Part shown: one piece after another, positions 1-64,000 of the stretch | Layout of the letters: every line of letters begins with the position of its first letter | Numbering within the stretch: position 1 is the stretch's first letter | NCBI GenBank assembly: GCA_965645245.1 | Contig: OZ287083.1 | Coordinates: 868,001-932,000 of the forward strand | Direction: 5' to 3' | DNA: 64,000 nt | DNA from: Massalongia carnosa | Taxonomy: Eukaryota | Made by a program: the position numbers and the translations under genes | Notes under the pieces: model-generated | Database searches by the model: none | What the model was told of the DNA's origin: nothing | What the model saw: the letters and a program-made list of their open reading frames with translations, nothing else

Positions 1-208
1 GCATCAGGCCCACATGATTTCTTTGGATTAAATAAACTAATCGCATTTTGCAATTCATTTTCGGTTAAATTCGGCCAATTGTTGTAATTTTCGCTGTCTT
101 GATTCGTTAAATCTTCAATACTATCGTCCGTGAACGGGTTTTTTGTGTACATTCTGACACAAACGCAATCGCATTTGTGATTAAATTAAACATTTAACTT
201 GTTTTCGT
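1..208 (-). mobile_element. LINE subfamily A ORF2 internal fragment (runs off the window edge)
   Basis: Reverse complement matches the full-length copy at about 6720-6927, with several substitutions. Confidence 0.85.
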
Positions 209-2762
209 TTGAAAAACGTGTTTTTTACTATTTATTCTAAGTTTATACAAATCGGTTATCACCCGTTATTTTGGCGAACAGGACTCGGTGCTGTTTTAAA
301 AAAAACCTAATAAACCAGACTACTCGCTGCCAAAATCATATCGAATTATTACCTTACTGAATTGTCTTGGTAAAATTGCGGAGTAAATAGTGGCTAATCG
401 ACTAGCCTACCTCGGCGAAAATTCGAGCTTGTTAGATACCGAAAAAATAGGCGGACGGAAAAATCATTCTGCAATCGATGCGGTAATGAACGTCGTTCAT
501 GATATCGAAATCGCAAACCGAAACAAAAACGTTTTATCATGTCTATTATTCGATGTCAAAGGAGCATTTGACTTTGCTTCGATTAATCAATTGCTAAATG
601 TTATGAAAAAGCTGCATTTATCTCGCATAGTTATTCAATGGGTCAAGCATTTTATGACAAAACGATCGATCAATTTGATATTCGATGAACACAAAAGCAA
701 AACGTACTATATCGAATCTGGAATTCCACAAGGTTCACCTATTTCGCCAATTCTATTTCTGATTTATATTCGTTACTTATTTCCGAAAATACGAATGAAA
801 TTCAATGCTCATTCACCTAGCTTTATAGACGATTTTGCAATATATGTCGAAAATAAAACTGCCACACAGAATTGCAAAGAAATCGAAATTATCGTCAAAA
901 CAGCTTTTGATTGGGCCGCAACGAATAATGTCAAATTTGATGACGAGAAATCTGAGTTGATTCACTTCCAAAAGTCAAGAAATGCATCAAAAGACAAAGT
1001 GCAATTACCAAACGGGACAATACTAGAACCGAAAAATTCTGTCAAATGGTTAGGAGTCTGGTTAGACTGAAAACTAAATTACAAAAAACACGTCGAAACG
1101 CGAATTGCTTCTGCAAATCGATCGTTTTTCGCAATTCAAAATTTGATGAAGTCTGAATGGGGACTAAAGCCAACTGCATGCAGACAGCTCTATCTGTCAT
1201 GTATTATTCCTATTTCAGACTATGGCTCAGAAATCTGGTATAACGGTCAAAAGAAATATGAAAAGCTATTTCAGAATCTGCAAAATCGAATGATTCGAAA
1301 GATTTTAGGCATATTCAAAACCACGCCTGTTCAGGCTATGGAAATTGAATCGCATATTTTACCAGCCAAGCTACGATTGTTGATGAAAAATCAAAAATAC
1401 GCAATTCGATTATTGAAGATTGCCGAAAATAATCCTATTTGTCAAAGAATTCCCAGTACCTATTCTGTGAAATTCGAAAACATCGGTTTTGACACTAGTT
1501 TATGGAACAACAGATATGCTGAATGGAACGAAGACGAGAAAAAATCGAGTAAACCTCATCCTAGTCAGCTTATCCGTATTCTTCATTCCGTTTCGGATAT
1601 AGTTCACAAAACTGATGAATTCGAATCAGTAAATAATTTCATCAAACCATGGAAGCCGTCTTGTAAAATCAAGTTCCAAATCGAAAGATCCAAAGAAACA
1701 GCAAAGTCAAGTTATTATTCGACTTTATCAAAAATCCAATCAATAAACGCCGATAAATCGCGAATGTTACTCTATACCGATGGATCAAAAACCGAGTTTT
1801 CAACTTCCGCTGTCACATTTGCACCAATTATGCGAAATTGGAACAATTTCACCGATGACTTCAATCGTTTTATCGAAAAAGATTGTCTCCTCAAACAGCA
1901 TACGATTTCGAAAAGCTGGAAATTAAACAAACAGTCAAGCATTAAAAACGCTGTACTCTATGCGATACTACAAGCAATAAAATGGGCATACAAATTGACA
2001 ATTGCGAATATTCTCTTCAATTTGGAAAAAACGATTTGGCTTTTTTCCGATAGCATAAACGCGATAAACGAAATTCAGAACTTGACAAATCATACTTACG
2101 CAAAACAAATTCGAAAATTCTCGAAATGCTTATTCGGAAACAATTATCAGGTGGTTCTACAATGGATTCCTAGTCATTCGAAAATCGTCGAAAATGAAAT
2201 TGCAGATAAAGCAGCAAAAGCGGGACATAGTCGAATCCTAGTCGAGTCTTCGATATTAACATTTGATTATGTAAAGGGTCAAATAAATCGAAATATGTTA
2301 GCCACATGGGCGAATCAATGGCAACAATGCAAGTCAAAAGGCATATACTATGAGAAATTCGAAATGCAGCCGGGCAAATCGAGTTTTTATTATCTGTCGA
2401 ATAATTGTTCGAAATTAATATTTGCGACTATTATGCAAATGAAATTCGGACACGGTTATTTTCGATCATATCTGCACCGATTGAAAGATTATAATTCGTC
2501 AAAATGCACAGGGCGCTGCAACGAACGTCAAACGCCAGAACACTTATTGATGAATTGCATACATTATTCAAATGAAATCCTAAACATGAAACAAAATATC
2601 GATACCACAATTACTTTAAAAATGTTGTTTAATACTAGGATCGAAAATAATATTTTGATTAAATTTATTGTTGATAACAAAATCGCGACTAGAAAATGGA
2701 TGCTAGGTCAGCTCGATTTCGAAAATATCGAAACGGGAGGTTGGGGAGAGATCGAACAGTAA
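209..2762 (+). pseudogene. LINE ORF2 remnant (RT-RNase H-CCHC)
   Basis: ORFs 390-1070 (DVKGAFD, GIPQGSPISP, FIDD) and 1143-2762 (YTDGS, SDS, WIPSH, CTGRC..H..C) are separated by a TGA at 1068-1070. Confidence 0.9.
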
Positions 2763-3006
2763 AATTAGAAATGATTTATGCTGGAATATTTACGAGCTTT
2801 ACAAAAACAAATTGTAAAATCGATATTTCGATTAGTAAAGGTTGTTACTAACACGGAGTAAAAACGGGGCAATATTGACGATAGATAGTTGGGTTATAAA
2901 GGGTTGATTTATTTGTAAAATAAAACCATATCTTAAAATAGTTTAGTGTCATAACCTTAGGTTGAATACACTTAATGAATAAAAAAAAAAAAATAAAAAA
3001 AAAAAA
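209..3006 (+). mobile_element. 5'-truncated Tad1-like LINE, subfamily A
   Basis: Near-identical to 6965-9773. Has RT, RNase H, CCHC, 3' UTR and an A-rich tail at about 2982-3006. Confidence 0.95.
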
Positions 3007-3920
3007 GAAGTCAACACGCGTCATCAGCAAAAAGCCAACCCCCAAAACATCGGTACCCTATATTTTGATATACTGAAACTTTCCCAACTTATTCTCCTCA
3101 TTCTTCTCATTCATTTGAGCCTACCAGAAGCTAAAACCCATCAGAATTGGGTACAGGAGAGCTCTTCCACTGCTCCTGCAGAGTTTTCCTCGCGGTCTGT
3201 CCGCCCCTTCACCAAAAAGCGCGTCCAAAAAATCTACAAAACACAAAAACACCAACAACAACGTCAAAAATCGCTCGATTTTCGATATTTCTTCGGTTTA
3301 ATTGTCGCATAGATCTCATCTATTATCACAAAAATTATCTACAAAATATCATCACTGTCGCGTAACTGTACAACCTGTTCTCGAGACAACAAAACTTCTT
3401 GGTGTTCATTTGAAAATTAAGGTTACCGGTACCGTATACACTATTCCATTTTGGGTTTTTTCGATTTTCGTTGAACTGCCGACAAACAATCTGCTGAAAC
3501 GAAGGGGAAAAACGTCTGAAATAGGGTTAAACCAAAGGCCCTGTTTCAGGCTAACCAGAATAGGAAGTCTCCTCTCTCTCATTGTACTTGATTTTTATTT
3601 CTGGATCAAAAACATTTTTTAAAAAAAAATTTTCTGTTCGATCGTAAAATTCTTATTATATTCCATATATCGTAGTGTCAAGGTAAAGAGTTAAATAAGA
3701 TCTATTGCCTAAGCGAGGAACGGTCTATTTTAACTCGACTAGGATTTATTTGACTTGTTATTGTCAAATAAATAGGGTTTGGAAAGCAAGAGTCTTTAGA
3801 CCAGTAAATCGGCGTAAAAACTCTCTATTCTGACTATTACGTCCGGGGAACGTCAGAATAAATTATTTGGTGGCGATAAAGGGGATATAGCAAAGGCAAC
3901 ATCGATTTATTTATAAATCC

Positions 3921-5504
3921 ATGTTTAACGCGGTAATGAACCGCCGGAATATACCAAGGACACTACCCCCAGCCGGTCCCGCCCCCCTATCGACCCCTTA
4001 CCCGGCCCCCCCCCGACACTCCCCCGGACCATCTCCGGTGGCGTTGATAGGGAGCTCTCCCCGTCTTGAACCTATGGATCAAACTCGCGAATATGCATCA
4101 GCCCCGTCCACACCGACACCAAAGGCAACGAAATTCCCATCGGGTCCATTTTCCACTATCTTGCCGATGCCTTCATTGAACTTAAATATTGGATCAAGCC
4201 CACCAATCAAACGAAATAAAAGACGCACATTTGACGAACATTCGAGAGATAGCCAAGAAGCGATCAATCGGGCAAATTCAATTGAGCTTCTAAAGTCGGC
4301 CAAAAAAGCATTATTGCAATCATTTGTACTGGACCAAAATCCACAAACGGCTATCGTAATTGACAACGTTAATTCGTTGATTTCGAAAAAATCAATCAAT
4401 TTACAAACATCCTTAGATATGATTAACTATAAAATGGGCATAGTACTTGATCAAACTAGTCATCTTTCCTCAAAAACGTCACAACAACAAACGACTCCAC
4501 TACAGAATGGTCCAAAAATCCAAAAACCTGTTGTTAAATTGAACGAAAATTCAATTATCGAAAATCAGACCATTCGCAAAGGAGCCACCGGGGTCTCTGG
4601 TAACAATGTTAGCACAACCGGTACATGGAGTCAAATGCTTGGAAAAGCAACCGAAAACTCCCAAAATTGGACTACTATTCAAAGGAAAAGTTCGAATCAT
4701 AATTCGAACAAAGTCGATCGATTTGATGCAATCAAGGCCAGACGACTCGTAATTTCACCGAAAAATCCTGACGCTCAAATCGACTCTATGAAGCTGCGTG
4801 ATCAAATTAACGAGCTATTAAAACACGCAAATTTAAACATCATCGTCAATACTGTTGAAAAGTCCAAAACCGGTCAGAATATCGTTCTCACCACTAGCCC
4901 TGACAACAATGCCGAAGAATTGTTGAAAAATAAATCTTCATGGGAACACATTTTCGAATCACAAAGAATTCGAAAAGACGAATCCTGGTTTAAAGTCATA
5001 GCACACGGAGTAAATATCTCGTTATTCGATAATAACATGCAATATTTGCAAACCGAAATCGAAAAATACAATTCGAATATGCAACTATGCGATTTACCAA
5101 GATGGCTTGCTCGGGATCGTCAAAACAAAGTCACGTCGTCGGTAGTTTTGACTTTCAATAATCAAAATCAAGCGTCAAACGCGTTAAGAGGCGTGAATAT
5201 CGCGGGTAGACATTGTGACACGGAAATATTTGCTTCCGTTCGTCCAAACACGCAATGTATTAATTGTCAGAAATTTGGACATAAGCATTATCAATGCAAA
5301 AGTCCGGCAAAATGCAATATATGCGCACAAAGTCATGAAACGCATAATCATGAATGCACAACATGCAAGTCTAAAATCGCATGCGCACATGAAATTCTGA
5401 AATGCGTCAATTGCAACAAAAATCATCAATCGAACGATATAGGTTGCGAAATGTTTATCTCGCTAAATCCTAGAAAATCGAATGATGAATTAATGCTTGG
5501 TTAA
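3921..5504 (+). CDS. LINE ORF1 gag-like nucleic-acid-binding protein (527 aa, intact)
   Basis: Pro-rich N-terminus and C-terminal zinc knuckles (CINCQKFGHKHYQC, CNICAQSH, CVNCNKNH). Stop overlaps the ORF2 ATG. Confidence 0.9.
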   Translation: MFNAVMNRRNIPRTLPPAGPAPLSTPYPAPPRHSPGPSPVALIGSSPRLEPMDQTREYASAPSTPTPKATKFPSGPFSTILPMPSLNLNIGSSPPIKRNKRRTFDEHSRDSQEAINRANSIELLKSAKKALLQSFVLDQNPQTAIVIDNVNSLISKKSINLQTSLDMINYKMGIVLDQTSHLSSKTSQQQTTPLQNGPKIQKPVVKLNENSIIENQTIRKGATGVSGNNVSTTGTWSQMLGKATENSQNWTTIQRKSSNHNSNKVDRFDAIKARRLVISPKNPDAQIDSMKLRDQINELLKHANLNIIVNTVEKSKTGQNIVLTTSPDNNAEELLKNKSSWEHIFESQRIRKDESWFKVIAHGVNISLFDNNMQYLQTEIEKYNSNMQLCDLPRWLARDRQNKVTSSVVLTFNNQNQASNALRGVNIAGRHCDTEIFASVRPNTQCINCQKFGHKHYQCKSPAKCNICAQSHETHNHECTTCKSKIACAHEILKCVNCNKNHQSNDIGCEMFISLNPRKSNDELMLG

Positions 5505-8500
5505 TGGCGGGACAACATTCGTTGACAAATATCGAAAATACACAAAATGTCAAATTTATTCAACATAATTGTGCAAAGTCAACAAATGCAATGATTTCGT
5601 GTCTGGAATATGCAGTATTAAATCGTGTTGATATTGTTTTATTTCAGGAACCATAGACGCGAGATCAAAAAACAATTTCCCATCCGTCATTCACATGTAT
5701 TATGCCGAAAATAGCGACTTATCGGCCGAGAGTAGCTATATTCGTTACAAAATGCAATCCAAAATTACAATGCACGCCTAGAACGGATCTTATAAACGAT
5801 ACTGATCTGCAAATTATCGAAATTACAATTGATGAAGTTCGAAAAGTGCAGATCTTTAACCTTTACAATGAAAAAAGTCTAAACGATCGAGAAACATATA
5901 CAATCGATCGACTTTTAGTTAAATATCAACCTATATCAACTGATCAATTTGTCATATGTGGGGATTTCAATGCACATCATAGCTGGTGGAATTCGAAGAT
6001 TCAAAATGCAATTCGATCAGAAAATCTAGTCAAATGGTTAAAATTAAACAAATGTAGTTTGATAAATACGCCTGATCTATATACATTTTTTGCTCATTCA
6101 GGAAATTCTTCATCTATTATTGATTTAACATTTGCAAATTCTAAAATCGAAAACGCAATTACAAATTGGTCAATCGATGAAAACGCAGTCACGGGTTCAG
6201 ATCATGAAGTTATTCGATTTGAACTTATCGCGTCTTTCAAGAACTTGACGTCACACGCAACCGCATTATCGAATAAATACAACTGCAATAAAGCTGATTG
6301 GGATAAATTCGCGAAGTTTCTAGACGAAAATGCAATAAACTACGAGTCCCATATACAAAGTCTATTGAACAATTATCAATTTGATGAATCAGCGTTATAT
6401 TTGCAAAACGTTATCAAAAACGCGGCTGAAATGTTTATTCCGAAGACAAAAATATGCGCAAAATCGAAAAAGTGGTGGTCGCAAGATTTATCCGGACTTC
6501 GAAAAATCATGTGTAGACATCGTCGAGAATGGAAGAATAATCCGTCCTATTTTAGTCATCAAACATTTAGACATAGTCGAATCGAGTACTTTCATGCAAT
6601 TCGAAAAGCGAAACAGCAAACTTGGTTGGCTTTTCTCGAAAACGCAGCGAATAAAGACGTATTTACAGCTTATAAATACACTAAACCGCGCATGTTCGAA
6701 AAAATACCACCTATTCAATATGAAAATAAGTTAAATGTTCAATTCGATCACAAATGCGATGCGTTTGTGTCAGCAATGTATACAAAAAACCCGTTCACTG
6801 ATGATAATATTGAAGATTTAACGAATCAAGACAGCGAAAATGACAACAATTGGCCGAATTTAACAGAAAATGAATTGCAAAATGCGATTAGTTTGTTTAA
6901 TCCAAAGAAATCATGTGGGCCTGATGCAATCAATTTCACAATAATTCAAAAATCGTTTCAACCATTGAAAAACGTGTTTTTTACTATTTATTCTAAATTT
7001 ATACAAATCGGTTATCACCCGTTATGTTGGCGAACAGGACTCGGTGCTGTTTTAAAAAAACCTAATAAACCAGACTACTCGCTGCCAAAATCATATCGAA
7101 TTATTACCTTACTGAATTGTCTTTGTAAAATTGCGGAGAAAATAGTTGCTAATCGACTAGCCTACCTCGGCGAAAATTCGAGCTTGTTAGATACCGAACA
7201 AATGGGCGGACGGAAAAATCATTCTGCAATCGATGCGGTAATGAACGTCGTTCATGATATCGAAATCGCAAACCGAAACAAAAACGTTTTATCATGTCTA
7301 TTACTCGATGTCAAAGGAGCATTTGACTTTGTTTCGATTAATCAATTGATAAATGTCATGAAAAAGCTGCATTTATCTCGAATAGTTATTCAATGGGTCA
7401 AGCATTTTATGACAAAACGATCGATCAATTTGATATTCGATGAACACAAAAGCAAAACGTACTATATCGAATCTGGAATTCCACAAGGTTCACCAATTTC
7501 GCCAATTCTATTTCTGATTTATATTCGTTACTTATTTCCGAAAATACGAATAAAATTCAATGCTCATTCACCTAGCTTTATAGACGATGTTGCAATATAT
7601 GTCGAAAATAAAACTGCCACACAGAATTGCAAAGAAATCGAAATTATCGTCAAAACAGCTTTTGATTGGGCCGCAACGAATAATGTCAAATTTGATGACG
7701 ACAAATCTGAGTTGATTCACTTCGAAAAGTCAAGAAATGCATCAAAAGACAAAGTGCAATTACCAAACGGGACAATACTAGAACCGAAAAATTCTGTCAA
7801 ATGGTTAGGAGTCTGGTTAGACCGAAAACTAAATTACAAAAAACACGTCGAAACGCGAATTGCTTCTGCAAATCGATCGTTTTTCGCAATTCAAAATTTG
7901 ATGAAGTCTGAATGGGGACTAAAGCCAACTGCATGCAGACAGCTCTATTTGTCATGCATTATTCCTATTTCGGACTATGGCTCAGAAATCTGGTATAACG
8001 GTCAAAAGAAATATGAAAAGCTATTTCAGAATCTGCAAAATCGAATGATTCGAAATATTTTAGGCACATTCAAAACCACGCCTGTTCAGGCGATGGAAAT
8101 TGAATCGCATATTTTACCAGCCAAGCTATGATTGTTGATGAAAAATCAAAAATACGCAATTAGATTATTGAAGATTGCCGAAAATAATCCTATTTGTCAA
8201 AGAATTCCCAGTACCTATACGGTGAAATTTGAAAACATTGGTTTTGACACTAGTTTATGGAACAACAGATATGCTGAATGGAACGAAGACGAGAAAAAAT
8301 CGAGTAAACCTCATCCTAGTCAGCTTATCCGTATTCTTCATTCCGTTTCGGATATAGTTCACAAAACTGATGAATTCGAATCAGTAAATAATTTCATCAA
8401 ACCATGGAAGCCGTCTTGTAAAATCAAGTTCCAAATCGAAAGATCAAAAGAAACAGCAAAGTCAAGTTATTATTCGACTTTATCAAAAATTCAATCAATA

Positions 8501-9517
8501 AACGCCGATAAATCGCAAATTTTACTCTATACCGATGGATCAAAAACCGAGTTTTCAACTTCCGCTGTCACATTTGCACCAATTACGCGAAATTGGAACA
8601 ATTTCACCGATAACTTCAATCGTTTTATCGAAAAAGATTGTCTCCTCAAACATCATACGATTTCGAAAAGCTGGAAATTAAAAAAACAGTCAAGCGTTAA
8701 AAACGCTGAACTGTATGCGATACTACAAGCAATAAAATGGGCATACAAATTGACAATTGCGAATATTCTCTTCAATTTGGAAAAAACGATTTGGATTTTT
8801 TCCGATAGCATAAACGCGATAAACGAAATTCAGAACTTGACAAATCATATTTACGCAAAACAAATTCGAAAATTCTCGAAATGCTTATTCGGAAATAATT
8901 ATCAGGTGGTTCTACAATGGATTCCTAGTCATTCGAAAATCGTCGAAAATGAAATTGCAGATAAAGCAGCTAAAGCGGGACATAGTCGAATCCTAGTCGA
9001 GTCTTCGATAATAACATTTGATTATGTGAAGGGTCAAATAAATCGAAATATGTTAGCCACATGGGCGAATCAATGGCAACAATGCAAGTCAAAAGGCAAA
9101 TACTATGAGAAATTCGAAATGCAGCCGGGCAAATCGAGTTTTTATTATCTGTCGAATAATTGTTCTAAATTAATATTTGCAACTATTATGCAAATGAAAT
9201 TCGGACACGGTTATTTTCGATCATATCTGCACCGATTGAAAGATTATAATTCGTCAAAATGCACAGGGCGCTGCAACGAACGTCAAACACCAGAACACTT
9301 ATTGATGAATTGCATACATTATTCAAATGAAATCCTAAACATGAAACAAAATATCGATACCACAATTACTTTAAAAATGTTGTTTAATACTAGGATCGGA
9401 AATAATATTTATATTAAATTTATTGTTGATAACAAAATCGCGATTAGAAAATGGATGCTAGGTCAGCTCGATGACGAAAATATCGAAACGGGAGGTTGGG
9501 GAGAGATCGAACAGTAA
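5504..9517 (+). pseudogene. LINE ORF2 (AP endonuclease-RT-RNase H-CCHC) with two premature stops
   Basis: Motifs QEP, GDFN, IDLTF, GSDH, YRIITLLN, LLDVKGAFD, GIPQGS, FIDD, YTDGS. TGG>TAG near 5655 and CGA>TGA at 8129-8131 relative to sister copies. Confidence 0.92.
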
Positions 9518-9737
9518 AATTAGAAATGATTTATGCTGGAATATTTACGAGCTTTACAAAAACAAATTTTAAAATCGATATTTCGATTACTAAAGGTTGT
9601 TACTAACACGGAGTAAAAACGGGGCAATATTGACTATACATAGTTGGGTTATAAAGGGTTGATTTATTTGTAAAATAAAACCATATCTTAAAATAGTTTA
9701 GTGTCATAACCTTAGGTTGAATACACTTAATGAATAA

Positions 9738-9773
<36 letters not shown>

Positions 9774-9775
<2 letters not shown>

Positions 9776-12538
9776 ATGTGAGTGACGGATGGGAAATTGT
9801 TTTTTGATCTCGCGTCCATGGTTCCTGAAATAAAAAAATATCAACACGATTTAATACTGCATATTCCAGACACGAAATCATTGCATTCGTTGACTTTGCA
9901 CAATTAATTATATTGAATAAATTTGACATTTTATGTATTTTCGATATTTGTCAAAGAATGTTGTCCCGCCATTAACCAAGCATTAATTCATCATTCGATT
10001 CTCTAGGATTTAGCGAGATAAAGATTTCGCATCCTATATCGTTCGATTGATGATTTTTGTTCCAATTGACGCATTTCAGAATTGCGTGTGCGCATGCGAT
10101 TTTAGACTTGCATGTTGTGCATTTATGATTATGCGTTTCATGACTTTGTGCGCATATATTGCATTTTGCTTGACTTTTGCATTGATAATGCTTATGTCCA
10201 AATTTCTGACAATTAATACATTGCGTGTTTGGACGAACGGAGGCAAATATTTCCGTGTCTCTATGTCTACCCGCGATATTCACGCCTCTTAACGCGTTTG
10301 ACGCTTGATTTTGATTATTGAAAGTCAAAACTACCGACGACGTGACTTTGTTTTGACGATCCCGAGCAAGCTATCTTGGTAAATTGCATAGTTGCATATT
10401 CGAATTGTATTTTTCGATTTCGGTTTGCAAATATTGCATATAATTATCGAATAAGGAGATATTTATTCCGTGTGCTATGACTTTAAGCCAGGATTCTTCT
10501 TTTCGAATTCTTTATGATTCGAAAATGTGTTCCCATGAAGATTTATTTTTCAACAATTCTTCGGCATTGTTGTCAGGGCTAGTGGTGAGAACGATATTCT
10601 GACCGGTTTTGGACTTTTCAACAGTATTGACGATGATGTTTAAAGTTGCGTTTTTTAATAGCGCGTTAATTTGATCACGCAACTTCATAGAGTCGATTTG
10701 AGCGTCAGGATTTTTCGGTGAAATCACGAGTCGTCTGGCCTTGATTGCATCAAATCGATCAACTTTGCTCGAATTATAATTCGATCTTTTCCTTTGAATA
10801 GTAGTCCAATTTTCGGAGTTATCGGTTGCTTTTCCAAGCATTTGACTCCATGTACCGGTTTTGCTATAATTGTTACCAGAGACCCCGGTGGCTCCTTTGC
10901 GAATAGTCTGATTTTCGATAATTGAATTTTCATTCAATTTAATAACAGGTTTTTGGATTTTTGGACCGTTTTGTAGTGGAGTCGTTTGTTGTTGTAACGT
11001 TTTTGAGAAAAGATGACTAGTGTGATTAAGTACTATGCCCATTTTGTAGTTAATCATATCTAAAGATGTTTGTAAATTGATTGACTTTTTTCGAAATCAA
11101 CGAATTAACGTTGTCAATTACGATAGCCGTTTGTGGATTTTGGTCCAGTACAAATGATTGCAATAGTGCTTTTTTGGCCGACTTTAGAAGCTCAATTGAA
11201 TTTGCCCGATTGATCGCTTCTTGGCTATCTATCGAATGTTCGTCAAATGTTCGTCTTTTATTTCGTTTGATTGGTAGGCTTGATCCAATGTTTAAATTCA
11301 ACGAAGGCATCGGTAAGATAGTGGAAAATTGACCCGATGGGAATTTCGTTGCCTTTGGTGTCGGTGTTGAAGGGGCTGATGCATATTCGCGAGTTTGATC
11401 CATAATTTCAAGACGGGGAGAGCTCTCTATCAACGCCACCGGAGATGGTCCGGGGGAGTGTCGGAGGGGGACCGGGTAGGGTGTCGATAGGGGGGCGGGA
11501 CCGGCTGGGGGTGGTGTTCTTGGTATATTCCGGCGATTCATTACCGCGTTAAACATGATTTTATAAATAAATCGATGTTGCCTTTGCTATATCCCCTTTA
11601 TCGCCACCAAATAGTTTATTCTGACGTTCCCAGGACGTAATAGTCAGAATAGAGAGTTTTTACGCAGATTTACTGGTCTAAAGACTCTTGCTTTCCATAC
11701 CCTATTTATTTGACAATAACAAGTCAAATAAATCCTAGTCGAGCTAAAATAGATCGTTCCTCGCTTAGGCAATAGATCTTATTTAAGTCTTTACCTAGAC
11801 ACTACTATATTTGGAATATAATAAAAATTTTACGATCGAACCGAAAATTTTTTTTTTTAAAAATGTTTTTGATCCAGAAATAAAAATCAAGTTCAATGAG
11901 AGAGTAGGAGACTTCCTATTCTGGTTAGCCTGAAACAGGGCCTTTGGTTTAACCCTATTTCAGACGTTTTTCCATTTCGTTTCAGTAGATTGTTGATCGG
12001 CAGTTCAACGTAAATCGAAAAAACCCAAAATAGAATAGTGTATACGGTACCAGTAACCTTAAATTTCAAATGAATATCAAGAAGTTATGTTGTCTCGAGA
12101 ACAGGTTGTACAGTTACGCGACAGTGATGATATTTTGTAGCTAGTTTTTGGGATATTAGATAAGATCTATGAGACAACTAAACCGAAGAAATATCGAAAA
12201 TCGAGCCATTTTTGACGTTGTTGTTGGTGTTTTTGTGTTTTGTAGATTTTTTGGACGCGCTTTTTGGTGAAGGGGCGGACAGACCGCGAGGACAAAAAAA
12301 TATATCTTAAAATAGGTTAGTGTCATAACCTTAGGTTAAATACACTTAATGAATAAATAAAAATAAAAAAGACCGCGAGGAAAACTCTGCAGGAGCCGTG
12401 GAAGAGCTCTTCTGTACCCAATTCTGATGGGTTTTAGCTTCTGGTAGGCTCAAATAAATGAGAAGAATGAGGAAAAAAAGTTGGGAAAGTTTCAGTATAT
12501 CAAAATATAGGGTACAGATGTTTTAGGGGTTGGCTTTT
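9774..12538 (-). mobile_element. 5' half of a LINE subfamily A (5' UTR, broken ORF1, start of ORF2)
   Basis: ORF1 pieces at 11050-11556, 10512-11057 and 9972-10328. Cut early in ORF2 at the poly(A) of the plus-strand copy. Confidence 0.93.
12293..12369 (+). mobile_element. 77-bp extremely 5'-truncated LINE tail insertion
   Basis: LINE 3' terminus plus A-tail, flanked by TSD agaccgcgagga (12281-12292 and 12370-12381). Confidence 0.9.
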
Positions 12539-12821
12539 GGGCGCTGAAGTTTTTAATAGTTTAAAAACGTTGTTCCATGAACAACGTTCATTACTGCGTC
12601 AATTGCAGAATAAATTTAGCGTCCAGCAATCTGTTCGATATCTAGTAAATTAGAATTTTCGCCGAAGTAGGCTAGTCGATTTGTAACGATTTTCTCAGCA
12701 ATTTTACCCAGACAATTTAGTAATGTGATAATTCGATATGATTTTGGTAGCGAATAGTCTGATTTATTAGGTTTTTTCAGAACTGCACCGAGTCCTGTCC
12801 ACCAGCATAACAGGTGATAAC

Positions 12822-13359
12822 TGTAAGAGTCAGACCTGGCGATTAGCAGACACCAGGCCTAGGGATATGTGACAATGTGAAGACACTAATGATTTGCTAT
12901 ACTAATATACTAAATGAAGTATGTAGGTAAAGCGGAAGACTAATCGTTGAAGATTGCATCTCCCTCGAGCAGCCTCCTTATATACCCGGACCGAAGCCCT
13001 TGACCCTCTGGGCCCTTGATACTGTAACTATCTTGACCGCCCATTACTCCTACCGGATAAGCCGGCTAAACACTCTGCTGACTGCATCGTGGACACTGTG
13101 CTGACTGTATCGTAGACACTGTGCTGACTGTATCGTAGACACTGTGCTGACTGTATCGTGGACACTGTGCTGACTGTATCGTACCATCCGCTCACTAATC
13201 GTACGAGCATCCTCGTATATCTCGATCGCTCGTACTATACTCTCGGCAGTAGATACCAGCCGCGTAACGCAGACCAACTGCTTTCCATATGACTAAGCCT
13301 AGCCGTAGAACTAAGGCCCGCTTAGTTAGCTTAGCCCTTATTCCTTCTATGCCCTGACA
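12822..13359 (-). repeat. 3' LTR of Gypsy-1
   Basis: Direct repeat of 18905-19442. Confidence 0.97.
13071..13183. repeat. 23-bp tandem repeat (about 5 units) inside the Gypsy-1 LTR
   Basis: Unit cactgtgctgactgtatcgtaga. Also present in the 5' LTR; four units in the solo LTR. Confidence 0.95.
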
Positions 13360-13836
13360 ATTGCCTCCTCTCCTATAGTGCTGGTCCTCTAGCACGTACA
13401 GTACTCGAACGCGGAAGGGAGTGTGTAGGGACGTGATAGAAGATGTCGCGTAGATAGCAAGTTTGTTGTGTAGAAAGCGCGAATACCTGGCGCTTGACGT
13501 AGGTAGATGTAAATATCACTAGCTTCTCGGTAATGCTGGGTCGCCGATGCCGCTCCGAGCGCTAGAAGTAGCGGAGAAGGGGACGATGGCGATTATCAGC
13601 AGAGATCCGAGCTCGGTAACGCTAGCGTTGGTGGTTTGTTGATTTAGGTGAAGACGGTGAGGAGTACGAGACTGTTGTCTCCGAAAGCTCCTCCAGCGAG
13701 AGTCTCACGGAAGAAAAGGGTGATGAGGAGTCGGACGAGGAAGTAGAAGATACTGATGGTGATGATGAGGTGCCGGACGAGAAAGCAGAAGGTTCCGATG
13801 GTGATGAGATGGCGAATAAGAAGGGTTTCGCTGGAT

Positions 13837-16800
13837 TCAGCGAGTAACCTGTAGTTTCTTGATTCGCCTGCGCTTTGCTTTCGGCTTTGCATCGAAATCC
13901 TGCTTCAGTTCTAAGGCTCCATCCAGATCTTTCTCTGGTACCCACTCATCATATTCTTCAGGGTATCCTACCCATTTTACCTTATAGAATATTTCCCCTT
14001 TCTCAGACCTTCTACCTATAATTTCTTCCACTTCCCATTCCTGTTCATCGTTAATAATTTCAGGTAAGGGTAGAAACGGTATATGCTCTTGACCATCTCT
14101 TCGCTTGTAAAGTTCTAGGTAAGAGACATGAAAGACCGGGTGAATTCTATAAGTCGTAGGAAGAGCAAGACGATATGCCTGCTTGCCGACTGCTTCTAGA
14201 ATGCGAAAAGGACCTAAAAACTTATGTGAAAGTTTCTTACTAGGCCTTTTTTGTTTTAGATTCTTGGCAGATAACATTACCAAGTCCCCTTCATTGAAAT
14301 CTTTCTCAAGATGTTTCCTGTTGTAGTACTTGGCCTGCGCTTCGGATACGCTTTTCCAGCGTGCCTCTAAAGAATACCTGAACTCGTGTAATTGCTTTAC
14401 TCGTTCTTTCGCAGCGGGCACCCTCTCCACAGCGACGTCGTCCCCGACTTCGTAGCGAATCTCCGGGTTATAGCCGTACATACAATAAAAGGGGCTGCAC
14501 CCAAGCGTACTTTGATAACTGACTTGGTAGACAAATTGTGCTAGGGGCAATAGTGCCACCCAGTTGGATTGATTGTCAGTGCAGTAAACTCTCAAATAGT
14601 GTTCAAGGGTCTGGTTTTGTCGTTCGGTTTGGCCATCAGTTTGAGGGTGAAAGGCCGTGCTAAGCCGGCGTTTCGTCTTTAAATGAAAACAATTTTCTGA
14701 CCAGTACTCACTGGTAAAGACCGACCCTCTATCCGATACTATGCCCTCAGGAGTGCCGAACTGTAATACTACCGATTCAAACAGAATTTCTGCAAGGTCC
14801 ACTGCATTGATTTTTTTCGTAACCGGGATGTATAGCGCCATTTTGGTATATCTATCCACAATTACTAGGCACGAGTCATAAACCCGGCCGAAACGCTTGC
14901 TAGGTGGAAACCCAGTAATGAAATCCATAGTGATTTCTTTCCAAGGACCGGAAGGACGTGGAAGCGATTGCATAACCCCGTAAGGTCGGTGCCTAGGCGC
15001 CTTCGTCCTTTGACAAATGTCGCAGGATTCCGTGTACTTCTTCACAGTCTTGTTAAGTCCTTTCCAATAGTATTTGCGGGTAAGCAACTCAGCTGTTTTC
15101 TCAGCACCAAAATGACCCGCGAGCTCGTCGTCATGATGACGCCGCAACAGCTCCGCACGAATAGATTCTTCATCGGGCACGTAAATTCTGCCACGATGAT
15201 TGAGAAGATTATTGCTATCTATAGTCCAAATTGCTTCGGGGGAGCGACCACCCTTGCGCTTCAAAGACTTAGCAACGGTCTCTCGCCTGCTAGACACGAA
15301 TGCGTCTTTCCCCTGTAGCGCCTTGATGAGTTCAAGCACTGACTTGGAAGCACTTTCCAAAGGCTTTTCTTCATCTGATAAGGCAACAGCTACAGCCCGG
15401 GGAATACATTGCGTCAAGCCGACTTCAAAAGTATCACTCTCTTCGTCAAGAGAAGTAATTGATTTAGAGGTTTCACCCTCTAAATTCTCCAGGGGTTCAA
15501 TCCCGGACGAAGCTATCTTTGAGCGAAGATCATACCTAAGTGCGGCAAGCACCGTACGAATTCCCGGCGTATAACCTACGCATAAGGAATCTATTTTGCT
15601 CAGCTTCTTTTGAAGAGTAGGCAACAATCTCGTCACCTCGGTGTTGATGCTCTGATAATCAGGGCGCCTAGACGGTGCATCGGCAGGATTGGTCTTTCCC
15701 GAGCGATGCATGATTACGAAATCATAAGCGGCTAATTTCATAGCCCATCGCGCTTGCCGACCACTCAACACCTTAATATTCATAAAACCCCTCAAATTGT
15801 TGTGGTCTGTCAGGACCTCAACGGGGTGCAGGCTACCCTCCAGGTAATGCCTCCAGTGTTTAAAACACATCACAATGGCCAGCAACTCTTGATCATGGGT
15901 TTCATAGTTGCGCTCGGCCGGTATCATCTTCCGCGAGTAGAAAGCGACGGGATGCCATTGCCCATCCTTCTGCAACTGGGAGATAATGCCAGAGATTCCG
16001 AAATCCGATGCATCGGTCTCTAGGCGAATGAGCAGTTCTGGATCGAAGTGAACCAAGATGGGCGCGCCCTGAAAGGCTTCTTTCAGCTTGCTAAACGCTT
16101 CCGCTCCTTCGGCCGTAAGATAAAAAGTACCCCTTTTTATCCCAGCCTGCATGCCTTTCAGCATGTCAGTCAATGGCCTAGTGATTTGAGAATAATGACG
16201 TATGAAACGTCGATAGAAATTGGCGAATCCTAGAAAGACCTGAATGTCTCGAAAGGACTGAAGTGCAGGCCAATCCCGCACGGTTTCAACCCGGCGTGGA
16301 TCCATAGAGATACCATCGCTGCTAATGATAAACCCTAGATATTCCACGGCCGTAGCAAAGAACTCGCACTTTTTAAGATTTGCATAGAGATCGTGTTTCC
16401 TTAGACGACGTAACACCTCTTTAACATGCTCCACATGGCTGGTTCTATCTTTGGAAAATACCAATATATCGTCCAGATAGACTACGCAGAAAACATCCAC
16501 GATCCCAGATAAAGCTTTATTGATGTAAGCTTGAAAAGTTGCAGGGGCGTTGGCTAATCCAAAAGGCATAACCATATACTCGTAGTGTCCGTAACGGGAT
16601 CGAAATGCCGTCTTCCACTCGTCGCCCTTGCGGATTCGGAGACGATGATAAGCATCTCGCAAATCCATTTTGGTAAAATAGGAACACCCGTTTAACTGAT
16701 CCAGTATCTGCGTGATAAGAGGGAGCGGATGACGATTCTTTTTGGTCACCTTATTCAATCCTCGATAGTCAACGCAGAGGCGCAGAGTACCGTCCTTCTT

Positions 16801-17601
16801 AGGCACAAATAGTATTGGTGCACCTGCAGAACTGGTGGAGTGCCGGATCCAACCCTTCGCCAGGGCGTCGTCAAGATATTCCCGAAGAGTCTTAAGCTCC
16901 GTATTCGATAAGTTGTATAAAGGACCATAAGGTGGATCACCGCCTTCTAAATCGATAGCGTGGTCACAGTCCTTGTGCGTAGCTAATTGATTGGCTCTGT
17001 CCTTAGAAAAAACATCCTGGAATTCAGCAAATTCCACAGGTATCCCCTGCGTTTCGTTGGTGTTCCGGCTGTTGTTCTCATCAACAGCGCCAACATTAAC
17101 AGGTTGTCTTTCGGAAGAAGGTGCAATGGGTTGAGCCACTATAGCATAGAGTGGTGCCCCGGAATCCAGGGTCTTCGCAAACTGTTTAGGCTTGCACAAC
17201 TCGAACATATCAGACTGAAAGCCATAACGCCAGCGCTTCGTTCCATAATCGATTACGATACCCAGCTGTTTGAGACCAGGGAGACCCAACACCAAGTCAG
17301 GGCCCTGTTTGTCAATTGCGTAAAACACGCTGGTAAAGGTGCGCTGTCGTTCCCAAGTATCCTCGAGAGCCATTACTACCTCATAAGCTCCATAGCAGTA
17401 AACCTCCTTACCATCCATGAATTGAGGAGCAGGTAGTTCGCTTTCAATAGGTCTAAGATCTGAAGCGACGACGAATCCCTGATTAATCACATTAATCTCG
17501 GCTGCTCCATCAAGCAACACTGTCGCCGGGTATTTTTGGCCTCCGCTCGTTATAGTCCCCTCAGGAATAAGGCTTGGCTCGCTTTCTACTGATCGTTTCC
17601 C
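13837..17601 (-). CDS. pol: Gypsy-1 Pol (protease-RT-RNase H-integrase-chromodomain), in -1 frame to gag
   Basis: Track ORF 13837-17520, with the frame open upstream into the gag overlap. Motifs LCVDYRGLN, YLDD, ETDAS, HHDD..GH..CDIC, SDRG, and chromodomain EWEVEEII..YKVKWVGYP..W. Confidence 0.95.
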   Translation of the reverse strand, partial: GKRSVESEPSLIPEGTITSGGQKYPATVLLDGAAEINVINQGFVVASDLRPIESELPAPQFMDGKEVYCYGAYEVVMALEDTWERQRTFTSVFYAIDKQGPDLVLGLPGLKQLGIVIDYGTKRWRYGFQSDMFELCKPKQFAKTLDSGAPLYAIVAQPIAPSSERQPVNVGAVDENNSRNTNETQGIPVEFAEFQDVFSKDRANQLATHKDCDHAIDLEGGDPPYGPLYNLSNTELKTLREYLDDALAKGWIRHSTSSAGAPILFVPKKDGTLRLCVDYRGLNKVTKKNRHPLPLITQILDQLNGCSYFTKMDLRDAYHRLRIRKGDEWKTAFRSRYGHYEYMVMPFGLANAPATFQAYINKALSGIVDVFCVVYLDDILVFSKDRTSHVEHVKEVLRRLRKHDLYANLKKCEFFATAVEYLGFIISSDGISMDPRRVETVRDWPALQSFRDIQVFLGFANFYRRFIRHYSQITRPLTDMLKGMQAGIKRGTFYLTAEGAEAFSKLKEAFQGAPILVHFDPELLIRLETDASDFGISGIISQLQKDGQWHPVAFYSRKMIPAERNYETHDQELLAIVMCFKHWRHYLEGSLHPVEVLTDHNNLRGFMNIKVLSGRQARWAMKLAAYDFVIMHRSGKTNPADAPSRRPDYQSINTEVTRLLPTLQKKLSKIDSLCVGYTPGIRTVLAALRYDLRSKIASSGIEPLENLEGETSKSITSLDEESDTFEVGLTQCIPRAVAVALSDEEKPLESASKSVLELIKALQGKDAFVSSRRETVAKSLKRKGGRSPEAIWTIDSNNLLNHRGRIYVPDEESIRAELLRRHHDDELAGHFGAEKTAELLTRKYYWKGLNKTVKKYTESCDICQRTKAPRHRPYGVMQSLPRPSGPWKEITMDFITGFPPSKRFGRVYDSCLVIVDRYTKMALYIPVTKKINAVDLAEILFESVVLQFGTPEGIVSDRGSVFTSEYWSENCFHLKTKRRLSTAFHPQTDGQTERQNQTLEHYLRVYCTDNQSNWVALLPLAQFVYQVSYQSTLGCSPFYCMYGYNPEIRYEVGDDVAVERVPAAKERVKQLHEFRYSLEARWKSVSEAQAKYYNRKHLEKDFNEGDLVMLSAKNLKQKRPSKKLSHKFLGPFRILEAVGKQAYRLALPTTYRIHPVFHVSYLELYKRRDGQEHIPFLPLPEIINDEQEWEVEEIIGRRSEKGEIFYKVKWVGYPEEYDEWVPEKDLDGALELKQDFDAKPKAKRRRIKKLQVTR

Positions 17602-18827
17602 TCCATCGGCTGGCGAGCTTTCCGTGGAGGTTTGGCTTTTCCCGACTTTGCGACGGCGTTCACACCGTGCTTCGGCTCCTTGTCGTCTTTAGGAGGGTTG
17701 GGACACTTGTTGGCGTAGTGACCCTGTTCTCCGCAGCGATAACATGTCACCTCGTCGGTACTTTCCTTTGTCTCAGCATGCTTTCTTTTCTGACCCCTTT
17801 TACCGTCTTTCGTAGGTTTTGGTTTGTCAGTGTCCTTTATCTCCTCGTTCCTCTTATCTCTATGTGATTTAGTGCGAGGGGGGTGAGAACCATTTGGACG
17901 CTCATGCTTCGACGTCGTTAAGACATCGTTTTCTCTTTTCTGATTGTTTTCCAGCCTACTGGCCAGAGTCACCAGAGCTTCTCTAGTCCTTGGAATATTC
18001 TGATAGTTGCCTATAGCTGCTCTAATAGACGGCCGCAACTTAGTAAAGAGATGAGTCGCTCTTTGTTCTTCGGTATAGGAGGGCAACTGGTCCTCGAGGC
18101 TACTCAAGTGCGCCTCGAAAGCTCTTACCGTTTGCTTCTCTCCTTGCTTGGCTTCGGCAAATAATTGGGCCATATGCAGACCTCGATTAACTGGGTCCTC
18201 GACAATATTTAACAAGAATTTCAAGTACTCTTCGAAGGTATAATTGTGCATTTCACCGTCTGCCTCATATCGATGCCAAGCTTCCTTAGGCTCCCCTTCC
18301 AGCGATTGCATTGCGAAAGCGATCTTGGATTCATCATCTGGGAAGTCCTCTTTTGCCACGCGAAACGCCACTCTGCAGTTCCGCTCATAATCCAGATGTT
18401 CCTTGACCGTTTTTCCATGATAGGGACTGACTTTCTCGGGTCTAGCAGCGCGTCTCCTGTAAACAACTACAGGTACTGACTGGCTACTCGTCATCTCTAC
18501 ATCGTCGTCAGAACGAGGGTTAATGGCTCCTCTCATTACCGGTTCCTTGGATGATCCGGTAGGGTTTGGAGGTTTCGAAGGCTTTTGAGTTTGTTCTTGC
18601 AGTTGCTCAATACTGGCTTTCAAATTCCTCAGACGTACTTCCTTCTTAAGTTCGCTACGCCTGCGCTCAGCTTGCGCTATCTGTTCGTCCAACGTCAGGG
18701 GTTGAATGGGTTCGACTACTTTTTCCATTGGGGTCAGGGCTCCTCTTCCAGGGCCCTCAGAATCCGAAAGTTCTTCGATCCGCTCCTCCGGCATCATGGT
18801 ATCAGAGGCAACTTCTTGCGCGGACAT
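17586..18827 (-). CDS. gag: Gypsy-1 Gag (413 aa)
   Basis: Capsid-like region and CCHC knuckle CYRCGEQGHYANKC, lying between the 5' LTR and pol. Confidence 0.93.
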   Translation of the reverse strand: MSAQEVASDTMMPEERIEELSDSEGPGRGALTPMEKVVEPIQPLTLDEQIAQAERRRSELKKEVRLRNLKASIEQLQEQTQKPSKPPNPTGSSKEPVMRGAINPRSDDDVEMTSSQSVPVVVYRRRAARPEKVSPYHGKTVKEHLDYERNCRVAFRVAKEDFPDDESKIAFAMQSLEGEPKEAWHRYEADGEMHNYTFEEYLKFLLNIVEDPVNRGLHMAQLFAEAKQGEKQTVRAFEAHLSSLEDQLPSYTEEQRATHLFTKLRPSIRAAIGNYQNIPRTREALVTLASRLENNQKRENDVLTTSKHERPNGSHPPRTKSHRDKRNEEIKDTDKPKPTKDGKRGQKRKHAETKESTDEVTCYRCGEQGHYANKCPNPPKDDKEPKHGVNAVAKSGKAKPPRKARQPMEGNDQ

Positions 18828-18904
18828 GGCGGGAGGATAGTGTATAGAAGGTGTATAAATGTGTCAACGGATCGTCACTCCTTGAAGGATAGAACGATTA
18901 GAAT

Positions 18905-19442
18905 TGTAAGAGTCAGACCTGGCGATTAGCAGACACCAGGCCTAGGGATATGTGACAATGTGAAGACACTAATGATTTGCTATACTAATATACTAAATGA
19001 AGTATGTAGGTAAAGCGGAAGACTAATCGTTGAAGATTGCATCTCCCTCGAGCAGCCTCCTTATATACCCGGACCGAAGCCCTTGACCCTCTGGGCCCTT
19101 GATACTGTAACTATCTTGACCGCCCATTACTCCTACCGGATAAGCCGGCTAAACACTCTGCTGACTGCATCGTGGACACTGTGCTGACTGTATCGTAGAC
19201 ACTTTGCTGACTGTATCGTAGACACTGTGCTGACTGTATCGTGGACACTGTGCTGACTGTATCGTACCATCCGCTCACTAATCGTACGAGCATCCTCGTA
19301 TATCTCGATCGCTCGTGCTATACTCTCGGCAGTAGATACCAGCCGCGTAACGCAGACCAACTGCTTTCCATATGACTAAGCCTAGCCGTAGAACTAAGGC
19401 CCGCTTAGTTAGCTTAGCCCTTATTCCTTCTATGCCCTGACA
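18905..19442 (-). repeat. 5' LTR of Gypsy-1
   Basis: Direct repeat of 12822-13359. TATATAA on the minus strand at 19061-19067. Confidence 0.97.
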
Positions 19443-20741
19443 ATAACCGATTCGAATGAATTTCAAATAAATCATGAAAAATGCGTTTTTTAACGATTAG
19501 AACGATTTTGAACAATTGTAAAATTGATTGCATCAGGTCCTCATGCTTTCTTCGGATTAAATAAATTAATCGCATTTTTCGACTTGTTTTTATTCAAATC
19601 TGGCCAATTATCGTCGTTTTCGCTGTCTTGATTTCACAAATCTTCGAAATTATCGTCTATAAATGTGTTTTTTGTGTACATTGCTGACACAAATGCATCG
19701 AATTTGTCATCAAACTGAACATTTGGCTTTTTTTTATGTAGAATCGTTGGAATCTTCTAATATGCGCGGTTTAGTTTATTTATACGCGGTAAATACATAT
19801 TTATTTGCTGCATTTTCTAGAAAAGTCACGCGTTATCAGCAAAAAGCCAACCCCCAAAACATCGGTACCCTATATTTTGATATACTGAAACTTTCCCAAT
19901 TTATTCTCCTCATTCTTCTCATTCATTTGAGCCTACCAGAAGCTAAAACCCATCAGAATTGGGTACAGGAGAGCTCTTCCACTGCTCCTGCAGAGTTTTC
20001 CTCGCGGTCTGTCCGCCCCTTCACCAAAAAGCGCGTCCAAAAAATCTACAAAACACAAAAACACCAACAACAACGTCAAAAATCGCTCGATTTTCGATAT
20101 TTCTTCGGTTTAATTGTCGCATAGATCTCATCTATTATCACAAAAATTATCTACAAAATATCATCACTGTCGCGTAACTGTACAACCTGTTCTCGAGACA
20201 ACAAAACTTCTTGGTGTTCATTTGAAATTTAAGGTTACCGGTACCGTATACACTATTCCATTTTGGGTTTTTTCGATTTTCGTTGAACTGCCGACCAACA
20301 ATCTGCTGAAACGAAGGGGAAAAACGTCTGAAATAGGGTTAAACCAAAGGCCCTGTTTCAGGCTAACCAGAATAGGAAGTCTCCTCTCTCTCATTGTACT
20401 TGATTTTTATTTCTGGATCAAAAACATTTTTTAAAAAAAAAAAAAATAATTTTTCTGTTCGATCGTAAAATTCTTATTATATTCCATATATCGTAGTGTC
20501 AAGGTAAAGAGTTAAATAAGATCTATTGCCTAAGCGAGGAACGGTCTATTTTAGCTCGACTAGGATTTATTTGACTTGTTATTGTCAAATAAATAGGGTT
20601 TGGAAAGCAAGAGTCTTTAGACCAGTAAATCGGCGTAAAAACTCTCTATTCTGACTATTACGTCCGGGGAACGTCAGAATAAATTATTTGGTGGCGATAA
20701 AGGGGATATAGCAAAGGCAACATCGATTTATTTATAAATCC

Positions 20742-22325
20742 ATGTTTAACGCGGTAATGAACCGCCGGAATATACCAAGGACACCACCCCCAGCCGGTCC
20801 CGCCCCCCTATCGACCCCTTACCCGGCCCCCCCCCGACACTCCCCTGGACCATCTCCGGTGGCGTTGATAGGGAGCTCTCCCCGTCTTAAACCTATGGAT
20901 CAAACTCGCGAATATGCATCAGCCCCGTCCACACCGACACCAAAGGCAACGAAATTCCCATCGGGTCTATTTTCCACTATCTTGCCGATGCCTTCATTGA
21001 ACTTAAACATTGGATCAAGCCCACCAATCAAACGAAATAAAAGACGCACATTTGACGAATATTCGAGAGATAGCCAAGAAGCGATCAATCGGGCAAATTC
21101 AATTGAGCTTCTAAAGTCGGCCAAAAAAGCATTATTGCAATCATTTGTACTGGACCAAAATCCACAAACGGCTATCGTAATTGACAACGTTAATTCGTTG
21201 ATTTCGAAAAAATCAATCAATTTACAAACATCCTTAGATATGATTAACTATAAAATGGGCATAGTACTTGATTTAACTAGTCATCTTTCCTCAAAAACGT
21301 CACAACAACAAACGACTCCACTACAGAATAGTCCAAAAATCCAAAAACCTGTTGTTAAATTGAACGAAAATTCAATTATCGAAAATCAGACCATTCGCAA
21401 AGGAGCCACCGGGGTCTCTGGTAACAATGTTAGCACAACCGGTACATGGAGTCAAATGCTTGGAAAAGCAACCGAAAACTATGAAAATTGGACTACTATT
21501 CAAAGGAAAAGTTCGAATCATAATTCGAACAAAGTCGATCGATTTGATGCAATCAAGGCCAGACGACTCGTAATTTCACCGAAAAATCCTGACGCTCAAA
21601 TCGACTCTATGAAGCTGCGTGATCAAATTAACGAGCTATTAAAAAACGCAAATTTAAACATCATCGTCAATACTGTTGAAAAGTCCAAAACCGGTCAGAA
21701 TATCGTTCTCACCACTAGCCCTGACAACAATGCAGAAGAATTGTTGAAAAATAGATCTTCATGGGAACACATTTTCGAATCACAAAGAATTCGAAAAGAC
21801 GAATCCTGGTTTAAAGTCATAGCACACGGAGTAAATATCTCGTTATTCGATAATAACATGCAATATTTGCAAACCGAAATCGAAAAATACAATTCGAATA
21901 TGCAACTATGCGATTTACCAAGATGGCTTGCTCGGGATCGTCAAAACAAAGTCACGTCGTCGGTAGTTTTGACTTTCAATAATCAAAATCAAGCGTCAAA
22001 CGCGTTAAGAGGCGTGAATATCGCGGGTAGACATTGTGACACGGAAATATTTGCTTCCGTTCGTCCAAACACGCAATGTATTAATTGTCAGAAATTTGGA
22101 CATAAGCATTATCAATGCAAAAGTCCGGCAAAATGCAATATATGCGCACAAAGTCATGAAACGCATAATCATGAATGCACAACATGCAAGTCTAAAATCG
22201 CATGCGAACATGCAATTCTGAAATGCGTCAATTGAAACAAAAATCATCAATCGAACGATATAGGTTGCGAAATGTTTATCTCGCTAAATCCTAGAAAATC
22301 GAATGATGAATTAATGCTTGGTTAA
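20742..22325 (+). pseudogene. LINE ORF1 with premature stop in the last zinc knuckle
   Basis: TGC>TGA at 22233-22235 relative to the 3921-5504 copy. Confidence 0.88.
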
Positions 22326-25300
22326 TGGCGGGACAACATTCGTTGACAAATATCGAAAATACACAAAATGTCAAATTTATTCAACATAATTGTGCAAAGT
22401 CAACGAATGCAATGATTTCGTGTCTGGAATATGCAGTATTAAATCGTGTTGATATTGTTTTATTTCAGGAACCATGGACGCGAGATCAAAAAACAATTTC
22501 TCATCCGTCATTCACATGTATTATGCCGAAAATAGCGACTTATCGGCCGAGAGTAGCTATATTCGTTACAAAATGCAATCCAAAATTACAATGCACGCCT
22601 AGAACGGATCTTATAAACGATACTGATCTGCAAATTATCAAAATTACAATTGATGAAGTTCGAAAGGTGCAGATCTTTAACCTTTACAATGAAAAAAGTC
22701 TAAACGATCGAGAAACATATACAATCGATCGACTTTTAGTTAAATATCAACCTATATCAACTGATCAATTTGTCATATGTGGAGATTTCAATGCACATCA
22801 TAGCTGGTGGAATTCGAAGATTCAAAATGCAATTCGATCAGAAAATCTAGTCAAATGGTTAAAATTAAACAAATGTAGTTTGATAAATACGCCTGATCTA
22901 TATACATTTTTTGCTCATTCAGGAAACTCTTCATCTATTATTGATTTAACATTTGCAAATTCTAAAATCGAAAACGCAATTACAAATTGGTTAATCGATG
23001 AAAACGCAATCACGGGTTCAGATCATGAAGTTATTCGATTTGAACTTATCGCGTCTTTCAAGAACTTGACGACACACGCAACCGCATTATCGAATAAATA
23101 CAACTGCAATAAAGCCGATTGGGATAAATTCGCGAAGTTTCTAGACGAAAATGCAGTAAACTATGAGTCCCAAATACAAAGTCTATTGGACAATTATCAA
23201 TTTGATGAATCAGCGTTATATTTGCAAAACGTTATCAAAAACGCGGCTGAAATGTTTATTCCGAAGACAAAAATATGCGCAAAATCGAAAAATTGGTGGT
23301 CGCAAGATTCATCCGGACTTCGAAAAATCATGTGTAGACATCGTCGAGAATGGAAGAATAATCCGTCCTATTTTAGTCATCAAACATTTAGACATAGTCG
23401 AATCGAGTACTTTCATGCAATTCGAAAAGCGAAACAGCAAACTTGGTTGGCTTTCCTCGAAAACGCAGCGAATAAAGACGTATTTACAGCTTATAAATAC
23501 ACTAAATCGCGCATGTTCGAAAAAATACCCCCTATTCAATATGAAAATAAGTTAAATGTTCAATTCGATCACAAATGCGATGCGTTTGTGTCAGCAATGT
23601 ACACAAAAAACCAGTTCACTGATGATAATATTGAAGATTTAACGAATCAAGACAGCGAAAATGACAACAATTGGCCGAATTTAACAGAAAATGAATTGCA
23701 AAATGCGATTAGTTTGTTTAATCCAAAGAAATCATGTGGGCCTGATACAATCAATTTCACAATAATTCAAAAATCGTTTCAACCATTGAAAAACGTGTTT
23801 TTTACTATTTATTCTAAATTTATACAAATCGGTTATCACCCGTTATGTTGGCGAACAGGACTCGGTGCTGTTTTAAAAAAACCTAATAAACCAGACTACT
23901 CGCTGCCAAAATCATATCGAATTATTACCTTACTGAATTGTCTTGGTAAAATTGCGGAGAAAATAGTTGCTAATCGACTAGCCTACCTCGGCGAAAATTC
24001 GAGCTTGTTAGATACCGAACAAATGGGCGGACGGAAAAATCATTCTGCAATCGATGCGGTAATGAACGTCGTTCATGATATCGAAATCGCAAACCGAAAC
24101 AAAAACGTTTTATCATGTCTATTACTCGATGTCAAAGGAGCATTTGACTTTGTTTCGATTAATCAATTGATAAATGTCATTAAAAAGCTGCATTTATCTA
24201 GCATAGTTAGTTATTCAATGGGTCAAACATTTTATGACAAAACGATCGATCAATTTGATATTCGATGAACACAAAAGCAAAACGTACTATATCGAATCTG
24301 GAATTCCACAAGGTTCACCAATTTCGCCAATTCTATTTCTGATTTATATTCGTTACTTATTTCCGAAAATACGAATGAAATTAAATGCTCATTCACCTAG
24401 CTTTATAGACGATGTTGCAATATATGTCGAAAATAAAACTGCCACACAGAATTGCAAAGAAATCGAAATTATCGTCAAAACAGCTTTTGATTGGGCCGCA
24501 ACGAATAATGTCAAATTTGATGACGACAAATCTGAGTTGATTCACTTCGAAAAGTCAAGAAATGCATCAAAAGACAAAGTGCAATTACCAAACGGGACAA
24601 TACTAGAACCGAAAAATTCTGTCAAATGGTTAGGAGTCTGGTTAGACCGAAATCTAAATTACAAAAAACACGTCGAAACGCGAATTGCTTCTGCAAATCG
24701 ATCGTTTTTCGCAATTCAAAATTTGATGAAGTCTGAATGGGGACTAAAGCCAACTGCATGCAGACAGCTTTATTTGTCATGCATTATTCCTATTTCGGAC
24801 TATGGCTCAGAAATCTGGTATAACGGTCAAAAGAAATATGAAAAGCTATTTCAGAATCTGCAAAATCGAATGATTCGAAAGATTTTAGGCACATTCAAAA
24901 CGACGCCTGTTCAGGCGATGGAAATTGAATCGCATATTTTACCAGCCAAGCTACGATTGTTGATGAAAAATCAAAAATACGCAATTCGATTATTGAAGAT
25001 TGCCGAAAATAATCCTATTTGTCAAAGAATTCCCAGTACCTATACGGTGAAATTTGAAAACATCGGTTTTGACACTAGTTTATGGAACAACAGATATGCT
25101 GAATGGAACGAAGACGAGAAAAAATCGAGTAAACCTCATCCTAGTCAGCTTATCCGTATTCTTCATTCCGTTTCGGATATAGTTCACAAAACTGATGAAT
25201 TCGAATCAGTAAATAATTTCATCAAACCATGGAAGCCGTCTTGTAAAATCAAGTTCCAAATCGAAAGATCAAAAGAAACAGCAAAGTCAAGTTATTATTC

Positions 25301-26342
25301 GACTTTATCAAAAATTCAATCAATAAACGCCGATAAATCGCAAATTTTACTCTATACCGATGGATCAAAAACGGACTTTTCAACTTCCGCTGTCACATTT
25401 GCACCAATTACGCGAAATTGGAACAATTTCACCGATAACTTCAATCGTTTTATCGAAAAAGATTGTCTCCTCAAACATCATACGATTTCGAAAAGCTGGA
25501 AATTAAACAAATAGTCAAGCGTTAAAAACGCTGAACTGTATGCGATACTACAAGCAATAAAATGGGCATACAAAATGACAATTGCGAATATTCTCTTCAA
25601 TTTGGAAAAAACGATTTGGATTTTTTCCGATAGCATAAACGCGATAAACGAAATTCAGAACTTGACAAATCATACTTACGCAAAACAAATTCGAAAATTC
25701 TCGAAATGCTTATTCGGAAACAATTATCAGGTGGTTCTACAATGGATTCCTGGTCATTCGAAAATCGTCGAAAATGAAATTGCAGATAAAGCAGCAAAAG
25801 CGTGACATAGTCAAATCCTAGTCGAGTCTTCGATAATAACATTTGATTATGTGAAGGGTCAAATAAATCGAAATATGTTAGCCACATGGGCGAATCAATG
25901 GCAACAATGCAAGTCAAAAGGCAAATACTATGAGAAATTCGAAATGCAGCCGGGCAAAACGAGTTTTTATTATCTGTCGAATAATTGTTCTAAATTAATA
26001 TTTGCAACTATTATGCAAATGAAATTCGGACACGGTTATTTTCGATCATATCTGCACCGATTGAAAGATTATAATTCGTCAAAATGCACAGGGCGCTGCA
26101 ACGAACGTCAAACGCCAGAACACTTATTGATGAATTGCATACATTATTCAAATGAAATCCTAAACATGAAACAAAATATCGATACCACAATTACTTTCAA
26201 AATATTGTTTAATACTAGGATCGGAAATAATATTTTGATTAAATTTATTGTTGATAACAAAATCGCGACTAGAAAATGGATGCTGGGTCAGCTCGATGAC
26301 GAAAAAATCGAAACGGGAGGTTGGGGAGAGATCGAACAGTAA
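22325..26342 (+). pseudogene. LINE ORF2, disrupted
   Basis: 4-bp duplication frameshift near 24205-24212 and stops at 25512-25514 and 25803-25805. Confidence 0.92.
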
Positions 26343-29197
26343 AATTAGAAATGATTTATGCTGGAATATTCACGAGCTTTACAAAAACAAATTTTAAAAT
26401 CGTTATTTCGATTACTAAAGGTTGTTACTAACACGGAGTAAAAACGGGGCAATATTGACGATACATAGTTGGGTTATAAAGGGTTGATTTATTTGTAAAA
26501 TAAAACCATATCTTAAAATAGTTTAGTGTCATAACCTTAGGTTGAATACACTTAATGAATAAATAAAAAAAAATTCTAGAAAAGTCAACCAGGTTTGTTG
26601 TTTTGCTTTTCGCACTGCATGAAAATACTCGATTCGACTATGTTTAAACGTCCGATGACTAAAATCGGACGGATAATTCTTCCATTCTCGACGATGTCTG
26701 CACATGGTTTTTCGAAGTTCGGTTAAATCTTGCGACCACTAATTTTCCTATTTTGCACATATTTTTGTTTTCGGAATAAACATTTCAGCCGCGTTTTTGA
26801 TAATGTATTGCAAATATATCGCTGATTCGTCTAATTGATGATTATTCAATAAACTTTAAACTTGTGATTCGTAGATGATTGAATTTTCGTCTAGAAACTT
26901 CGCAAATATATTCCAATCGGCTTTATTGCAATTATATTTATTCGATAACGCGGTAGCATGTGACGTAAAATTTTTGAACGATGTGATTAGTTCAAATCAG
27001 ACGACTTCATGATCTGAACCTGTGACCGCGTTTTCATCGATTGACCAATTTGTAACTGCATTTTCGATTTTATAATTTGCAAATGTCAAATCAATAACAG
27101 ATCAAGAACTTCCAGAATGGGCGGTGTTTATCAAACTACACTTATTTAATTTAAACCATTTGACTAGATTTTCTGATCTAATTGCTTTTTGGATTTTCGA
27201 ATTCTACCAGTTATGATATGCATTGAAATCTCCACATATGACGAATTTATCAGTTGATGTAGGTTGATATTCGATTAAAAGTCGATCGATCGTGTATGTT
27301 TCTCGATCACTTTGACTTTTTTCGTTATAGATATTGAAAATCTGCACTTTCCGAACTTCATCAATTGTAATTTCAATAATTTGCATATCGAAATCGTCAA
27401 TAAGATCCGTTCTAGGCGTGCTTTGCAGTTTAAGATTGCCTTTTGTGACAAATATAGCTACTCTCGAGCGATAAGTCGCTATTTTTGGCATAATACATGT
27501 AAATGACGGATATGATATTGTTTTCTGATCTCGTGTCCATGGTTTCTGAAACAAAACAATATTAATTTGATTTGATGAAGCATATTCCCATTATGAAATT
27601 AATGCATTCGTTGACTTTGCACAATTATGTTGTATAAATTTAACATTTTGTGTATTTTCGATGTTTGTCAAACGAATGTTTTCCTGCCATTACAAAGCGG
27701 CTAATTCGTCAGTCGATTTACGTACATTTAACGATATAACCATTTCACAATTTTCATCCTTGGATTGATGATTCGTGTTGCAATTCGCGCATTTGATGAC
27801 GACGTGTGCACACACTATTTCGGTTTTACATGTTGTGCATTCATGTTTGCGTATGTCATGATTTTGCGCATATATGCTGCATTTCGCTTGACTTTTGCAT
27901 TGATAATGCTTGTGTCTAATTTTTGACAATTAATGCATTGTGTGTTTGAACGAACGGAGGTAAATATTTCCTTGTCACAATGTCGGCCCGCGATATTGAC
28001 TCCTTTTAACGCGTTCAAGGCCATATTTCGATCATTGAATGTCAAAACAACGGATGATTTGATCTTGTTATGACGATCACGTGCTAACTATCTGGGAACA
28101 TCGCATAATTGCATGTTCGAATTGAAATTTTGAATTTACTCTTGCAAATATTGCATGTTTTCATCAAATGTTGCAATATTTACACCGTGTGCGACGACTT
28201 TGAACCACGATTCGTCCTTTCGAACTGTTCGTTGGTCGAATAAATGCTTCCATATTGATTTATTGTTCAATAAATCTTCAGCAGTGTTATCAGGACTAGT
28301 ATTCAGAACGATATTTTGACTCGTTTTGGACTTTTCGACTGTGTTAACAACGATAGTCAATTTCGCGTCTTTAAAATGCGAATTGACTTGGTTTCGAAGC
28401 AACAGTGAATCGATATCGCCGATTCTGGCTTTCTATGTGATTATCAACCGTCGAGATTTGATCGCCCTGAAATCGTCAGTATTATCGAATTTGTTCGCAT
28501 TCGAATTATTGTTATTGTTCTTGTTTGTTTTTTTTGATCGAGGAACGGTAGTCCAATTTTCGGAAATGACAGTCGCTTTTCCGAGTATTCGGCTCCATAT
28601 TCTAGCTGTGTCATTGACTTGCGGCCCCGGGACCCCGGCGGTTTCGCTCCGAATTGCTGGGTTGATATTTTTTGTCAATTCCGAATTTCTATTTTGAAGT
28701 TCTATTCGAATTTGTCTGTATAGGTCGCAACGATGGTCTCTTTGTTTCTGGAATTTTGCTAGTTTGTTCTTGCACCCTATTCAATTTCCAATCAATCATT
28801 TCTAACGTTGCTTTATTTAGGCTTGATTGATTTCTTTGCCAATAAAGAATTGACGTGATCAATGACAATAGCCGTTTCGGGGTTTTGATCCAGTACGAAT
28901 GACTCCAATAATGCATTTTTTGCCCTATTCAATAGTTGAATCGATTTTGTTCGATTGATGACTTCTTGACTTTCAATCGAATGTTCGTCAAATATTCGTC
29001 TTTTGTTGCGTTTAATTGGTAGACTAAGTTGAATATCAGAATTCGATGATAGCATGGGCAGATTAATCGTGCCAAAACACTAAACCCCAACCGAGTCAAG
29101 GGGTCTAGTGCCCGACGGTCTACTGACGCATACAGTCTACTGACGCACTTTTCCCATTTTCACTACCATTTCTGCTACAAATCAAGGACAACAACGG

Positions 29198-32019
29198 TTA
29201 TGCAGAAACTGATTGATTATGACGCTGGTAAAATAGCTTCGCTTGTCTGGGCATCGATCTGGCGATTATTTTATACCTTTTGTCCAGGGCAATCTGCTTC
29301 TTTTCAGCAGCTAGTGTAGCACGTTCATAGGCCAGTCTGGTCTTTTCCACCTCGTTCTGACAACGTTTCGATGTTTTGGCCCGTACATCTCCTACAGTTA
29401 TGACCCCTCCCTTCTGGGCGACCTTTCCATCCAATTTTCTACGCGCCGCCTTCGCGATGGACTGTTGTTCACTGTCTCGAAGGTCCCGCTCAATAATCTG
29501 ACGTGCATGCGCATTGGAAATAGAGCCCTTCACAAATCGATTCACATGACAATCCCATTCATCATCCAGCACGTTGTATTTCTTCAAACTCATTCGAAGG
29601 TGTAAGCCTTATTTAACCACCTCTTTAGTCGTACGGGGCGTTCTGGCGAGCAGAGGGGCTGACAAAGGTGGGGGCGGGGTAGCAGGCCTCCGAGTTTGAG
29701 TTGCCTCCAGCTTTCGAATTATCACATTGGGGTTATAAGGCACCAGACCCGTGTTTCTGAATGACGATAATATGGTAGATGAGGTGAATGTTTGATTTCG
29801 CATGCGCTGAAAAATGGACAAAAAATCCAGTTTGTCGAAATCTGCCCCTCCGAGTCGCACCATTTTGTTAATGCCTTCGGAATAATAATGTTTGAACGGC
29901 TGAAAACATCCTACATCCAATGGCTGAGTGAGATGTGTTGAATGAGGAGGCAAACGAAACAATTCAATGTGATTTCGTTTGGCATATTTAAAAAACTCAT
30001 ATGTCATATGATGAGATCCATACCCGTCCATGATCAACATACGCCAGGCCCCTACCTGACCCTTTCGACTGTGTTTATCGTAATGTTTCAACCAATCAAT
30101 AGCCAAATCTCGATTTATAGAAAAAGATTGTCTGATCAAGTATCATACGATTTCGAAAAGCTGGAAATTAAGCGAACAGTCAAGCATTAAAAATGCTGAA
30201 CTGCATGCAATTTTACAAGCAATAAAATGGGTCTATAAATTGTCTAATACTAATATTTTATCGAACTTGGAAAAAACGATTTGGATTTTTTCTGATAGTA
30301 TAAACGCGATAAACGAAATTCAGAACTTGAAAAATCATATTTTCGCAAGACAAATTCGAAAGCTCGCAAAACGCTTATTTGAAAGCAATTATCAGGTGAT
30401 TTTGCAATGGGTTCCGAGTCATTCAGATATTACCGAAAACGAAATTGCAGACAAAATAGCAAAGACGGGCCATAATCAAATCCTAGTCGAGTCCTCGGCT
30501 ATAACATTTGATTATGTAAAAGATCAAATAAATCAAAATATGCTAACCACATGGACGAATCAATGGCAACAATGCAAATCAAAAGGCAAATACTACGAGA
30601 AATTCGAAATGAAACCTGGCATATCGAGATTTTATTATTTATGAAACAACTGTTCCAAATTGATATTTGCTACTATTATGCAATTAAAATTCGGACACGG
30701 CTATTTTCGTTCATATTTACATCGATTGAAAGATTATAATTCGTCAAAATGCTCCAATCGATGCAATCAACGACAAACGCCAGAACACTTGTTATTGAAT
30801 TGCATTCACTATTTCGATGAAATTCAAAACATGAAACAAACCATCGATACTACGATCAACTTGAATATGTTGTTTAATACAAAAATCGGAAATGACATTT
30901 TGATTAAATTCATTGTCAATAACAAAATCGCGACTAGAAAATGGATACTAGGTCAGCTTGATGACGATATTTTCGAAACTGGAGGTTGGGGAGAGATCGA
31001 ACAGTAAAATCAGAAACGATTTATGCTGAAACAGTTACGAACTTACAAAGATAAATTGTAAAATCGATAATTTTCGATTACTATAGGTTGTTACTAACAC
31101 GGAGTAAAAATGGGGAAAAATTGACGATACATAGATGGGTTATAAAGGGTTGATTTATTTGTAATATAGAAACATATCCTAAAATAGTTTAGTGTCATAA
31201 CCTTAGGTTGAATACACTTAATGAATAAATAAAAAAAAAAACAATAGCCAAATCATCATTGGAATAGCCGGTAGGACTAGTAGTCAACCAAACATCGTCA
31301 TTCAGATCGTTTTGTTGTGTCCACTTTTCGAGAATCAAAGCCCCCGCGATAATCACCATGGGGGGAATGTTTCCCCCCCCAGCACTAATACACTCACACG
31401 AGGTAACATATTCTCTATTATCTGGATCTGTCAATAGCAAGGGCTTTCTGGAGTGAGTTGATATAACCCAATGAGCCCTGCCACAGTCAATTCGAAAGCC
31501 CGTTTCATCCATGTTCCAAACGTCCTCGTCCACTATTCCCCGCGTCTTTCACGCAGTTTGATATGCTTCAAAATACTCGAGCATGTCCTTTGCATCGTGC
31601 GCGTGTTTTCGCTCAGCGGCCAGAGGTTTTTGTTTTCGCTTGAAAAATTGAGGATGACGATTGAGGAAACGTTTGGTCCAGGCCTCCCTGACGTGAGGGG
31701 GGGGGATGGAGGCGTCTAAATGAGCTTCTCGAAGTAGATAATTAGCAGCCCCCCGAACCATTGAAAACTTGGCTGATTGTTCGGCTTGATCGAGCATCAC
31801 AATATATTCAAAAAGGGCCAATTCTTGTTCATCAGAAAAGGCCTTGTTGGGGCCAGATCGACCGATGCGCGAACCCCCTCCAGCATGTCGTCTTTGAAGC
31901 GTACGAATGTCGACATCGATATAAATGGCTACTGCGCGTATACTTCGAAATTCACCCATGTTCCACGCGTTTATAGCATCGACAATTTGATACTCCTTAT
32001 TAGAATATGAGTTAGGCAT
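29198..32019 (-). pseudogene. Fot1/pogo transposase (HTH, CENP-B-type HTH, DDE_1)
   Basis: Motifs WNMDETGF, LIMDGYGSH and LPPHSTHLTQPLDVGCF. Two in-frame stops plus the LINE insertion. Confidence 0.93.
30110..31241 (+). mobile_element. 5'-truncated LINE subfamily B inside the pogo element
   Basis: RNase H end, CCHC, 3' UTR and poly(A). 13-bp TSD caatagccaaatc (30097-30109, 31242-31254). Confidence 0.95.
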
Positions 32020-32521
32020 GGTGGTGGTAGATGAAAGACGTGGTGAAAATGGTAGTGAAAATGGTAGTGAAAATAGGAAAAGTGCGTCAGTAGACTGTGT
32101 GCGTCAGTAGACCGTCGGGCACTAGACCCTGACTCGGTTGGGGTTTAGTGTTTTGGCACGATTAGTACTGAATTCACCAGATGGCGCGACAAAAGATTTC
32201 GCTTTTGGGGTGGGTGTGGACGGTGCGGACGAAAATTCTCGCGTTTGGTCCATGGCCTCCGTGAACTCTACGGTTAGGGGGGTGCTCCCAATTATCGCTA
32301 CCGAAGATGGCGCGGGGGAGTCGGTTCGGGGGGGGCCCGGAGGCGTAGTAGGGCGCAGCCATAGATGTTTCGGAGGGGGGCCTGGGGGTGGAGTTGTTGG
32401 TATCAACCGATTTGGTCTATGACCTATCGGGTTAAACCTTCGATTGAGCATAGTGTTTTTTGCCTTTTCAATATCCCTTTTATCGCCACCAAATAATTTA
32501 TTCTGACGTTCCCCGGACGTA

Positions 32522-33848
32522 CAAATCGAGTACCAGAAGTCACCGATCGATGACGTCATTTTACCCCATCGAAAAAAACCCCCTCATTTCCAATCTCCCA
32601 TTTCTCCACCAAATTTCTTTCAATTTACCTCATGCCTTCAAAACCGAAGACCAAAAGACGTGAAAATTCAGCCAAGACCATTTCCACTATCATTGCCCTG
32701 CATCAGCTAAATAAATCCCATGGTCAAATAGCTGACCATTTGAAATTAGCTAAATCGACCGTTACCACCATTATACATCGTCATACCAGGTCTTCAGAAA
32801 AAATCCCATTGAGAAAAAAACGATTCGGTCGTCCCCCCAAGCTTGATGCCCGTGCCAGACGTCAATTAATTCGCCATGTGGAGAGGTTTCTCACGAAAAT
32901 CTACTGTCTTTGGCCACCCCTTCTAAAACGGGACAGAAGACCTCTCGCTCCACCGTACGAAGGTATCTGAAGGCGGCCGGTTATTTACGCTTTAAGGCTC
33001 GAAGGAAGCCCTTTCTAAATGAACGTCACAAGAAGGCTAGGCTGGCCTGGGCTCGAGAGCACAAGGAATAGACATTGAATGATTGGCTACGTGTTATATA
33101 GACAGATGAAGCTACGTTCGAAACGGGTTTAGACTCTCGAAGTTGCTATGTTACACGCCGAAAATGAAATGCATTTGAGGCTCGATACTTAAAGCCTACA
33201 TTCAAAAGTGGAGGAAGCACTATAGGCATTTGGGCAGCTATAACTCTGAGTTTCAAGGGACCGATGCTCGTTTTGACGAGAGGAAGACGAATGAACTCTG
33301 AAATCTACATTGAGGAGGTGCTAAAGCCGCTGGGAGTGCCCTTTTATGAAAGATGCGTGGCAAAGAGTGGTCTGATTATTTGGATAGATGATGGGGCTGC
33401 TTATCATACTTCAAAGAAGGTGCTTGATTTTGGACGAGAGGTAGGGCTTTTACGCATAAAATGGCCGGCTCAATCACCAGACCTCAACCCCATTGAGAAT
33501 CTGTGGCGTATCATCAAAATACGATTCAGTGCCCGTCGTCATCAAATTCATTCAGTTGAGGCCATGACGGAGGAATTGGTAAACGAATGGGACAAGTTGA
33601 CGGCGAGGGACTTTCAGAAGTGCATAGCGAGTATGCCTAAACGTTGTCACATGGTAATTAAGGCTCAGGGGGGGGGGCCATTAAATACTGATTATATCAT
33701 ATGATTTTTCATTCAAAATTTCATTAAATTTGAAAATTTGAGACCATACCATCAACTATTAAATTTATGGTAGGGGTTAAAAGTTAGGGTAAGGAGGTGA
33801 AATTTGATGGAGTGCGGGGCACGGTCGGTGACTTCTGGTATCCGACTG
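32522..33848 (+). mobile_element. Tc1-like (DD34E) DNA transposon, copy 1, defective transposase
   Basis: About 27-bp TIRs (cagtcggataccagaagtcaccga, left one degenerate) and TA TSD. Transposase from 32632 has GRPPKL, TDE and DDGA-(34)-DLNPIE, with a frameshift and stops. Confidence 0.94.
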
Positions 33849-34710
33849 TACTAGTCAGAACAGAATTTACACCTGTTTACTAGTCAAATGACTCTTTCTT
33901 TTATATCCCTATTTATTTGACTATAAAGCGTCAAATAAATCCTAATCGGGTTAAAATAGACTGTTCCGCTAAGGCAGTAAGTCTGATTAACCCTTTACCA
34001 GACACTATAATATGTGAAAAAAATATAAGTTTTATTTGCTTTTTTTCTATAAAGATAGATTTAATGCAATGTAAGATAATACGAGACTTCTTATTCTGAT
34101 TAATCCATGGACGAATCAACGGCAACAATGCAAATCAAAAGGCAAATACTACGAGAAATTCGAAATGAAACCTGGCATATCGAGATTTTATTATTTATCA
34201 ACCAACTATTCCAACTCGATATCTGCTACTATTATGCCTTTAAAGTTCGGACACGGCTATTTTCGATCATATTTACAGCGATTGAAAGATTATAAGTCGT
34301 CAAAATACACAAATCGATGCAATCAACGACAAACGCCAGAACACTTGTTATTGAATTGCATTAACTATTTCGATGAAATTTAAAACATGAAATAAAATAT
34401 CGATACTACGATCAACTTGACTATGTTGTTTAATACAAAAATCGGAAGTGATATTTTGATTAAATTCATTGTTAATAACAAAATCGCGACTAGAAAATGG
34501 ATACTAGGTCAGCTTGATGACGAGATTCTCGAAACTGGAGGTTGGGGAAAGATCGAACAGTAAAATCAGAAACGATTTATGCTGAAACATTCACGAACTT
34601 ACAAAGACAAATTGTAAAATCGATATTCTTCGATTACTATAGGTTGTTACTAACACGGAGTAAAAATGGGGAAGAATTGACGAGACATAGATGGGTTATA
34701 AAGGGTTGAT

Positions 34711-35206
34711 TGTAATAGCGCGGTAATACAGGACTGCGCTAGCTCCTGGGATGACTTACCCAAGAAGACCGGGTGACTGATAATCCGGATGCTTAGTCAT
34801 GATAAGGCGGATAGCAATTCTAAGCCAACAGTAATCAGCCTTACCAGTTTTTTAGGCAGCAACTGAAGCTATTAAGATAAGCCTCGATCTCATGGGAGGC
34901 CTGGGACGCCTAGGAGACCTCAGCTTAAGGCAACAAGGCTATCTGCTAGACCTCAGCTGAAGGCAACAAGGTTATCTGCTAGACCTCAGCTGAAGGCAGC
35001 AAGGCTATCTACTAGACCTCAGCTGAAGGCAACAAGGCAGACAGGTAACCAGACAAGAAGTTAGTAAATATGACCCCAAGGGGTATATAGAAAGCTCGAT
35101 TCCCATCTTCAGGGAATCAGCTTTTAGCTTTAGCATCTACCAATCTATTAACAGTTATTCTGAGCATTATAACCCATAAGGATTAGTGTCTACTGTCCCT
35201 CTTATA
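34711..35206 (+). repeat. 5' LTR of Gypsy-2
   Basis: Matches 40713-41426 once that copy's insert is removed. Contains about 3.8 copies of a 33-bp unit agacctcagctgaaggcaacaaggctatctgct (34915-35038). Confidence 0.94.
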
Positions 35207-35306
35207 ATTCTAAAAGCTCCATATCTTAGGATAGCTTGGTCCGACAGTTGATAGTTCAATCCTATCATACCTACCGTCCAAACAACTCAACCTATTTATC
35301 GTCAAC

Positions 35307-38300
35307 ATGAACACACGAGGACGAAGCGGCCAGAATTCGGCCAATCCCACGTCTAATCATTTTGATGACCTACTGGACTACGATACGCTGGAACAAATAC
35401 CACCAAACCAGCTAATCGACGAGATTAGAGCCATGCAGGCCCATTTGACCGAACAGACAGCAGCCATGCAGGCCCAGGCCACCTTGTTGACTCAGCAAAG
35501 TACCCGTCTCGCTGTCAATAAAAGGGAATTAGAACGACTGCACGAGGAAAGAGAGTCTCGTCGTCTTCCCTTCATGGAACGATCTTTCAGGTATAACCTC
35601 AAAGCTAAGCCGCCCGACCCGTATTATGGCAAGGGCAATAAGACCTTGTTCGAATTCACCAGACAATGCGAGGCTGTCTTTAGCACTAGTGGCATGCCTG
35701 AAACGGAACAAGATCGTCGTATAGCCTATGTAGGCAGCTACCTTCGAGACACCCCTAGCGACAATTGGCATGAGATACTATCACGAGGGGGTCATCTGAA
35801 TCTTACCTGGAAGGAGTTCAAAAAGAACCTCATGAATCAACTAGGCTCTACAGAAGTTTTCAAAGATCGAACTTGGATGCAGTACCATCATGCACAACAA
35901 CGTCCAAATGATACTGTTCAATCCTTTGCGGCCTACTTACAACGCCTACGAACAATATTAGCCGATGCAGATCCGGAACATCCTATTACCGAAGAACAGA
36001 TGGTCTAGAAGCTTCGTACGGGAGTCATACCAATAATTCGGAATTCCTTAGCACTAGGTCATCGACATCCCGCTACCATAGGGGAATTTATCAGTGATGC
36101 ACAACTAGCTAAGGTAGCGGCTGTGTTGCCATCATCAACAGGTAGAGGCTACTCCAAGCGGGAGCAAGGTGCCCCGGCTTCTAACGATCAGGGCCGCCGA
36201 GAACCATATCCAACTAATCATCTCGGAGGTCAAGGCGGAATAGGTCATCGAGGTAGTCATTACGGAAGAGGCAATAGAGGCGGAAGAGGCCGAGGCGGCA
36301 GGAATGCAGCTCCGGCTGGTACTAGCGCGCCGTCGAACAATAGCAATGCCATTCCGCTAGGCACTGTGACCGAGATACAAGACAATAACAAAAATAGCTA
36401 CTATAATTGTGGATCCCTCGAACATTGGGTAAAAGACTGTCCCCATCCAAAAAAATCATAGTCGCCGCTGCTGCCTCCCTACCGGCGACTACTATTAAAG
36501 AGGCATCGGCAAGTCCTAAGACATTGGAAGTCGCACCCTGCATAGAGTACGAAATAACGTACGCTAAAGAAACAGCAAAAGCACTAATTGACAGCGGAAG
36601 TGAAGTTAACCTTATTTCTAGAGCTTACGCAAATATATGCGCTCTGACAGTGTTACACTCCAGCGTCAGTTTGGAAGCTATTAATCACTAGCAAGTCATG
36701 ATACATGGCATGGGTCTGTTGGTGTTCGGGGTAACTGATCAATTAGATCAGCAACGTTTCTTTGAGGAAACATTCCTAATAGCAGATATACCTCATAATA
36801 TCGTGTTGGGCATGCCATTCCTGCAGCTAGCCAATCCCGATATCGATTAATCAGTAAGGACCCTGAATTGGCAAGAACTAAGCGTTCAATCGGCCCTGAT
36901 GACTACTCATCGGATAGAGATTATAGAACCAGTAATCTTCATAGAAGAGGCGTTATCAGAAGATACACTGACCTACGTGGTCCATGCTAAGGCACTAGGT
37001 ATAGATAATATCCATTCGAGCCGTCGAGCTAGAATAGCCTCAGTAAAGGTACAAGAAATCAAGGTCCCTGAGGCTTATAAGGATTTCGCAGATGTCTTTT
37101 CGGAAGATAGTGCAGCCGAGCTACCAGAGCACGGGCTACATGATCATGCGATTGACCTCGTGGATAGAAAGCAGCCTCCATATGGACCTATTTATAGCCT
37201 ATCAGAAACAGAGCTCACAGTGCTAAGGGCCTACCTCGATGCTCACCTGGCTAATAGGTTTATCCGGCTATCTACCTCACCAGCTGGAGCTCCTATTCTC
37301 TTCGTGCCTAAGGCAAATAGTACCCTGAGGCTCTGCGTAGATTATAGGGGTCTGAACAATCTGACAGTTAAAAATCGCTACCCGCTACCATTAGGAGGCG
37401 AGTCTTTAGATCGACTAGGATGGGCCAAACAGTATACCCAATTGGATTTGACTGCAGCCTATGATCGCATTAGAATTAAGAAAGGCGACGAATAGAAGAC
37501 AGCCTTTCGCACCCGTTATGGCTATTTCGAATACTGCGTCATGCCGTTCGGATTATCTAATGCTCCGGCCTCTTTCCAAGCCTATATCAATAAAGCGTTG
37601 GCAGTAAAACTGGATATCTTCTGTATCGTTTATTTGGATGATATACTTATCTATACCGAACAGAAGGGTAAGGCCCATGAAGATGCTGTTCGATGGGTGT
37701 TAGAACAACTCCGCAAGCATGGCTTATTTTGCAACTTACAAAAATGCCGATTCAGCACCGACGAAGTCGAATTCCTAGGCTATGTCATCAATCCTAAGGG
37801 TGTTTATATGCGAAAAGATCGCATCCAAACAGTGCAAAATTGGCCATGGCCCATATGCGTACGCGATGTACAGGTGTTCATAGGCTTCGCAAATTTCTAT
37901 AGACGATTCATTCGTGGGTTCAGTAAAATAGCAGGGCCACTTACCGCTATGCTGAAAACAAAGCCCGCTAATCATAGACAGAAACCACCTAAGGGTGTCG
38001 AAAGCGAGTTCTTTACGGAGGAAGCTCTAGAGGCTTTTGAGAAGCTGAAAAAGTCGTTCATAGAGGCCCCGGTACTAAGGCATTACGATGCTAGTAAACC
38101 AGTACGCGTGGAAACCGATACGTCAGGTTATGCTATTGGCGGCATATTGGCTCAGCAAGATGACGAGGGACAATGGCACCCTGTTGCCTATTACTCACGC
38201 AAGATGCTACCGGCTGAGCGTAATTACGAGACCCATAATGCTGAACTATTAGCGATAGTCGAGGCCTTCAAAATTTGGAGACATTAACTTGAGGGGTCGT

Positions 38301-40334
38301 CTCACGAAATTCTCGTGTTGACTGATCACAATAACCTTACGAGGTTTATGGATACCAAGCGCCTAAGCGGCAGGCAAATAAGGTGGGGTCAAGAGCTTTC
38401 CAGGTATAATTTCCGCATCGATTATCGTCAGGGTAAGAGGAACCCAGCCGATAGGCTGTCAAGACCTCCTACCGCTGGCGATGACGATGGCGAAGTGCTG
38501 GTTGAAAACCGCAAAACGCTCCACCTTTTGCAGACATCCCTAGCAGATAAGAACGCACGCGTTTGTCTAATGAGGGCAATGTCAGGGGAGTCGTTAGATA
38601 ATGCTTCTGGCCCGACGGGGTCTCACCACGGTGAAATATGGAAGATCATAACATGCGGAAGATTGGTTGTTCCGAAGGTGAAGGCATACTGAAGTTTATT
38701 GCGAAACTCTCTCGCACAGCGCGAGTCACCTTATACTCAACCCGCTTCTAGTTGAGTATTAGAGCGTCTTCCTGAGTTGCAACAGGTTGACGAGGTCGCT
38801 ATCACTGTTCGGAAAAGGTTAGCTACCTTGAAAGACAGTGACGTGTCGGGGACACAGGAGGTGGCGCCCTCCAGCGAGCCATGGTCGGACTCGGACCACT
38901 GTCTATTCCATGAAGGAAAGACCTACATCCCAGCCTCCTTACGAGGAGAAATTCTTGAGTTAAATCATGATGATCCGCTGGCAGGGCACTTCGGGAAAGA
39001 CAAGACGATTGAGCTAGTGCGTAGAAAGTACTACTGGCCATCGATGAAGTCAGACATAGCACGCTATGTAGAAGGTTGCGACGTCTGCATGAGTAGCAAA
39101 GCTACGAGGCATAAGCCTTGTGGAAACTTGCAGTCGTTGCCTATACCAACTCATAAGTGGAAGGACATTACGATAGACTTCGTCACTAGCTTACCTAAGA
39201 ATAAGGACTGGAGGGGAGTTGATTATGACTCTATCCTAGTCGTCGTTGATAGGCTCACCAATATGGTGCACTATGAGGCAGTGAAGAAAACGCTGACTGC
39301 TGAACAGTTAGCTGAAGAGTTATGGTACTGCGTGTTCAAGTATCACGGCCTACCTGACTCCATAGTCACCGATCGGGGCTCGCTATTTACATCAAACTTC
39401 TGGTCATCCCTATGCTATTACATGAAGATAAAGCGTAGGCTAAGCACAGCCTTCCATCCACAAACAGACGGTCAGACAGAACTTCAAAATAGTACCATAG
39501 AAGCTTACCTTAGGTCTTACTGCCGTTTCGAGCAAGATGACTGGGTGCAACGGCTCCCTACCGCTGAATTTGCATACAATAACACCCGTCATTCAAGCAC
39601 CAAGCTCACCCCGTTCGAGGCTAATATAGGCTACCACCCAAGGATGAGTTATGAGATAACCAAGACCCTCGATCGAAGTCGAAGACAGCTGAGGAACAGG
39701 CTAAAAATCTACGCGATTTGTTATCAGAGTTGAAAAATAACCTGCAATTAGCCCAAGACAATCAAGCCAATTATCACAATAGAACGGTGAAAGAACGTTT
39801 ATACGCTCCCGATGAAATGTTTTGGCTAAACAGCAAAAATATTAAGTCGAAAAGGAACAAGAAGCTTGAGCATAAGTTCTTGGGTCCCTTTAAGGTGTTG
39901 AGGCCTGTAGGCACTCAAGCTTACGAGCTAGAACTTCCGAAAAGTTGGAAAATACACCCATTCTTTCATGTATCTCTGCTGGAAAGAGACACCACCAGAA
40001 GGGAGGTAGTAGACGAACAAATAGCTGAACAGCTTAAATTCTAAGACGATGACATGCAAGAGTATGCAGTAGAGTGCATACGAGATAGTGCAGTCAATGC
40101 AAAAGAAGCAGAAGACGGACGACCGGCTGGATTATATTATCTAGTGCATTGGAAAGATTATCCCGACGCGGAAGACACATGGGAGCCCGTCGCCGGCGTC
40201 AAACATCTACGAAAGCTATTGAGGGAATTTCATTAGAAAAATCCTTCCAAGCCAACAGCAAAGTCTACCCCTCAGGCCACTAGGACTCCCTCATTAGCGA
40301 AAGAAACAAGACGACGCACAAAGAGGACTAAATA
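35307..40334 (+). pseudogene. Gypsy-2 gag-pol remnant
   Basis: Gag with knuckle YYNCGSLEHWVKDC, protease LIDSGS, RT LCVDYRGLN/YLDD, RNase H, integrase TDRGS and chromodomain EYAVECI..YLVHWKDYP. Many stops. Confidence 0.93.
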
Positions 40335-40712
40335 AGGCCTGCACTCTTTTCCTACCACCTGCCCACGAAAAAAGGTTGGAGATATTTAATGAGGCTGCGC
40401 TAGGAGCTCAGCAATGTGTTGCAGTAACGTCATGCTCGATTCCATCCAGGCCAGTAGCTCTTTTCCTAGCATCTTCCCTAGAAGGGAGGTGGGAGGTTTT
40501 TAATGAGGCTGAGCCAGAGAATCAAGTTATGTTATCCTAAAATCTTCCAAGCTCTTACAAATCCCAACTCTTGCTAGCCTGCATTCAAGCGGCCATCGAC
40601 GATAAAGCTATCGGCACGAATAACCGCTTGCAATTACCACGCGATGATAGGCTGAACGCACGAACTACCTGGGATGAATTTCGCAGGAGCTCATTACTAG
40701 AAGGGAGGTAAT

Positions 40713-41426
40713 TGTAATAGCGCGGCAATACAGGACTGCGCTAGCTCCTGAGATGATTCACCCAAGAAGACCGGGTGACTGATAATCCGGATGCTTAGTC
40801 ATGATAAGGCGGATAGCAATACTAAGCCATCAGCAATCAGCCTTACTAGTTTGTTAGGCAGCAACTGAAGCTATTCAGATAAGCCCCGATCTCATGGGAG
40901 GCCCGGGTCGCCTAGAAGACCTCAGCTGAAGGCAACAAGGCTATCTGCTAGACCTCAGCTGAAGGCAACAAGGTTATCTGCTAGACCTCAGCTGAAGGCA
41001 GCAAGGCTATCTACTAGACCTCAGCTGAAGGCAACAAGGCAGACAGGTAACCAGACAAGAAGTTAGTAAATAGAACCCTAAGGGGTATATAGAAAGCTCG
41101 ATTCCTATCTTCAGGGAATCAGCTTTTAGCTTTAGGACCTACCAATCTATTAGCAGTCACACTGAGCATTATGTAAGAACCACTATCCAGGGAAGACGAA
41201 TAGTAGTCAGCTACCTAAGAGACTAAGCATGAAGAAGAGAAATCTATCTACAAAGAAGAATGTGAAATCTATATGCCCGTTTGCCCTTCTTCTCGAAGTT
41301 TCCATCTGGCTCTAGAAGCTTATCTCCGAAGCTTCGGTCGGAAAGAGCCGTTGGATTTAGCGCTCCCACACCCGAGTCCTGACACATTATAACCCATAAG
41401 GATTAGTGTCTAATGTCCCTCTTATA
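40713..41426 (+). repeat. 3' LTR of Gypsy-2, interrupted by a solo LTR
   Basis: 714 bp = 496 bp LTR + 213 bp insert + 5 bp TSD. Confidence 0.93.
41172..41384. mobile_element. 213-bp solo LTR of another family
   Basis: tgtaaga...cctgaca termini and TSD catta (41167-41171, 41385-41389). Absent from the 5' LTR. Confidence 0.88.
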
Positions 41427-41746
41427 TTGATTTATTTGTAATATAGAAACATATCCTAAAATAGTTTAGTGTCATAACCTTAGGTTGAATACACTTAATA
41501 AATAAATTAAAAAATATTCTTATTAATCTGAAACAGGACCTTTGGTATGATCCTATTACAGACGTTTTTCCCCTTCTTTCCAGTGATCTGTTGACCGGCC
41601 TTTCAACGAAGATCGATAAAGCCAAAAATGGAATGTGCAAAAATTATACGTGAAATATGCTGTGAAAATTTGAGCTTGCGAAAGTTCCCGTAACCTTAAA
41701 TTAGGAATAAACTTTAGAAAACTTTGACGTCGCGACGGCTGTTGTA

Positions 41747-42959
41747 CAGTCGGATACCAGAAGTCACCGACCGTGCCCCGCACCCCATCAAATTAACCCG
41801 ATTAGGATTTATTTGACGCTTTATAGTCAAATAAATAGGGATATAAAAGAAAGAGTCATTTGACTAGTAAACAGGTGTAAATTCTGTTCTGACTAGTACA
41901 GTCGGATACCAGAAGTCACCGACCGTGCCCCGCACTCCATCAAATTTCACCTCCTTACCCTAATTTTCAACCCCTAACATAAATTCAATAGTTGATGGAA
42001 TGGTCTCAAATTTTCAATTTTAATGAAATTTTTAATGAAAAATCAGATGAAATAATCAGTATTTAATTGCCTCCCCCTGAGCCTTAATTACCATGTGACA
42101 ACGTTTAGGCATACTCGCTATGCACTTCTAAAAGTCCCTCGCAGTCAACTTGTCCCATTCGTTCACCAATGCCTCCGTCATGGCCTCAACTGAATGAATT
42201 TGATGACGACGGGCACTGAATCGTATTTTGATGATACGCCACAGATTCTCAATGGGGTTGAGGTCTGGTGATTGAGCCGGCCATTTTATGCGTAAAAGCC
42301 CTACCTCTCGTCCAAAATCAAGCACCTTCTTTGAAGTATGATAAGCGGCCCCATCATCAATCCAAATCATCAGACCTCTCTTTGCCACGCATCTTTCATA
42401 AAAGGGCACTCCCAGCGGCTTTAGCACCTCCTCAATGTAGATTTCAGAGTTCATTTGTCTTCCTCTCGTCAAAAGGAGCATCGGTCCCTTGATAATCAGA
42501 GTTATAGCTGCCCAAATGCCTATAGTGCTTCTTCCACTTTTGAATGTAGGCTTTAAGTATCGAGCCTCAAATGCATTTCCTTTTCGGCGTGTAACATAGA
42601 AACTTTGAGAGTCTAAACCCGTTTCAAACGTAGCTTCATCTGTCCATATAACACGTAGCCAATCATTCAATGTCTATTCCTTGTGCTCTCGAGCCCAGGC
42701 CAGCCTAGTCTTCTTGTAACGTTCATTTAGAAAGGGCTTCCTTTGAGCCTTAAAGCGTAAATAACCGGCCGCCTTCAGATACCTTCGTACGGTGGAGCGA
42801 GAGGTCTTCTCTCCCGTTTTAGAAGGGGTGGCCAAAGAAAGTAGATTTTCGTGAGGAAACCTCTCCACATGGCGGATTAATTGACGTCTTGCACGGGCAT
42901 CAAGCTTGGGGGGACGACCGAATCGTTTTTTTCTCAATGGGATTTTTTCTGAAGACCTG
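41747..42959 (-). mobile_element. Tc1-like DD34E transposon copy 2, 5' end missing, with a templated patch at its terminus
   Basis: ORFs 42128-42670 and 42674-42937 are homologous to copy 1. The TIR occurs twice (41747 and 41899). Cut at 42960 by a LINE tail. Confidence 0.92.
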
Positions 42960-43350
42960 TTTTTTATTATTTATTTATTCATTAAGTGTATTCAGCCTAA
43001 CGTTATGACACTAAAATATTTTAGGATATGTTTCTATAATACAAATAAATCAACCCTTTATAACCTATCTATGTATCGTCAATTTTCCCCCGTTTTTACT
43101 CCGTGTTAGTAACAACCTATAGTAATCGAGAAATTATCGATTTTACAATTTGTCTTAGTAAGTTCGTAAATGTTTCAACATAAATCATTTATGATTTTAC
43201 GGTTCGATCTCTCCTCAGCCTCCCGTTTCAACAATTTCGTCATCAAGCTAACCTAGTATCCATTTCCTAGTCGCGATTTTATTATTGACAATGAATTTAA
43301 TCAAAATGTCATTTCCAATTTTTGTATTAAACAACATATTCAATTTGATA

Positions 43351-44364
43351 CACCCGTTTGCAAAATGGTGTGCCGAACTTTGAACCCCGAAACTGCGCGG
43401 TAAAAAAAAAAAAAATAAGCGACAGAATTGGACCACACACCAGAATTTGGTGCAGTAATTAATAGCCTTCCTCCCCTTCACACTGCCCTTTGCAGTCTAT
43501 AGGATAGTACGGTTAATGATATCCTTTTGATTGTCGTTTATATGAACTTTCAACGTAGTTATTCCAGCCATCATGCCTCGAAAACAGCCTCCTAAACAGC
43601 CTTCAAAACAGCCCCCCAAACAGCCCTCCAAACAATCATGAAAACGGGCATCTACTACTGAACTACCTAGGAACTCAGCACCTTCATTTAAACAAATGCT
43701 TAGGATCAATCCTCCTAGATCATCATCACCAGTTTTAAATGCCCGTATTCTTGATCTTTCATCACGTCTACCTTTACCAAGCAAAGATTGGTTGCGTTGT
43801 TGTGCTATACGAATGGCCATCTTTCGATTCCAGGCCATCTGCTTAAGAGTTCGAGAAACCGTAGACTCACTCACCAAGACATCGAATTCATCATATAAAA
43901 ACCAGCACATCTCGTCCAAATAAGAGGTATGTCTCTGATCCAGATACACGAGTAATTGATCGATTTGTTGTTGATTCATTTTCTTGCGCTGGCCAGTAGC
44001 AAGCTGAGGTTTTGCAACCTAACTGAAATGTTCCCAATTATGTCTCATCTTACGTAGTTGTCTGCTGCTGACACCAGTAGCATCTTCACCCGATTCCAGT
44101 CTGAACTTTATAGCCTGGCGTTTGATGATGCTGAATGATCGTCCCATGTTTGCTTTTGAAACTACGAGGTAGCAAGAATAAAGATCTACATGAGAACACT
44201 ACATATCATTTATCCTACAGACTGCAAAAGTTGGTGTGAAAGGGAGGAGGGCCATTAGCTACTGCACCAAATTCTGACGTGTGGTCCAATTCTGTCGCAT
44301 ATTTATTTTTTTTACCGCGCAGTTTCGGGGTTCAAAGTTCGGCACACCATTTTGCAAACGGGTG
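43351..44364 (-). mobile_element. Internally deleted long-TIR Tc1/mariner-like element (1014 bp)
   Basis: About 155-bp TIRs starting cacccgtttgcaaaatggtgtgcc and TA TSD. Keeps the HTH region YLDEMCWFLYDEFDVLVSESTVSRTL, but no DDE domain. Confidence 0.9.
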
Positions 44365-45269
44365 TAGTAGTATCGATATTTTGTTTCATGTTTTGAATTT
44401 CATCGAAATAGTGAAAGCAATTCAATAACAAGTGTTCTGGCGTTTGTCGTTGATTGCATCGATTTGTGCATTTTGACGAATTATAATCTTTCAATCGATG
44501 TAAATATGATCGAAAATAACCGTGTCCGAATTTTAATTGCATAATAGTGGCAAATATCAATTTGGAGTAGTTATTTGATAAATAATAAAAACTCGATATG
44601 TCAGGTTGCATTTCGAATTTCTCATAGTATTTGCCTTTCGATTTGCATTGTTGCCATTGATTCGTCCATGTAGTAAGCATATTTTGATTTATTTGATCTT
44701 TAACATAGTCAAATGATATCGCCGAGGACTCGACTAGGATTCCTTTATTTCCCGTCTTTGCTGTTTTGTCTGCAATTTCGTTTTCGGTAATTTTCGAATG
44801 ACTCAGAATCCATTGCAAAATCACCTGATAATTGCTTTCAAATAAGCGTTTTGCGAGCTTTCGAATTTGTCTTGCAAAAATATGATTTGTCAAGTTCTGA
44901 ATTTCGTTTATCGCCTTTATGCTATCAGAAAAAATCTATTTCGTTTTTTCTAAGTTCGATAAAATATTAGTATCGACAATTTATAGACCCATTTCATTGC
45001 TTGTAAAATGGCATGCAGTTCAGCATTTTTAATGCTTGACTGTTTGCTTAATTTCCAGCTTTTCGAAATCGTATGATACTTGATCAGACAATCCTTTTCG
45101 ATAAATCGATCAAAATTATCAATAATATTATTCTAATTCCGCAAAATTGGTGCAAATGTGACTGCAAACGTTGCAAATTCGATTCTTGATCCATCCGTAT
45201 AAAGTAAAACTCGGGATTTATCGGACTTCATTGATTGAATTTTTGATAAGGTCGAATAATAACTTGATT

Positions 45270-45638
45270 GATTGATTGATTTATTCTTATTCCGATATGA
45301 CACCGGCCGAAGGCCGGCCCATGCGGGCTGTCTATGTTTATCATACAAGGAAAACCCTTCTTGGGAATAAAAACCCCGTAGACTACTCACTACCTCCGGA
45401 GCCTCGCTGGCAACAGGCTGCTCTCTGTGATCGTTTTTCTTTAGAATCCTTGACGAAAATGAGAAGTTATATCTCGTATAACATTTGCGATGCTAGTGAG
45501 AACTGTGTTAACAAGTTTGCTTTTATTATCCATGCAGTTAGCTTTTTCAGCAATTTCGACGAACGCGTAATCGTCCGGTAGTCGTGGGTGCCCAATTGTC
45601 TGAGCAGCTCATATCTGCCTTCGATTAGTCTGCAGTGT
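45270..45638 (-). mobile_element. 369-bp 3' fragment of an unrelated LINE with (AATC)n tail
   Basis: TSD gaataataacttgatt (45254-45269, 45639-45654). Encodes an ORF2-like C-terminus HC...TAWIIKANLLTQFSLA, then AATAAA and aatc repeats. Confidence 0.82.
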
Positions 45639-46701
45639 GAATAATAACTTGATTTTACAGATTCTTTTGTATTTTCGATTTGAAATTCGATTTTACATGA
45701 CGATTTCCAAGGTTTAATGAAATGATTTAATGGTTCAAATTCATCAGTTTTGTAAACTATGTCAGAAACGGAATGAAGAACGCAAATAAGCTGACTAGGG
45801 TGTCGTTTATTTGTCTGTTTTTCATCTTCGTTCCATTCGGCATATTTGTTGTTCCATAAGCTAGTGTCAAAACCGATGTTTTCATATTTTATCGAATATG
45901 TGTTTGGAATTCTTTGACAAATGGGATTATTTTCGGCAATCTTCAATAATCGAAGTTTGACTGGTAAAACATGTGATTCAATTTCCATCCACTGAACAGG
46001 TGTGGTTTTGAAAGTTCCTAAAATTTTCCGAATCATTCAATTTTGCAAATTCTGAAATAGTTTTTCATATTTCTTTTGACCATTATACCGAAATTCTGAA
46101 CCGTAGTCCGAAAATAGGAACAATGCATGACAAATAGAGCTGTCTGCATGCGGTCGGTTTCAGACCCCATTCGGATTTCATCAAATTCTGAATTGCAAAA
46201 AATGATCGATTCGCAGAAGAGATTCGCGTTTCGACGTGTTTTTTGAAATTTAGTTTTCGGTCTAGCCAGACGCCCAACCATTTGACTACATTTTTCGGTT
46301 CTAGTATTGTCCCGTTTGGTAATTCCAATGGGTCTTCCGATACATTTCTTGTCTTTTCGAAGTGAATCAGCTCGGATTTATCGTCATCAAATTTGACATT
46401 ATTCGATGCGGCCCAATCAAAAGCTGTTTTGACTATGATTTCGATTTCTTTGCAATTTTGTTTTGCAGTTTTATTTTCGACATATATTGCAACATCGTCA
46501 ATAAAACTGGGAGAATGTGCATTAAATTTCATTCCTATTTTCGGAAACAAGTGACGAATGTAAATCAGAAATAGAATAAGCGAGATTGGTGAACCTTGTG
46601 GAATTCCTGATTCGATAAAATATGTTTTGCTTTTGTTTTCATCGAATATTAAATTGATCGATTGTTTTGTCATGAAATGCTTAACCTATTGAATTATTAT
46701 G

Positions 46702-47216
46702 TGTAAGAGTTAGACCTGGCGATTATCAGAGACCAGGCCTAGGGATATGTGACAATGTGAAGACACTAATGATTTGCTATACTATTATACTAAAAGAAGT
46801 ATGTAGGTAAAGCGGAAGACTAATCGTTGAAGATTGCATCTCCCTCGAGCAGCATCCTTATATACCCGGACCGAAGCCCTTGACGCTCTGGGCCCTTGAT
46901 ACTGTAACTATCTTGACCGCCCATTACTCCTACCGGATAAGCCGGCTAAACACTCTGCTGACTGCATCGTGGACACTGTGCTAACTGTATCGTAGACACT
47001 GTGCTGACTATATCGTGCACACTGTGCTGACTGTATCGTACCATCCGCTCACTAATCGTACGAGCATCCTTGTATATCTCGATCGCTCGTACTATACTCT
47101 CGGCAGTAGATACCAGCCGCGTAACGCAGACCAACAGTTTTCCATATGACTAAGCCTAGCCGTAGAACTAAGCCCCGCTTAGTTAGCTTAGCCCTTATTC
47201 CTTCTATGCCCTGACA
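46702..47216 (-). mobile_element. Solo LTR of the Gypsy-1 family (515 bp)
   Basis: Homologous to 12822-13359 but one 23-bp unit shorter. TSD ttatg (46697-46701, 47217-47221). Confidence 0.96.
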
Positions 47217-49230
47217 TTATGCGAGTTAATTTCAGCTTTTTCATGACATTTAGCAGTTGATTAATCGAGACAAAGTCAAATGCGCCTTTTACATCGAGTA
47301 ATAAACAGGATAAAACGTTTTTATTTCGATTCGCAATTTCGTTATCATGAACGAGGTTCATTACTGCGTCAATTGCAGAATGATTTTTGCGTCCGCCCAT
47401 CTGTTCGATATCTAGTAAATTCGAATTTTCGCCGAAGTAGGCTAGTCGATTTGCAACGATTTTCTCAGCAATTTTACCAAGACAATTTAGTAATGTGATA
47501 ATTCGATATGATTTTGGTAGCGAATAGTCTGATTTATAGGTTTTTTCAGAACTGCACCGAGTCCTGTCCGCCAGCATAACGGGTGATAACCGATTCGAAT
47601 GAATTTCGAATAAATCATGAAAAACCCGTTATTCAACGATTGAAACGATTTTTGAACAATTGTAAAATTGATTGCATCAGGTCCACATGCTTTCTTCGGA
47701 TTAAATAAATTAATCGCATTTTGCAGCTCGTTTTCTGTCAAATCCGGCCAATCATCATCATTTTCGCTGTCTTGATTTGGTAAATCTTCGAAATTATCGT
47801 CTATAAATGGGTTCTTATTGTACATTGCTGACACAAACGCATCGCATTTGTCATCAAACTGAACATTAAGCTTATTTTCATGTATAATCGGCGGTATTCT
47901 TTCGAATATGTGCGGTTTAGTATATTTATACGCGATAAACACGTCTTTATTTGCTGCATTTTCTAGAAAAGTCAACTAGGTTTGTTGTTTTGCTTTTCGA
48001 ATTGCATGAAAATACTCGATTCGACTATGTTTAAACGTCCGATGACTACGGATAATTCTTCCATTCTCGACGATGCCTGCACATGATTTTTCGAAGTTCG
48101 GTTAAATCTTGCGACCACCAATTTTTCGATTTTGTACATATTTTTGTTTTCGGAATAAACATTTCAGCCGCGTTTTTGATAATTTTTTGCAAATGTATCG
48201 CTGATTCGTCGAATTGATGATTATTCAATAAACTTTAAACTTTTGATTCGTAGTTGATTGAATTTTCGTCTAGAAACTTCGCGAATTTATTCCAATCGGC
48301 TTTATTGCAATTATATTTATTCGATAATGCGGTTGCATGTGACGTCAAATTCTTGAAAGATGCGATTAGTTCAAATCGGATGACTTCATAATCTGAACCT
48401 GTGACTGCGTTTTCACCGATTGCCCAGTTTGTAATTGCATTTTCGATTTTAGAATTTGCAAATGTTAAATCAATAACAGATAATGAACTTCCAGAATGTG
48501 CGTAGAATGAACATAAATCAGGTGTGTTTATCAAACTACATTTGTTTATTTTCAACCATTTGACTAAATTTTCTGATCGAATTACGAGTTGAATTTTTGA
48601 ATTCCACCAGTTATGATGTGCATTGAAATCTCCACAAATGACGAATTGATTAGTTGATGTAGGTTGATATTTGATTAAAAGTCGATCGATCGGGTATGTT
48701 TCTCGATCATTTTGACTTTTTTCGTTATAAATATTGAAAATCTGTACTTTTCGAACTTCATCAATTGTAATTTCAATAATTTGCATATCGGAATCGTCAA
48801 TAAGATCTATTCTAGGCGTGCATTACAGTTTGGGATTACATTTTGTGACAAATATAGCTACTCTCGAGCGATATGTCGCTATTTTCGGCATAATGCATGT
48901 AAATGACGGATGTGATATTTTTTTTTGATCTCGTGTCCATGGTTCCTGAAACAAAACAATATCAATTGGATTTGATAAAGTATATTCCAAACACGAAGTC
49001 ATTGCATTCGTTGACCTTCCACAGTTGTGTTGAATAAATTTGACATTGTGAGTATTCTCTATATTTGCCAACGAATGCTGTCCTGCCATTATAAGGCGGA
49101 TAATTCGTCAGCCGATTTTCGTGGATTTAATGCAGTAAATATTTCACAATGTTCATCATTTGATTGATGATTTTTAAGGCAGTTTGCATATATCACAACA
49201 ACGTGTGCACACGCAGTTTTCGATTTGCAT

Positions 49231-52200
49231 TTTTTTATTTTATTTATTCATTAAGTGTATTCAACCTAAGGTTATGACACGAAACTATTTTAGGATATGT
49301 TTCTATATTACAAATAAATCAATCCTTTATAACGCATCTATGTATTGTCAATTTTTCCCCATTTTTACTCCGTGTTAGTAACAACCTATAGTAATCGAAG
49401 AATATCGATTTTAAAATTTGTCTTTGTAAGTTCGTGAATGTTTCAGCATAAATCGTTTCTGATTTTACTTTTCGATGTCTCCCTAACCTCCAGTTTCGAA
49501 AATCTCGTCATCAAGCTGACCTAGTATCTATTTTCTTGTCGCGATTTTGTTATTGACAATGAATTTAATCAAAATGTCATTTCCGATTTTAGTATTAAAC
49601 AACATATTCAAATTGATCGTAGTATCGATATTTTGTTTCATGTTTTGAATTTCATCGAAATAGTGAATGCAATTCAGTTACAAGTATTCTGGCGTTTGTC
49701 GTTGATTGCATCGATTTGTGCATTTTGACGAATTATAATCTTTCAATCGCTGTAAATATGATCGAAAATAGCCGTGTCCGAATTTTAATTGCATAATAGT
49801 AGTTATTATCAATTGGAACAGTTGTTTGATAAATAATAAAATCTCGATATGTCAGGTTTCATTTCGAATTTCTCGTAGTATTTGCCTTTTGATTTGCATT
49901 GTTGCCATTGATTCGTCCATGTGGTTAGCATATTTTGATTTATTTGATCTTTTACATAATCATATGTTATCGCCGAGGACTCGACTAGGATTTGATTATG
50001 GCCTGTCTTTGCTATTTTGTCTGCAATTTCGTTTTCGGTAATATCTGAATGACTCGGAACCCATTGCAAAATCACCTGAAAATTGCTTTCAAATAAGAGT
50101 TTTGCGAGCTTTCGAATTTGTCTTGCAAAAATATGATTTTTCAAGTTCTGGATTTCGTTTATCGCGTTTATACTATCAGAAAAAATCCAAATCGTTTTTT
50201 CTAAGTTCGATAAAATATTAGTATTCGACAATTTATAGACCCATTTCATTGCTTGTAAAATCGCATGCAGTTCAGCATTTTTAATGCTTGACTGTTTGCT
50301 TAATTTCCAGCTTTTCGAAATCGTATGATACTTGATCAGACAATCTTTTTCGATAAATCGATTAAAATTATTGATAATATTACTCCAATTCCTTATAATT
50401 GGAGCAAATGTGACTGCAGACGTCGCAAATTCGATTTTCGATCCATCTGTATAAAGTAAAACTCGGGATTTATCGGAGTTCATTGATTTAAAATTGGATA
50501 AGGTCGGATAATAACTTGATTTAGCAGATTCCTTCGTATTTTCGTATTGAAATTCGATTTTGCAAGGCGATTTCCAAGGTTTAATAAAATGATTTGCTTG
50601 TTCAAATTCATCAGTTCTGTGAACTATGTCGGAAACGGAATGAAGAACGCGAAGAAGCTGGCTAGGATCTCGTTTATTTGTTTGTTTTTCGTCTTCGTTC
50701 CATTCGGCATATTTGTTGTTCCATAAACTTGTGTCAAAACCGATATTTTCGAATTTTATCGAATATGTGTTTGGAATTCTTTGACACATAGGGTTATTTT
50801 CGGCAATCTTCAATAATCGAATTGCGTATTTTTGATTTTTCATTAATAATCGAAGTTTAACTGGTAACACATGTGATTCAATTTCCATCGCCTGAACAGG
50901 TGTGGGTTTGAAAGTTCCTAAAATCTTTCGAATCATTTGATTTTGTAGGTTCTGAAATAGTTTTTCATATTTCTTTTGACCATTATACCAAATTTCTGAG
51001 CCGTAGTCCGAAATAGGAATAATGCATGACATATAGAGCTGTCTGCATGCGGTCGGTTTCAGACCCCATTCGGATTTCATCAAATTCTGAATTGCAAAAA
51101 ACGATCGATTCGCAGAAGAGATCCGCGTTTCGACGTGTTTTTTGAAATTTAGTTTTCGGTCTAACCAGACGCCCAACCACTTGACTACATTTTTCGGTTC
51201 TAGTACTGTCCCGTTTGGTAATTCCAATGTGTCTTTCGATATATTTTCTTGTCTTTTCGAAGTGAAGCAGCTCGGATTTATCGTCATCAAATTTGACATT
51301 ATTCGATACGGCCCAATCAAAAGCCGTTTTGACTATGATTTCGATTTCTTTGCAATTCTGTTTTGCAGTTTTATTTTCGACATATATTTCAACATCTTCA
51401 ATAAAACTGGGAGAATGTGCATTGAATTTCATTCGTATTTTCGGAAACAAGTGACGAATGTAAATCAGAAATAGAATAGGCGAGATTGGTGAGCCTTGTG
51501 GAATTCCGGATTCGACATAATATATTTTGCTTAAATTTTCATCAAATATCAAATTGATCGATCGTTTTGTCATGAAATGCTTGACCCATTGAATTATTAT
51601 GCGAGATAATTTCAGCTTTTTCATAATATTTAGCAGTTGATTAATCGAGACAAAGTCAATTGCGCCTTTAACATCGAGTAATAAACACGATAAGACGTTT
51701 TTATTTCTATTTGCAATTTCAATATCATGAACAACGTTCATTACTGCGTCAATTGCAGAATGATTTTTGCGTCCGCCAATCTGTTCGATATCGAGTAAAT
51801 TCGAATTTTCGCCGAAGTAGGCTAGTCGATTTGCAACGATTTTCTCAGCAATTTTACCAAGACAATTTAGTAATGTGATATTTCGATATGATTTTGAAAA
51901 CGAATAGTCTGATTTATTAGGTTTTTTCAGAACTGCACCGAGTCCTGTCCGCCCGCATAACGGGTGATAACCGATTCGAATGAATTTCGAATAAATCATG
52001 AAAAACACGTTTTTCAACGATTGAAACGATTTTTGAACAATTATAAAATTGATTGCATCAGGTCCACACGCTTTCTTCGGATTAAATAAACTAATCGCAT
52101 TTTTCAACTCGTTTTCGGTCAAATCTGGCCAATTATCATCATTTCGGCTGTCTTGATTTGATAGATCTTCCTCATTATCGTCAATAAATGGGTTTTTTGT

Positions 52201-55088
52201 ATACATTGCTGACACAAATGCATCGCATTTGTCATCAAACTTAACATTTAGCTTGTTTTCATGTAGAATCGGCGGTATTTTTTCGAATATGCGCGGTTTA
52301 GTGTATTTATACGCGGTAAATAAATCTTTATTTGCTGCATTTTCTAGAAAAGTCAACCATGTTTGTTGTTTTGCTTTTCGAATTGCATAAAAATACTCAA
52401 TTCGACTATGTTTAAACGTCCGATGACTAAAATCGGACGGATAATTCTTCCATTCTCGACGATGTCTGCACATGGTTTTTCGAAGTTCAGTTAAATCTTG
52501 CGACCACCAATTTTTCGATATTGCACAAATTTTCGTTTTCGGAATAAACATTTCAGCTGCGTTTTTGATAACGTTTTGCAAATATATCGCTGATTCGTTG
52601 AATTGATGATTATTCAATAAACTTTGAACTTGTGATTCGTAGATGGTTGAACTTTCGTCTAGATACTTCGCGAATTTATTCCAATCGGCTTTATTGCAAT
52701 TTTATTTATTCGATAATGCGGTTGTATGTGACGTCAAGTTTTTAAAAGATGGGATTAGTTCAAATCGGATGACTTCATGATCTGAACCTGTGACTGCGTT
52801 TTCATCGATTGACCAATTTGTAATTGCATTTTCGATTTTAGAATTTGCAAAAGTTAAAACAATAACAGATGAAGAACTTCCAGAATGGGCGTAGTATGTA
52901 CATAAGTCAGGTTTCTTTATCAAACTACACCTGTTTAATTTCAGCCATTTGACAAGATTTTCTGATCGAATTGCTTGTTGAATTTTCGAATTCCACCAGT
53001 TATGATGTGCATTGAAATCTCCACAGATGACGAATTGATCAGTTGATTTAAGTTGTAATTGGATTAAAAGTCGATCGATCGTGTATGTTTCTCGATCGCT
53101 TTGACTTTTTTCGTTATAAATATTGAAAATCTGCACTTTTCGAACTTCATCAATTGTAATTTCAATAATTTGCATATCGGAATCGTCAATAAGATCCGTT
53201 CTAGGTGTGCATTGCAGTTTGGAATTTCCATTTGTGACAAATATAGCTACTCTCGAGCGATAAGTCGCTATTTTTGGCATAATACTTGTAAATGACGGAT
53301 GTGATATTGTTTTTTGATATCGTGTCCATGGTTCCTGAAACAAAACAATATCAATTAGATTTGATAAAGCATATTCTAAACACGATATCATTGCATTCTT
53401 TGACTTTGCACAATTATGTTGAATAAATTTAACATTTTGTGTATTTTCGATGTTTGTCAACGAATGCTGTCCTGCCATTACAAAGCGGCTAATTCGTCAT
53501 TCGATTTTCGAACATTTAACGATATAACCATTTCACAATTTTCATCATTGGATTGATGATTCTTGTTGCAATTCGCGCATTTGACGACGACGTGTGCACA
53601 AGCAATTTTTTACTTGCATGTTGTGCATTTGTAACGGTTCGACCAAGCGTGGTGCGGACGGCAGGACCTACAGCAAACATAGCAGGAGACCCAGTAATAG
53701 TAGAATAGAGCTTGGTCTGCGGACTAAGTATTGTGCCTTTTGGTCGGGAAGGACAGGTGGCGCAATGGTAGAAATCTATTCACTATCTCGCTTCGTCACA
53801 GAATACTTAGTCATCAATCGGTGTACTAGTCGTGAGTTCGATTCCTGACCTGAGTTCCTCGCTTTTTCGCCTTGCTTCGACGGACTGAAGCTAGGACGAA
53901 ACGGGAAAGCGTTGGATGAAAACTCTCTAAGTCGGATCGGCGAGGGCGGTACGCTAAGAAGAGCCCATTCTTCGGGGCTAACTATAACTGGAAGCGGCTA
54001 GGGGCTAGCCGCAGCTAGACGGGCGGTAGTGTAACGGTTCGACCAAGCGTGGTGCGGACGGCAGGACCTACAGCAAACATAGCAGGAGACCCAGTAATAG
54101 TAGAATAGAGCTTGGTCTGCGGACTAAGTATTGTGCCTTTTGGTCGGGAAGGACAGGTGGCGCAATGGTAGAAATCTATTCACTATCTCGCTTCGTCACA
54201 GCATTCATGATTGCGTGTTTCATGGTTTTGCGCACATATGCTGCATTTCGCTTGACTTTTGCATTGATAATGCTTGTGTCCAAATTTTTGACAATTAATG
54301 CATTGTGTGTTTGGACGAACGGAGGTAAATATTTCCGTGTCACAATGTCGGCCCGCGATATTGACTCCTTTTAACGCGTTCAAGGCCATATTTCGATCAT
54401 TGAATGTTAAAACAACGGATGATTTGATCTTGTTATGACGATCACGTGCTAGCCATCTGGGAACATCGCATAATTGCATGTTCGAATTGAACTTTTGAAT
54501 TTCGTCTTGCAAATATTGCATGTTTTCATCAAATGTTGCAATATTTACACCGTGTGCGACGACTTTGAACCACGATTCGTCCTTTCGAACTGTTCGTGGG
54601 TCGAATAAATGCTCCCATACTGATTTATTGTTCAATAAATCTTCAGCAGTGTTATCAGGACTAGTAGTCAGAACGATGTTTTGACCCGTTTTGGACTTTT
54701 CGACCGTGTTAACAACGATAGTCAATTTCGCGTTTTTAAAAAGCGAATTGATTTGATTTCGAAGCAACAGTGAATCGATATCGCCGATTTGAGCTTTCGG
54801 TGTGATTATCAATCGTCGAGATTTGATCGCCTTGAAATCGTCAGTATTATCGAATTCGTTCGCATTCGAATTATTGTTGTTGTTCTTGTTTGTTTTTTTG
54901 GATCGAGGAACGGTAGTCCAATTTTCGGAATTGACAGTCGCTTTTCCGAGCATTTGGCTTCATGTTCTAGCTGTATCGTTGACCTGCGGCCCTGGGACTC
55001 CGGCGGTTTCGCTCCGAATTTCTGGGTTGACGTTTTTAGTCAAATTCGAATTTCCATTTGAATTTCCCTTCGATTTTGTCTGTACAGG
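49231..55088 (-). mobile_element. LINE subfamily B, truncated within ORF1
   Basis: Poly(T) at 49231, frameshifted ORF2 (52702-53478, 50983-52617, 49809-51320), ORF1 part to 55088 interrupted by the TRIM. Confidence 0.93.
53630..54200 (+). mobile_element. TRIM-like non-autonomous LTR element (571 bp)
   Basis: Two identical 171-bp TG..CA repeats (53630-53800, 54030-54200), 229-bp non-coding interior, TSD gcatt, purine-rich tract before LTR2. Confidence 0.93.
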
Positions 55089-57183
55089 CTAAGAATGATA
55101 AAATAGAGTTGACATCTCCTTCGTGAAGTCTCTATCCCAGTTTTCGTTCATCTCACTGGTGCGTTTTACGGCCCAAGACTATTGATGAATTCTACGATTG
55201 GGGTGAACGACGTCCCATTCGCCCAGGTCAAACCCAGTTTACTCCTTAAGCATATATCAAGGGCGAGTCTAGCCGTAGCCCATGTGCCGGCGAACCGACG
55301 GGGTCTCGTTACGAGTGAGATAGACATTCCCTGCTCTTTATACACCTACATGCGCATACTGTCCTCTCGGGCTATGCAGACGGTCTCCGTACGGTGGCCG
55401 CCATTGCATACCACGCCTCACGGGATTTTTACGCCCACTTCGCGTTATTCATAAAGGTCTCCCGTTTATGAACCGACTATGTATCCCAGGGATTTCGACA
55501 GCTATGCTCCTGACCAGGCAGTATAGTATCGATTTTCCGTCCCTACTAACCAAAATAAGTCAAGGACAACTCGGAGGGATGCTCGTTTGAAATTCGTCTA
55601 TTAGCTCAGGGCCTAGACTGTTATCAATTAACGGGTTCCTCGTATATTGCCCTCTTCTTGTCCCAAGGGTGTCCTATTTGATGACTAGGTTGCCTCCACC
55701 ATCCCCGGTACGACTCCGGTTCGGGCCGTGTTGCTCACGGTAGCCATCAATCGGATGGTTTTCATAACCCAAATCCCTTGTATCATGTAGGGTGTGACCC
55801 TACACTATGTGTCTATATGTTTTATTTCTTTCAGCCGGAGGGCTCCGTGTTGTAGACGAAGGAGACCCGTGTGATAGACATAGCTGACCCGTGTCCTACG
55901 TCTTTAGCTCTCAGCCGATGACTGCATGAAAGGACTTGAACCTTTAAGAGTATGACCGAACGTTGTTAACGAGGTCTATGAAAATCTTATTAACGAGGTC
56001 TTCGAGAACAATATTAACGAAGTTCCGCTGAACTCTTTTCATTCGTTTTGTGATCCATCGAGGTCTACCCGTGTCAAATCCACACCATGCCCGTGTCAAA
56101 ATACATTATTTTCAGCTGATGACTGCTAGAAAGGACTTGAACCTCTAAAAATATGTACTCCGATATTAACGGGGTGCAGATCTGTCTTAACGAGCCCCCG
56201 CAGAACCCCCTTCACAGGGACGTGTTATTGGTTTGTGACTGTGTTTTTTGTAACTGTGTGTTTTGTGACTGTGTGTTTGTGACTGTATGTTTGTGACTGT
56301 GTGCTTTTTGACTATCTGCTTTGTACAACGTGTGATTGATGACTATGTGTTTTGTGACTTTGTTTTCCTCGATTTTATTTAACAGGCCGGGCCTATTAAA
56401 TGGGATATTGTTATTCTGCTCCGAGATGGAGTTTTCTTGAGGTGACAGCATTCGCCCCGGTGCCTTTACGCGTTCTGTTGATCCCAGCTGATGACTACAT
56501 GGGGAGACTTGAACTCTCAGTAGCTAGAACGCGTGTCGACTGTGCCCGGGTGGGGGATGATGCGGCTCCTTTGGTCCACATCTTCTTCCAGCTGATGACT
56601 GCATAAAGGGACTTGAACCCTTAGAAGCATGGTGCAGGGACGAGCGCATTCTACCCCCCCGGCGGTTGGCCTTCGTATCCTCTTCCGTACGTACGTCTGT
56701 GACGCGTGTGAACGCGTTAAATTAGCATTGTTTTGATGCGAAGAGATAGGAGCAAATCTATGTTTGACGGTCGCCCCACGGTGAGGCCTTTGGCGTCTCC
56801 ATGGTGAGGACCGATGGTGTAGAAGGAGGAGGACCGATGGTGTAGGCTCGTCCGTCTCGAGTCTTATCTGTATCGATTTCTGATATTCAGCGGTGAAAAG
56901 AGCTCAGAATATCAGGAGAACTGTTTAGGAAATGATATTTAACTGCATTGCTCTCGAGTGCAAGATCGTTTACTATCAAGCTTTTCCATTGTATCATAAG
57001 AGTGGAAAAGGTTGCAAGCTGATCGTTGGATCTCGTAGACCTGAAGCCTGCTCAATCACGAGGGAAGGCACATTATAAACTCAGAAAGACACCATAGTCG
57101 GTCGATGCAAGGCTTGAATACTCTCAATGAAACCCTATTCTGAAACCACATTCGAAAAATCAAAGGACGGAATAGAGTAGTAG
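55089..57183. other. 2.1-kb unassigned, apparently non-coding segment with repeated B-box/T-arm modules
   Basis: No similarity to other elements here and visibly less AT-rich than the LINEs. Four copies of cagcYgatgactRc..acttgaa. Lies inside a LINE TSD. Confidence 0.7.
56232..56366. repeat. Degenerate minisatellite (tttgtgactgtgtg-like, about 14-16 bp units)
   Basis: Repeated tgtgactgtgt units seen directly. Confidence 0.85.
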
Positions 57184-58626
57184 TTTCGATTTGCATATTA
57201 TGCATTCATGATTACGTGTTTCACGATTTTGTGCACAAATATTGCATTTTGATTTGTTTAGACACTGATAATGCTTGTGTCCGATTTTTTGACAATTAAT
57301 ACATTGTGTATTCGGACGAACGGAAGTAAATATTTCCGTGTCACAGTGTTTTCCCGCGATATTTACGCCTTTTAACGCGTTTAAGGCCTGATTTCGATCG
57401 TTAAAAGTCAAAACGACCGAAGAATTGACTTTATTTTCGCGGTCTCGCGCTAGCCATCTGGGTAAATCGCACAATTCCATGTTAAGGTTGAATTTCTGGA
57501 TTTCATTTTGCAAATATTGCATATTTTGATCAAACGTTGCAATATTTACTCCATGTGTGATCACTTTAAACCAGGATTCGTCTTTTCGAATTCTTTGTGC
57601 ATCGAACATATGTTCCCATATAGATTTGTTTTCCAACAATTCTGCAGCAGTATTTTTCGAACTAGTAGTGAGAACGATATTCTGACCGGTTTTCGATTTT
57701 TCGACCGTGTTGATTACGATATCTAACTTCGCGTTGCTGAATTGCGCGTTGATTTGATCTCGAAGTTTCAATGAGTCGATATCGCCGATTTGAATTTTTG
57801 GTGTAATTATCAGTCGTCTGAGTTTGATTGCATTTAATTCGTCGGTTTTGTTGAATTTGTTCGAGGTTTGACTCGAATTTTTCGATCTGGAAACAGTGGT
57901 CCAATTTTCGGAATTCGCAGTTGCTTTTCCAAGCATTTGACTCCAGGATGGAGGCGTGTTATTGACCTTTGTACTCGTAACCCCGGCGGTTTCCTTTCGT
58001 GCGTTCGTGTTGACGACTTTATTTGGATTTTCAGTCGTATTGACTTGTTGAACCCGAGTCGATTTTCGCGTTGTTTCTGAGGTTCGATTACTAGTCTGAT
58101 CAATTACCTTGTCCAATTTCCAATTCATCATGTCTAGTGTTGTTTTTATATTAATTGATTTTTTTGTCAATAAGGAATTGACATTATCAATGACTATTGC
58201 TGTTTCTGGATTTTGATCTAAGACAAATGACTTCAATAACGCGGTTTTAGCCGTTTTGAGTAATCCAATCGATTGTGCTCGAATGATTGCTTCTTGGCTT
58301 TCCTCTACTCGTTCGTCCAATGTTTTTCGTTTGTTACGTTTGATAGGCGGGCTTAATTCTATAGAATTTTACGATGACATGGGTAGATTGGTAGTAAATT
58401 TTCCAGATGAGAATTTGGTTGCTTTTGGGGTCGGCGTAGTCGGGGCGGACGAATATTCATGTGATTGATCCATAGGCTCGTCAAGTACAGTCGATTTTTC
58501 TATAAGTCCTACTGACGAGAGCCCCGGAGATTCAATTTGGGGAGGGTTTTGAGGAGTGCTCAGGGGTGTTCCCGGGGAGGCTTTCGATATAATTCGTCGA
58601 GTCCTAGGGAGTACCGGATTGAACAT
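57184..58626 (-). pseudogene. LINE subfamily C ORF1 (C-terminus displaced to 49090-49230)
   Basis: ORFs 58369-58626 and 57160-58320 are homologous to ORF1. The reading ..HECIICKSK resumes at 49230. Confidence 0.9.
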
Positions 58627-58969
58627 GATTTAATAAATAAATCGATATGCCTTTTCAATATCCCTTTTATCACCACCAAATAATTTATTCTGATGTTCCC
58701 CGGACGTACTAATCAGAATAGAAATTTACACCAATTACAGGTCTAACGACTCTTGCTTTCTTATCCCTATTTATATGACAATAACTCGTCAAATAAATCC
58801 TAATCGGGTTAAAATAGACCGTTCCTCGCTTAGGCAGTAAATCTTATTTAACCCTTTACCAGACACTACAATAGCTGAAAATAATGAAAGGTTTTTTTTT
58901 ACTTTTTTGCGATAAAAATAGATCTTAGGCAATGTAAGATAATAAGAGACTTCCTATTCTGATTAATCT

Positions 58970-59376
58970 CAAAATATCGATACCACAATTACTTTAAAAA
59001 TGTTGTTTAATACTAGGATCGGAAATAATATTTTGATTAAATTTATTGTTGATAACAAAATCGCGACTAGAAAATGGATGCTAGGTCAGCTCGATGACGA
59101 AAATATCGAAACGGGAGGTTGGGGAGAGATCGCACAGTAAAATTAGAAATGATTTATGCTGGAATATTTACGAGCTTTACAAAAACAAATTTTAAAATCG
59201 ATATTTCGATTACTAAAGGTTGTTACTAACACGGAGTAAAAACGGGGCAATATTGACTATAAATAGTTGGGTTATAAAGGGTTGATTTATTTGTAAAATA
59301 AAACCATATCTTAAAATAGTTTAGTGTCATAACCTTAGGTTGAATACACTTAATGAATAAATAAAAAAAATAAAAA
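58970..59376 (+). mobile_element. 5'-truncated LINE subfamily A (about 0.4 kb)
   Basis: TSD attctgattaatct (58956-58969, 59377-59390) and A-rich tail. Confidence 0.93.
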
Positions 59377-59969
59377 ATTCTGATTAATCTGAAATAGGAT
59401 CTTTGGTATAATTCTATTCCAGACGTTTTTCCCCTTCTTTTCAGTGATCTGTTGACCGGCCGTTCAATGGAGATCGATAAAGCCTAAAATGGTATATGCA
59501 GAAATTATACGTGAAATATACTGTGAAAATTTGTGCTTGCGGAAGTTCATGAGAAATGAACTTCAAAAAAGTTGGTCGTCGCGACAGTTGTTGTACAGTA
59601 CCGCGACAGTAGATATTTTTTGTAGATAATTCTTGTAGTAATAATTGAGGATAATGCGACAACAGAACAGAAGAAAGTGAGAAAAAAGAGCGATTTTTGG
59701 TGATATTGTTGGTTTTTTTGTTGTTTTTTTTAACTTCTTGAGCGCGCTTTATCACGTCTGTCCCGTGCGACCAGCAGAAAATCTCTGCTGGAGCTTTGCT
59801 AGAGCTCTCCTACACTTAATCCGAGTCCGGTTTTGCTCTGGAGGAGCTCAAATTACTGAGAAAGAGATGTTCAATTGACTGTGAAAGTTATAGAGTATCA
59901 AAAGTTGCGGTACTTGTGTTTCGATAGGTGGTCTTTGGTGCTTCCTTTGTGGATATGGATCTCGTCGTC

Positions 59970-60331
59970 GAAATTCGAATTTCATCTGCAAATCGGTCAT
60001 TTTTTGCGATTCAAAATTTGATAAACTCGGAATAGGATCTAATATCGACTGCATGCAGACAGCTTTATTTGTCACGCTTCGTTCCTATTTCGGATTCTGG
60101 TTCAGAAATTTGGTAAAATGGTCAAAAGAAATATGAAAAACTATTTCAGAATTTGGAAAATCAGATGATTCGAAAGATTTTAGGAACATTCAAAACTACA
60201 CCTGTTCAGGCGATAGAAATTTCATTACATGTTTACCAGTAAGACTACGATTATTGATGAAAAATCAAAAGTATGTTATTCGATTATTGAAGATTACCGA
60301 AAATAATCCCATTTGTCATAGAATTCCAAAC
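59970..60331 (+). mobile_element. Old degenerate LINE ORF2 internal fragment
   Basis: Recognisable similarity to about 7850-8210. Confidence 0.8.
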
Positions 60332-60370
60332 CGTTAATCAAATTTTGAATCGTAAAGAACGACCTATTTG

Positions 60371-62851
60371 GGTACTGTACAACAACTGTCGCGACGTCAA
60401 AGTCTTCTGAAGTTCATTCCTCATTTAAGGTTACGGGAACTTCCGCGAGCACAAAATTTCACAGCATATTTCACGTATAATTTTTGCACATTCCATTTTG
60501 GCTTTATCGATCTTCGTAGAATGGCCGGTCAACAGATCACTGAAAAGAAGGGGGAAAACGTCTGGAATAGGATTATAACAAAGGTCCTGTTCCAGATTAA
60601 TCAGAATAAGAAGTCTCGTATTGTCGTACATTGCATTAAATATATCTTTATTGAAAAAAGCAAATAAAACTTTTATTATTTTCACCTATTGTAGTGTCTG
60701 GTAAAGGGTTAAATCAGACTTACTGCCTTAGCGAGGAACGGTCTATTTTAACCCGATTAGGATTTATTTGACGAGTTATTGTCAAAAAAAATGGGGATTG
60801 GAAAGAAATAGTCATTTGACCAGTAAACAGGTTTAAATTCTATTCTGACTAGTACGTCCGGGGAACGTCAGAATAAATTATTTTGGTGGCGATAAAAGGG
60901 ATATTGCAAAGGCAAAAAACATTTTGATCAATCGAAGGTTTAACCCGATGGGTCATAGACAAAATCGATTGATACCATCAACTCCACCCCCAGGCCCCCT
61001 TCCGAATCATCTATGGGTCACCACGACTACGCCCCCGGGCCCCCCCCCCAATCGACTCCCCCGCGCCATCTTCGGTAGCGATAATTAGGAGCACCCCCCT
61101 AACCGTCGAGTCCACGGAGGCCATGGACCAAAGGCGAAGGTTTTCGTCCGCACCGTCCACACCCACCCCAAAAGCTAAATCTTTTGTCGCGCCATCTGGT
61201 GAATTCAGTACTAATCTGCCCGTGCCATCATTGAATTATGATATTCGACTGAGTCCACCAATTATACGCAACAAAAGACGAACATTTGACGAACATTCGA
61301 TTGAAAGTCAAGAAGTCATCAATCGAACAAAATCGATTCAACCATTGAATACGTCAAAAATTACATTACTGGAGTCATTCGTTCTAGATTAAAACCCCGA
61401 AACGGCTATTGTCATTGATTACGTCAATTCTCTACTGGCAAAGAAATCGATCAAGCCTAAAGCAATGTTAGAAATAAATGATTGATTGGAAATTGAATAG
61501 GGTACTTGATCAAACTAGCAAAATTCCAGAAACAAAGAGACAATCGGTGCGACCTATACAGACAAGTTCAAATGGAAATTCGAATTTGAATAAAAACGTC
61601 AACCTAACAATTCGGAGCGGAACCGCCGGGGTCCCCGGGCCGGAGGTCAATGACACAGCTAGAATATGGATCCAAATGCTTGGAAAAGTGACTATCAATT
61701 CCGAAAATCCGACTAACGTTTCTCGATTAAAAAAAACAAACAACAACAACAACAGTTCGAATACGATCAAATTCGATATTACTGACGATTTCAAGGCGAT
61801 CAAATTTCGACGGTTGATAATCACACCGAAATCTCAAATACGCAATATCAACTCACTGTTTCTTCGAAACCAAATCAATTCGCTTTTTAAAGACGAGAAG
61901 TTGACTATCGTTGTTAACACGGTCGAAAAGTCTAAAACGGGTCAAAAAATCGTTTTATTTATTTATTATTTATTCATTAAGTGTATTCAACCTCAGGTTA
62001 TGACACTAAACTATTTTAAGATATGTTTTTATTTTACAAATACATCAACCCTCTATAACCCAACTATATATCGTCAATTTTGCCCCGTTTTTACTCCGTA
62101 TTAGTAATAACCTTTAGTAATTGAAATATCGATTTTACAATTTGTTTTTGTAAAGCTCGTAAATATTCCAGCATAAATCATTTCAAATTTACTGGTCGAT
62201 CTCTCCCTAACCTCCCGTTTCGATATTTTCGTCATCGAGCTGACCTAGCATCCATTCTCTAGTCGCGATTTTGTTATCAACAATAAATTTAATCAAAATA
62301 TTATTTCCGATCCTAGTATTAAACAACATTTTTAAAGTAATTGTGGTGTCGATATTTTGTTTCATGTTTAGGATTTCGTTGACATAATGTATGCAATTCA
62401 TCAATAAGTGTTCTGGCGTTTGACGTTCGTTGCAGCGCCCTGTGCATTTTGACGAATTATTATCTTTCAATCGGTGCGATATGATCGGAAATAACCGTGC
62501 CCGAATTTCATTTGCATAATAGTCGCAAATATCAATTTCGAACAATTATTCGACAGATAATAAAAACTCGATTTGCCCGGCTGCATTTCGAATTTCTCAT
62601 AGTATTTGCCTTTTGACTTGCATTGTTGCCATTGATTCGCCCATGTGGCTAACATATTTCGATTTATTTGACCCTTTACATTCAAAAAATCGTTCTGACT
62701 ACTAGTCCTGAAAACACTGCTGAAGATTTATTGAAAAATAAATCAATATGGGAGTATTTATTTGACCCACGAATAGTTCGAAAGGATGAATCGTGGTTCA
62801 AAGTCGTCGCACACGGTGTAAACTATCCAATATTTGATGAAAACATGCAAT
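60371..62851 (+). mobile_element. LINE subfamily B 5' UTR and broken ORF1
   Basis: ORF1 pieces at 61123-61392, 61478-61954 and 62695-62851, plus the conserved 5' UTR block. Confidence 0.88.
61955..62681 (-). mobile_element. 5'-truncated LINE subfamily A
   Basis: TSD tcaaaaaatcgtt (61942-61954, 62682-62694). Confidence 0.92.
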
Positions 62852-63872
62852 TTTATTTCTTTATTTATTCATTAAGTGTATTCAACCTAAGGTTATGACA
62901 CTAAACTATTTTAGGATATGTTTCTATAATACAAATAAATCAACCCTTTATAACCCATCTATGTATCGTCAATTTTTCCCCCGTTTTTACTCCGTGTTAG
63001 TAACAACCTATAGTAATCGAAAAATTATCGATTTTACAATTTGTTTTTGTAAGTTCGTAAATATTTCAGCATAAATCTTTTCTGATTTTACTGTTCGATC
63101 TCTCCCCAACCTCCAGTTTCGACAATTTCGTTATCAAGCTGTCTTAGTATCTCCATTTTCTAGTCGCGATTTTGTCATTCACAATGAATTTAATCAAAAT
63201 GTCATTTCCGATTTTTGTATTAAACAACATATTCAAGTTGATCGTAGTACCGACAGTTTGTTTCATGTTTTGAATTTCATCGAAATAGTTAATGCAATTC
63301 AATAACAAGTTTTCTGGCGTTTGTCGTTGATTGCATCGATTTTTGTATTTTGACGAATTATAATCTTTCAATCGATGTAAATATGATCGAAAATAGCCAT
63401 ATCCGAATTTTAATTGCATAATAGTAGCAAATATCAATTTTGAACAGTTGTTTGATAAATAATAAAAACTCGATTTTCCAGGTTTCATTTCGAATTTCTC
63501 GTAGTATTTACCTTTTGATTTGTATTGTTGTCATTGATTAGTCCATGCGGTTAGCATATTTTGATTTATTTGTTCTTTTACATAATCAAATGTTATCGCC
63601 GAGAACTCGACAACGATTTGATTATGGCCCGTCTTTGCTGTTTTGTCTGCAATTTCGTTTCCGGTAATTTTTTAATGACTCGGAACCCATTGCCAAATCA
63701 CCTGATAATTGCTTTCAAATAATCGTTTTGCGAGCTTTCGAATTTGGTTTGCAAATATATGATTAGTCAAGTTCTGAATTTCGTTCATCGCGTTTATACT
63801 ATCAGAAAAAATCCAAATCGTTTTTTCTAAGTTCGATAAAATGTAAGTATTCGACAATTTATAGACCTATTT
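62852..63872 (-). mobile_element. 3' fragment of LINE subfamily B
   Basis: T-rich tail, 3' UTR, CCHC and RNase H remnants. No TSD visible. Confidence 0.88.
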
Positions 63873-64000
63873 CGGATTTATTTCTTCTTGATTCAATATA
63901 TTTGAAAGACTTGGCTTTATAAGAGAAGGTATCTAAATGCGATGATAAATTTATTCAATCAGCAAAACGCGTTCTTGAATGAACATAGCGAAAAGAAGGA

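What the first reader, a model, noticed from the sequence alone, without database searches (positions are those of the whole stretch)
53630..54200. Self-priming TRIM: miniature LTR element with an 11-nt PBS complementary to its own LTR
Seen: identical 171-bp LTRs, a 5-bp TSD and a 229-bp non-coding core. One base after LTR1 is aatacttagtc (53802-53812), the perfect complement of gactaagtatt inside the LTR (53722-53732); there is no TGG tRNA-type PBS. Established: described TRIMs generally use tRNA PBSs, and Tf1 self-primes through an 11-nt duplex. Inference: a recently mobile, tRNA-independent parasite of self-priming chromoviruses. I know of no description of this, but cannot search. No canonical TATA is visible.
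Basis: partly seen in the sequence, partly recalled or inferred. Interest (0 to 1): 0.75.

Follow-up and report, generated by a model that had tools for sequence, protein, structure and literature searches.

The report
Self-priming miniature LTR retrotransposon in fungus
A 571-base non-coding retrotransposon, inserted in another mobile element of a probable lichen-associated fungus, seems to start its own reverse transcription with its own RNA end rather than a tRNA, an expected but apparently undescribed twist on a known kind of parasite.

Summary
Window 53630-54200 is a 571-bp element with two identical 171-bp LTRs (TG..CA ends), a 229-bp non-coding core and a 5-bp TSD (GCATT). AATACTTAGTC (53802-53812), one base after LTR1, is the perfect complement of 53722-53732 in the LTR. 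By chance this happens at 3 of 20000 random sites.

It is a true insertion. Four paralogous copies of the host LINE in the window, and contigs in 3 of 4 public runs laid, show the empty site with a single GCATT.

It is a multi-copy family. Many different flanks abut the LTR ends, and one run from another labelled organism holds the element without the LINE flanks.

An intact chromovirus in the same window (12.8-19.4 kb) also has a self-complementary PBS, with a different sequence, so self-priming machinery is present. The actual helper was not identified.

The RNA 5' end could not be mapped, because no RNA run was listed. Only part of the Tf1 "pretzel" fold is predicted.

Best reading: a Tf1-style self-priming TRIM, a new variant of a known kind. 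Four literature searches found no earlier description. Interest is moderate.

The parts
53625..53629 (+). Left copy of the 5-bp target site duplication (GCATT)
   Evidence: Four paralogous LINE copies in the window carry a single GCATT at this site.
53630..53800 (+). 5' LTR, 171 nt, TG..CA ends (TGTAACG.../...CGTCACA)
   Evidence: 100% identical to 54030-54200. Terminal inverted repeat TGTAACGG versus TGTGACGA.
53695..53703 (+). TATA-like word (TAATAGTAG). Most family members read T at 53696, giving TATA 26 nt before the predicted RNA start. Promoter role is inferred.
   Evidence: for the sequence. table 3: 53696 A>T in nearly all depth of X1, X4, X5 and X6.
53722..53732 (+). Predicted self-primer (GACTAAGTATT) and predicted 5' end of the element RNA (start of R)
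   Evidence: Perfect complement of 53802-53812. It pairs with the PBS in the MFE fold. The RNA start is not mapped.
53802..53812 (+). Primer binding site (AATACTTAGTC), one base (G53801) after the LTR
   Evidence: No TGG-type tRNA PBS.
53801..54029 (+). Non-coding internal domain, 229 nt
   Evidence: No ATG-ORF of 30 aa or more lies wholly inside the element. No Rfam family matches. No similarity to the other LTR elements of the window beyond words of 18 nt or less.
54017..54029 (+). Imperfect polypurine tract (AGACGGGCGGTAG, 10 of 13 purines) abutting the 3' LTR
   Evidence: The opposite orientation gives 6 of 13 purines.
54030..54200 (+). 3' LTR, 171 nt
54201..54205 (+). Right copy of the TSD (GCATT)
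   Evidence: The empty-site joint 53624->54201 skips 576 (571 + 5) in runs X1, X4 and X5.
49809..54959 (-). Host element: an I/Tad-type LINE (ORF1-like 54183-54959, APE 52702-53496, RT 50983-52701, RNase H 49809-51332), interrupted by the insertion between ORF1 and ORF2
   Evidence: Pfam hits. Paralogous copies in the window.
53758..53867 (+). Side observation: pol III-like arrangement of an A-box-like word (53758-53768), a B-box-like word (53835-53845) and a T5 run (53863-53867), spanning U5, PBS and leader
   Evidence: This is the only such combination in the window on both strands, and it arose in 4 of 3000 shuffles. No tRNA is called by ARAGORN at default settings or by Rfam.

Best explanation
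This is a terminal-repeat retrotransposon in miniature (TRIM): a non-coding, non-autonomous LTR retrotransposon of a probable lichen-associated ascomycete. It is copied by the Gag, RT/RNase H and integrase of a chromovirus of the Tf1/sushi type. Proposed cycle, all inferred: transcription starts in the 5' LTR at about 53722, some 26 nt after a TATA-like word. The first 11 nt of the RNA fold back on the PBS one base after the LTR. The helper's RNase H cuts after nt 11, and the freed 3' OH primes minus-strand DNA through U5. The strand then transfers to the 3' R. Plus-strand synthesis starts at the imperfect purine tract at 54017-54029. Integrase inserts the TG..CA-ended DNA with a 5-bp duplication. 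What is shown: the architecture, the insertion itself (empty sites), the multi-copy status and the non-random primer/PBS complementarity. A chromovirus with the same PBS logic is also shown in the same window.
For: Architecture and identical LTRs. The 11-nt complement next to the LTR is rare by chance, at 3 of 20000 random sites and 3 of 5000 LTR shuffles. Only the + orientation gives it, and that orientation also gives a purine-rich tract before the 3' LTR, 10 of 13 against 6 of 13. Fold of 53722-53830: the 11-bp primer:PBS duplex is extended by UG pairing with the LTR's terminal CA, with MFE -30.2 kcal/mol and z -2.17, and 8 of 200 shuffles fold as well. True insertion: 4 of 4 paralogous LINE copies in the window that match both flanks have a single GCATT. 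A joint skipping 576 nt, with 3 to 5 letters fitting both sides, is seen in 3 of the 4 runs laid: X1 5 contigs, X4 2, X5 1. The fourth run, X6, has no cover on the LINE flanks. Family: loose ends with low agreement (0.43-0.57) at 53629, 53800, 54029/54030 and 54200 indicate many different flanks. X6, labelled as another organism, holds only 53627-54200 with a different flank, including one contig running from LTR1 through the core into LTR2, with 12 differences in 370 nt. Three U3 positions differ from the family majority in both LTRs alike, as expected if both LTRs were copied from one template. Self-priming context: chromovirus A has intact gag and pol with RT, RNase H, integrase, SH3_Tf2-1 and a chromodomain, LTRs 99.4% identical and TSD GTTAT. 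Its post-LTR CTAATCGTT is complementary to AACGATTAG, which lies 36 nt after the start of a TATATAA in its LTR. Its named Pol relatives are ascomycete proteins, one called Tf2-5 polyprotein-like. Self-priming is described as common in Tf1/sushi elements (passages of PMC6317226; bioRxiv 10.1101/2022.12.06.519325; PMC4600332).
Against: The RNA 5' end is unknown, so the defining point of self-priming is untested. The Tf1 'pretzel' needs three duplexes. Here the second is only 2 bp, and the third (post-PBS with U5) is no better than shuffles: 448 of 500 shuffles were as good or better. In a 149-nt fold the primer:PBS duplex is replaced by other pairings. The PPT is imperfect. No helper sharing the LTR ends or the PBS was found. 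Chromovirus A and gypsy B share no sequence with the element beyond short words, and gypsy B shows no self-complement. Chromovirus A's own 9-nt complement is only moderately rare: about 1% of random sites reach 9 to 11 nt. The host's tRNAs could not be examined, because no genome is held, so priming by an internal tRNA segment is not excluded. LTR depth far exceeds core depth in X4 and X5, so many LTRs are solo or belong to something else.
Confidence: 0.75

Rival explanations
1. It is a TRIM, but it is primed by a cellular RNA, such as an internal or anticodon-loop segment of a tRNA or a tRNA fragment, as reported for most fungal Helenus TRIMs. On this reading the LTR/PBS complementarity is only a structural U5-leader stem, like the stems that flank retroviral PBSs.
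For: Kojima 2024 (PMC10886601, passages) reports that most fungal Helenus TRIMs have PBSs complementary to tRNA anticodon loops, not tRNA 3' ends, so the absence of TGG does not by itself mean self-priming. The host tRNA set could not be examined (and no tRNA gene in the window). The pretzel is incomplete.
Against: A perfect 11-nt match to the element's own LTR would then be a coincidence or a second function, and it is rare by chance. The LTR arm lies 26 nt after a TATA-like word, where an RNA start is expected. A chromovirus in the same window has the same layout.
Confidence: 0.12
2. It is a pol III-driven TRIM of the TRIMp3/Helenus kind. A degenerate tRNA-derived unit (A box in U5, B box in the leader, T5 terminator) supplies an internal promoter, or is a relic of a SINE or tRNA capture. 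This reading can coexist with self-priming.
For: An A-box-like word at 53758 and a B-box-like word at 53835, each with 1 mismatch and 66 nt apart, are followed by a T5 run. This is the only such combination in 64 kb on both strands, and it arose in 4 of 3000 shuffles of the element. The box consensus words are recalled, not taken from a call. ARAGORN at an 80% threshold with introns calls a tRNA-like unit across 53705-53845.
Against: ARAGORN finds no tRNA at default settings or with introns allowed. The relaxed calls disagree with each other: Leu with a 66-nt intron at 80%, Pro inside each LTR at 70%. Rfam gives no tRNA hit even at E up to 10. Helenus carries the whole tRNA-like unit inside the LTR, whereas here it would straddle the LTR/core border. 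A pol III start near the A box would lie after the self-primer, and the T5 run would end the RNA after about 120 nt, so it could not be a transposition template.
Confidence: 0.08
3. It is not a mobile family member. It is a one-off internal deletion of a full-length LTR element, or a local 400-bp tandem duplication.
For: Only one copy lies in the window. No genome is held to count copies directly.
Against: There is a precise 5-bp TSD with empty sites. Many different flanks abut the LTR ends. The same LTR-core-LTR arrangement occurs on a contig of a run from another labelled organism with another flank. The core has depth comparable to the multi-copy LINE flanks in X1 and X5 (depth is a poor measure).
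Confidence: 0.03

Closest known systems
[quoted passage not shown]
   Same: Total length under 1 kb, terminal direct repeats of 100-250 bp, a short non-coding core with the PBS at its start and a purine tract at its end, a 5-bp TSD, multi-copy status and dependence on a helper (definition as in PMC6934838, Introduction passage).
   Different: The definition read there, and the Helenus families (PMC10886601), have PBSs complementary to a tRNA 3' end or anticodon loop. This element's PBS is complementary to its own LTR. The bivalve TRIM paper mentions self-priming only as background and proposes no mechanism.
Tf1/sushi-group chromoviruses that self-prime (Tf1, Tf2, Tj1, Tosmo, Maggy, Skippy and others)
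   Same: There is no tRNA-type PBS. The PBS just after the 5' LTR is complementary to an LTR word downstream of a TATA-like box, and the LTR's terminal CA joins the duplex region. That Tf1's primer is 11 nt long is recalled, not seen in a passage.
   Different: Those elements are autonomous, 5-6 kb, with gag and pol. This one is 571 bp and non-coding. The flanking duplexes of the 'pretzel' are weak or absent in prediction.
Helenus/TRIMp3, Cassandra and Ajax (TRIMs with small-RNA-derived pol III promoters in the LTR)
   Same: A small fungal TRIM with a 5-bp TSD, with A-box-like and B-box-like words present.
   Different: No tRNA or 5S unit is detectable in the LTR. The motif pair straddles the LTR/core border. 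The PBS type differs.
Retrozymes (plant non-autonomous LTR elements with hammerhead ribozymes)
   Same: Small non-coding LTR-bounded elements (PMC4918200, search listing and start of abstract only).
   Different: No hammerhead or other ribozyme is matched by Rfam at E up to 10.

Membership tests
TRIM | Element under about 1 kb with terminal direct repeats of about 100-250 bp | tested here: met
   571 bp in total, with 171-bp LTRs that are 100% identical.
TRIM | No coding capacity (non-autonomous) | tested here: met
   All 5 ATG-ORFs of 30 aa or more that overlap the element start or end outside it.
TRIM | PBS at the start of the internal domain, complementary to a tRNA | tested here: not met
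   No TGG within 10 nt after the LTR. The PBS-position word is complementary to the element's own LTR instead. Host tRNAs were not available.
TRIM | Polypurine tract at the end of the internal domain | tested here: inconclusive
   AGACGGGCGGTAG has 10 of 13 purines and is interrupted by C, C and T.
TRIM | Target site duplication and evidence of transposition | tested here: met
   5-bp GCATT duplication. Four empty paralogous sites in the window, the empty-site joint in 3 of 4 runs, and many other flanks.
Tf1-type self-priming LTR element | PBS complementary to an LTR sequence rather than to a tRNA | tested here: met
   11 of 11 nt, 53722-53732 against 53802-53812. By chance: 3 of 20000 and 3 of 5000.
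Tf1-type self-priming LTR element | The complementary LTR word is the 5' end of the element's RNA | not testable with these tools
   No RNA holder was listed and all runs are kept as contigs. Only a TATA-like word 26 nt upstream supports it.
Tf1-type self-priming LTR element | Three-duplex 'pretzel' RNA structure (criterion from bioRxiv 10.1101/2022.12.06.519325) | tested here: inconclusive
   The central duplex forms, plus 2 bp (UG:CA). The post-PBS to U5 duplex scores -10.7 kcal/mol against a shuffle mean of -13.5, and 448 of 500 shuffles are as good or better.
Tf1-type self-priming LTR element | RNase H cleavage releasing the primer, and dependence on helper RT | not testable with these tools
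   This needs biochemistry or a transposition assay.
Helenus / TRIMp3 | tRNA-like sequence inside the LTR | tested here: not met
   ARAGORN gives 0 at default settings. Rfam gives no tRNA at E up to 10. Only sub-threshold, mutually inconsistent calls appear at 80% and 70% thresholds.
Cassandra / Ajax | 5S rRNA-derived sequence in the LTR | tested here: not met
   No 5S match in Rfam at E up to 10.
Retrozyme | Hammerhead ribozyme in the repeats | tested here: not met
   No ribozyme match in Rfam at E up to 10.

The most novel reading that the evidence does not exclude
This is the first recognised TRIM family that dispenses with tRNA primers and self-primes like Tf1. It is recently active in lichen-associated ascomycetes and present in runs labelled as several different organisms. 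It may also carry a relic or working pol III A/B-box unit across its U5-PBS-leader. At 571 bp it would be a minimal natural substrate holding every cis signal needed for self-primed retrotransposition.
Probability: 0.3. Interest if true: 0.55.

Novelty: new variant of a known kind. Interest (0 to 1): 0.4.

Why it matters
If confirmed, the element packs every cis signal for self-primed reverse transcription into 571 bp: promoter, self-primer, PBS, PPT and integrase ends. That would make it a compact natural model for dissecting Tf1-type priming and helper recognition. It also has a practical side. TRIM and LTR finders that require a tRNA-complementary PBS will miss or misfile such families in fungal genomes. 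The finding also shows recent LTR-element activity in a repeat-rich region of a probable lichen-associated fungus. It does not change any concept, because a non-autonomous derivative that keeps its helper's priming mode is what theory expects.

Tried and rejected
- **Whole genome:** not held, so copies, TSDs and primer/PBS covariation could not be counted directly.
- **RNA evidence:** no RNA holder was listed by the look-up of sequencing runs. All four runs laid are contigs, so no start, end or expression level could be read.
- **Metagenome scans:** two scans with the last 22 nt and the first 22 nt of the LTR gave 0 matches each. The prokaryote genome and viral contig collections were not scanned, because the prior was too low.
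- **Earlier scan notes:** none, by place, by sequence or by words.
- **Match at 56334-56358 (-):** this 25-nt match to the LTR-end/PBS junction lies in a low-complexity 'agtcacaaa' repeat and was rejected as a partner.
- **tRNA, 5S or ribozyme content:** Rfam gave only two chance-level lncRNA hits, E 3.3 and 5. ARAGORN gave none at default settings.
- **Chromovirus A and gypsy B as source or partner by sequence:** no similarity to the LTR or core beyond words of 18 nt or less.
- **Gypsy B self-complementarity:** nothing of 7 nt or more at four trial LTR ends.
- **Third pretzel duplex:** not above shuffles.
- **Opposite orientation of the element:** no self-complement and a poorer purine tract.
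- **Variant LTR subfamily:** it differs at the self-primer site (6 contigs in X1). Its PBS could not be seen, so covariation could not be checked.

Full report
**1. Observation**

- LTR1 (53630-53800) and LTR2 (54030-54200) are 171 nt and 100% identical.
- They begin TGTAACG and end CGTCACA, a TG..CA pair with a short terminal inverted repeat.
- GCATT flanks both sides, at 53625-53629 and 54201-54205.
- The core, 53801-54029, is 229 nt. All 5 ATG-ORFs of 30 aa or more that overlap the element start or end outside it.
- One base after LTR1, AATACTTAGTC (53802-53812) is the exact complement of GACTAAGTATT (53722-53732).

A complement of 11 nt or more starting within 6 nt of the LTR end is rare by chance. 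It occurred at 3 of 20000 random window positions and in 3 of 5000 shuffles of the LTR. No TGG follows the LTR in either orientation. Only the + orientation gives the self-complement, and it also gives a purine-rich tract before the 3' LTR, 10 of 13 purines against 6 of 13.

TAATAGTAG starts at 53695. Nearly all family contigs read T at 53696, giving TATA 26 nt before 53722.

**2. Surroundings**

The window is a nest of retroelements.
- **Host LINE.** The mini-element interrupts a minus-strand I/Tad-type LINE between an ORF1-like frame (54183-54959) and the APE domain (52702-53496). RT lies at 50983-52701 and RNase H at 49809-51332.
- **Chromovirus A (minus strand).** Its LTRs are at 12822-13359 and 18905-19442, 99.4% identical over the BLAST match, with TSD GTTAT. 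It has open gag (17586-18863) and pol (13837-17688) frames with RT, RNase H, integrase, SH3_Tf2-1 and a chromodomain.
- **Gypsy B.** An older gypsy element lies at about 34.7-41.2 kb, with LTRs 94.6% identical.
- **Host organism.** The named relatives of chromovirus A's Pol are ascomycete proteins: Dothideomycetes sp., Venturia, Elsinoe ('Tf2-5 polyprotein-like') and Berkeleyomyces. The best hit, at 99%, is an unnamed protein on a 2.08-Mb contig. One run that holds the stretch is labelled 'lichen metagenome'. The host is therefore probably a lichen-associated ascomycete. This is an inference.

**3. A real insertion and a family**

In the window, 4 of 4 paralogous LINE copies that match both flanks show left and right matches overlapping by exactly 5 nt. 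They read ...CATGTTGTGCATT[C/T]ATG..., with a single GCATT, at 27837-27841, 10119-10123, 5353-5357 and 22174-22178.

Four public runs were laid, all kept as contigs.
- A joint from 53624 to 54201 skips 576 nt (571 + 5), with 3 to 5 letters fitting both sides. It is seen in X1 (5 contigs), X4 (2) and X5 (1). X6 has no cover on the LINE flanks.
- Loose ends at 53629, 53800, 54029/54030 and 54200 have low agreement (0.43-0.57). Many different sequences therefore abut the LTR edges.
- One X1 contig joins 53800 to 54390. This may be another insertion into the same LINE family at a different place.
- X6, labelled as a different organism, holds only 53627-54200 at low depth with another flank. One of its contigs runs from LTR1 through the core into LTR2, with 12 differences and 2 gaps in 370 nt.

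So the 571-bp form is not a one-off deletion.

Summed LTR depth exceeds core depth about 10-fold in X4 and X5, and about 2-fold in X1 and X6. This suggests many solo LTRs or other elements with this LTR in some samples. Such depth is a poor measure, and I give no copy number.

Three U3 positions (53675, 53689, 53696) differ from the family majority, and they do so identically in both LTRs. That is expected if both LTRs were regenerated from one RNA template.

**4. Mechanism**

Published passages describe self-priming as follows. The PBS is complementary to the 5' end of the element's own mRNA, which folds back and primes. This is a common feature of Tf1/sushi chromoviruses from fungi to vertebrates, of the plant Tcn1 clade and of TAR copia elements (PMC4600332; bioRxiv 10.1101/2022.12.06.519325; PMC6317226). 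That Tf1's primer is 11 nt long is my recollection and was not seen in a passage.

The predicted RNA 53722-53830 folds with the 11-bp primer:PBS duplex. It is extended, across a one-base mismatch, by UG pairing with the LTR's terminal CA. The MFE is -30.2 kcal/mol with z -2.17, and 8 of 200 shuffles fold as well.

The full three-duplex 'pretzel' is not clearly formed.
- The second duplex is only 2 bp.
- The post-PBS to U5 duplex is no better than shuffles: 448 of 500 were as good or better.
- In a 149-nt fold, other pairings replace the primer:PBS duplex.

Chromovirus A shows the same logic with another sequence. CTAATCGTT (18901-18893), three bases after its 5' LTR, is complementary to AACGATTAG (19031-19023). 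That word lies 36 nt after the start of TATATAA (19067-19061). A 9-nt match alone is only moderately rare, at about 1% of random sites, but its position fits.

So the genome holds at least one apparently intact self-priming chromovirus that could supply proteins. It shares no LTR, PBS or core sequence with the mini-element, so the true helper is unidentified.

**5. Rivals**

- **(a) Priming by an internal tRNA segment.** Most fungal Helenus TRIMs have PBSs complementary to tRNA anticodon loops (PMC10886601). This cannot be excluded without the host's tRNAs, but it leaves the 11-nt self-match unexplained.
- **(b) A pol III/tRNA-derived TRIM.** I noticed an A-box-like word (53758), a B-box-like word (53835) and a T5 run (53863-53867). 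This is the only such combination in the window on both strands, and it arose in 4 of 3000 shuffles. The box consensus words are recalled. However, ARAGORN finds nothing at default settings and gives only inconsistent calls at relaxed thresholds. Rfam finds no tRNA, 5S or ribozyme. A pol III RNA from there would lack the self-primer and stop after about 120 nt.
- **(c) A non-mobile deletion or duplication.** This is contradicted by the evidence in section 3.

**6. Comparison and novelty**

The element meets the size, repeat, non-coding, TSD and mobility criteria of a TRIM. It fails the 'PBS complementary to a tRNA' criterion, and its PPT is imperfect. It works like a Tf1-type self-primer as far as sequence can show, but the defining RNA start is untested.

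Four full-text searches found no paper describing a self-priming TRIM. The bivalve TRIM paper cites self-priming only as background and proposes no mechanism. The text of Kojima 2024 has no occurrence of 'self'. Supplementary tables of these papers were not opened. Repbase entries and subscription journals are outside the library, so an earlier mention cannot be excluded.

I rate it a new variant of a known kind. It is expected in principle, apparently undescribed, and of moderate interest.

Noticed in passing
window 12822-19442 (minus strand): An apparently intact chromovirus. Its 538-nt LTRs are 99.4% identical over the BLAST match, the TSD is GTTAT, and gag and pol are open with a chromodomain. 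Its PBS-position word CTAATCGTT is complementary to AACGATTAG, which lies 36 nt after the start of a TATATAA in its own LTR, so it is a candidate self-priming element. Its LTRs carry four 23-bp tandem repeats (13047-13205 and 19130-19288).
   Followed up: partly
window 53758-53867: An A-box-like word, a B-box-like word 66 nt later, and a T5 run span U5, PBS and leader of the mini-element. This is the only such combination in the window, and it arose in 4 of 3000 shuffles. No tRNA is called at normal thresholds. It may be a relic of a tRNA or SINE capture.
   Followed up: partly
window 54200 -> 54030 (run X1, table 5): One contig (depth 874) joins the LTR end directly to the LTR start. This fits either a 2-LTR circle junction or two adjacent insertions. 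The two cannot be told apart from contigs.
   Followed up: no
window 54120-54149 (run X1, table 7): Six contigs carry a variant LTR that differs from the window's copy exactly at the predicted self-primer word. The PBS of that subfamily could not be seen. It would be the natural test of covariation.
   Followed up: no
window 53630-54200 versus the whole window: The mini-element is 51% G+C in a window of 39%. The surrounding LINE copies are 80-96% identical to each other, and transitions are the commonest single-base changes tallied in the runs laid (table 1). Whether repeat-induced point mutation has acted on the LINEs and spared the short element was not tested.
   Followed up: no
window 387-9517, 20712-25514, 27541-28135, 44312-46685, 48941-54959, 57160-58368: There are many full or partial copies of one I/Tad-type LINE family (APE, RT, RNase H), some with long open frames. 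Inverted copies flank chromovirus A: 11500-12295 against 19996-20798, 94% identical.
   Followed up: partly
window 34711-41172 (+): An older gypsy element has LTRs 94.6% identical and split RT/RNase H and integrase frames. No self-complementary or TGG-type PBS is recognisable.
   Followed up: partly

Follow-up and report, generated by a model that had tools for sequence, protein, structure and literature searches.

The MINE elements of Magnaporthe grisea/oryzae consist of a non-coding RNA sequence of 1.1 kb, termed WEIRD, that is fused to a 5′-truncated MGL LINE (PMC2104539). According to the parts of that paper drawn on here, the 5′ part of MINE has a constant end, the LINE part starts at many truncation sites, direct repeats of 10–20 bp and tripartite forms occur, a motif GCC*A/U is reported at the junction, and neither relatives of WEIRD in other genomes nor an RNA structure are reported. 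Chimeras of U6 snRNA with L1, and other mammalian chimeras formed by LINE template switching, are cited in those same parts (PMC2104539).

The window analysed here, a 64,000-nucleotide stretch of Massalongia carnosa DNA, contains a fusion of a non-coding head with a truncated LINE for which MINE is, judged by description, the closest known counterpart. As in the published account of MINE, the 5′ part is non-coding, ends at a constant point and sits on a variably truncated LINE; the whole chimera is bracketed by a target site duplication (TSD) within the range of 10–20 bp (12 bp in the window, 13 bp at the related locus L023); the 5′ part measures about 1.1 kb in heads of the L014 type; and it has no similarity to known RNAs. 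Unlike MINE as far as described, the LINE-side junction of the window is without GCC*A/U, an observation that speaks against the likeness, and the head family is widespread in metagenome contigs and carries a large structured domain as well as T-arm modules that covary. Two 20-nt WEIRD primers (PMC3978060) gave no match at up to 5 mismatches and only chance-level matches at 6 mismatches, a comparison that carries no weight for or against homology. The U6–L1 chimeras resemble the fusion in that a copy of a cellular or foreign RNA lies 5′ of a truncated LINE, with a TSD, but the RNAs at their 5′ side are short and already known, and those chimeras do not spread further, whereas the head family itself has been amplified and 5′-truncated chimeras show re-mobilisation.

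All features described below lie on the minus strand and are given in window coordinates. The head (55088–56853) is about 1.77 kb long and non-coding: in the window and in five loci, each of the three sense frames is interrupted by stop codons. Its 5′ end is made of 23-nt tandem units (CTACACCATCGGTCCTCCTCCTT; 56806–56853), the number of which differs among copies (joints 56845→56806), and its 3′ end is fixed at ...CATTCTTAGC. An array of 8.9 copies of a 15-nt unit of the CACAGTCACAAA type (56232–56363) lies between modules 3 and 2 and is shorter or missing in some other head copies (joints skipping 102–186). Two further parts are the conserved block A (55656–55816), with 72–76% identity to other heads, and block B (55161–55561), a 3′ structured domain of about 400 nt with invariant runs, 12 predicted helices and stops in all frames. 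A candidate pairing of the extreme 3′ end of the head (CCAAGG/CCUUGG) was rejected, being unconserved in the family of L004, L011 and L015 and absent from the RNAalifold prediction. In related assemblies the head is multi-copy (3863 contigs), at a depth several-fold to tens-fold over the flanking 330 bp.

Directly behind the head, LINE E (49230–55087) starts in the middle of ORF1 and runs through APE endonuclease, reverse transcriptase (RT) and RNase H, in frames now broken, to an A-rich tail. It has 85% identity in ORF2 to the full-length copy B; B and a second full-length copy in the window, C (both 85% identical to E), carry a different 5′ UTR without modules. The inserted unit opens on its 5′ side with a low-copy leader of about 330 bp (56854–57183), which a simple two-part model does not predict and which may derive from a third template or from read-through from the source locus. 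The sequence TGCAAATCGAAA closes the 5′ half of a host LINE, fragment F, at 57184–57195 and opens its 3′ half, fragment D, at 49218–49229; F (57184–58885) corresponds to B 3655–5375, and D (44367–49229), itself interrupted, to B 5360–9363. Leader, head and LINE (57183→49230, 7.95 kb) are one insertion with a 12-bp TSD, the removal of which restores a contiguous host LINE, and the uninterrupted F|D junction is present in contigs. This unit, A-rich tail included, entered another LINE by target-primed reverse transcription. A second such unit, L023, consists of a 5′-truncated head, a LINE and a (TAAT)n tail. Its 13-bp TSD is made of AT-rich flanking DNA, and the tail is not followed by any further head sequence; at L001, a host GH20 gene follows a short LINE tail. 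Among the loci, the TSD search was successful for L023 only, the matches at L044, L003, L018 and L001 being internal or due to chance, and TSDs of other loci are beyond resolution within 6 kb.

The head contains four co-oriented modules, each composed of a T-arm-like hairpin and the fixed sequence AGTCATCRGCTG. Module 1 (55873–55980), a full form (71.8 bits), comprises helix P0 (ATAGAC/GTCTAT), the word CGTTAA, helices P1 and P2, the T-arm-like hairpin AAAGG TTCAAGT CCTTT, the mini-hairpin CAGTCATCGGCTG and the word ACACGGG. Module 2 (56076–56182; 65.6 bits; −12.2 kcal/mol), likewise a full form, has P0 GATCTGCACC/GGTGTGGATT, the words, P1, P2, T-arm and mini-hairpin. Modules 3 (56466–56536; 55.6 bits; −14.5) and 4 (56570–56640; 67.5 bits) are short forms: the former has a P1 of 9 bp (ACGCGTTCT/AGAACGCGT), a T-arm with one A.C mismatch and the motif GTAGTC (at 56497), which reads GCAGTC in other family copies, and the latter has P1/P2, the T-arm AAGGG TTCAAGT CCCTT and the mini-hairpin.

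The first-pass annotation had placed four such modules here on the minus strand with a constant distance between loop and motif, and a search of the whole 64 kb with the pattern GGTTCAAGTCC-N6-GYAGTCATCRGCTG (up to 3 mismatches) bore this out, matching at 55912–55942, 56113–56143, 56485–56515 (2 mismatches) and 56589–56619 and nowhere else. The spacing is fixed, because one ungapped pattern fits all four modules, and the alignment of 45 relatives (A2) has no gaps there. None of 100 shuffled windows gave any match, and the 12-mer alone (up to 1 mismatch) returned the identical four sites against 0.25 expected. The stems were also quoted correctly, that of module 3 (GAGAG/CTCCC) including its A.C mismatch. 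A degenerate duplication of about 200 bp, said to hold modules 1 and 2, was right in spirit, since the two share the full monomer form, the flanking words and the outer helices, but BLAST aligns only about 44 bp. The D-loop-like ggtagaatgcg 5′ of module 4 is present and aligns to a G-rich, GGGAGGGTAGTAGAGAC-like block preceding the first module in other heads, but it is no part of a tRNA fold (no ARAGORN gene and no Rfam tRNA match at E≤10).

Comparison of the copies demonstrated that each module is the core of a 70–110-nt structured domain with the covarying helices P0, P1, P2 and T-stem. The T-arm form, with a 5-bp stem, a 7-nt UUCRANY loop and a G53–C61 pair, is present, and G TTCAAGT C shows little or no variation across 45 sequences. 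The compensating stem changes claimed at first pass are weak evidence in the four window copies alone and strongly supported by 45 non-redundant relatives, so that the further copies, on which that claim had been made to depend, came out in its favour. Among these relatives 93.7% of cells are paired, compared with 82.0% after shuffling and 40–59% with partners slid, double-change cells number 109 against 34.7 expected, and the covariation score was reached by none of 500 shuffles, controls that overstate significance because related sequences share ancestry. P1 formed from its own flanks reaches −7.66 kcal/mol as against −4.08 from swapped flanks, and P0 −6.56 as against −3.55, each unequalled in 5000 permutations. 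The variable helices hold 37 G.U and 15 A.C oppositions, which favours the sense strand as the RNA. Folding z-scores of the four single sequences are modest, from −0.03 to −2.55. A pseudoknot between the T-loop CAAG and a following CUUG was rejected because the linker is unconserved (CATG, CTAG and TATG in the window) and sterically too short.

The four modules are copies of one structured RNA domain on the sense strand of the LINE. In the structural model derived from the alignment, P0, P1 and P2 close a predicted three-way junction that carries the hairpin of tRNA-T-arm form (G TTCAAGT C) and the invariant mini-hairpin CAGUCAUCAGCUG; P2, which covaries as the T-stem does, and the mini-hairpin are the conserved partners of the T-arm. 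The T-arm joins the closing helix via its 5′ strand, the mirror image of the arrangement in tRNA.

One motif-based scan yielded 96 further modules in 37 metagenome loci of fungal appearance; by its design, only loci with modules could be returned, which leaves heads that lack them outside its reach. In 15 of 46 loci, similarity to LINE coding sequence follows downstream, on the same strand, with none upstream or antisense; a further search added 8 loci. The terminus ...YYTTGGC is visible in 26 heads and is fixed, and 14 near-identical heads of one family show 12 different continuations after it. The LINE part begins in ORF1 in the window, before APE in L008, L019 and L021, in RT in L015, L006, L022, L014, L033, L046, L044 and L023, and in RNase H in L001 and L004. 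Heads share 67–75% DNA identity, and the RT/APE proteins behind them are 28–67% identical to one another and 23–35% to that of the window LINE. No master gene for the head was seen in the window or the motif-scan loci, and the literature consulted on the 12-mer and on tRNA-like or ribozyme features of fungal non-LTR elements yielded no description of the modules.

The head–LINE fusion is copied round the genome as one unit and belongs to a class of chimeric mobile element seldom described so far. Its structure is shown by covariation, a fixed head end meets variable LINE junctions, TSDs enclose the chimeras and these can be 5′-truncated. The explanation that we favour, with somewhat better than even confidence, is that the modules belong to a structured non-coding head joined to a truncated LINE by a template jump, as in the MINE/WEIRD type of chimeric retroelement, with the head as a portable 5′ end and the modules as T-arm mimics. 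In such a mechanism, the LINE reverse transcriptase would reach the end of a truncated LINE template and jump from there to a free head RNA, at the 3′ terminus of the latter. The head would supply copies that are otherwise dead on arrival with a portable 5′ end containing an internal promoter and RNA functions, whereby the chimera would be transcribed and mobilised again via the LINE 3′ tail. The modules probably act in the RNA as mimics of the tRNA T-arm or elbow, with the LINE ribonucleoprotein or a tRNA-binding factor of the host as the partner bound; such binding would make the head RNA a favoured jump partner, and the B-box match of the modules may also bind TFIIIC on DNA. The first-pass suggestion that the modules were spread by LINE machinery fits the finding that they ride in a LINE-fused head.

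It is considered unlikely that the head is the 5′ UTR native to a single LINE lineage, with junctions that vary through internal deletions or recombination between copies. The model for such a UTR is mouse L1, which carries tandem monomers of about 200 bp in varying number; these are promoter DNA of one LINE lineage, with no known covarying RNA fold. One head family likewise has 183-bp tandem monomers at the LINE 5′ end, but heads sit on LINE bodies that are only 28–67% identical in protein. The constant 5′ position and co-orientation of the head would be expected of a native UTR, L015 resembles an internal-deletion derivative of an L011-like element, and the head is followed by a complete ORF2 N-terminus in L008, L011, L019 and L021, which fits a native 5′ UTR as well as a template jump. 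However, deletions predict variable breakpoints on both sides, whereas all 26 heads stop at exactly the same nucleotide and only the LINE side varies, and even the copies with full ORF2 N-termini diverge right after ...TTGGC. A constant continuation into ORF1 within a family was not found; 14 copies of one head family show 12 continuations. The head is also conserved far more than the proteins behind it, and the nearest full-length relatives of the window LINE, B and C, carry another 5′ UTR.

An action of the modules mainly as DNA, namely as TFIIIC-binding B-boxes that form boundary sites or the internal Pol III promoter of a SINE-like transcript, is improbable. The B-box core named in the first-pass annotation is indeed there, as GGTTCGANTCC/GTTCRANNC is matched by each of the four modules in the window and by the consensus of 45 relatives; a retroposed unit requires an internal promoter; and 8 of 15 heads lack a run of four or more T (T4+) over about 0.6–1.2 kb. 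An A-box (TRGCNNAGTGG) about 30–60 bp upstream of the B-box was, however, matched at only one of the four modules (module 3; 56547–56537) and with 2 mismatches, a level reached by chance (196 such matches in the window versus 149 expected). An apparent depletion of T-runs in heads (raw counts of 11 T4+ and 56 A4+ runs) vanished against dinucleotide-matched shuffles and the LINE-body control, with 14 runs observed and 20.4 expected in heads and 82 observed and 105.9 expected in LINE bodies; the window head itself contains 5. No T-run follows the 3′ end of the head, and the LINE parts, up to several kb long, hold many. Furthermore, P0, P1 and P2 covary and the mini-hairpin is invariant outside any B-box, and TFIIIC binding to DNA would not explain such covariation. 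Thus, of the Pol III or tRNA-like units proposed at first, the structured T-arm-like RNA units with a B-box match stand, and tRNA genes or pseudogenes and an independent Pol III array do not. A free-standing multi-headed SINE does not fit either, the modules being internal to one head of about 1.77 kb that is always 5′ of, and co-oriented with, a truncated LINE. Like tRNA-derived SINEs, the chimeras have a tRNA-like element with a B-box match at the 5′ side and a LINE-derived 3′ part and are mobilised by LINEs; unlike them, the head has neither cloverleaf nor A-box, carries several modules in series and measures 1.1–1.8 kb, and the LINE parts range from 0.7 to more than 5 kb, coding sequence included.

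That the modules are self-cleaving ribozymes or RNase P/Z signals trimming read-through transcripts, in the manner of the HDV-like ribozymes of R2 and L1Tc, is highly improbable. HDV-like ribozymes (Pr77) reportedly stand at the 5′ ends of L1Tc, NARTc and R2, so that ribozymes at LINE 5′ ends have a precedent, and the modules offer invariant junction and loop nucleotides between covarying helices and a CUGAUGA on the antisense strand. As in that system, a conserved structured 5′ RNA is common to autonomous LINEs and non-autonomous derivatives; the head differs in matching no ribozyme model, in being much larger and in having several repeated modules. The hammerhead, HDV-like, twister, hairpin, pistol, hatchet, VS and GIR1 models gave no match at E≤10 in 55000–57200 or at E≤1 in 9 other, better-preserved heads. 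In the whole Rfam collection nothing reached the gathering score in the window, only a spurious SpR10 (29.9 bits, cut-off 50) and a bxd_5 fragment appeared at E≤10 in 55000–57200, and nothing at E≤1 in the 9 heads. By eye, no GAAA that would complete a hammerhead core was seen in the right order near the modules; two further hammerhead words, CUGAAGAG and GAAAC in the 3′ end of the head, proved to be the loop of a covarying hairpin. The T-arm being joined through its 5′ strand, an RNase P/Z minihelix is not formed. Cleavage is unlikely because upstream sequence is retained: in retroposed copies every module still has its flanking sequence on either side, as would not be the case if cleavage were efficient.

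It is hardly credible that the head is a multicopy genomic target of site-specific (R1/R2-like) LINEs. Such LINEs leave a pattern of a fixed upstream end with variably 5′-truncated, co-oriented LINEs, but the TSD in the window is F/D LINE sequence and brackets leader, head and LINE together, that of L023 brackets a 5′-truncated head and its LINE with no head after the tail, and the tail at L001 runs into the GH20 gene. Decayed tRNA genes or a tRNA-derived SINE array adjoining the LINE by chance can practically be dismissed despite the perfect T-arm form and the G-rich ‘GGTAGAATGCG’ 5′ of module 4, since ARAGORN returned no tRNA from either the window or 44 loci, Rfam gave no tRNA match, acceptor, D and anticodon arms are absent, the T-arm has P2 and the mini-hairpin as its conserved partners, and the modules lie within one transcriptional unit with fixed ends. 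The identity as tRNA genes is already refuted, and an ancient tRNA origin of the T-arm itself is possible. Judged by these searches, the modules are neither tRNA genes nor any known RNA family.

Within the favoured explanation of a head acquired by template jumping, the modules are probably RNA elements that mimic the tRNA elbow. Pus4 and TRUB1 are said to recognise T-arm mimics in mRNA through the motif GUUCNANNC in a stem-loop, and the module hairpin G-UUCAAGU-C fits both motif and stem-loop form; it differs in being embedded in a conserved three-way junction. A wider reading, which taken as a whole we hold to be possible but on balance doubtful, is that the heads represent widespread, unrecognised structured non-coding RNAs of ascomycete fungi that parasitise or cooperate with LINEs of very different clades. 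These RNAs, of which WEIRD of Magnaporthe may be one member, would combine the tRNA-elbow-mimicking modules with the domain of about 400 nt and 12 helices, would define their own 3′ end, possibly by self-cleavage or by specific processing via the 3′ domain, and would be picked up by LINE template jumping, making truncated LINEs transcribed and re-mobilisable. If so, a portable 5′ end would be moving between retrotransposon lineages.

As a rule, no part of a LINE evolves faster or is less well understood than its 5′ end. In the present case, the non-coding 5′ unit is far better conserved than the reverse transcriptases behind it, and the head, with a clear RNA structure that includes a mimic of the tRNA T-arm, is common to divergent LINE clades. 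MINE/WEIRD, a 20-year-old oddity from a single fungus, thereby becomes a testable general phenomenon, and the head offers defined helices, a defined 3′ end and many natural junctions for studying LINE template jumping. The module and the 3′ domain are two candidate new RNA families absent from Rfam, and in practice the head can be used to flag chimeric repeats when repeat-rich fungal genomes are annotated. Small ORFs follow the head in L011 (3822–4268) and L001 (3613–4122); neither matched a Pfam family, and the one in L001 overlaps a conserved non-coding block and then continues into RNase H sequence.

The first-pass annotation had described four T-arm/B-box-like modules with a fixed downstream motif in this region, and these are borne out: on the minus strand each reads as a 5-bp stem, a TTCAAGT loop, the second strand of the stem, 4 nt and then GCAGTCATCRGCTG. 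An ungapped degenerate pattern of this form matched the 64 kb at exactly four sites (55912-55942, 56113-56143, 56485-56515 and 56589-56619) and matched none of 100 shuffled sequences; the 12-mer motif searched alone gave the same outcome in the window. A motif scan of public metagenome contigs supplied 46 further loci, selected by motif and many of them on contigs of 20-600 kb. A covariance model (R1), the check proposed in that annotation, recovered 96 modules in 37 of these loci and in the window the four modules only, at 55.6-71.8 bits with the next best match at 8.6. Modules 1 (55873..55980) and 2 (56076..56182) are of the full form, with helix P0, two conserved words, helices P1 and P2 and the core, and modules 3 (56466..56536) and 4 (56570..56640) are of a short form, P1 of module 3 being a perfect 9 bp. 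Modules 3 and 4 deviate from the consensus, and in both the majority letters among family contigs return to it (for module 3, GCAGTC instead of GTAGTC). A 15-nt tandem array of 8.9 copies lies between modules 3 and 2 (56232-56363); in contigs of other copies it is shortened or left out (joints that skip 102-186 nt), which marks it as a variable insertion.

The covariation claimed for the stems also holds among relatives. In the metagenome loci a relaxed search turned up 108 instances, which occupy 83 distinct contexts. Thinning 109 instances to an identity below 85% left 46 representatives, and with L001:3097-3211 excluded for its degenerate loop, 45 sequences were aligned (A1). RNAalifold predicted P2 as a closing helix, together with the T-stem and, within the fixed motif, a 4-bp mini-hairpin that is invariant. 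Over the 13 pairs of this structure 93.7% of cells are paired, compared with 82.0% after column shuffling (reached in 0/500), a statistic that overstates significance since the sequences are related; free of that weakness is the control in which partners were slid by 1-3 columns, where paired cells fall to 40-59%. Two-sided changes occur in 109 cells against 34.7 expected. P1 and P0 were tested without alignment because their length is too variable for MAFFT. The mean pairing energy of P1 is -7.66 kcal/mol with its own flanks and -4.08 with swapped ones, and that of P0 is -6.56 versus -3.55 (26 distinct flank pairs, drawn from the contexts with both words, 54 out of 83), with 0/5000 permutations in either case. 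The words enclosed by P0 are CGTTAAKAC upstream and ACACRGGC downstream. G.U exceeds A.C in the variable helices (37 vs 15), which indicates that the structure is read on the strand first annotated, also the LINE sense strand. Single-sequence folds of that strand recover the structure in part, with modest z-scores (-1.38, -2.35, -2.55 and -0.03 for the four modules), so that the case rests on covariation rather than on stability.

The modules lie in a longer non-coding unit, here called the head. Public runs, one of them labelled lichen metagenome, contain about half of the window's sampled words. When contigs of four runs were mapped onto the window, the stretch from 55087 to about 56850 proved multi-copy. 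Run X1 alone supplied 3863 contigs (1804, 1420, 521 and 118 at identities of 99+, 95-99, 90-95 and <90), and the summed depth exceeded that of 56916-57167, a stretch at single-contig depth in runs X3 and X4, by several-fold to tens-fold. Beyond 55087/55089 and beyond about 56845 the sequence differs in other copies. ORFs near the loci encode, among others, a GH20 hexosaminidase, a DUF3723 protein and an NPHP3_N/DUF7791 protein, neighbours typical of filamentous fungi. Stop codons interrupt all three sense frames of the head, in the window as well as in five loci. Outside the modules, two blocks (about 55816-55656 and 55554-55174) share 67-75% identity with nearly all loci. The second, about 400 nt with long invariant runs, has 12 predicted helices, several invariant G.U pairs and compensatory changes in 35 of 79 pairs of a structure predicted from the same alignment; it is 93.8% paired versus 85.8% shuffled and 31-46% slid, prediction and test again sharing one alignment. 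In loci with a 183-bp-monomer head (L002, L005, L008, L019, L021, L030, L032 and others) a second partial copy of its motifs (GACACGGTCGGCC, GGGAGACCTCT, GTAACGCGAAAC and GGCGTGGTATATAATGG) lies about 100-400 nt upstream of the first module, so that the structured domain is duplicated within one head.

The 5' part is common to other heads as well: directly after the flank come 1-5 tandem units of 23-29 nt, then a block with the word ATATATAGAGCAG, ACGCGT repeats, a G-rich block and the first module. This TATA-like word is conserved about 60 nt downstream of the tandem units (L014 at ~145, L024, L031, L046, and L018 at ~2680), and in the window (~56760) it is degenerate, ACATAGATTTGC. Since it lies downstream of units that mark the retroposed 5' end, it cannot act as the upstream promoter element for the full head RNA. 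In the JAABU* loci (L002-L044) dense C-to-T and G-to-A differences separate many copies of heads and LINEs (for instance ATCGTTAAG vs ATTATTAAG, ACACGGGC vs ATATAGGC), whose flanks are ~80% A+T, a pattern that looks like repeat-induced point mutation.

The window is crowded with transposons, including several non-LTR elements (APE endonuclease, RT, RNase H), Ty3/gypsy and DDE transposases. With the full-length LINE copy B (3500-9764, plus strand) as the ruler of a self-comparison, minus-strand fragments F (58885->57184, equal to B 3655-5375) and D (49233 downwards, equal to B 5360 onwards) are halves of one host LINE separated by a 7.95-kb insert. F ends in ...ATGCAAATCGAAA, the insert closes with an A-rich tail (AATAAAATAAAAAAA), and D resumes with TGCAAATCGAAAACTGCG; the target-site duplication is 12 bp (57195-57184 and 49229-49218), and contigs of other assemblies run from F straight into D (loose ends at 57184). 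The insert is made up of a leader of ~330 bp (57183-56854), the ~1.77-kb head with the four modules (56853-55088) and LINE E (55087-49230), which starts in the middle of ORF1 and over ORF2 shares 85% identity with B. The leader is low- or single-copy in X3 and X4, lies in X4 on a 4008-nt contig ending at the junction with F, and has no similarity to the metagenome loci; it could derive from a third template or from read-through at the start. LINE E itself carries a 571-bp insert (53630-54204), composed of one ~400-bp unit and 175 bp of a second (53630-53804 and 54030-54204, 99.4% identical). This insert maps to B position ~5355, no more than about 20 bp from where the head-LINE unit entered ORF1 of F/D, possibly an insertion hot spot in the zinc-knuckle region. 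LINE 3' tails differ by clade, being A-rich in the window (49230-49250) and (TAAT)n or (AAT)n in the family of L023 (oriented 5670-5695) and L003 (oriented ~2680-2700).

Association of the head with LINEs extends to the metagenome. Queried by tblastn with the window's LINE proteins, 15 of 46 loci (12 if the duplicate or overlapping L013, L028 and L029 are counted once) showed ORF2 similarity, which in every case lies downstream of the modules in the same orientation, and locus-derived queries added 8 loci. Read onward from an invariant word of the 3' domain, 26 heads share one end point, ...YYTTGGC (...CATTCTTAGC at 55088 in the window), beyond which the sequence diverges at once, with 12 different continuations among 14 near-identical heads of one family. 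The point at which the LINE part begins varies: it falls in ORF1 for the window, ahead of the APE domain for L008, L019 and L021, within RT for L015, L006, L022, L014, L033, L046, L044 and L023, and within RNase H for L001 and L004; a contig of organism C has the same head followed by 441 nt more LINE than the window. The RT/APE proteins behind similar heads are 28-67% identical to one another and 23-35% to the window's LINE, and the full-length relatives B and C in the window have a different 5' UTR without modules. Head-LINE chimeras undergo copying in their own right: in L023 and L044 the 5' truncation falls inside the head, and L023 is flanked by a 13-bp duplication of AT-rich DNA whose second copy directly follows the (TAAT)n tail (a 13-mer match of any kind arose in 10 of 2000 shuffles). 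That the head is a native 5' UTR and the junctions are deletions may hold for copies with complete ORF2 N-termini, and is otherwise contradicted by a head end exact to the nucleotide and by the diversity of continuations behind it. Both target-site duplications, in the window and in L023, contradict the view of the head as a multicopy target of site-specific LINEs.

Chimeras of such a head with a LINE have been published for one fungus. According to PMC2104539, Magnaporthe MINE joins the non-coding WEIRD sequence, at its full length of 1.1 kb, to MGL LINEs truncated at various points, with flanking 10-20-bp repeats; a tripartite form is also known, and the origin is attributed to template switching by the LINE reverse transcriptase. 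In the elements described here the 5' partner is fixed, LINE break points vary, target-site duplications enclose the whole unit and no head sequence follows the LINE tail, a combination that matches this account of MINE in architecture; the GCC*A/U switch motif it reports is absent from the window junction (PMC2104539). Two published WEIRD primers, both short, matched nothing in the present sequences above chance. The literature searched held no description of the breadth of the head family, of head conservation exceeding that of the LINE proteins, or of an RNA architecture that combines T-arm modules with a 12-helix domain, which is also absent from Rfam.

With high confidence, then, the anatomy is one of structured modules inside the portable head of a chimeric LINE-borne element. 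For their role an RNA-level one is favoured, with low confidence in its specifics: the modules would bind the LINE ribonucleoprotein or else a tRNA-binding factor of the host, and this would account for the joining of head RNA in particular to LINE cDNAs. The module hairpin has every conserved feature of a tRNA T-arm, and the invariant neighbouring hairpin could supply the usual partner of the T-loop, giving a tRNA-elbow mimic. The module hairpin also fits the stem-loop code of Pus4/TRUB1 substrates, reportedly GUUCNANNC. The first-pass proposal of Pol III units, with modules acting as B-boxes for TFIIIC, stands as to the B-box match and has the logic of an internal promoter; against it, an A-box search yielded no more than chance, and covariation extending beyond the B-box calls for an RNA-level explanation. 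Counts of T4+ runs lie below those of dinucleotide-matched shuffles in heads (14 versus 20.4 expected) and likewise in LINE bodies (82 versus 105.9), and the window head has 5. Searches for tRNA genes were negative: ARAGORN reported no tRNA in the whole window and no tRNA genes at matches in the 44 loci scanned, and Rfam gave no family in the window at gathering score or in nine better-preserved heads at E<=1, the sole match within 55000-57200 at E<=10 being a spurious sub-threshold sRNA outside the modules. Ribozymes or RNase P/Z processing sites are unlikely, given that no model matches, the T-arm attachment topology is mirror-image, and sequence on both sides of each module is retained in retroposed copies.

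Periodic A-box-like matches brought up arrays of a 23-bp tandem unit containing CAGCACAGTGT at 13070-13172, 19153-19255 and 46950-47029, that is, at both ends of a Ty3/gypsy element (ORFs 13837-18827) and once inside LINE D; these are probably LTR-internal repeats and a solo LTR.
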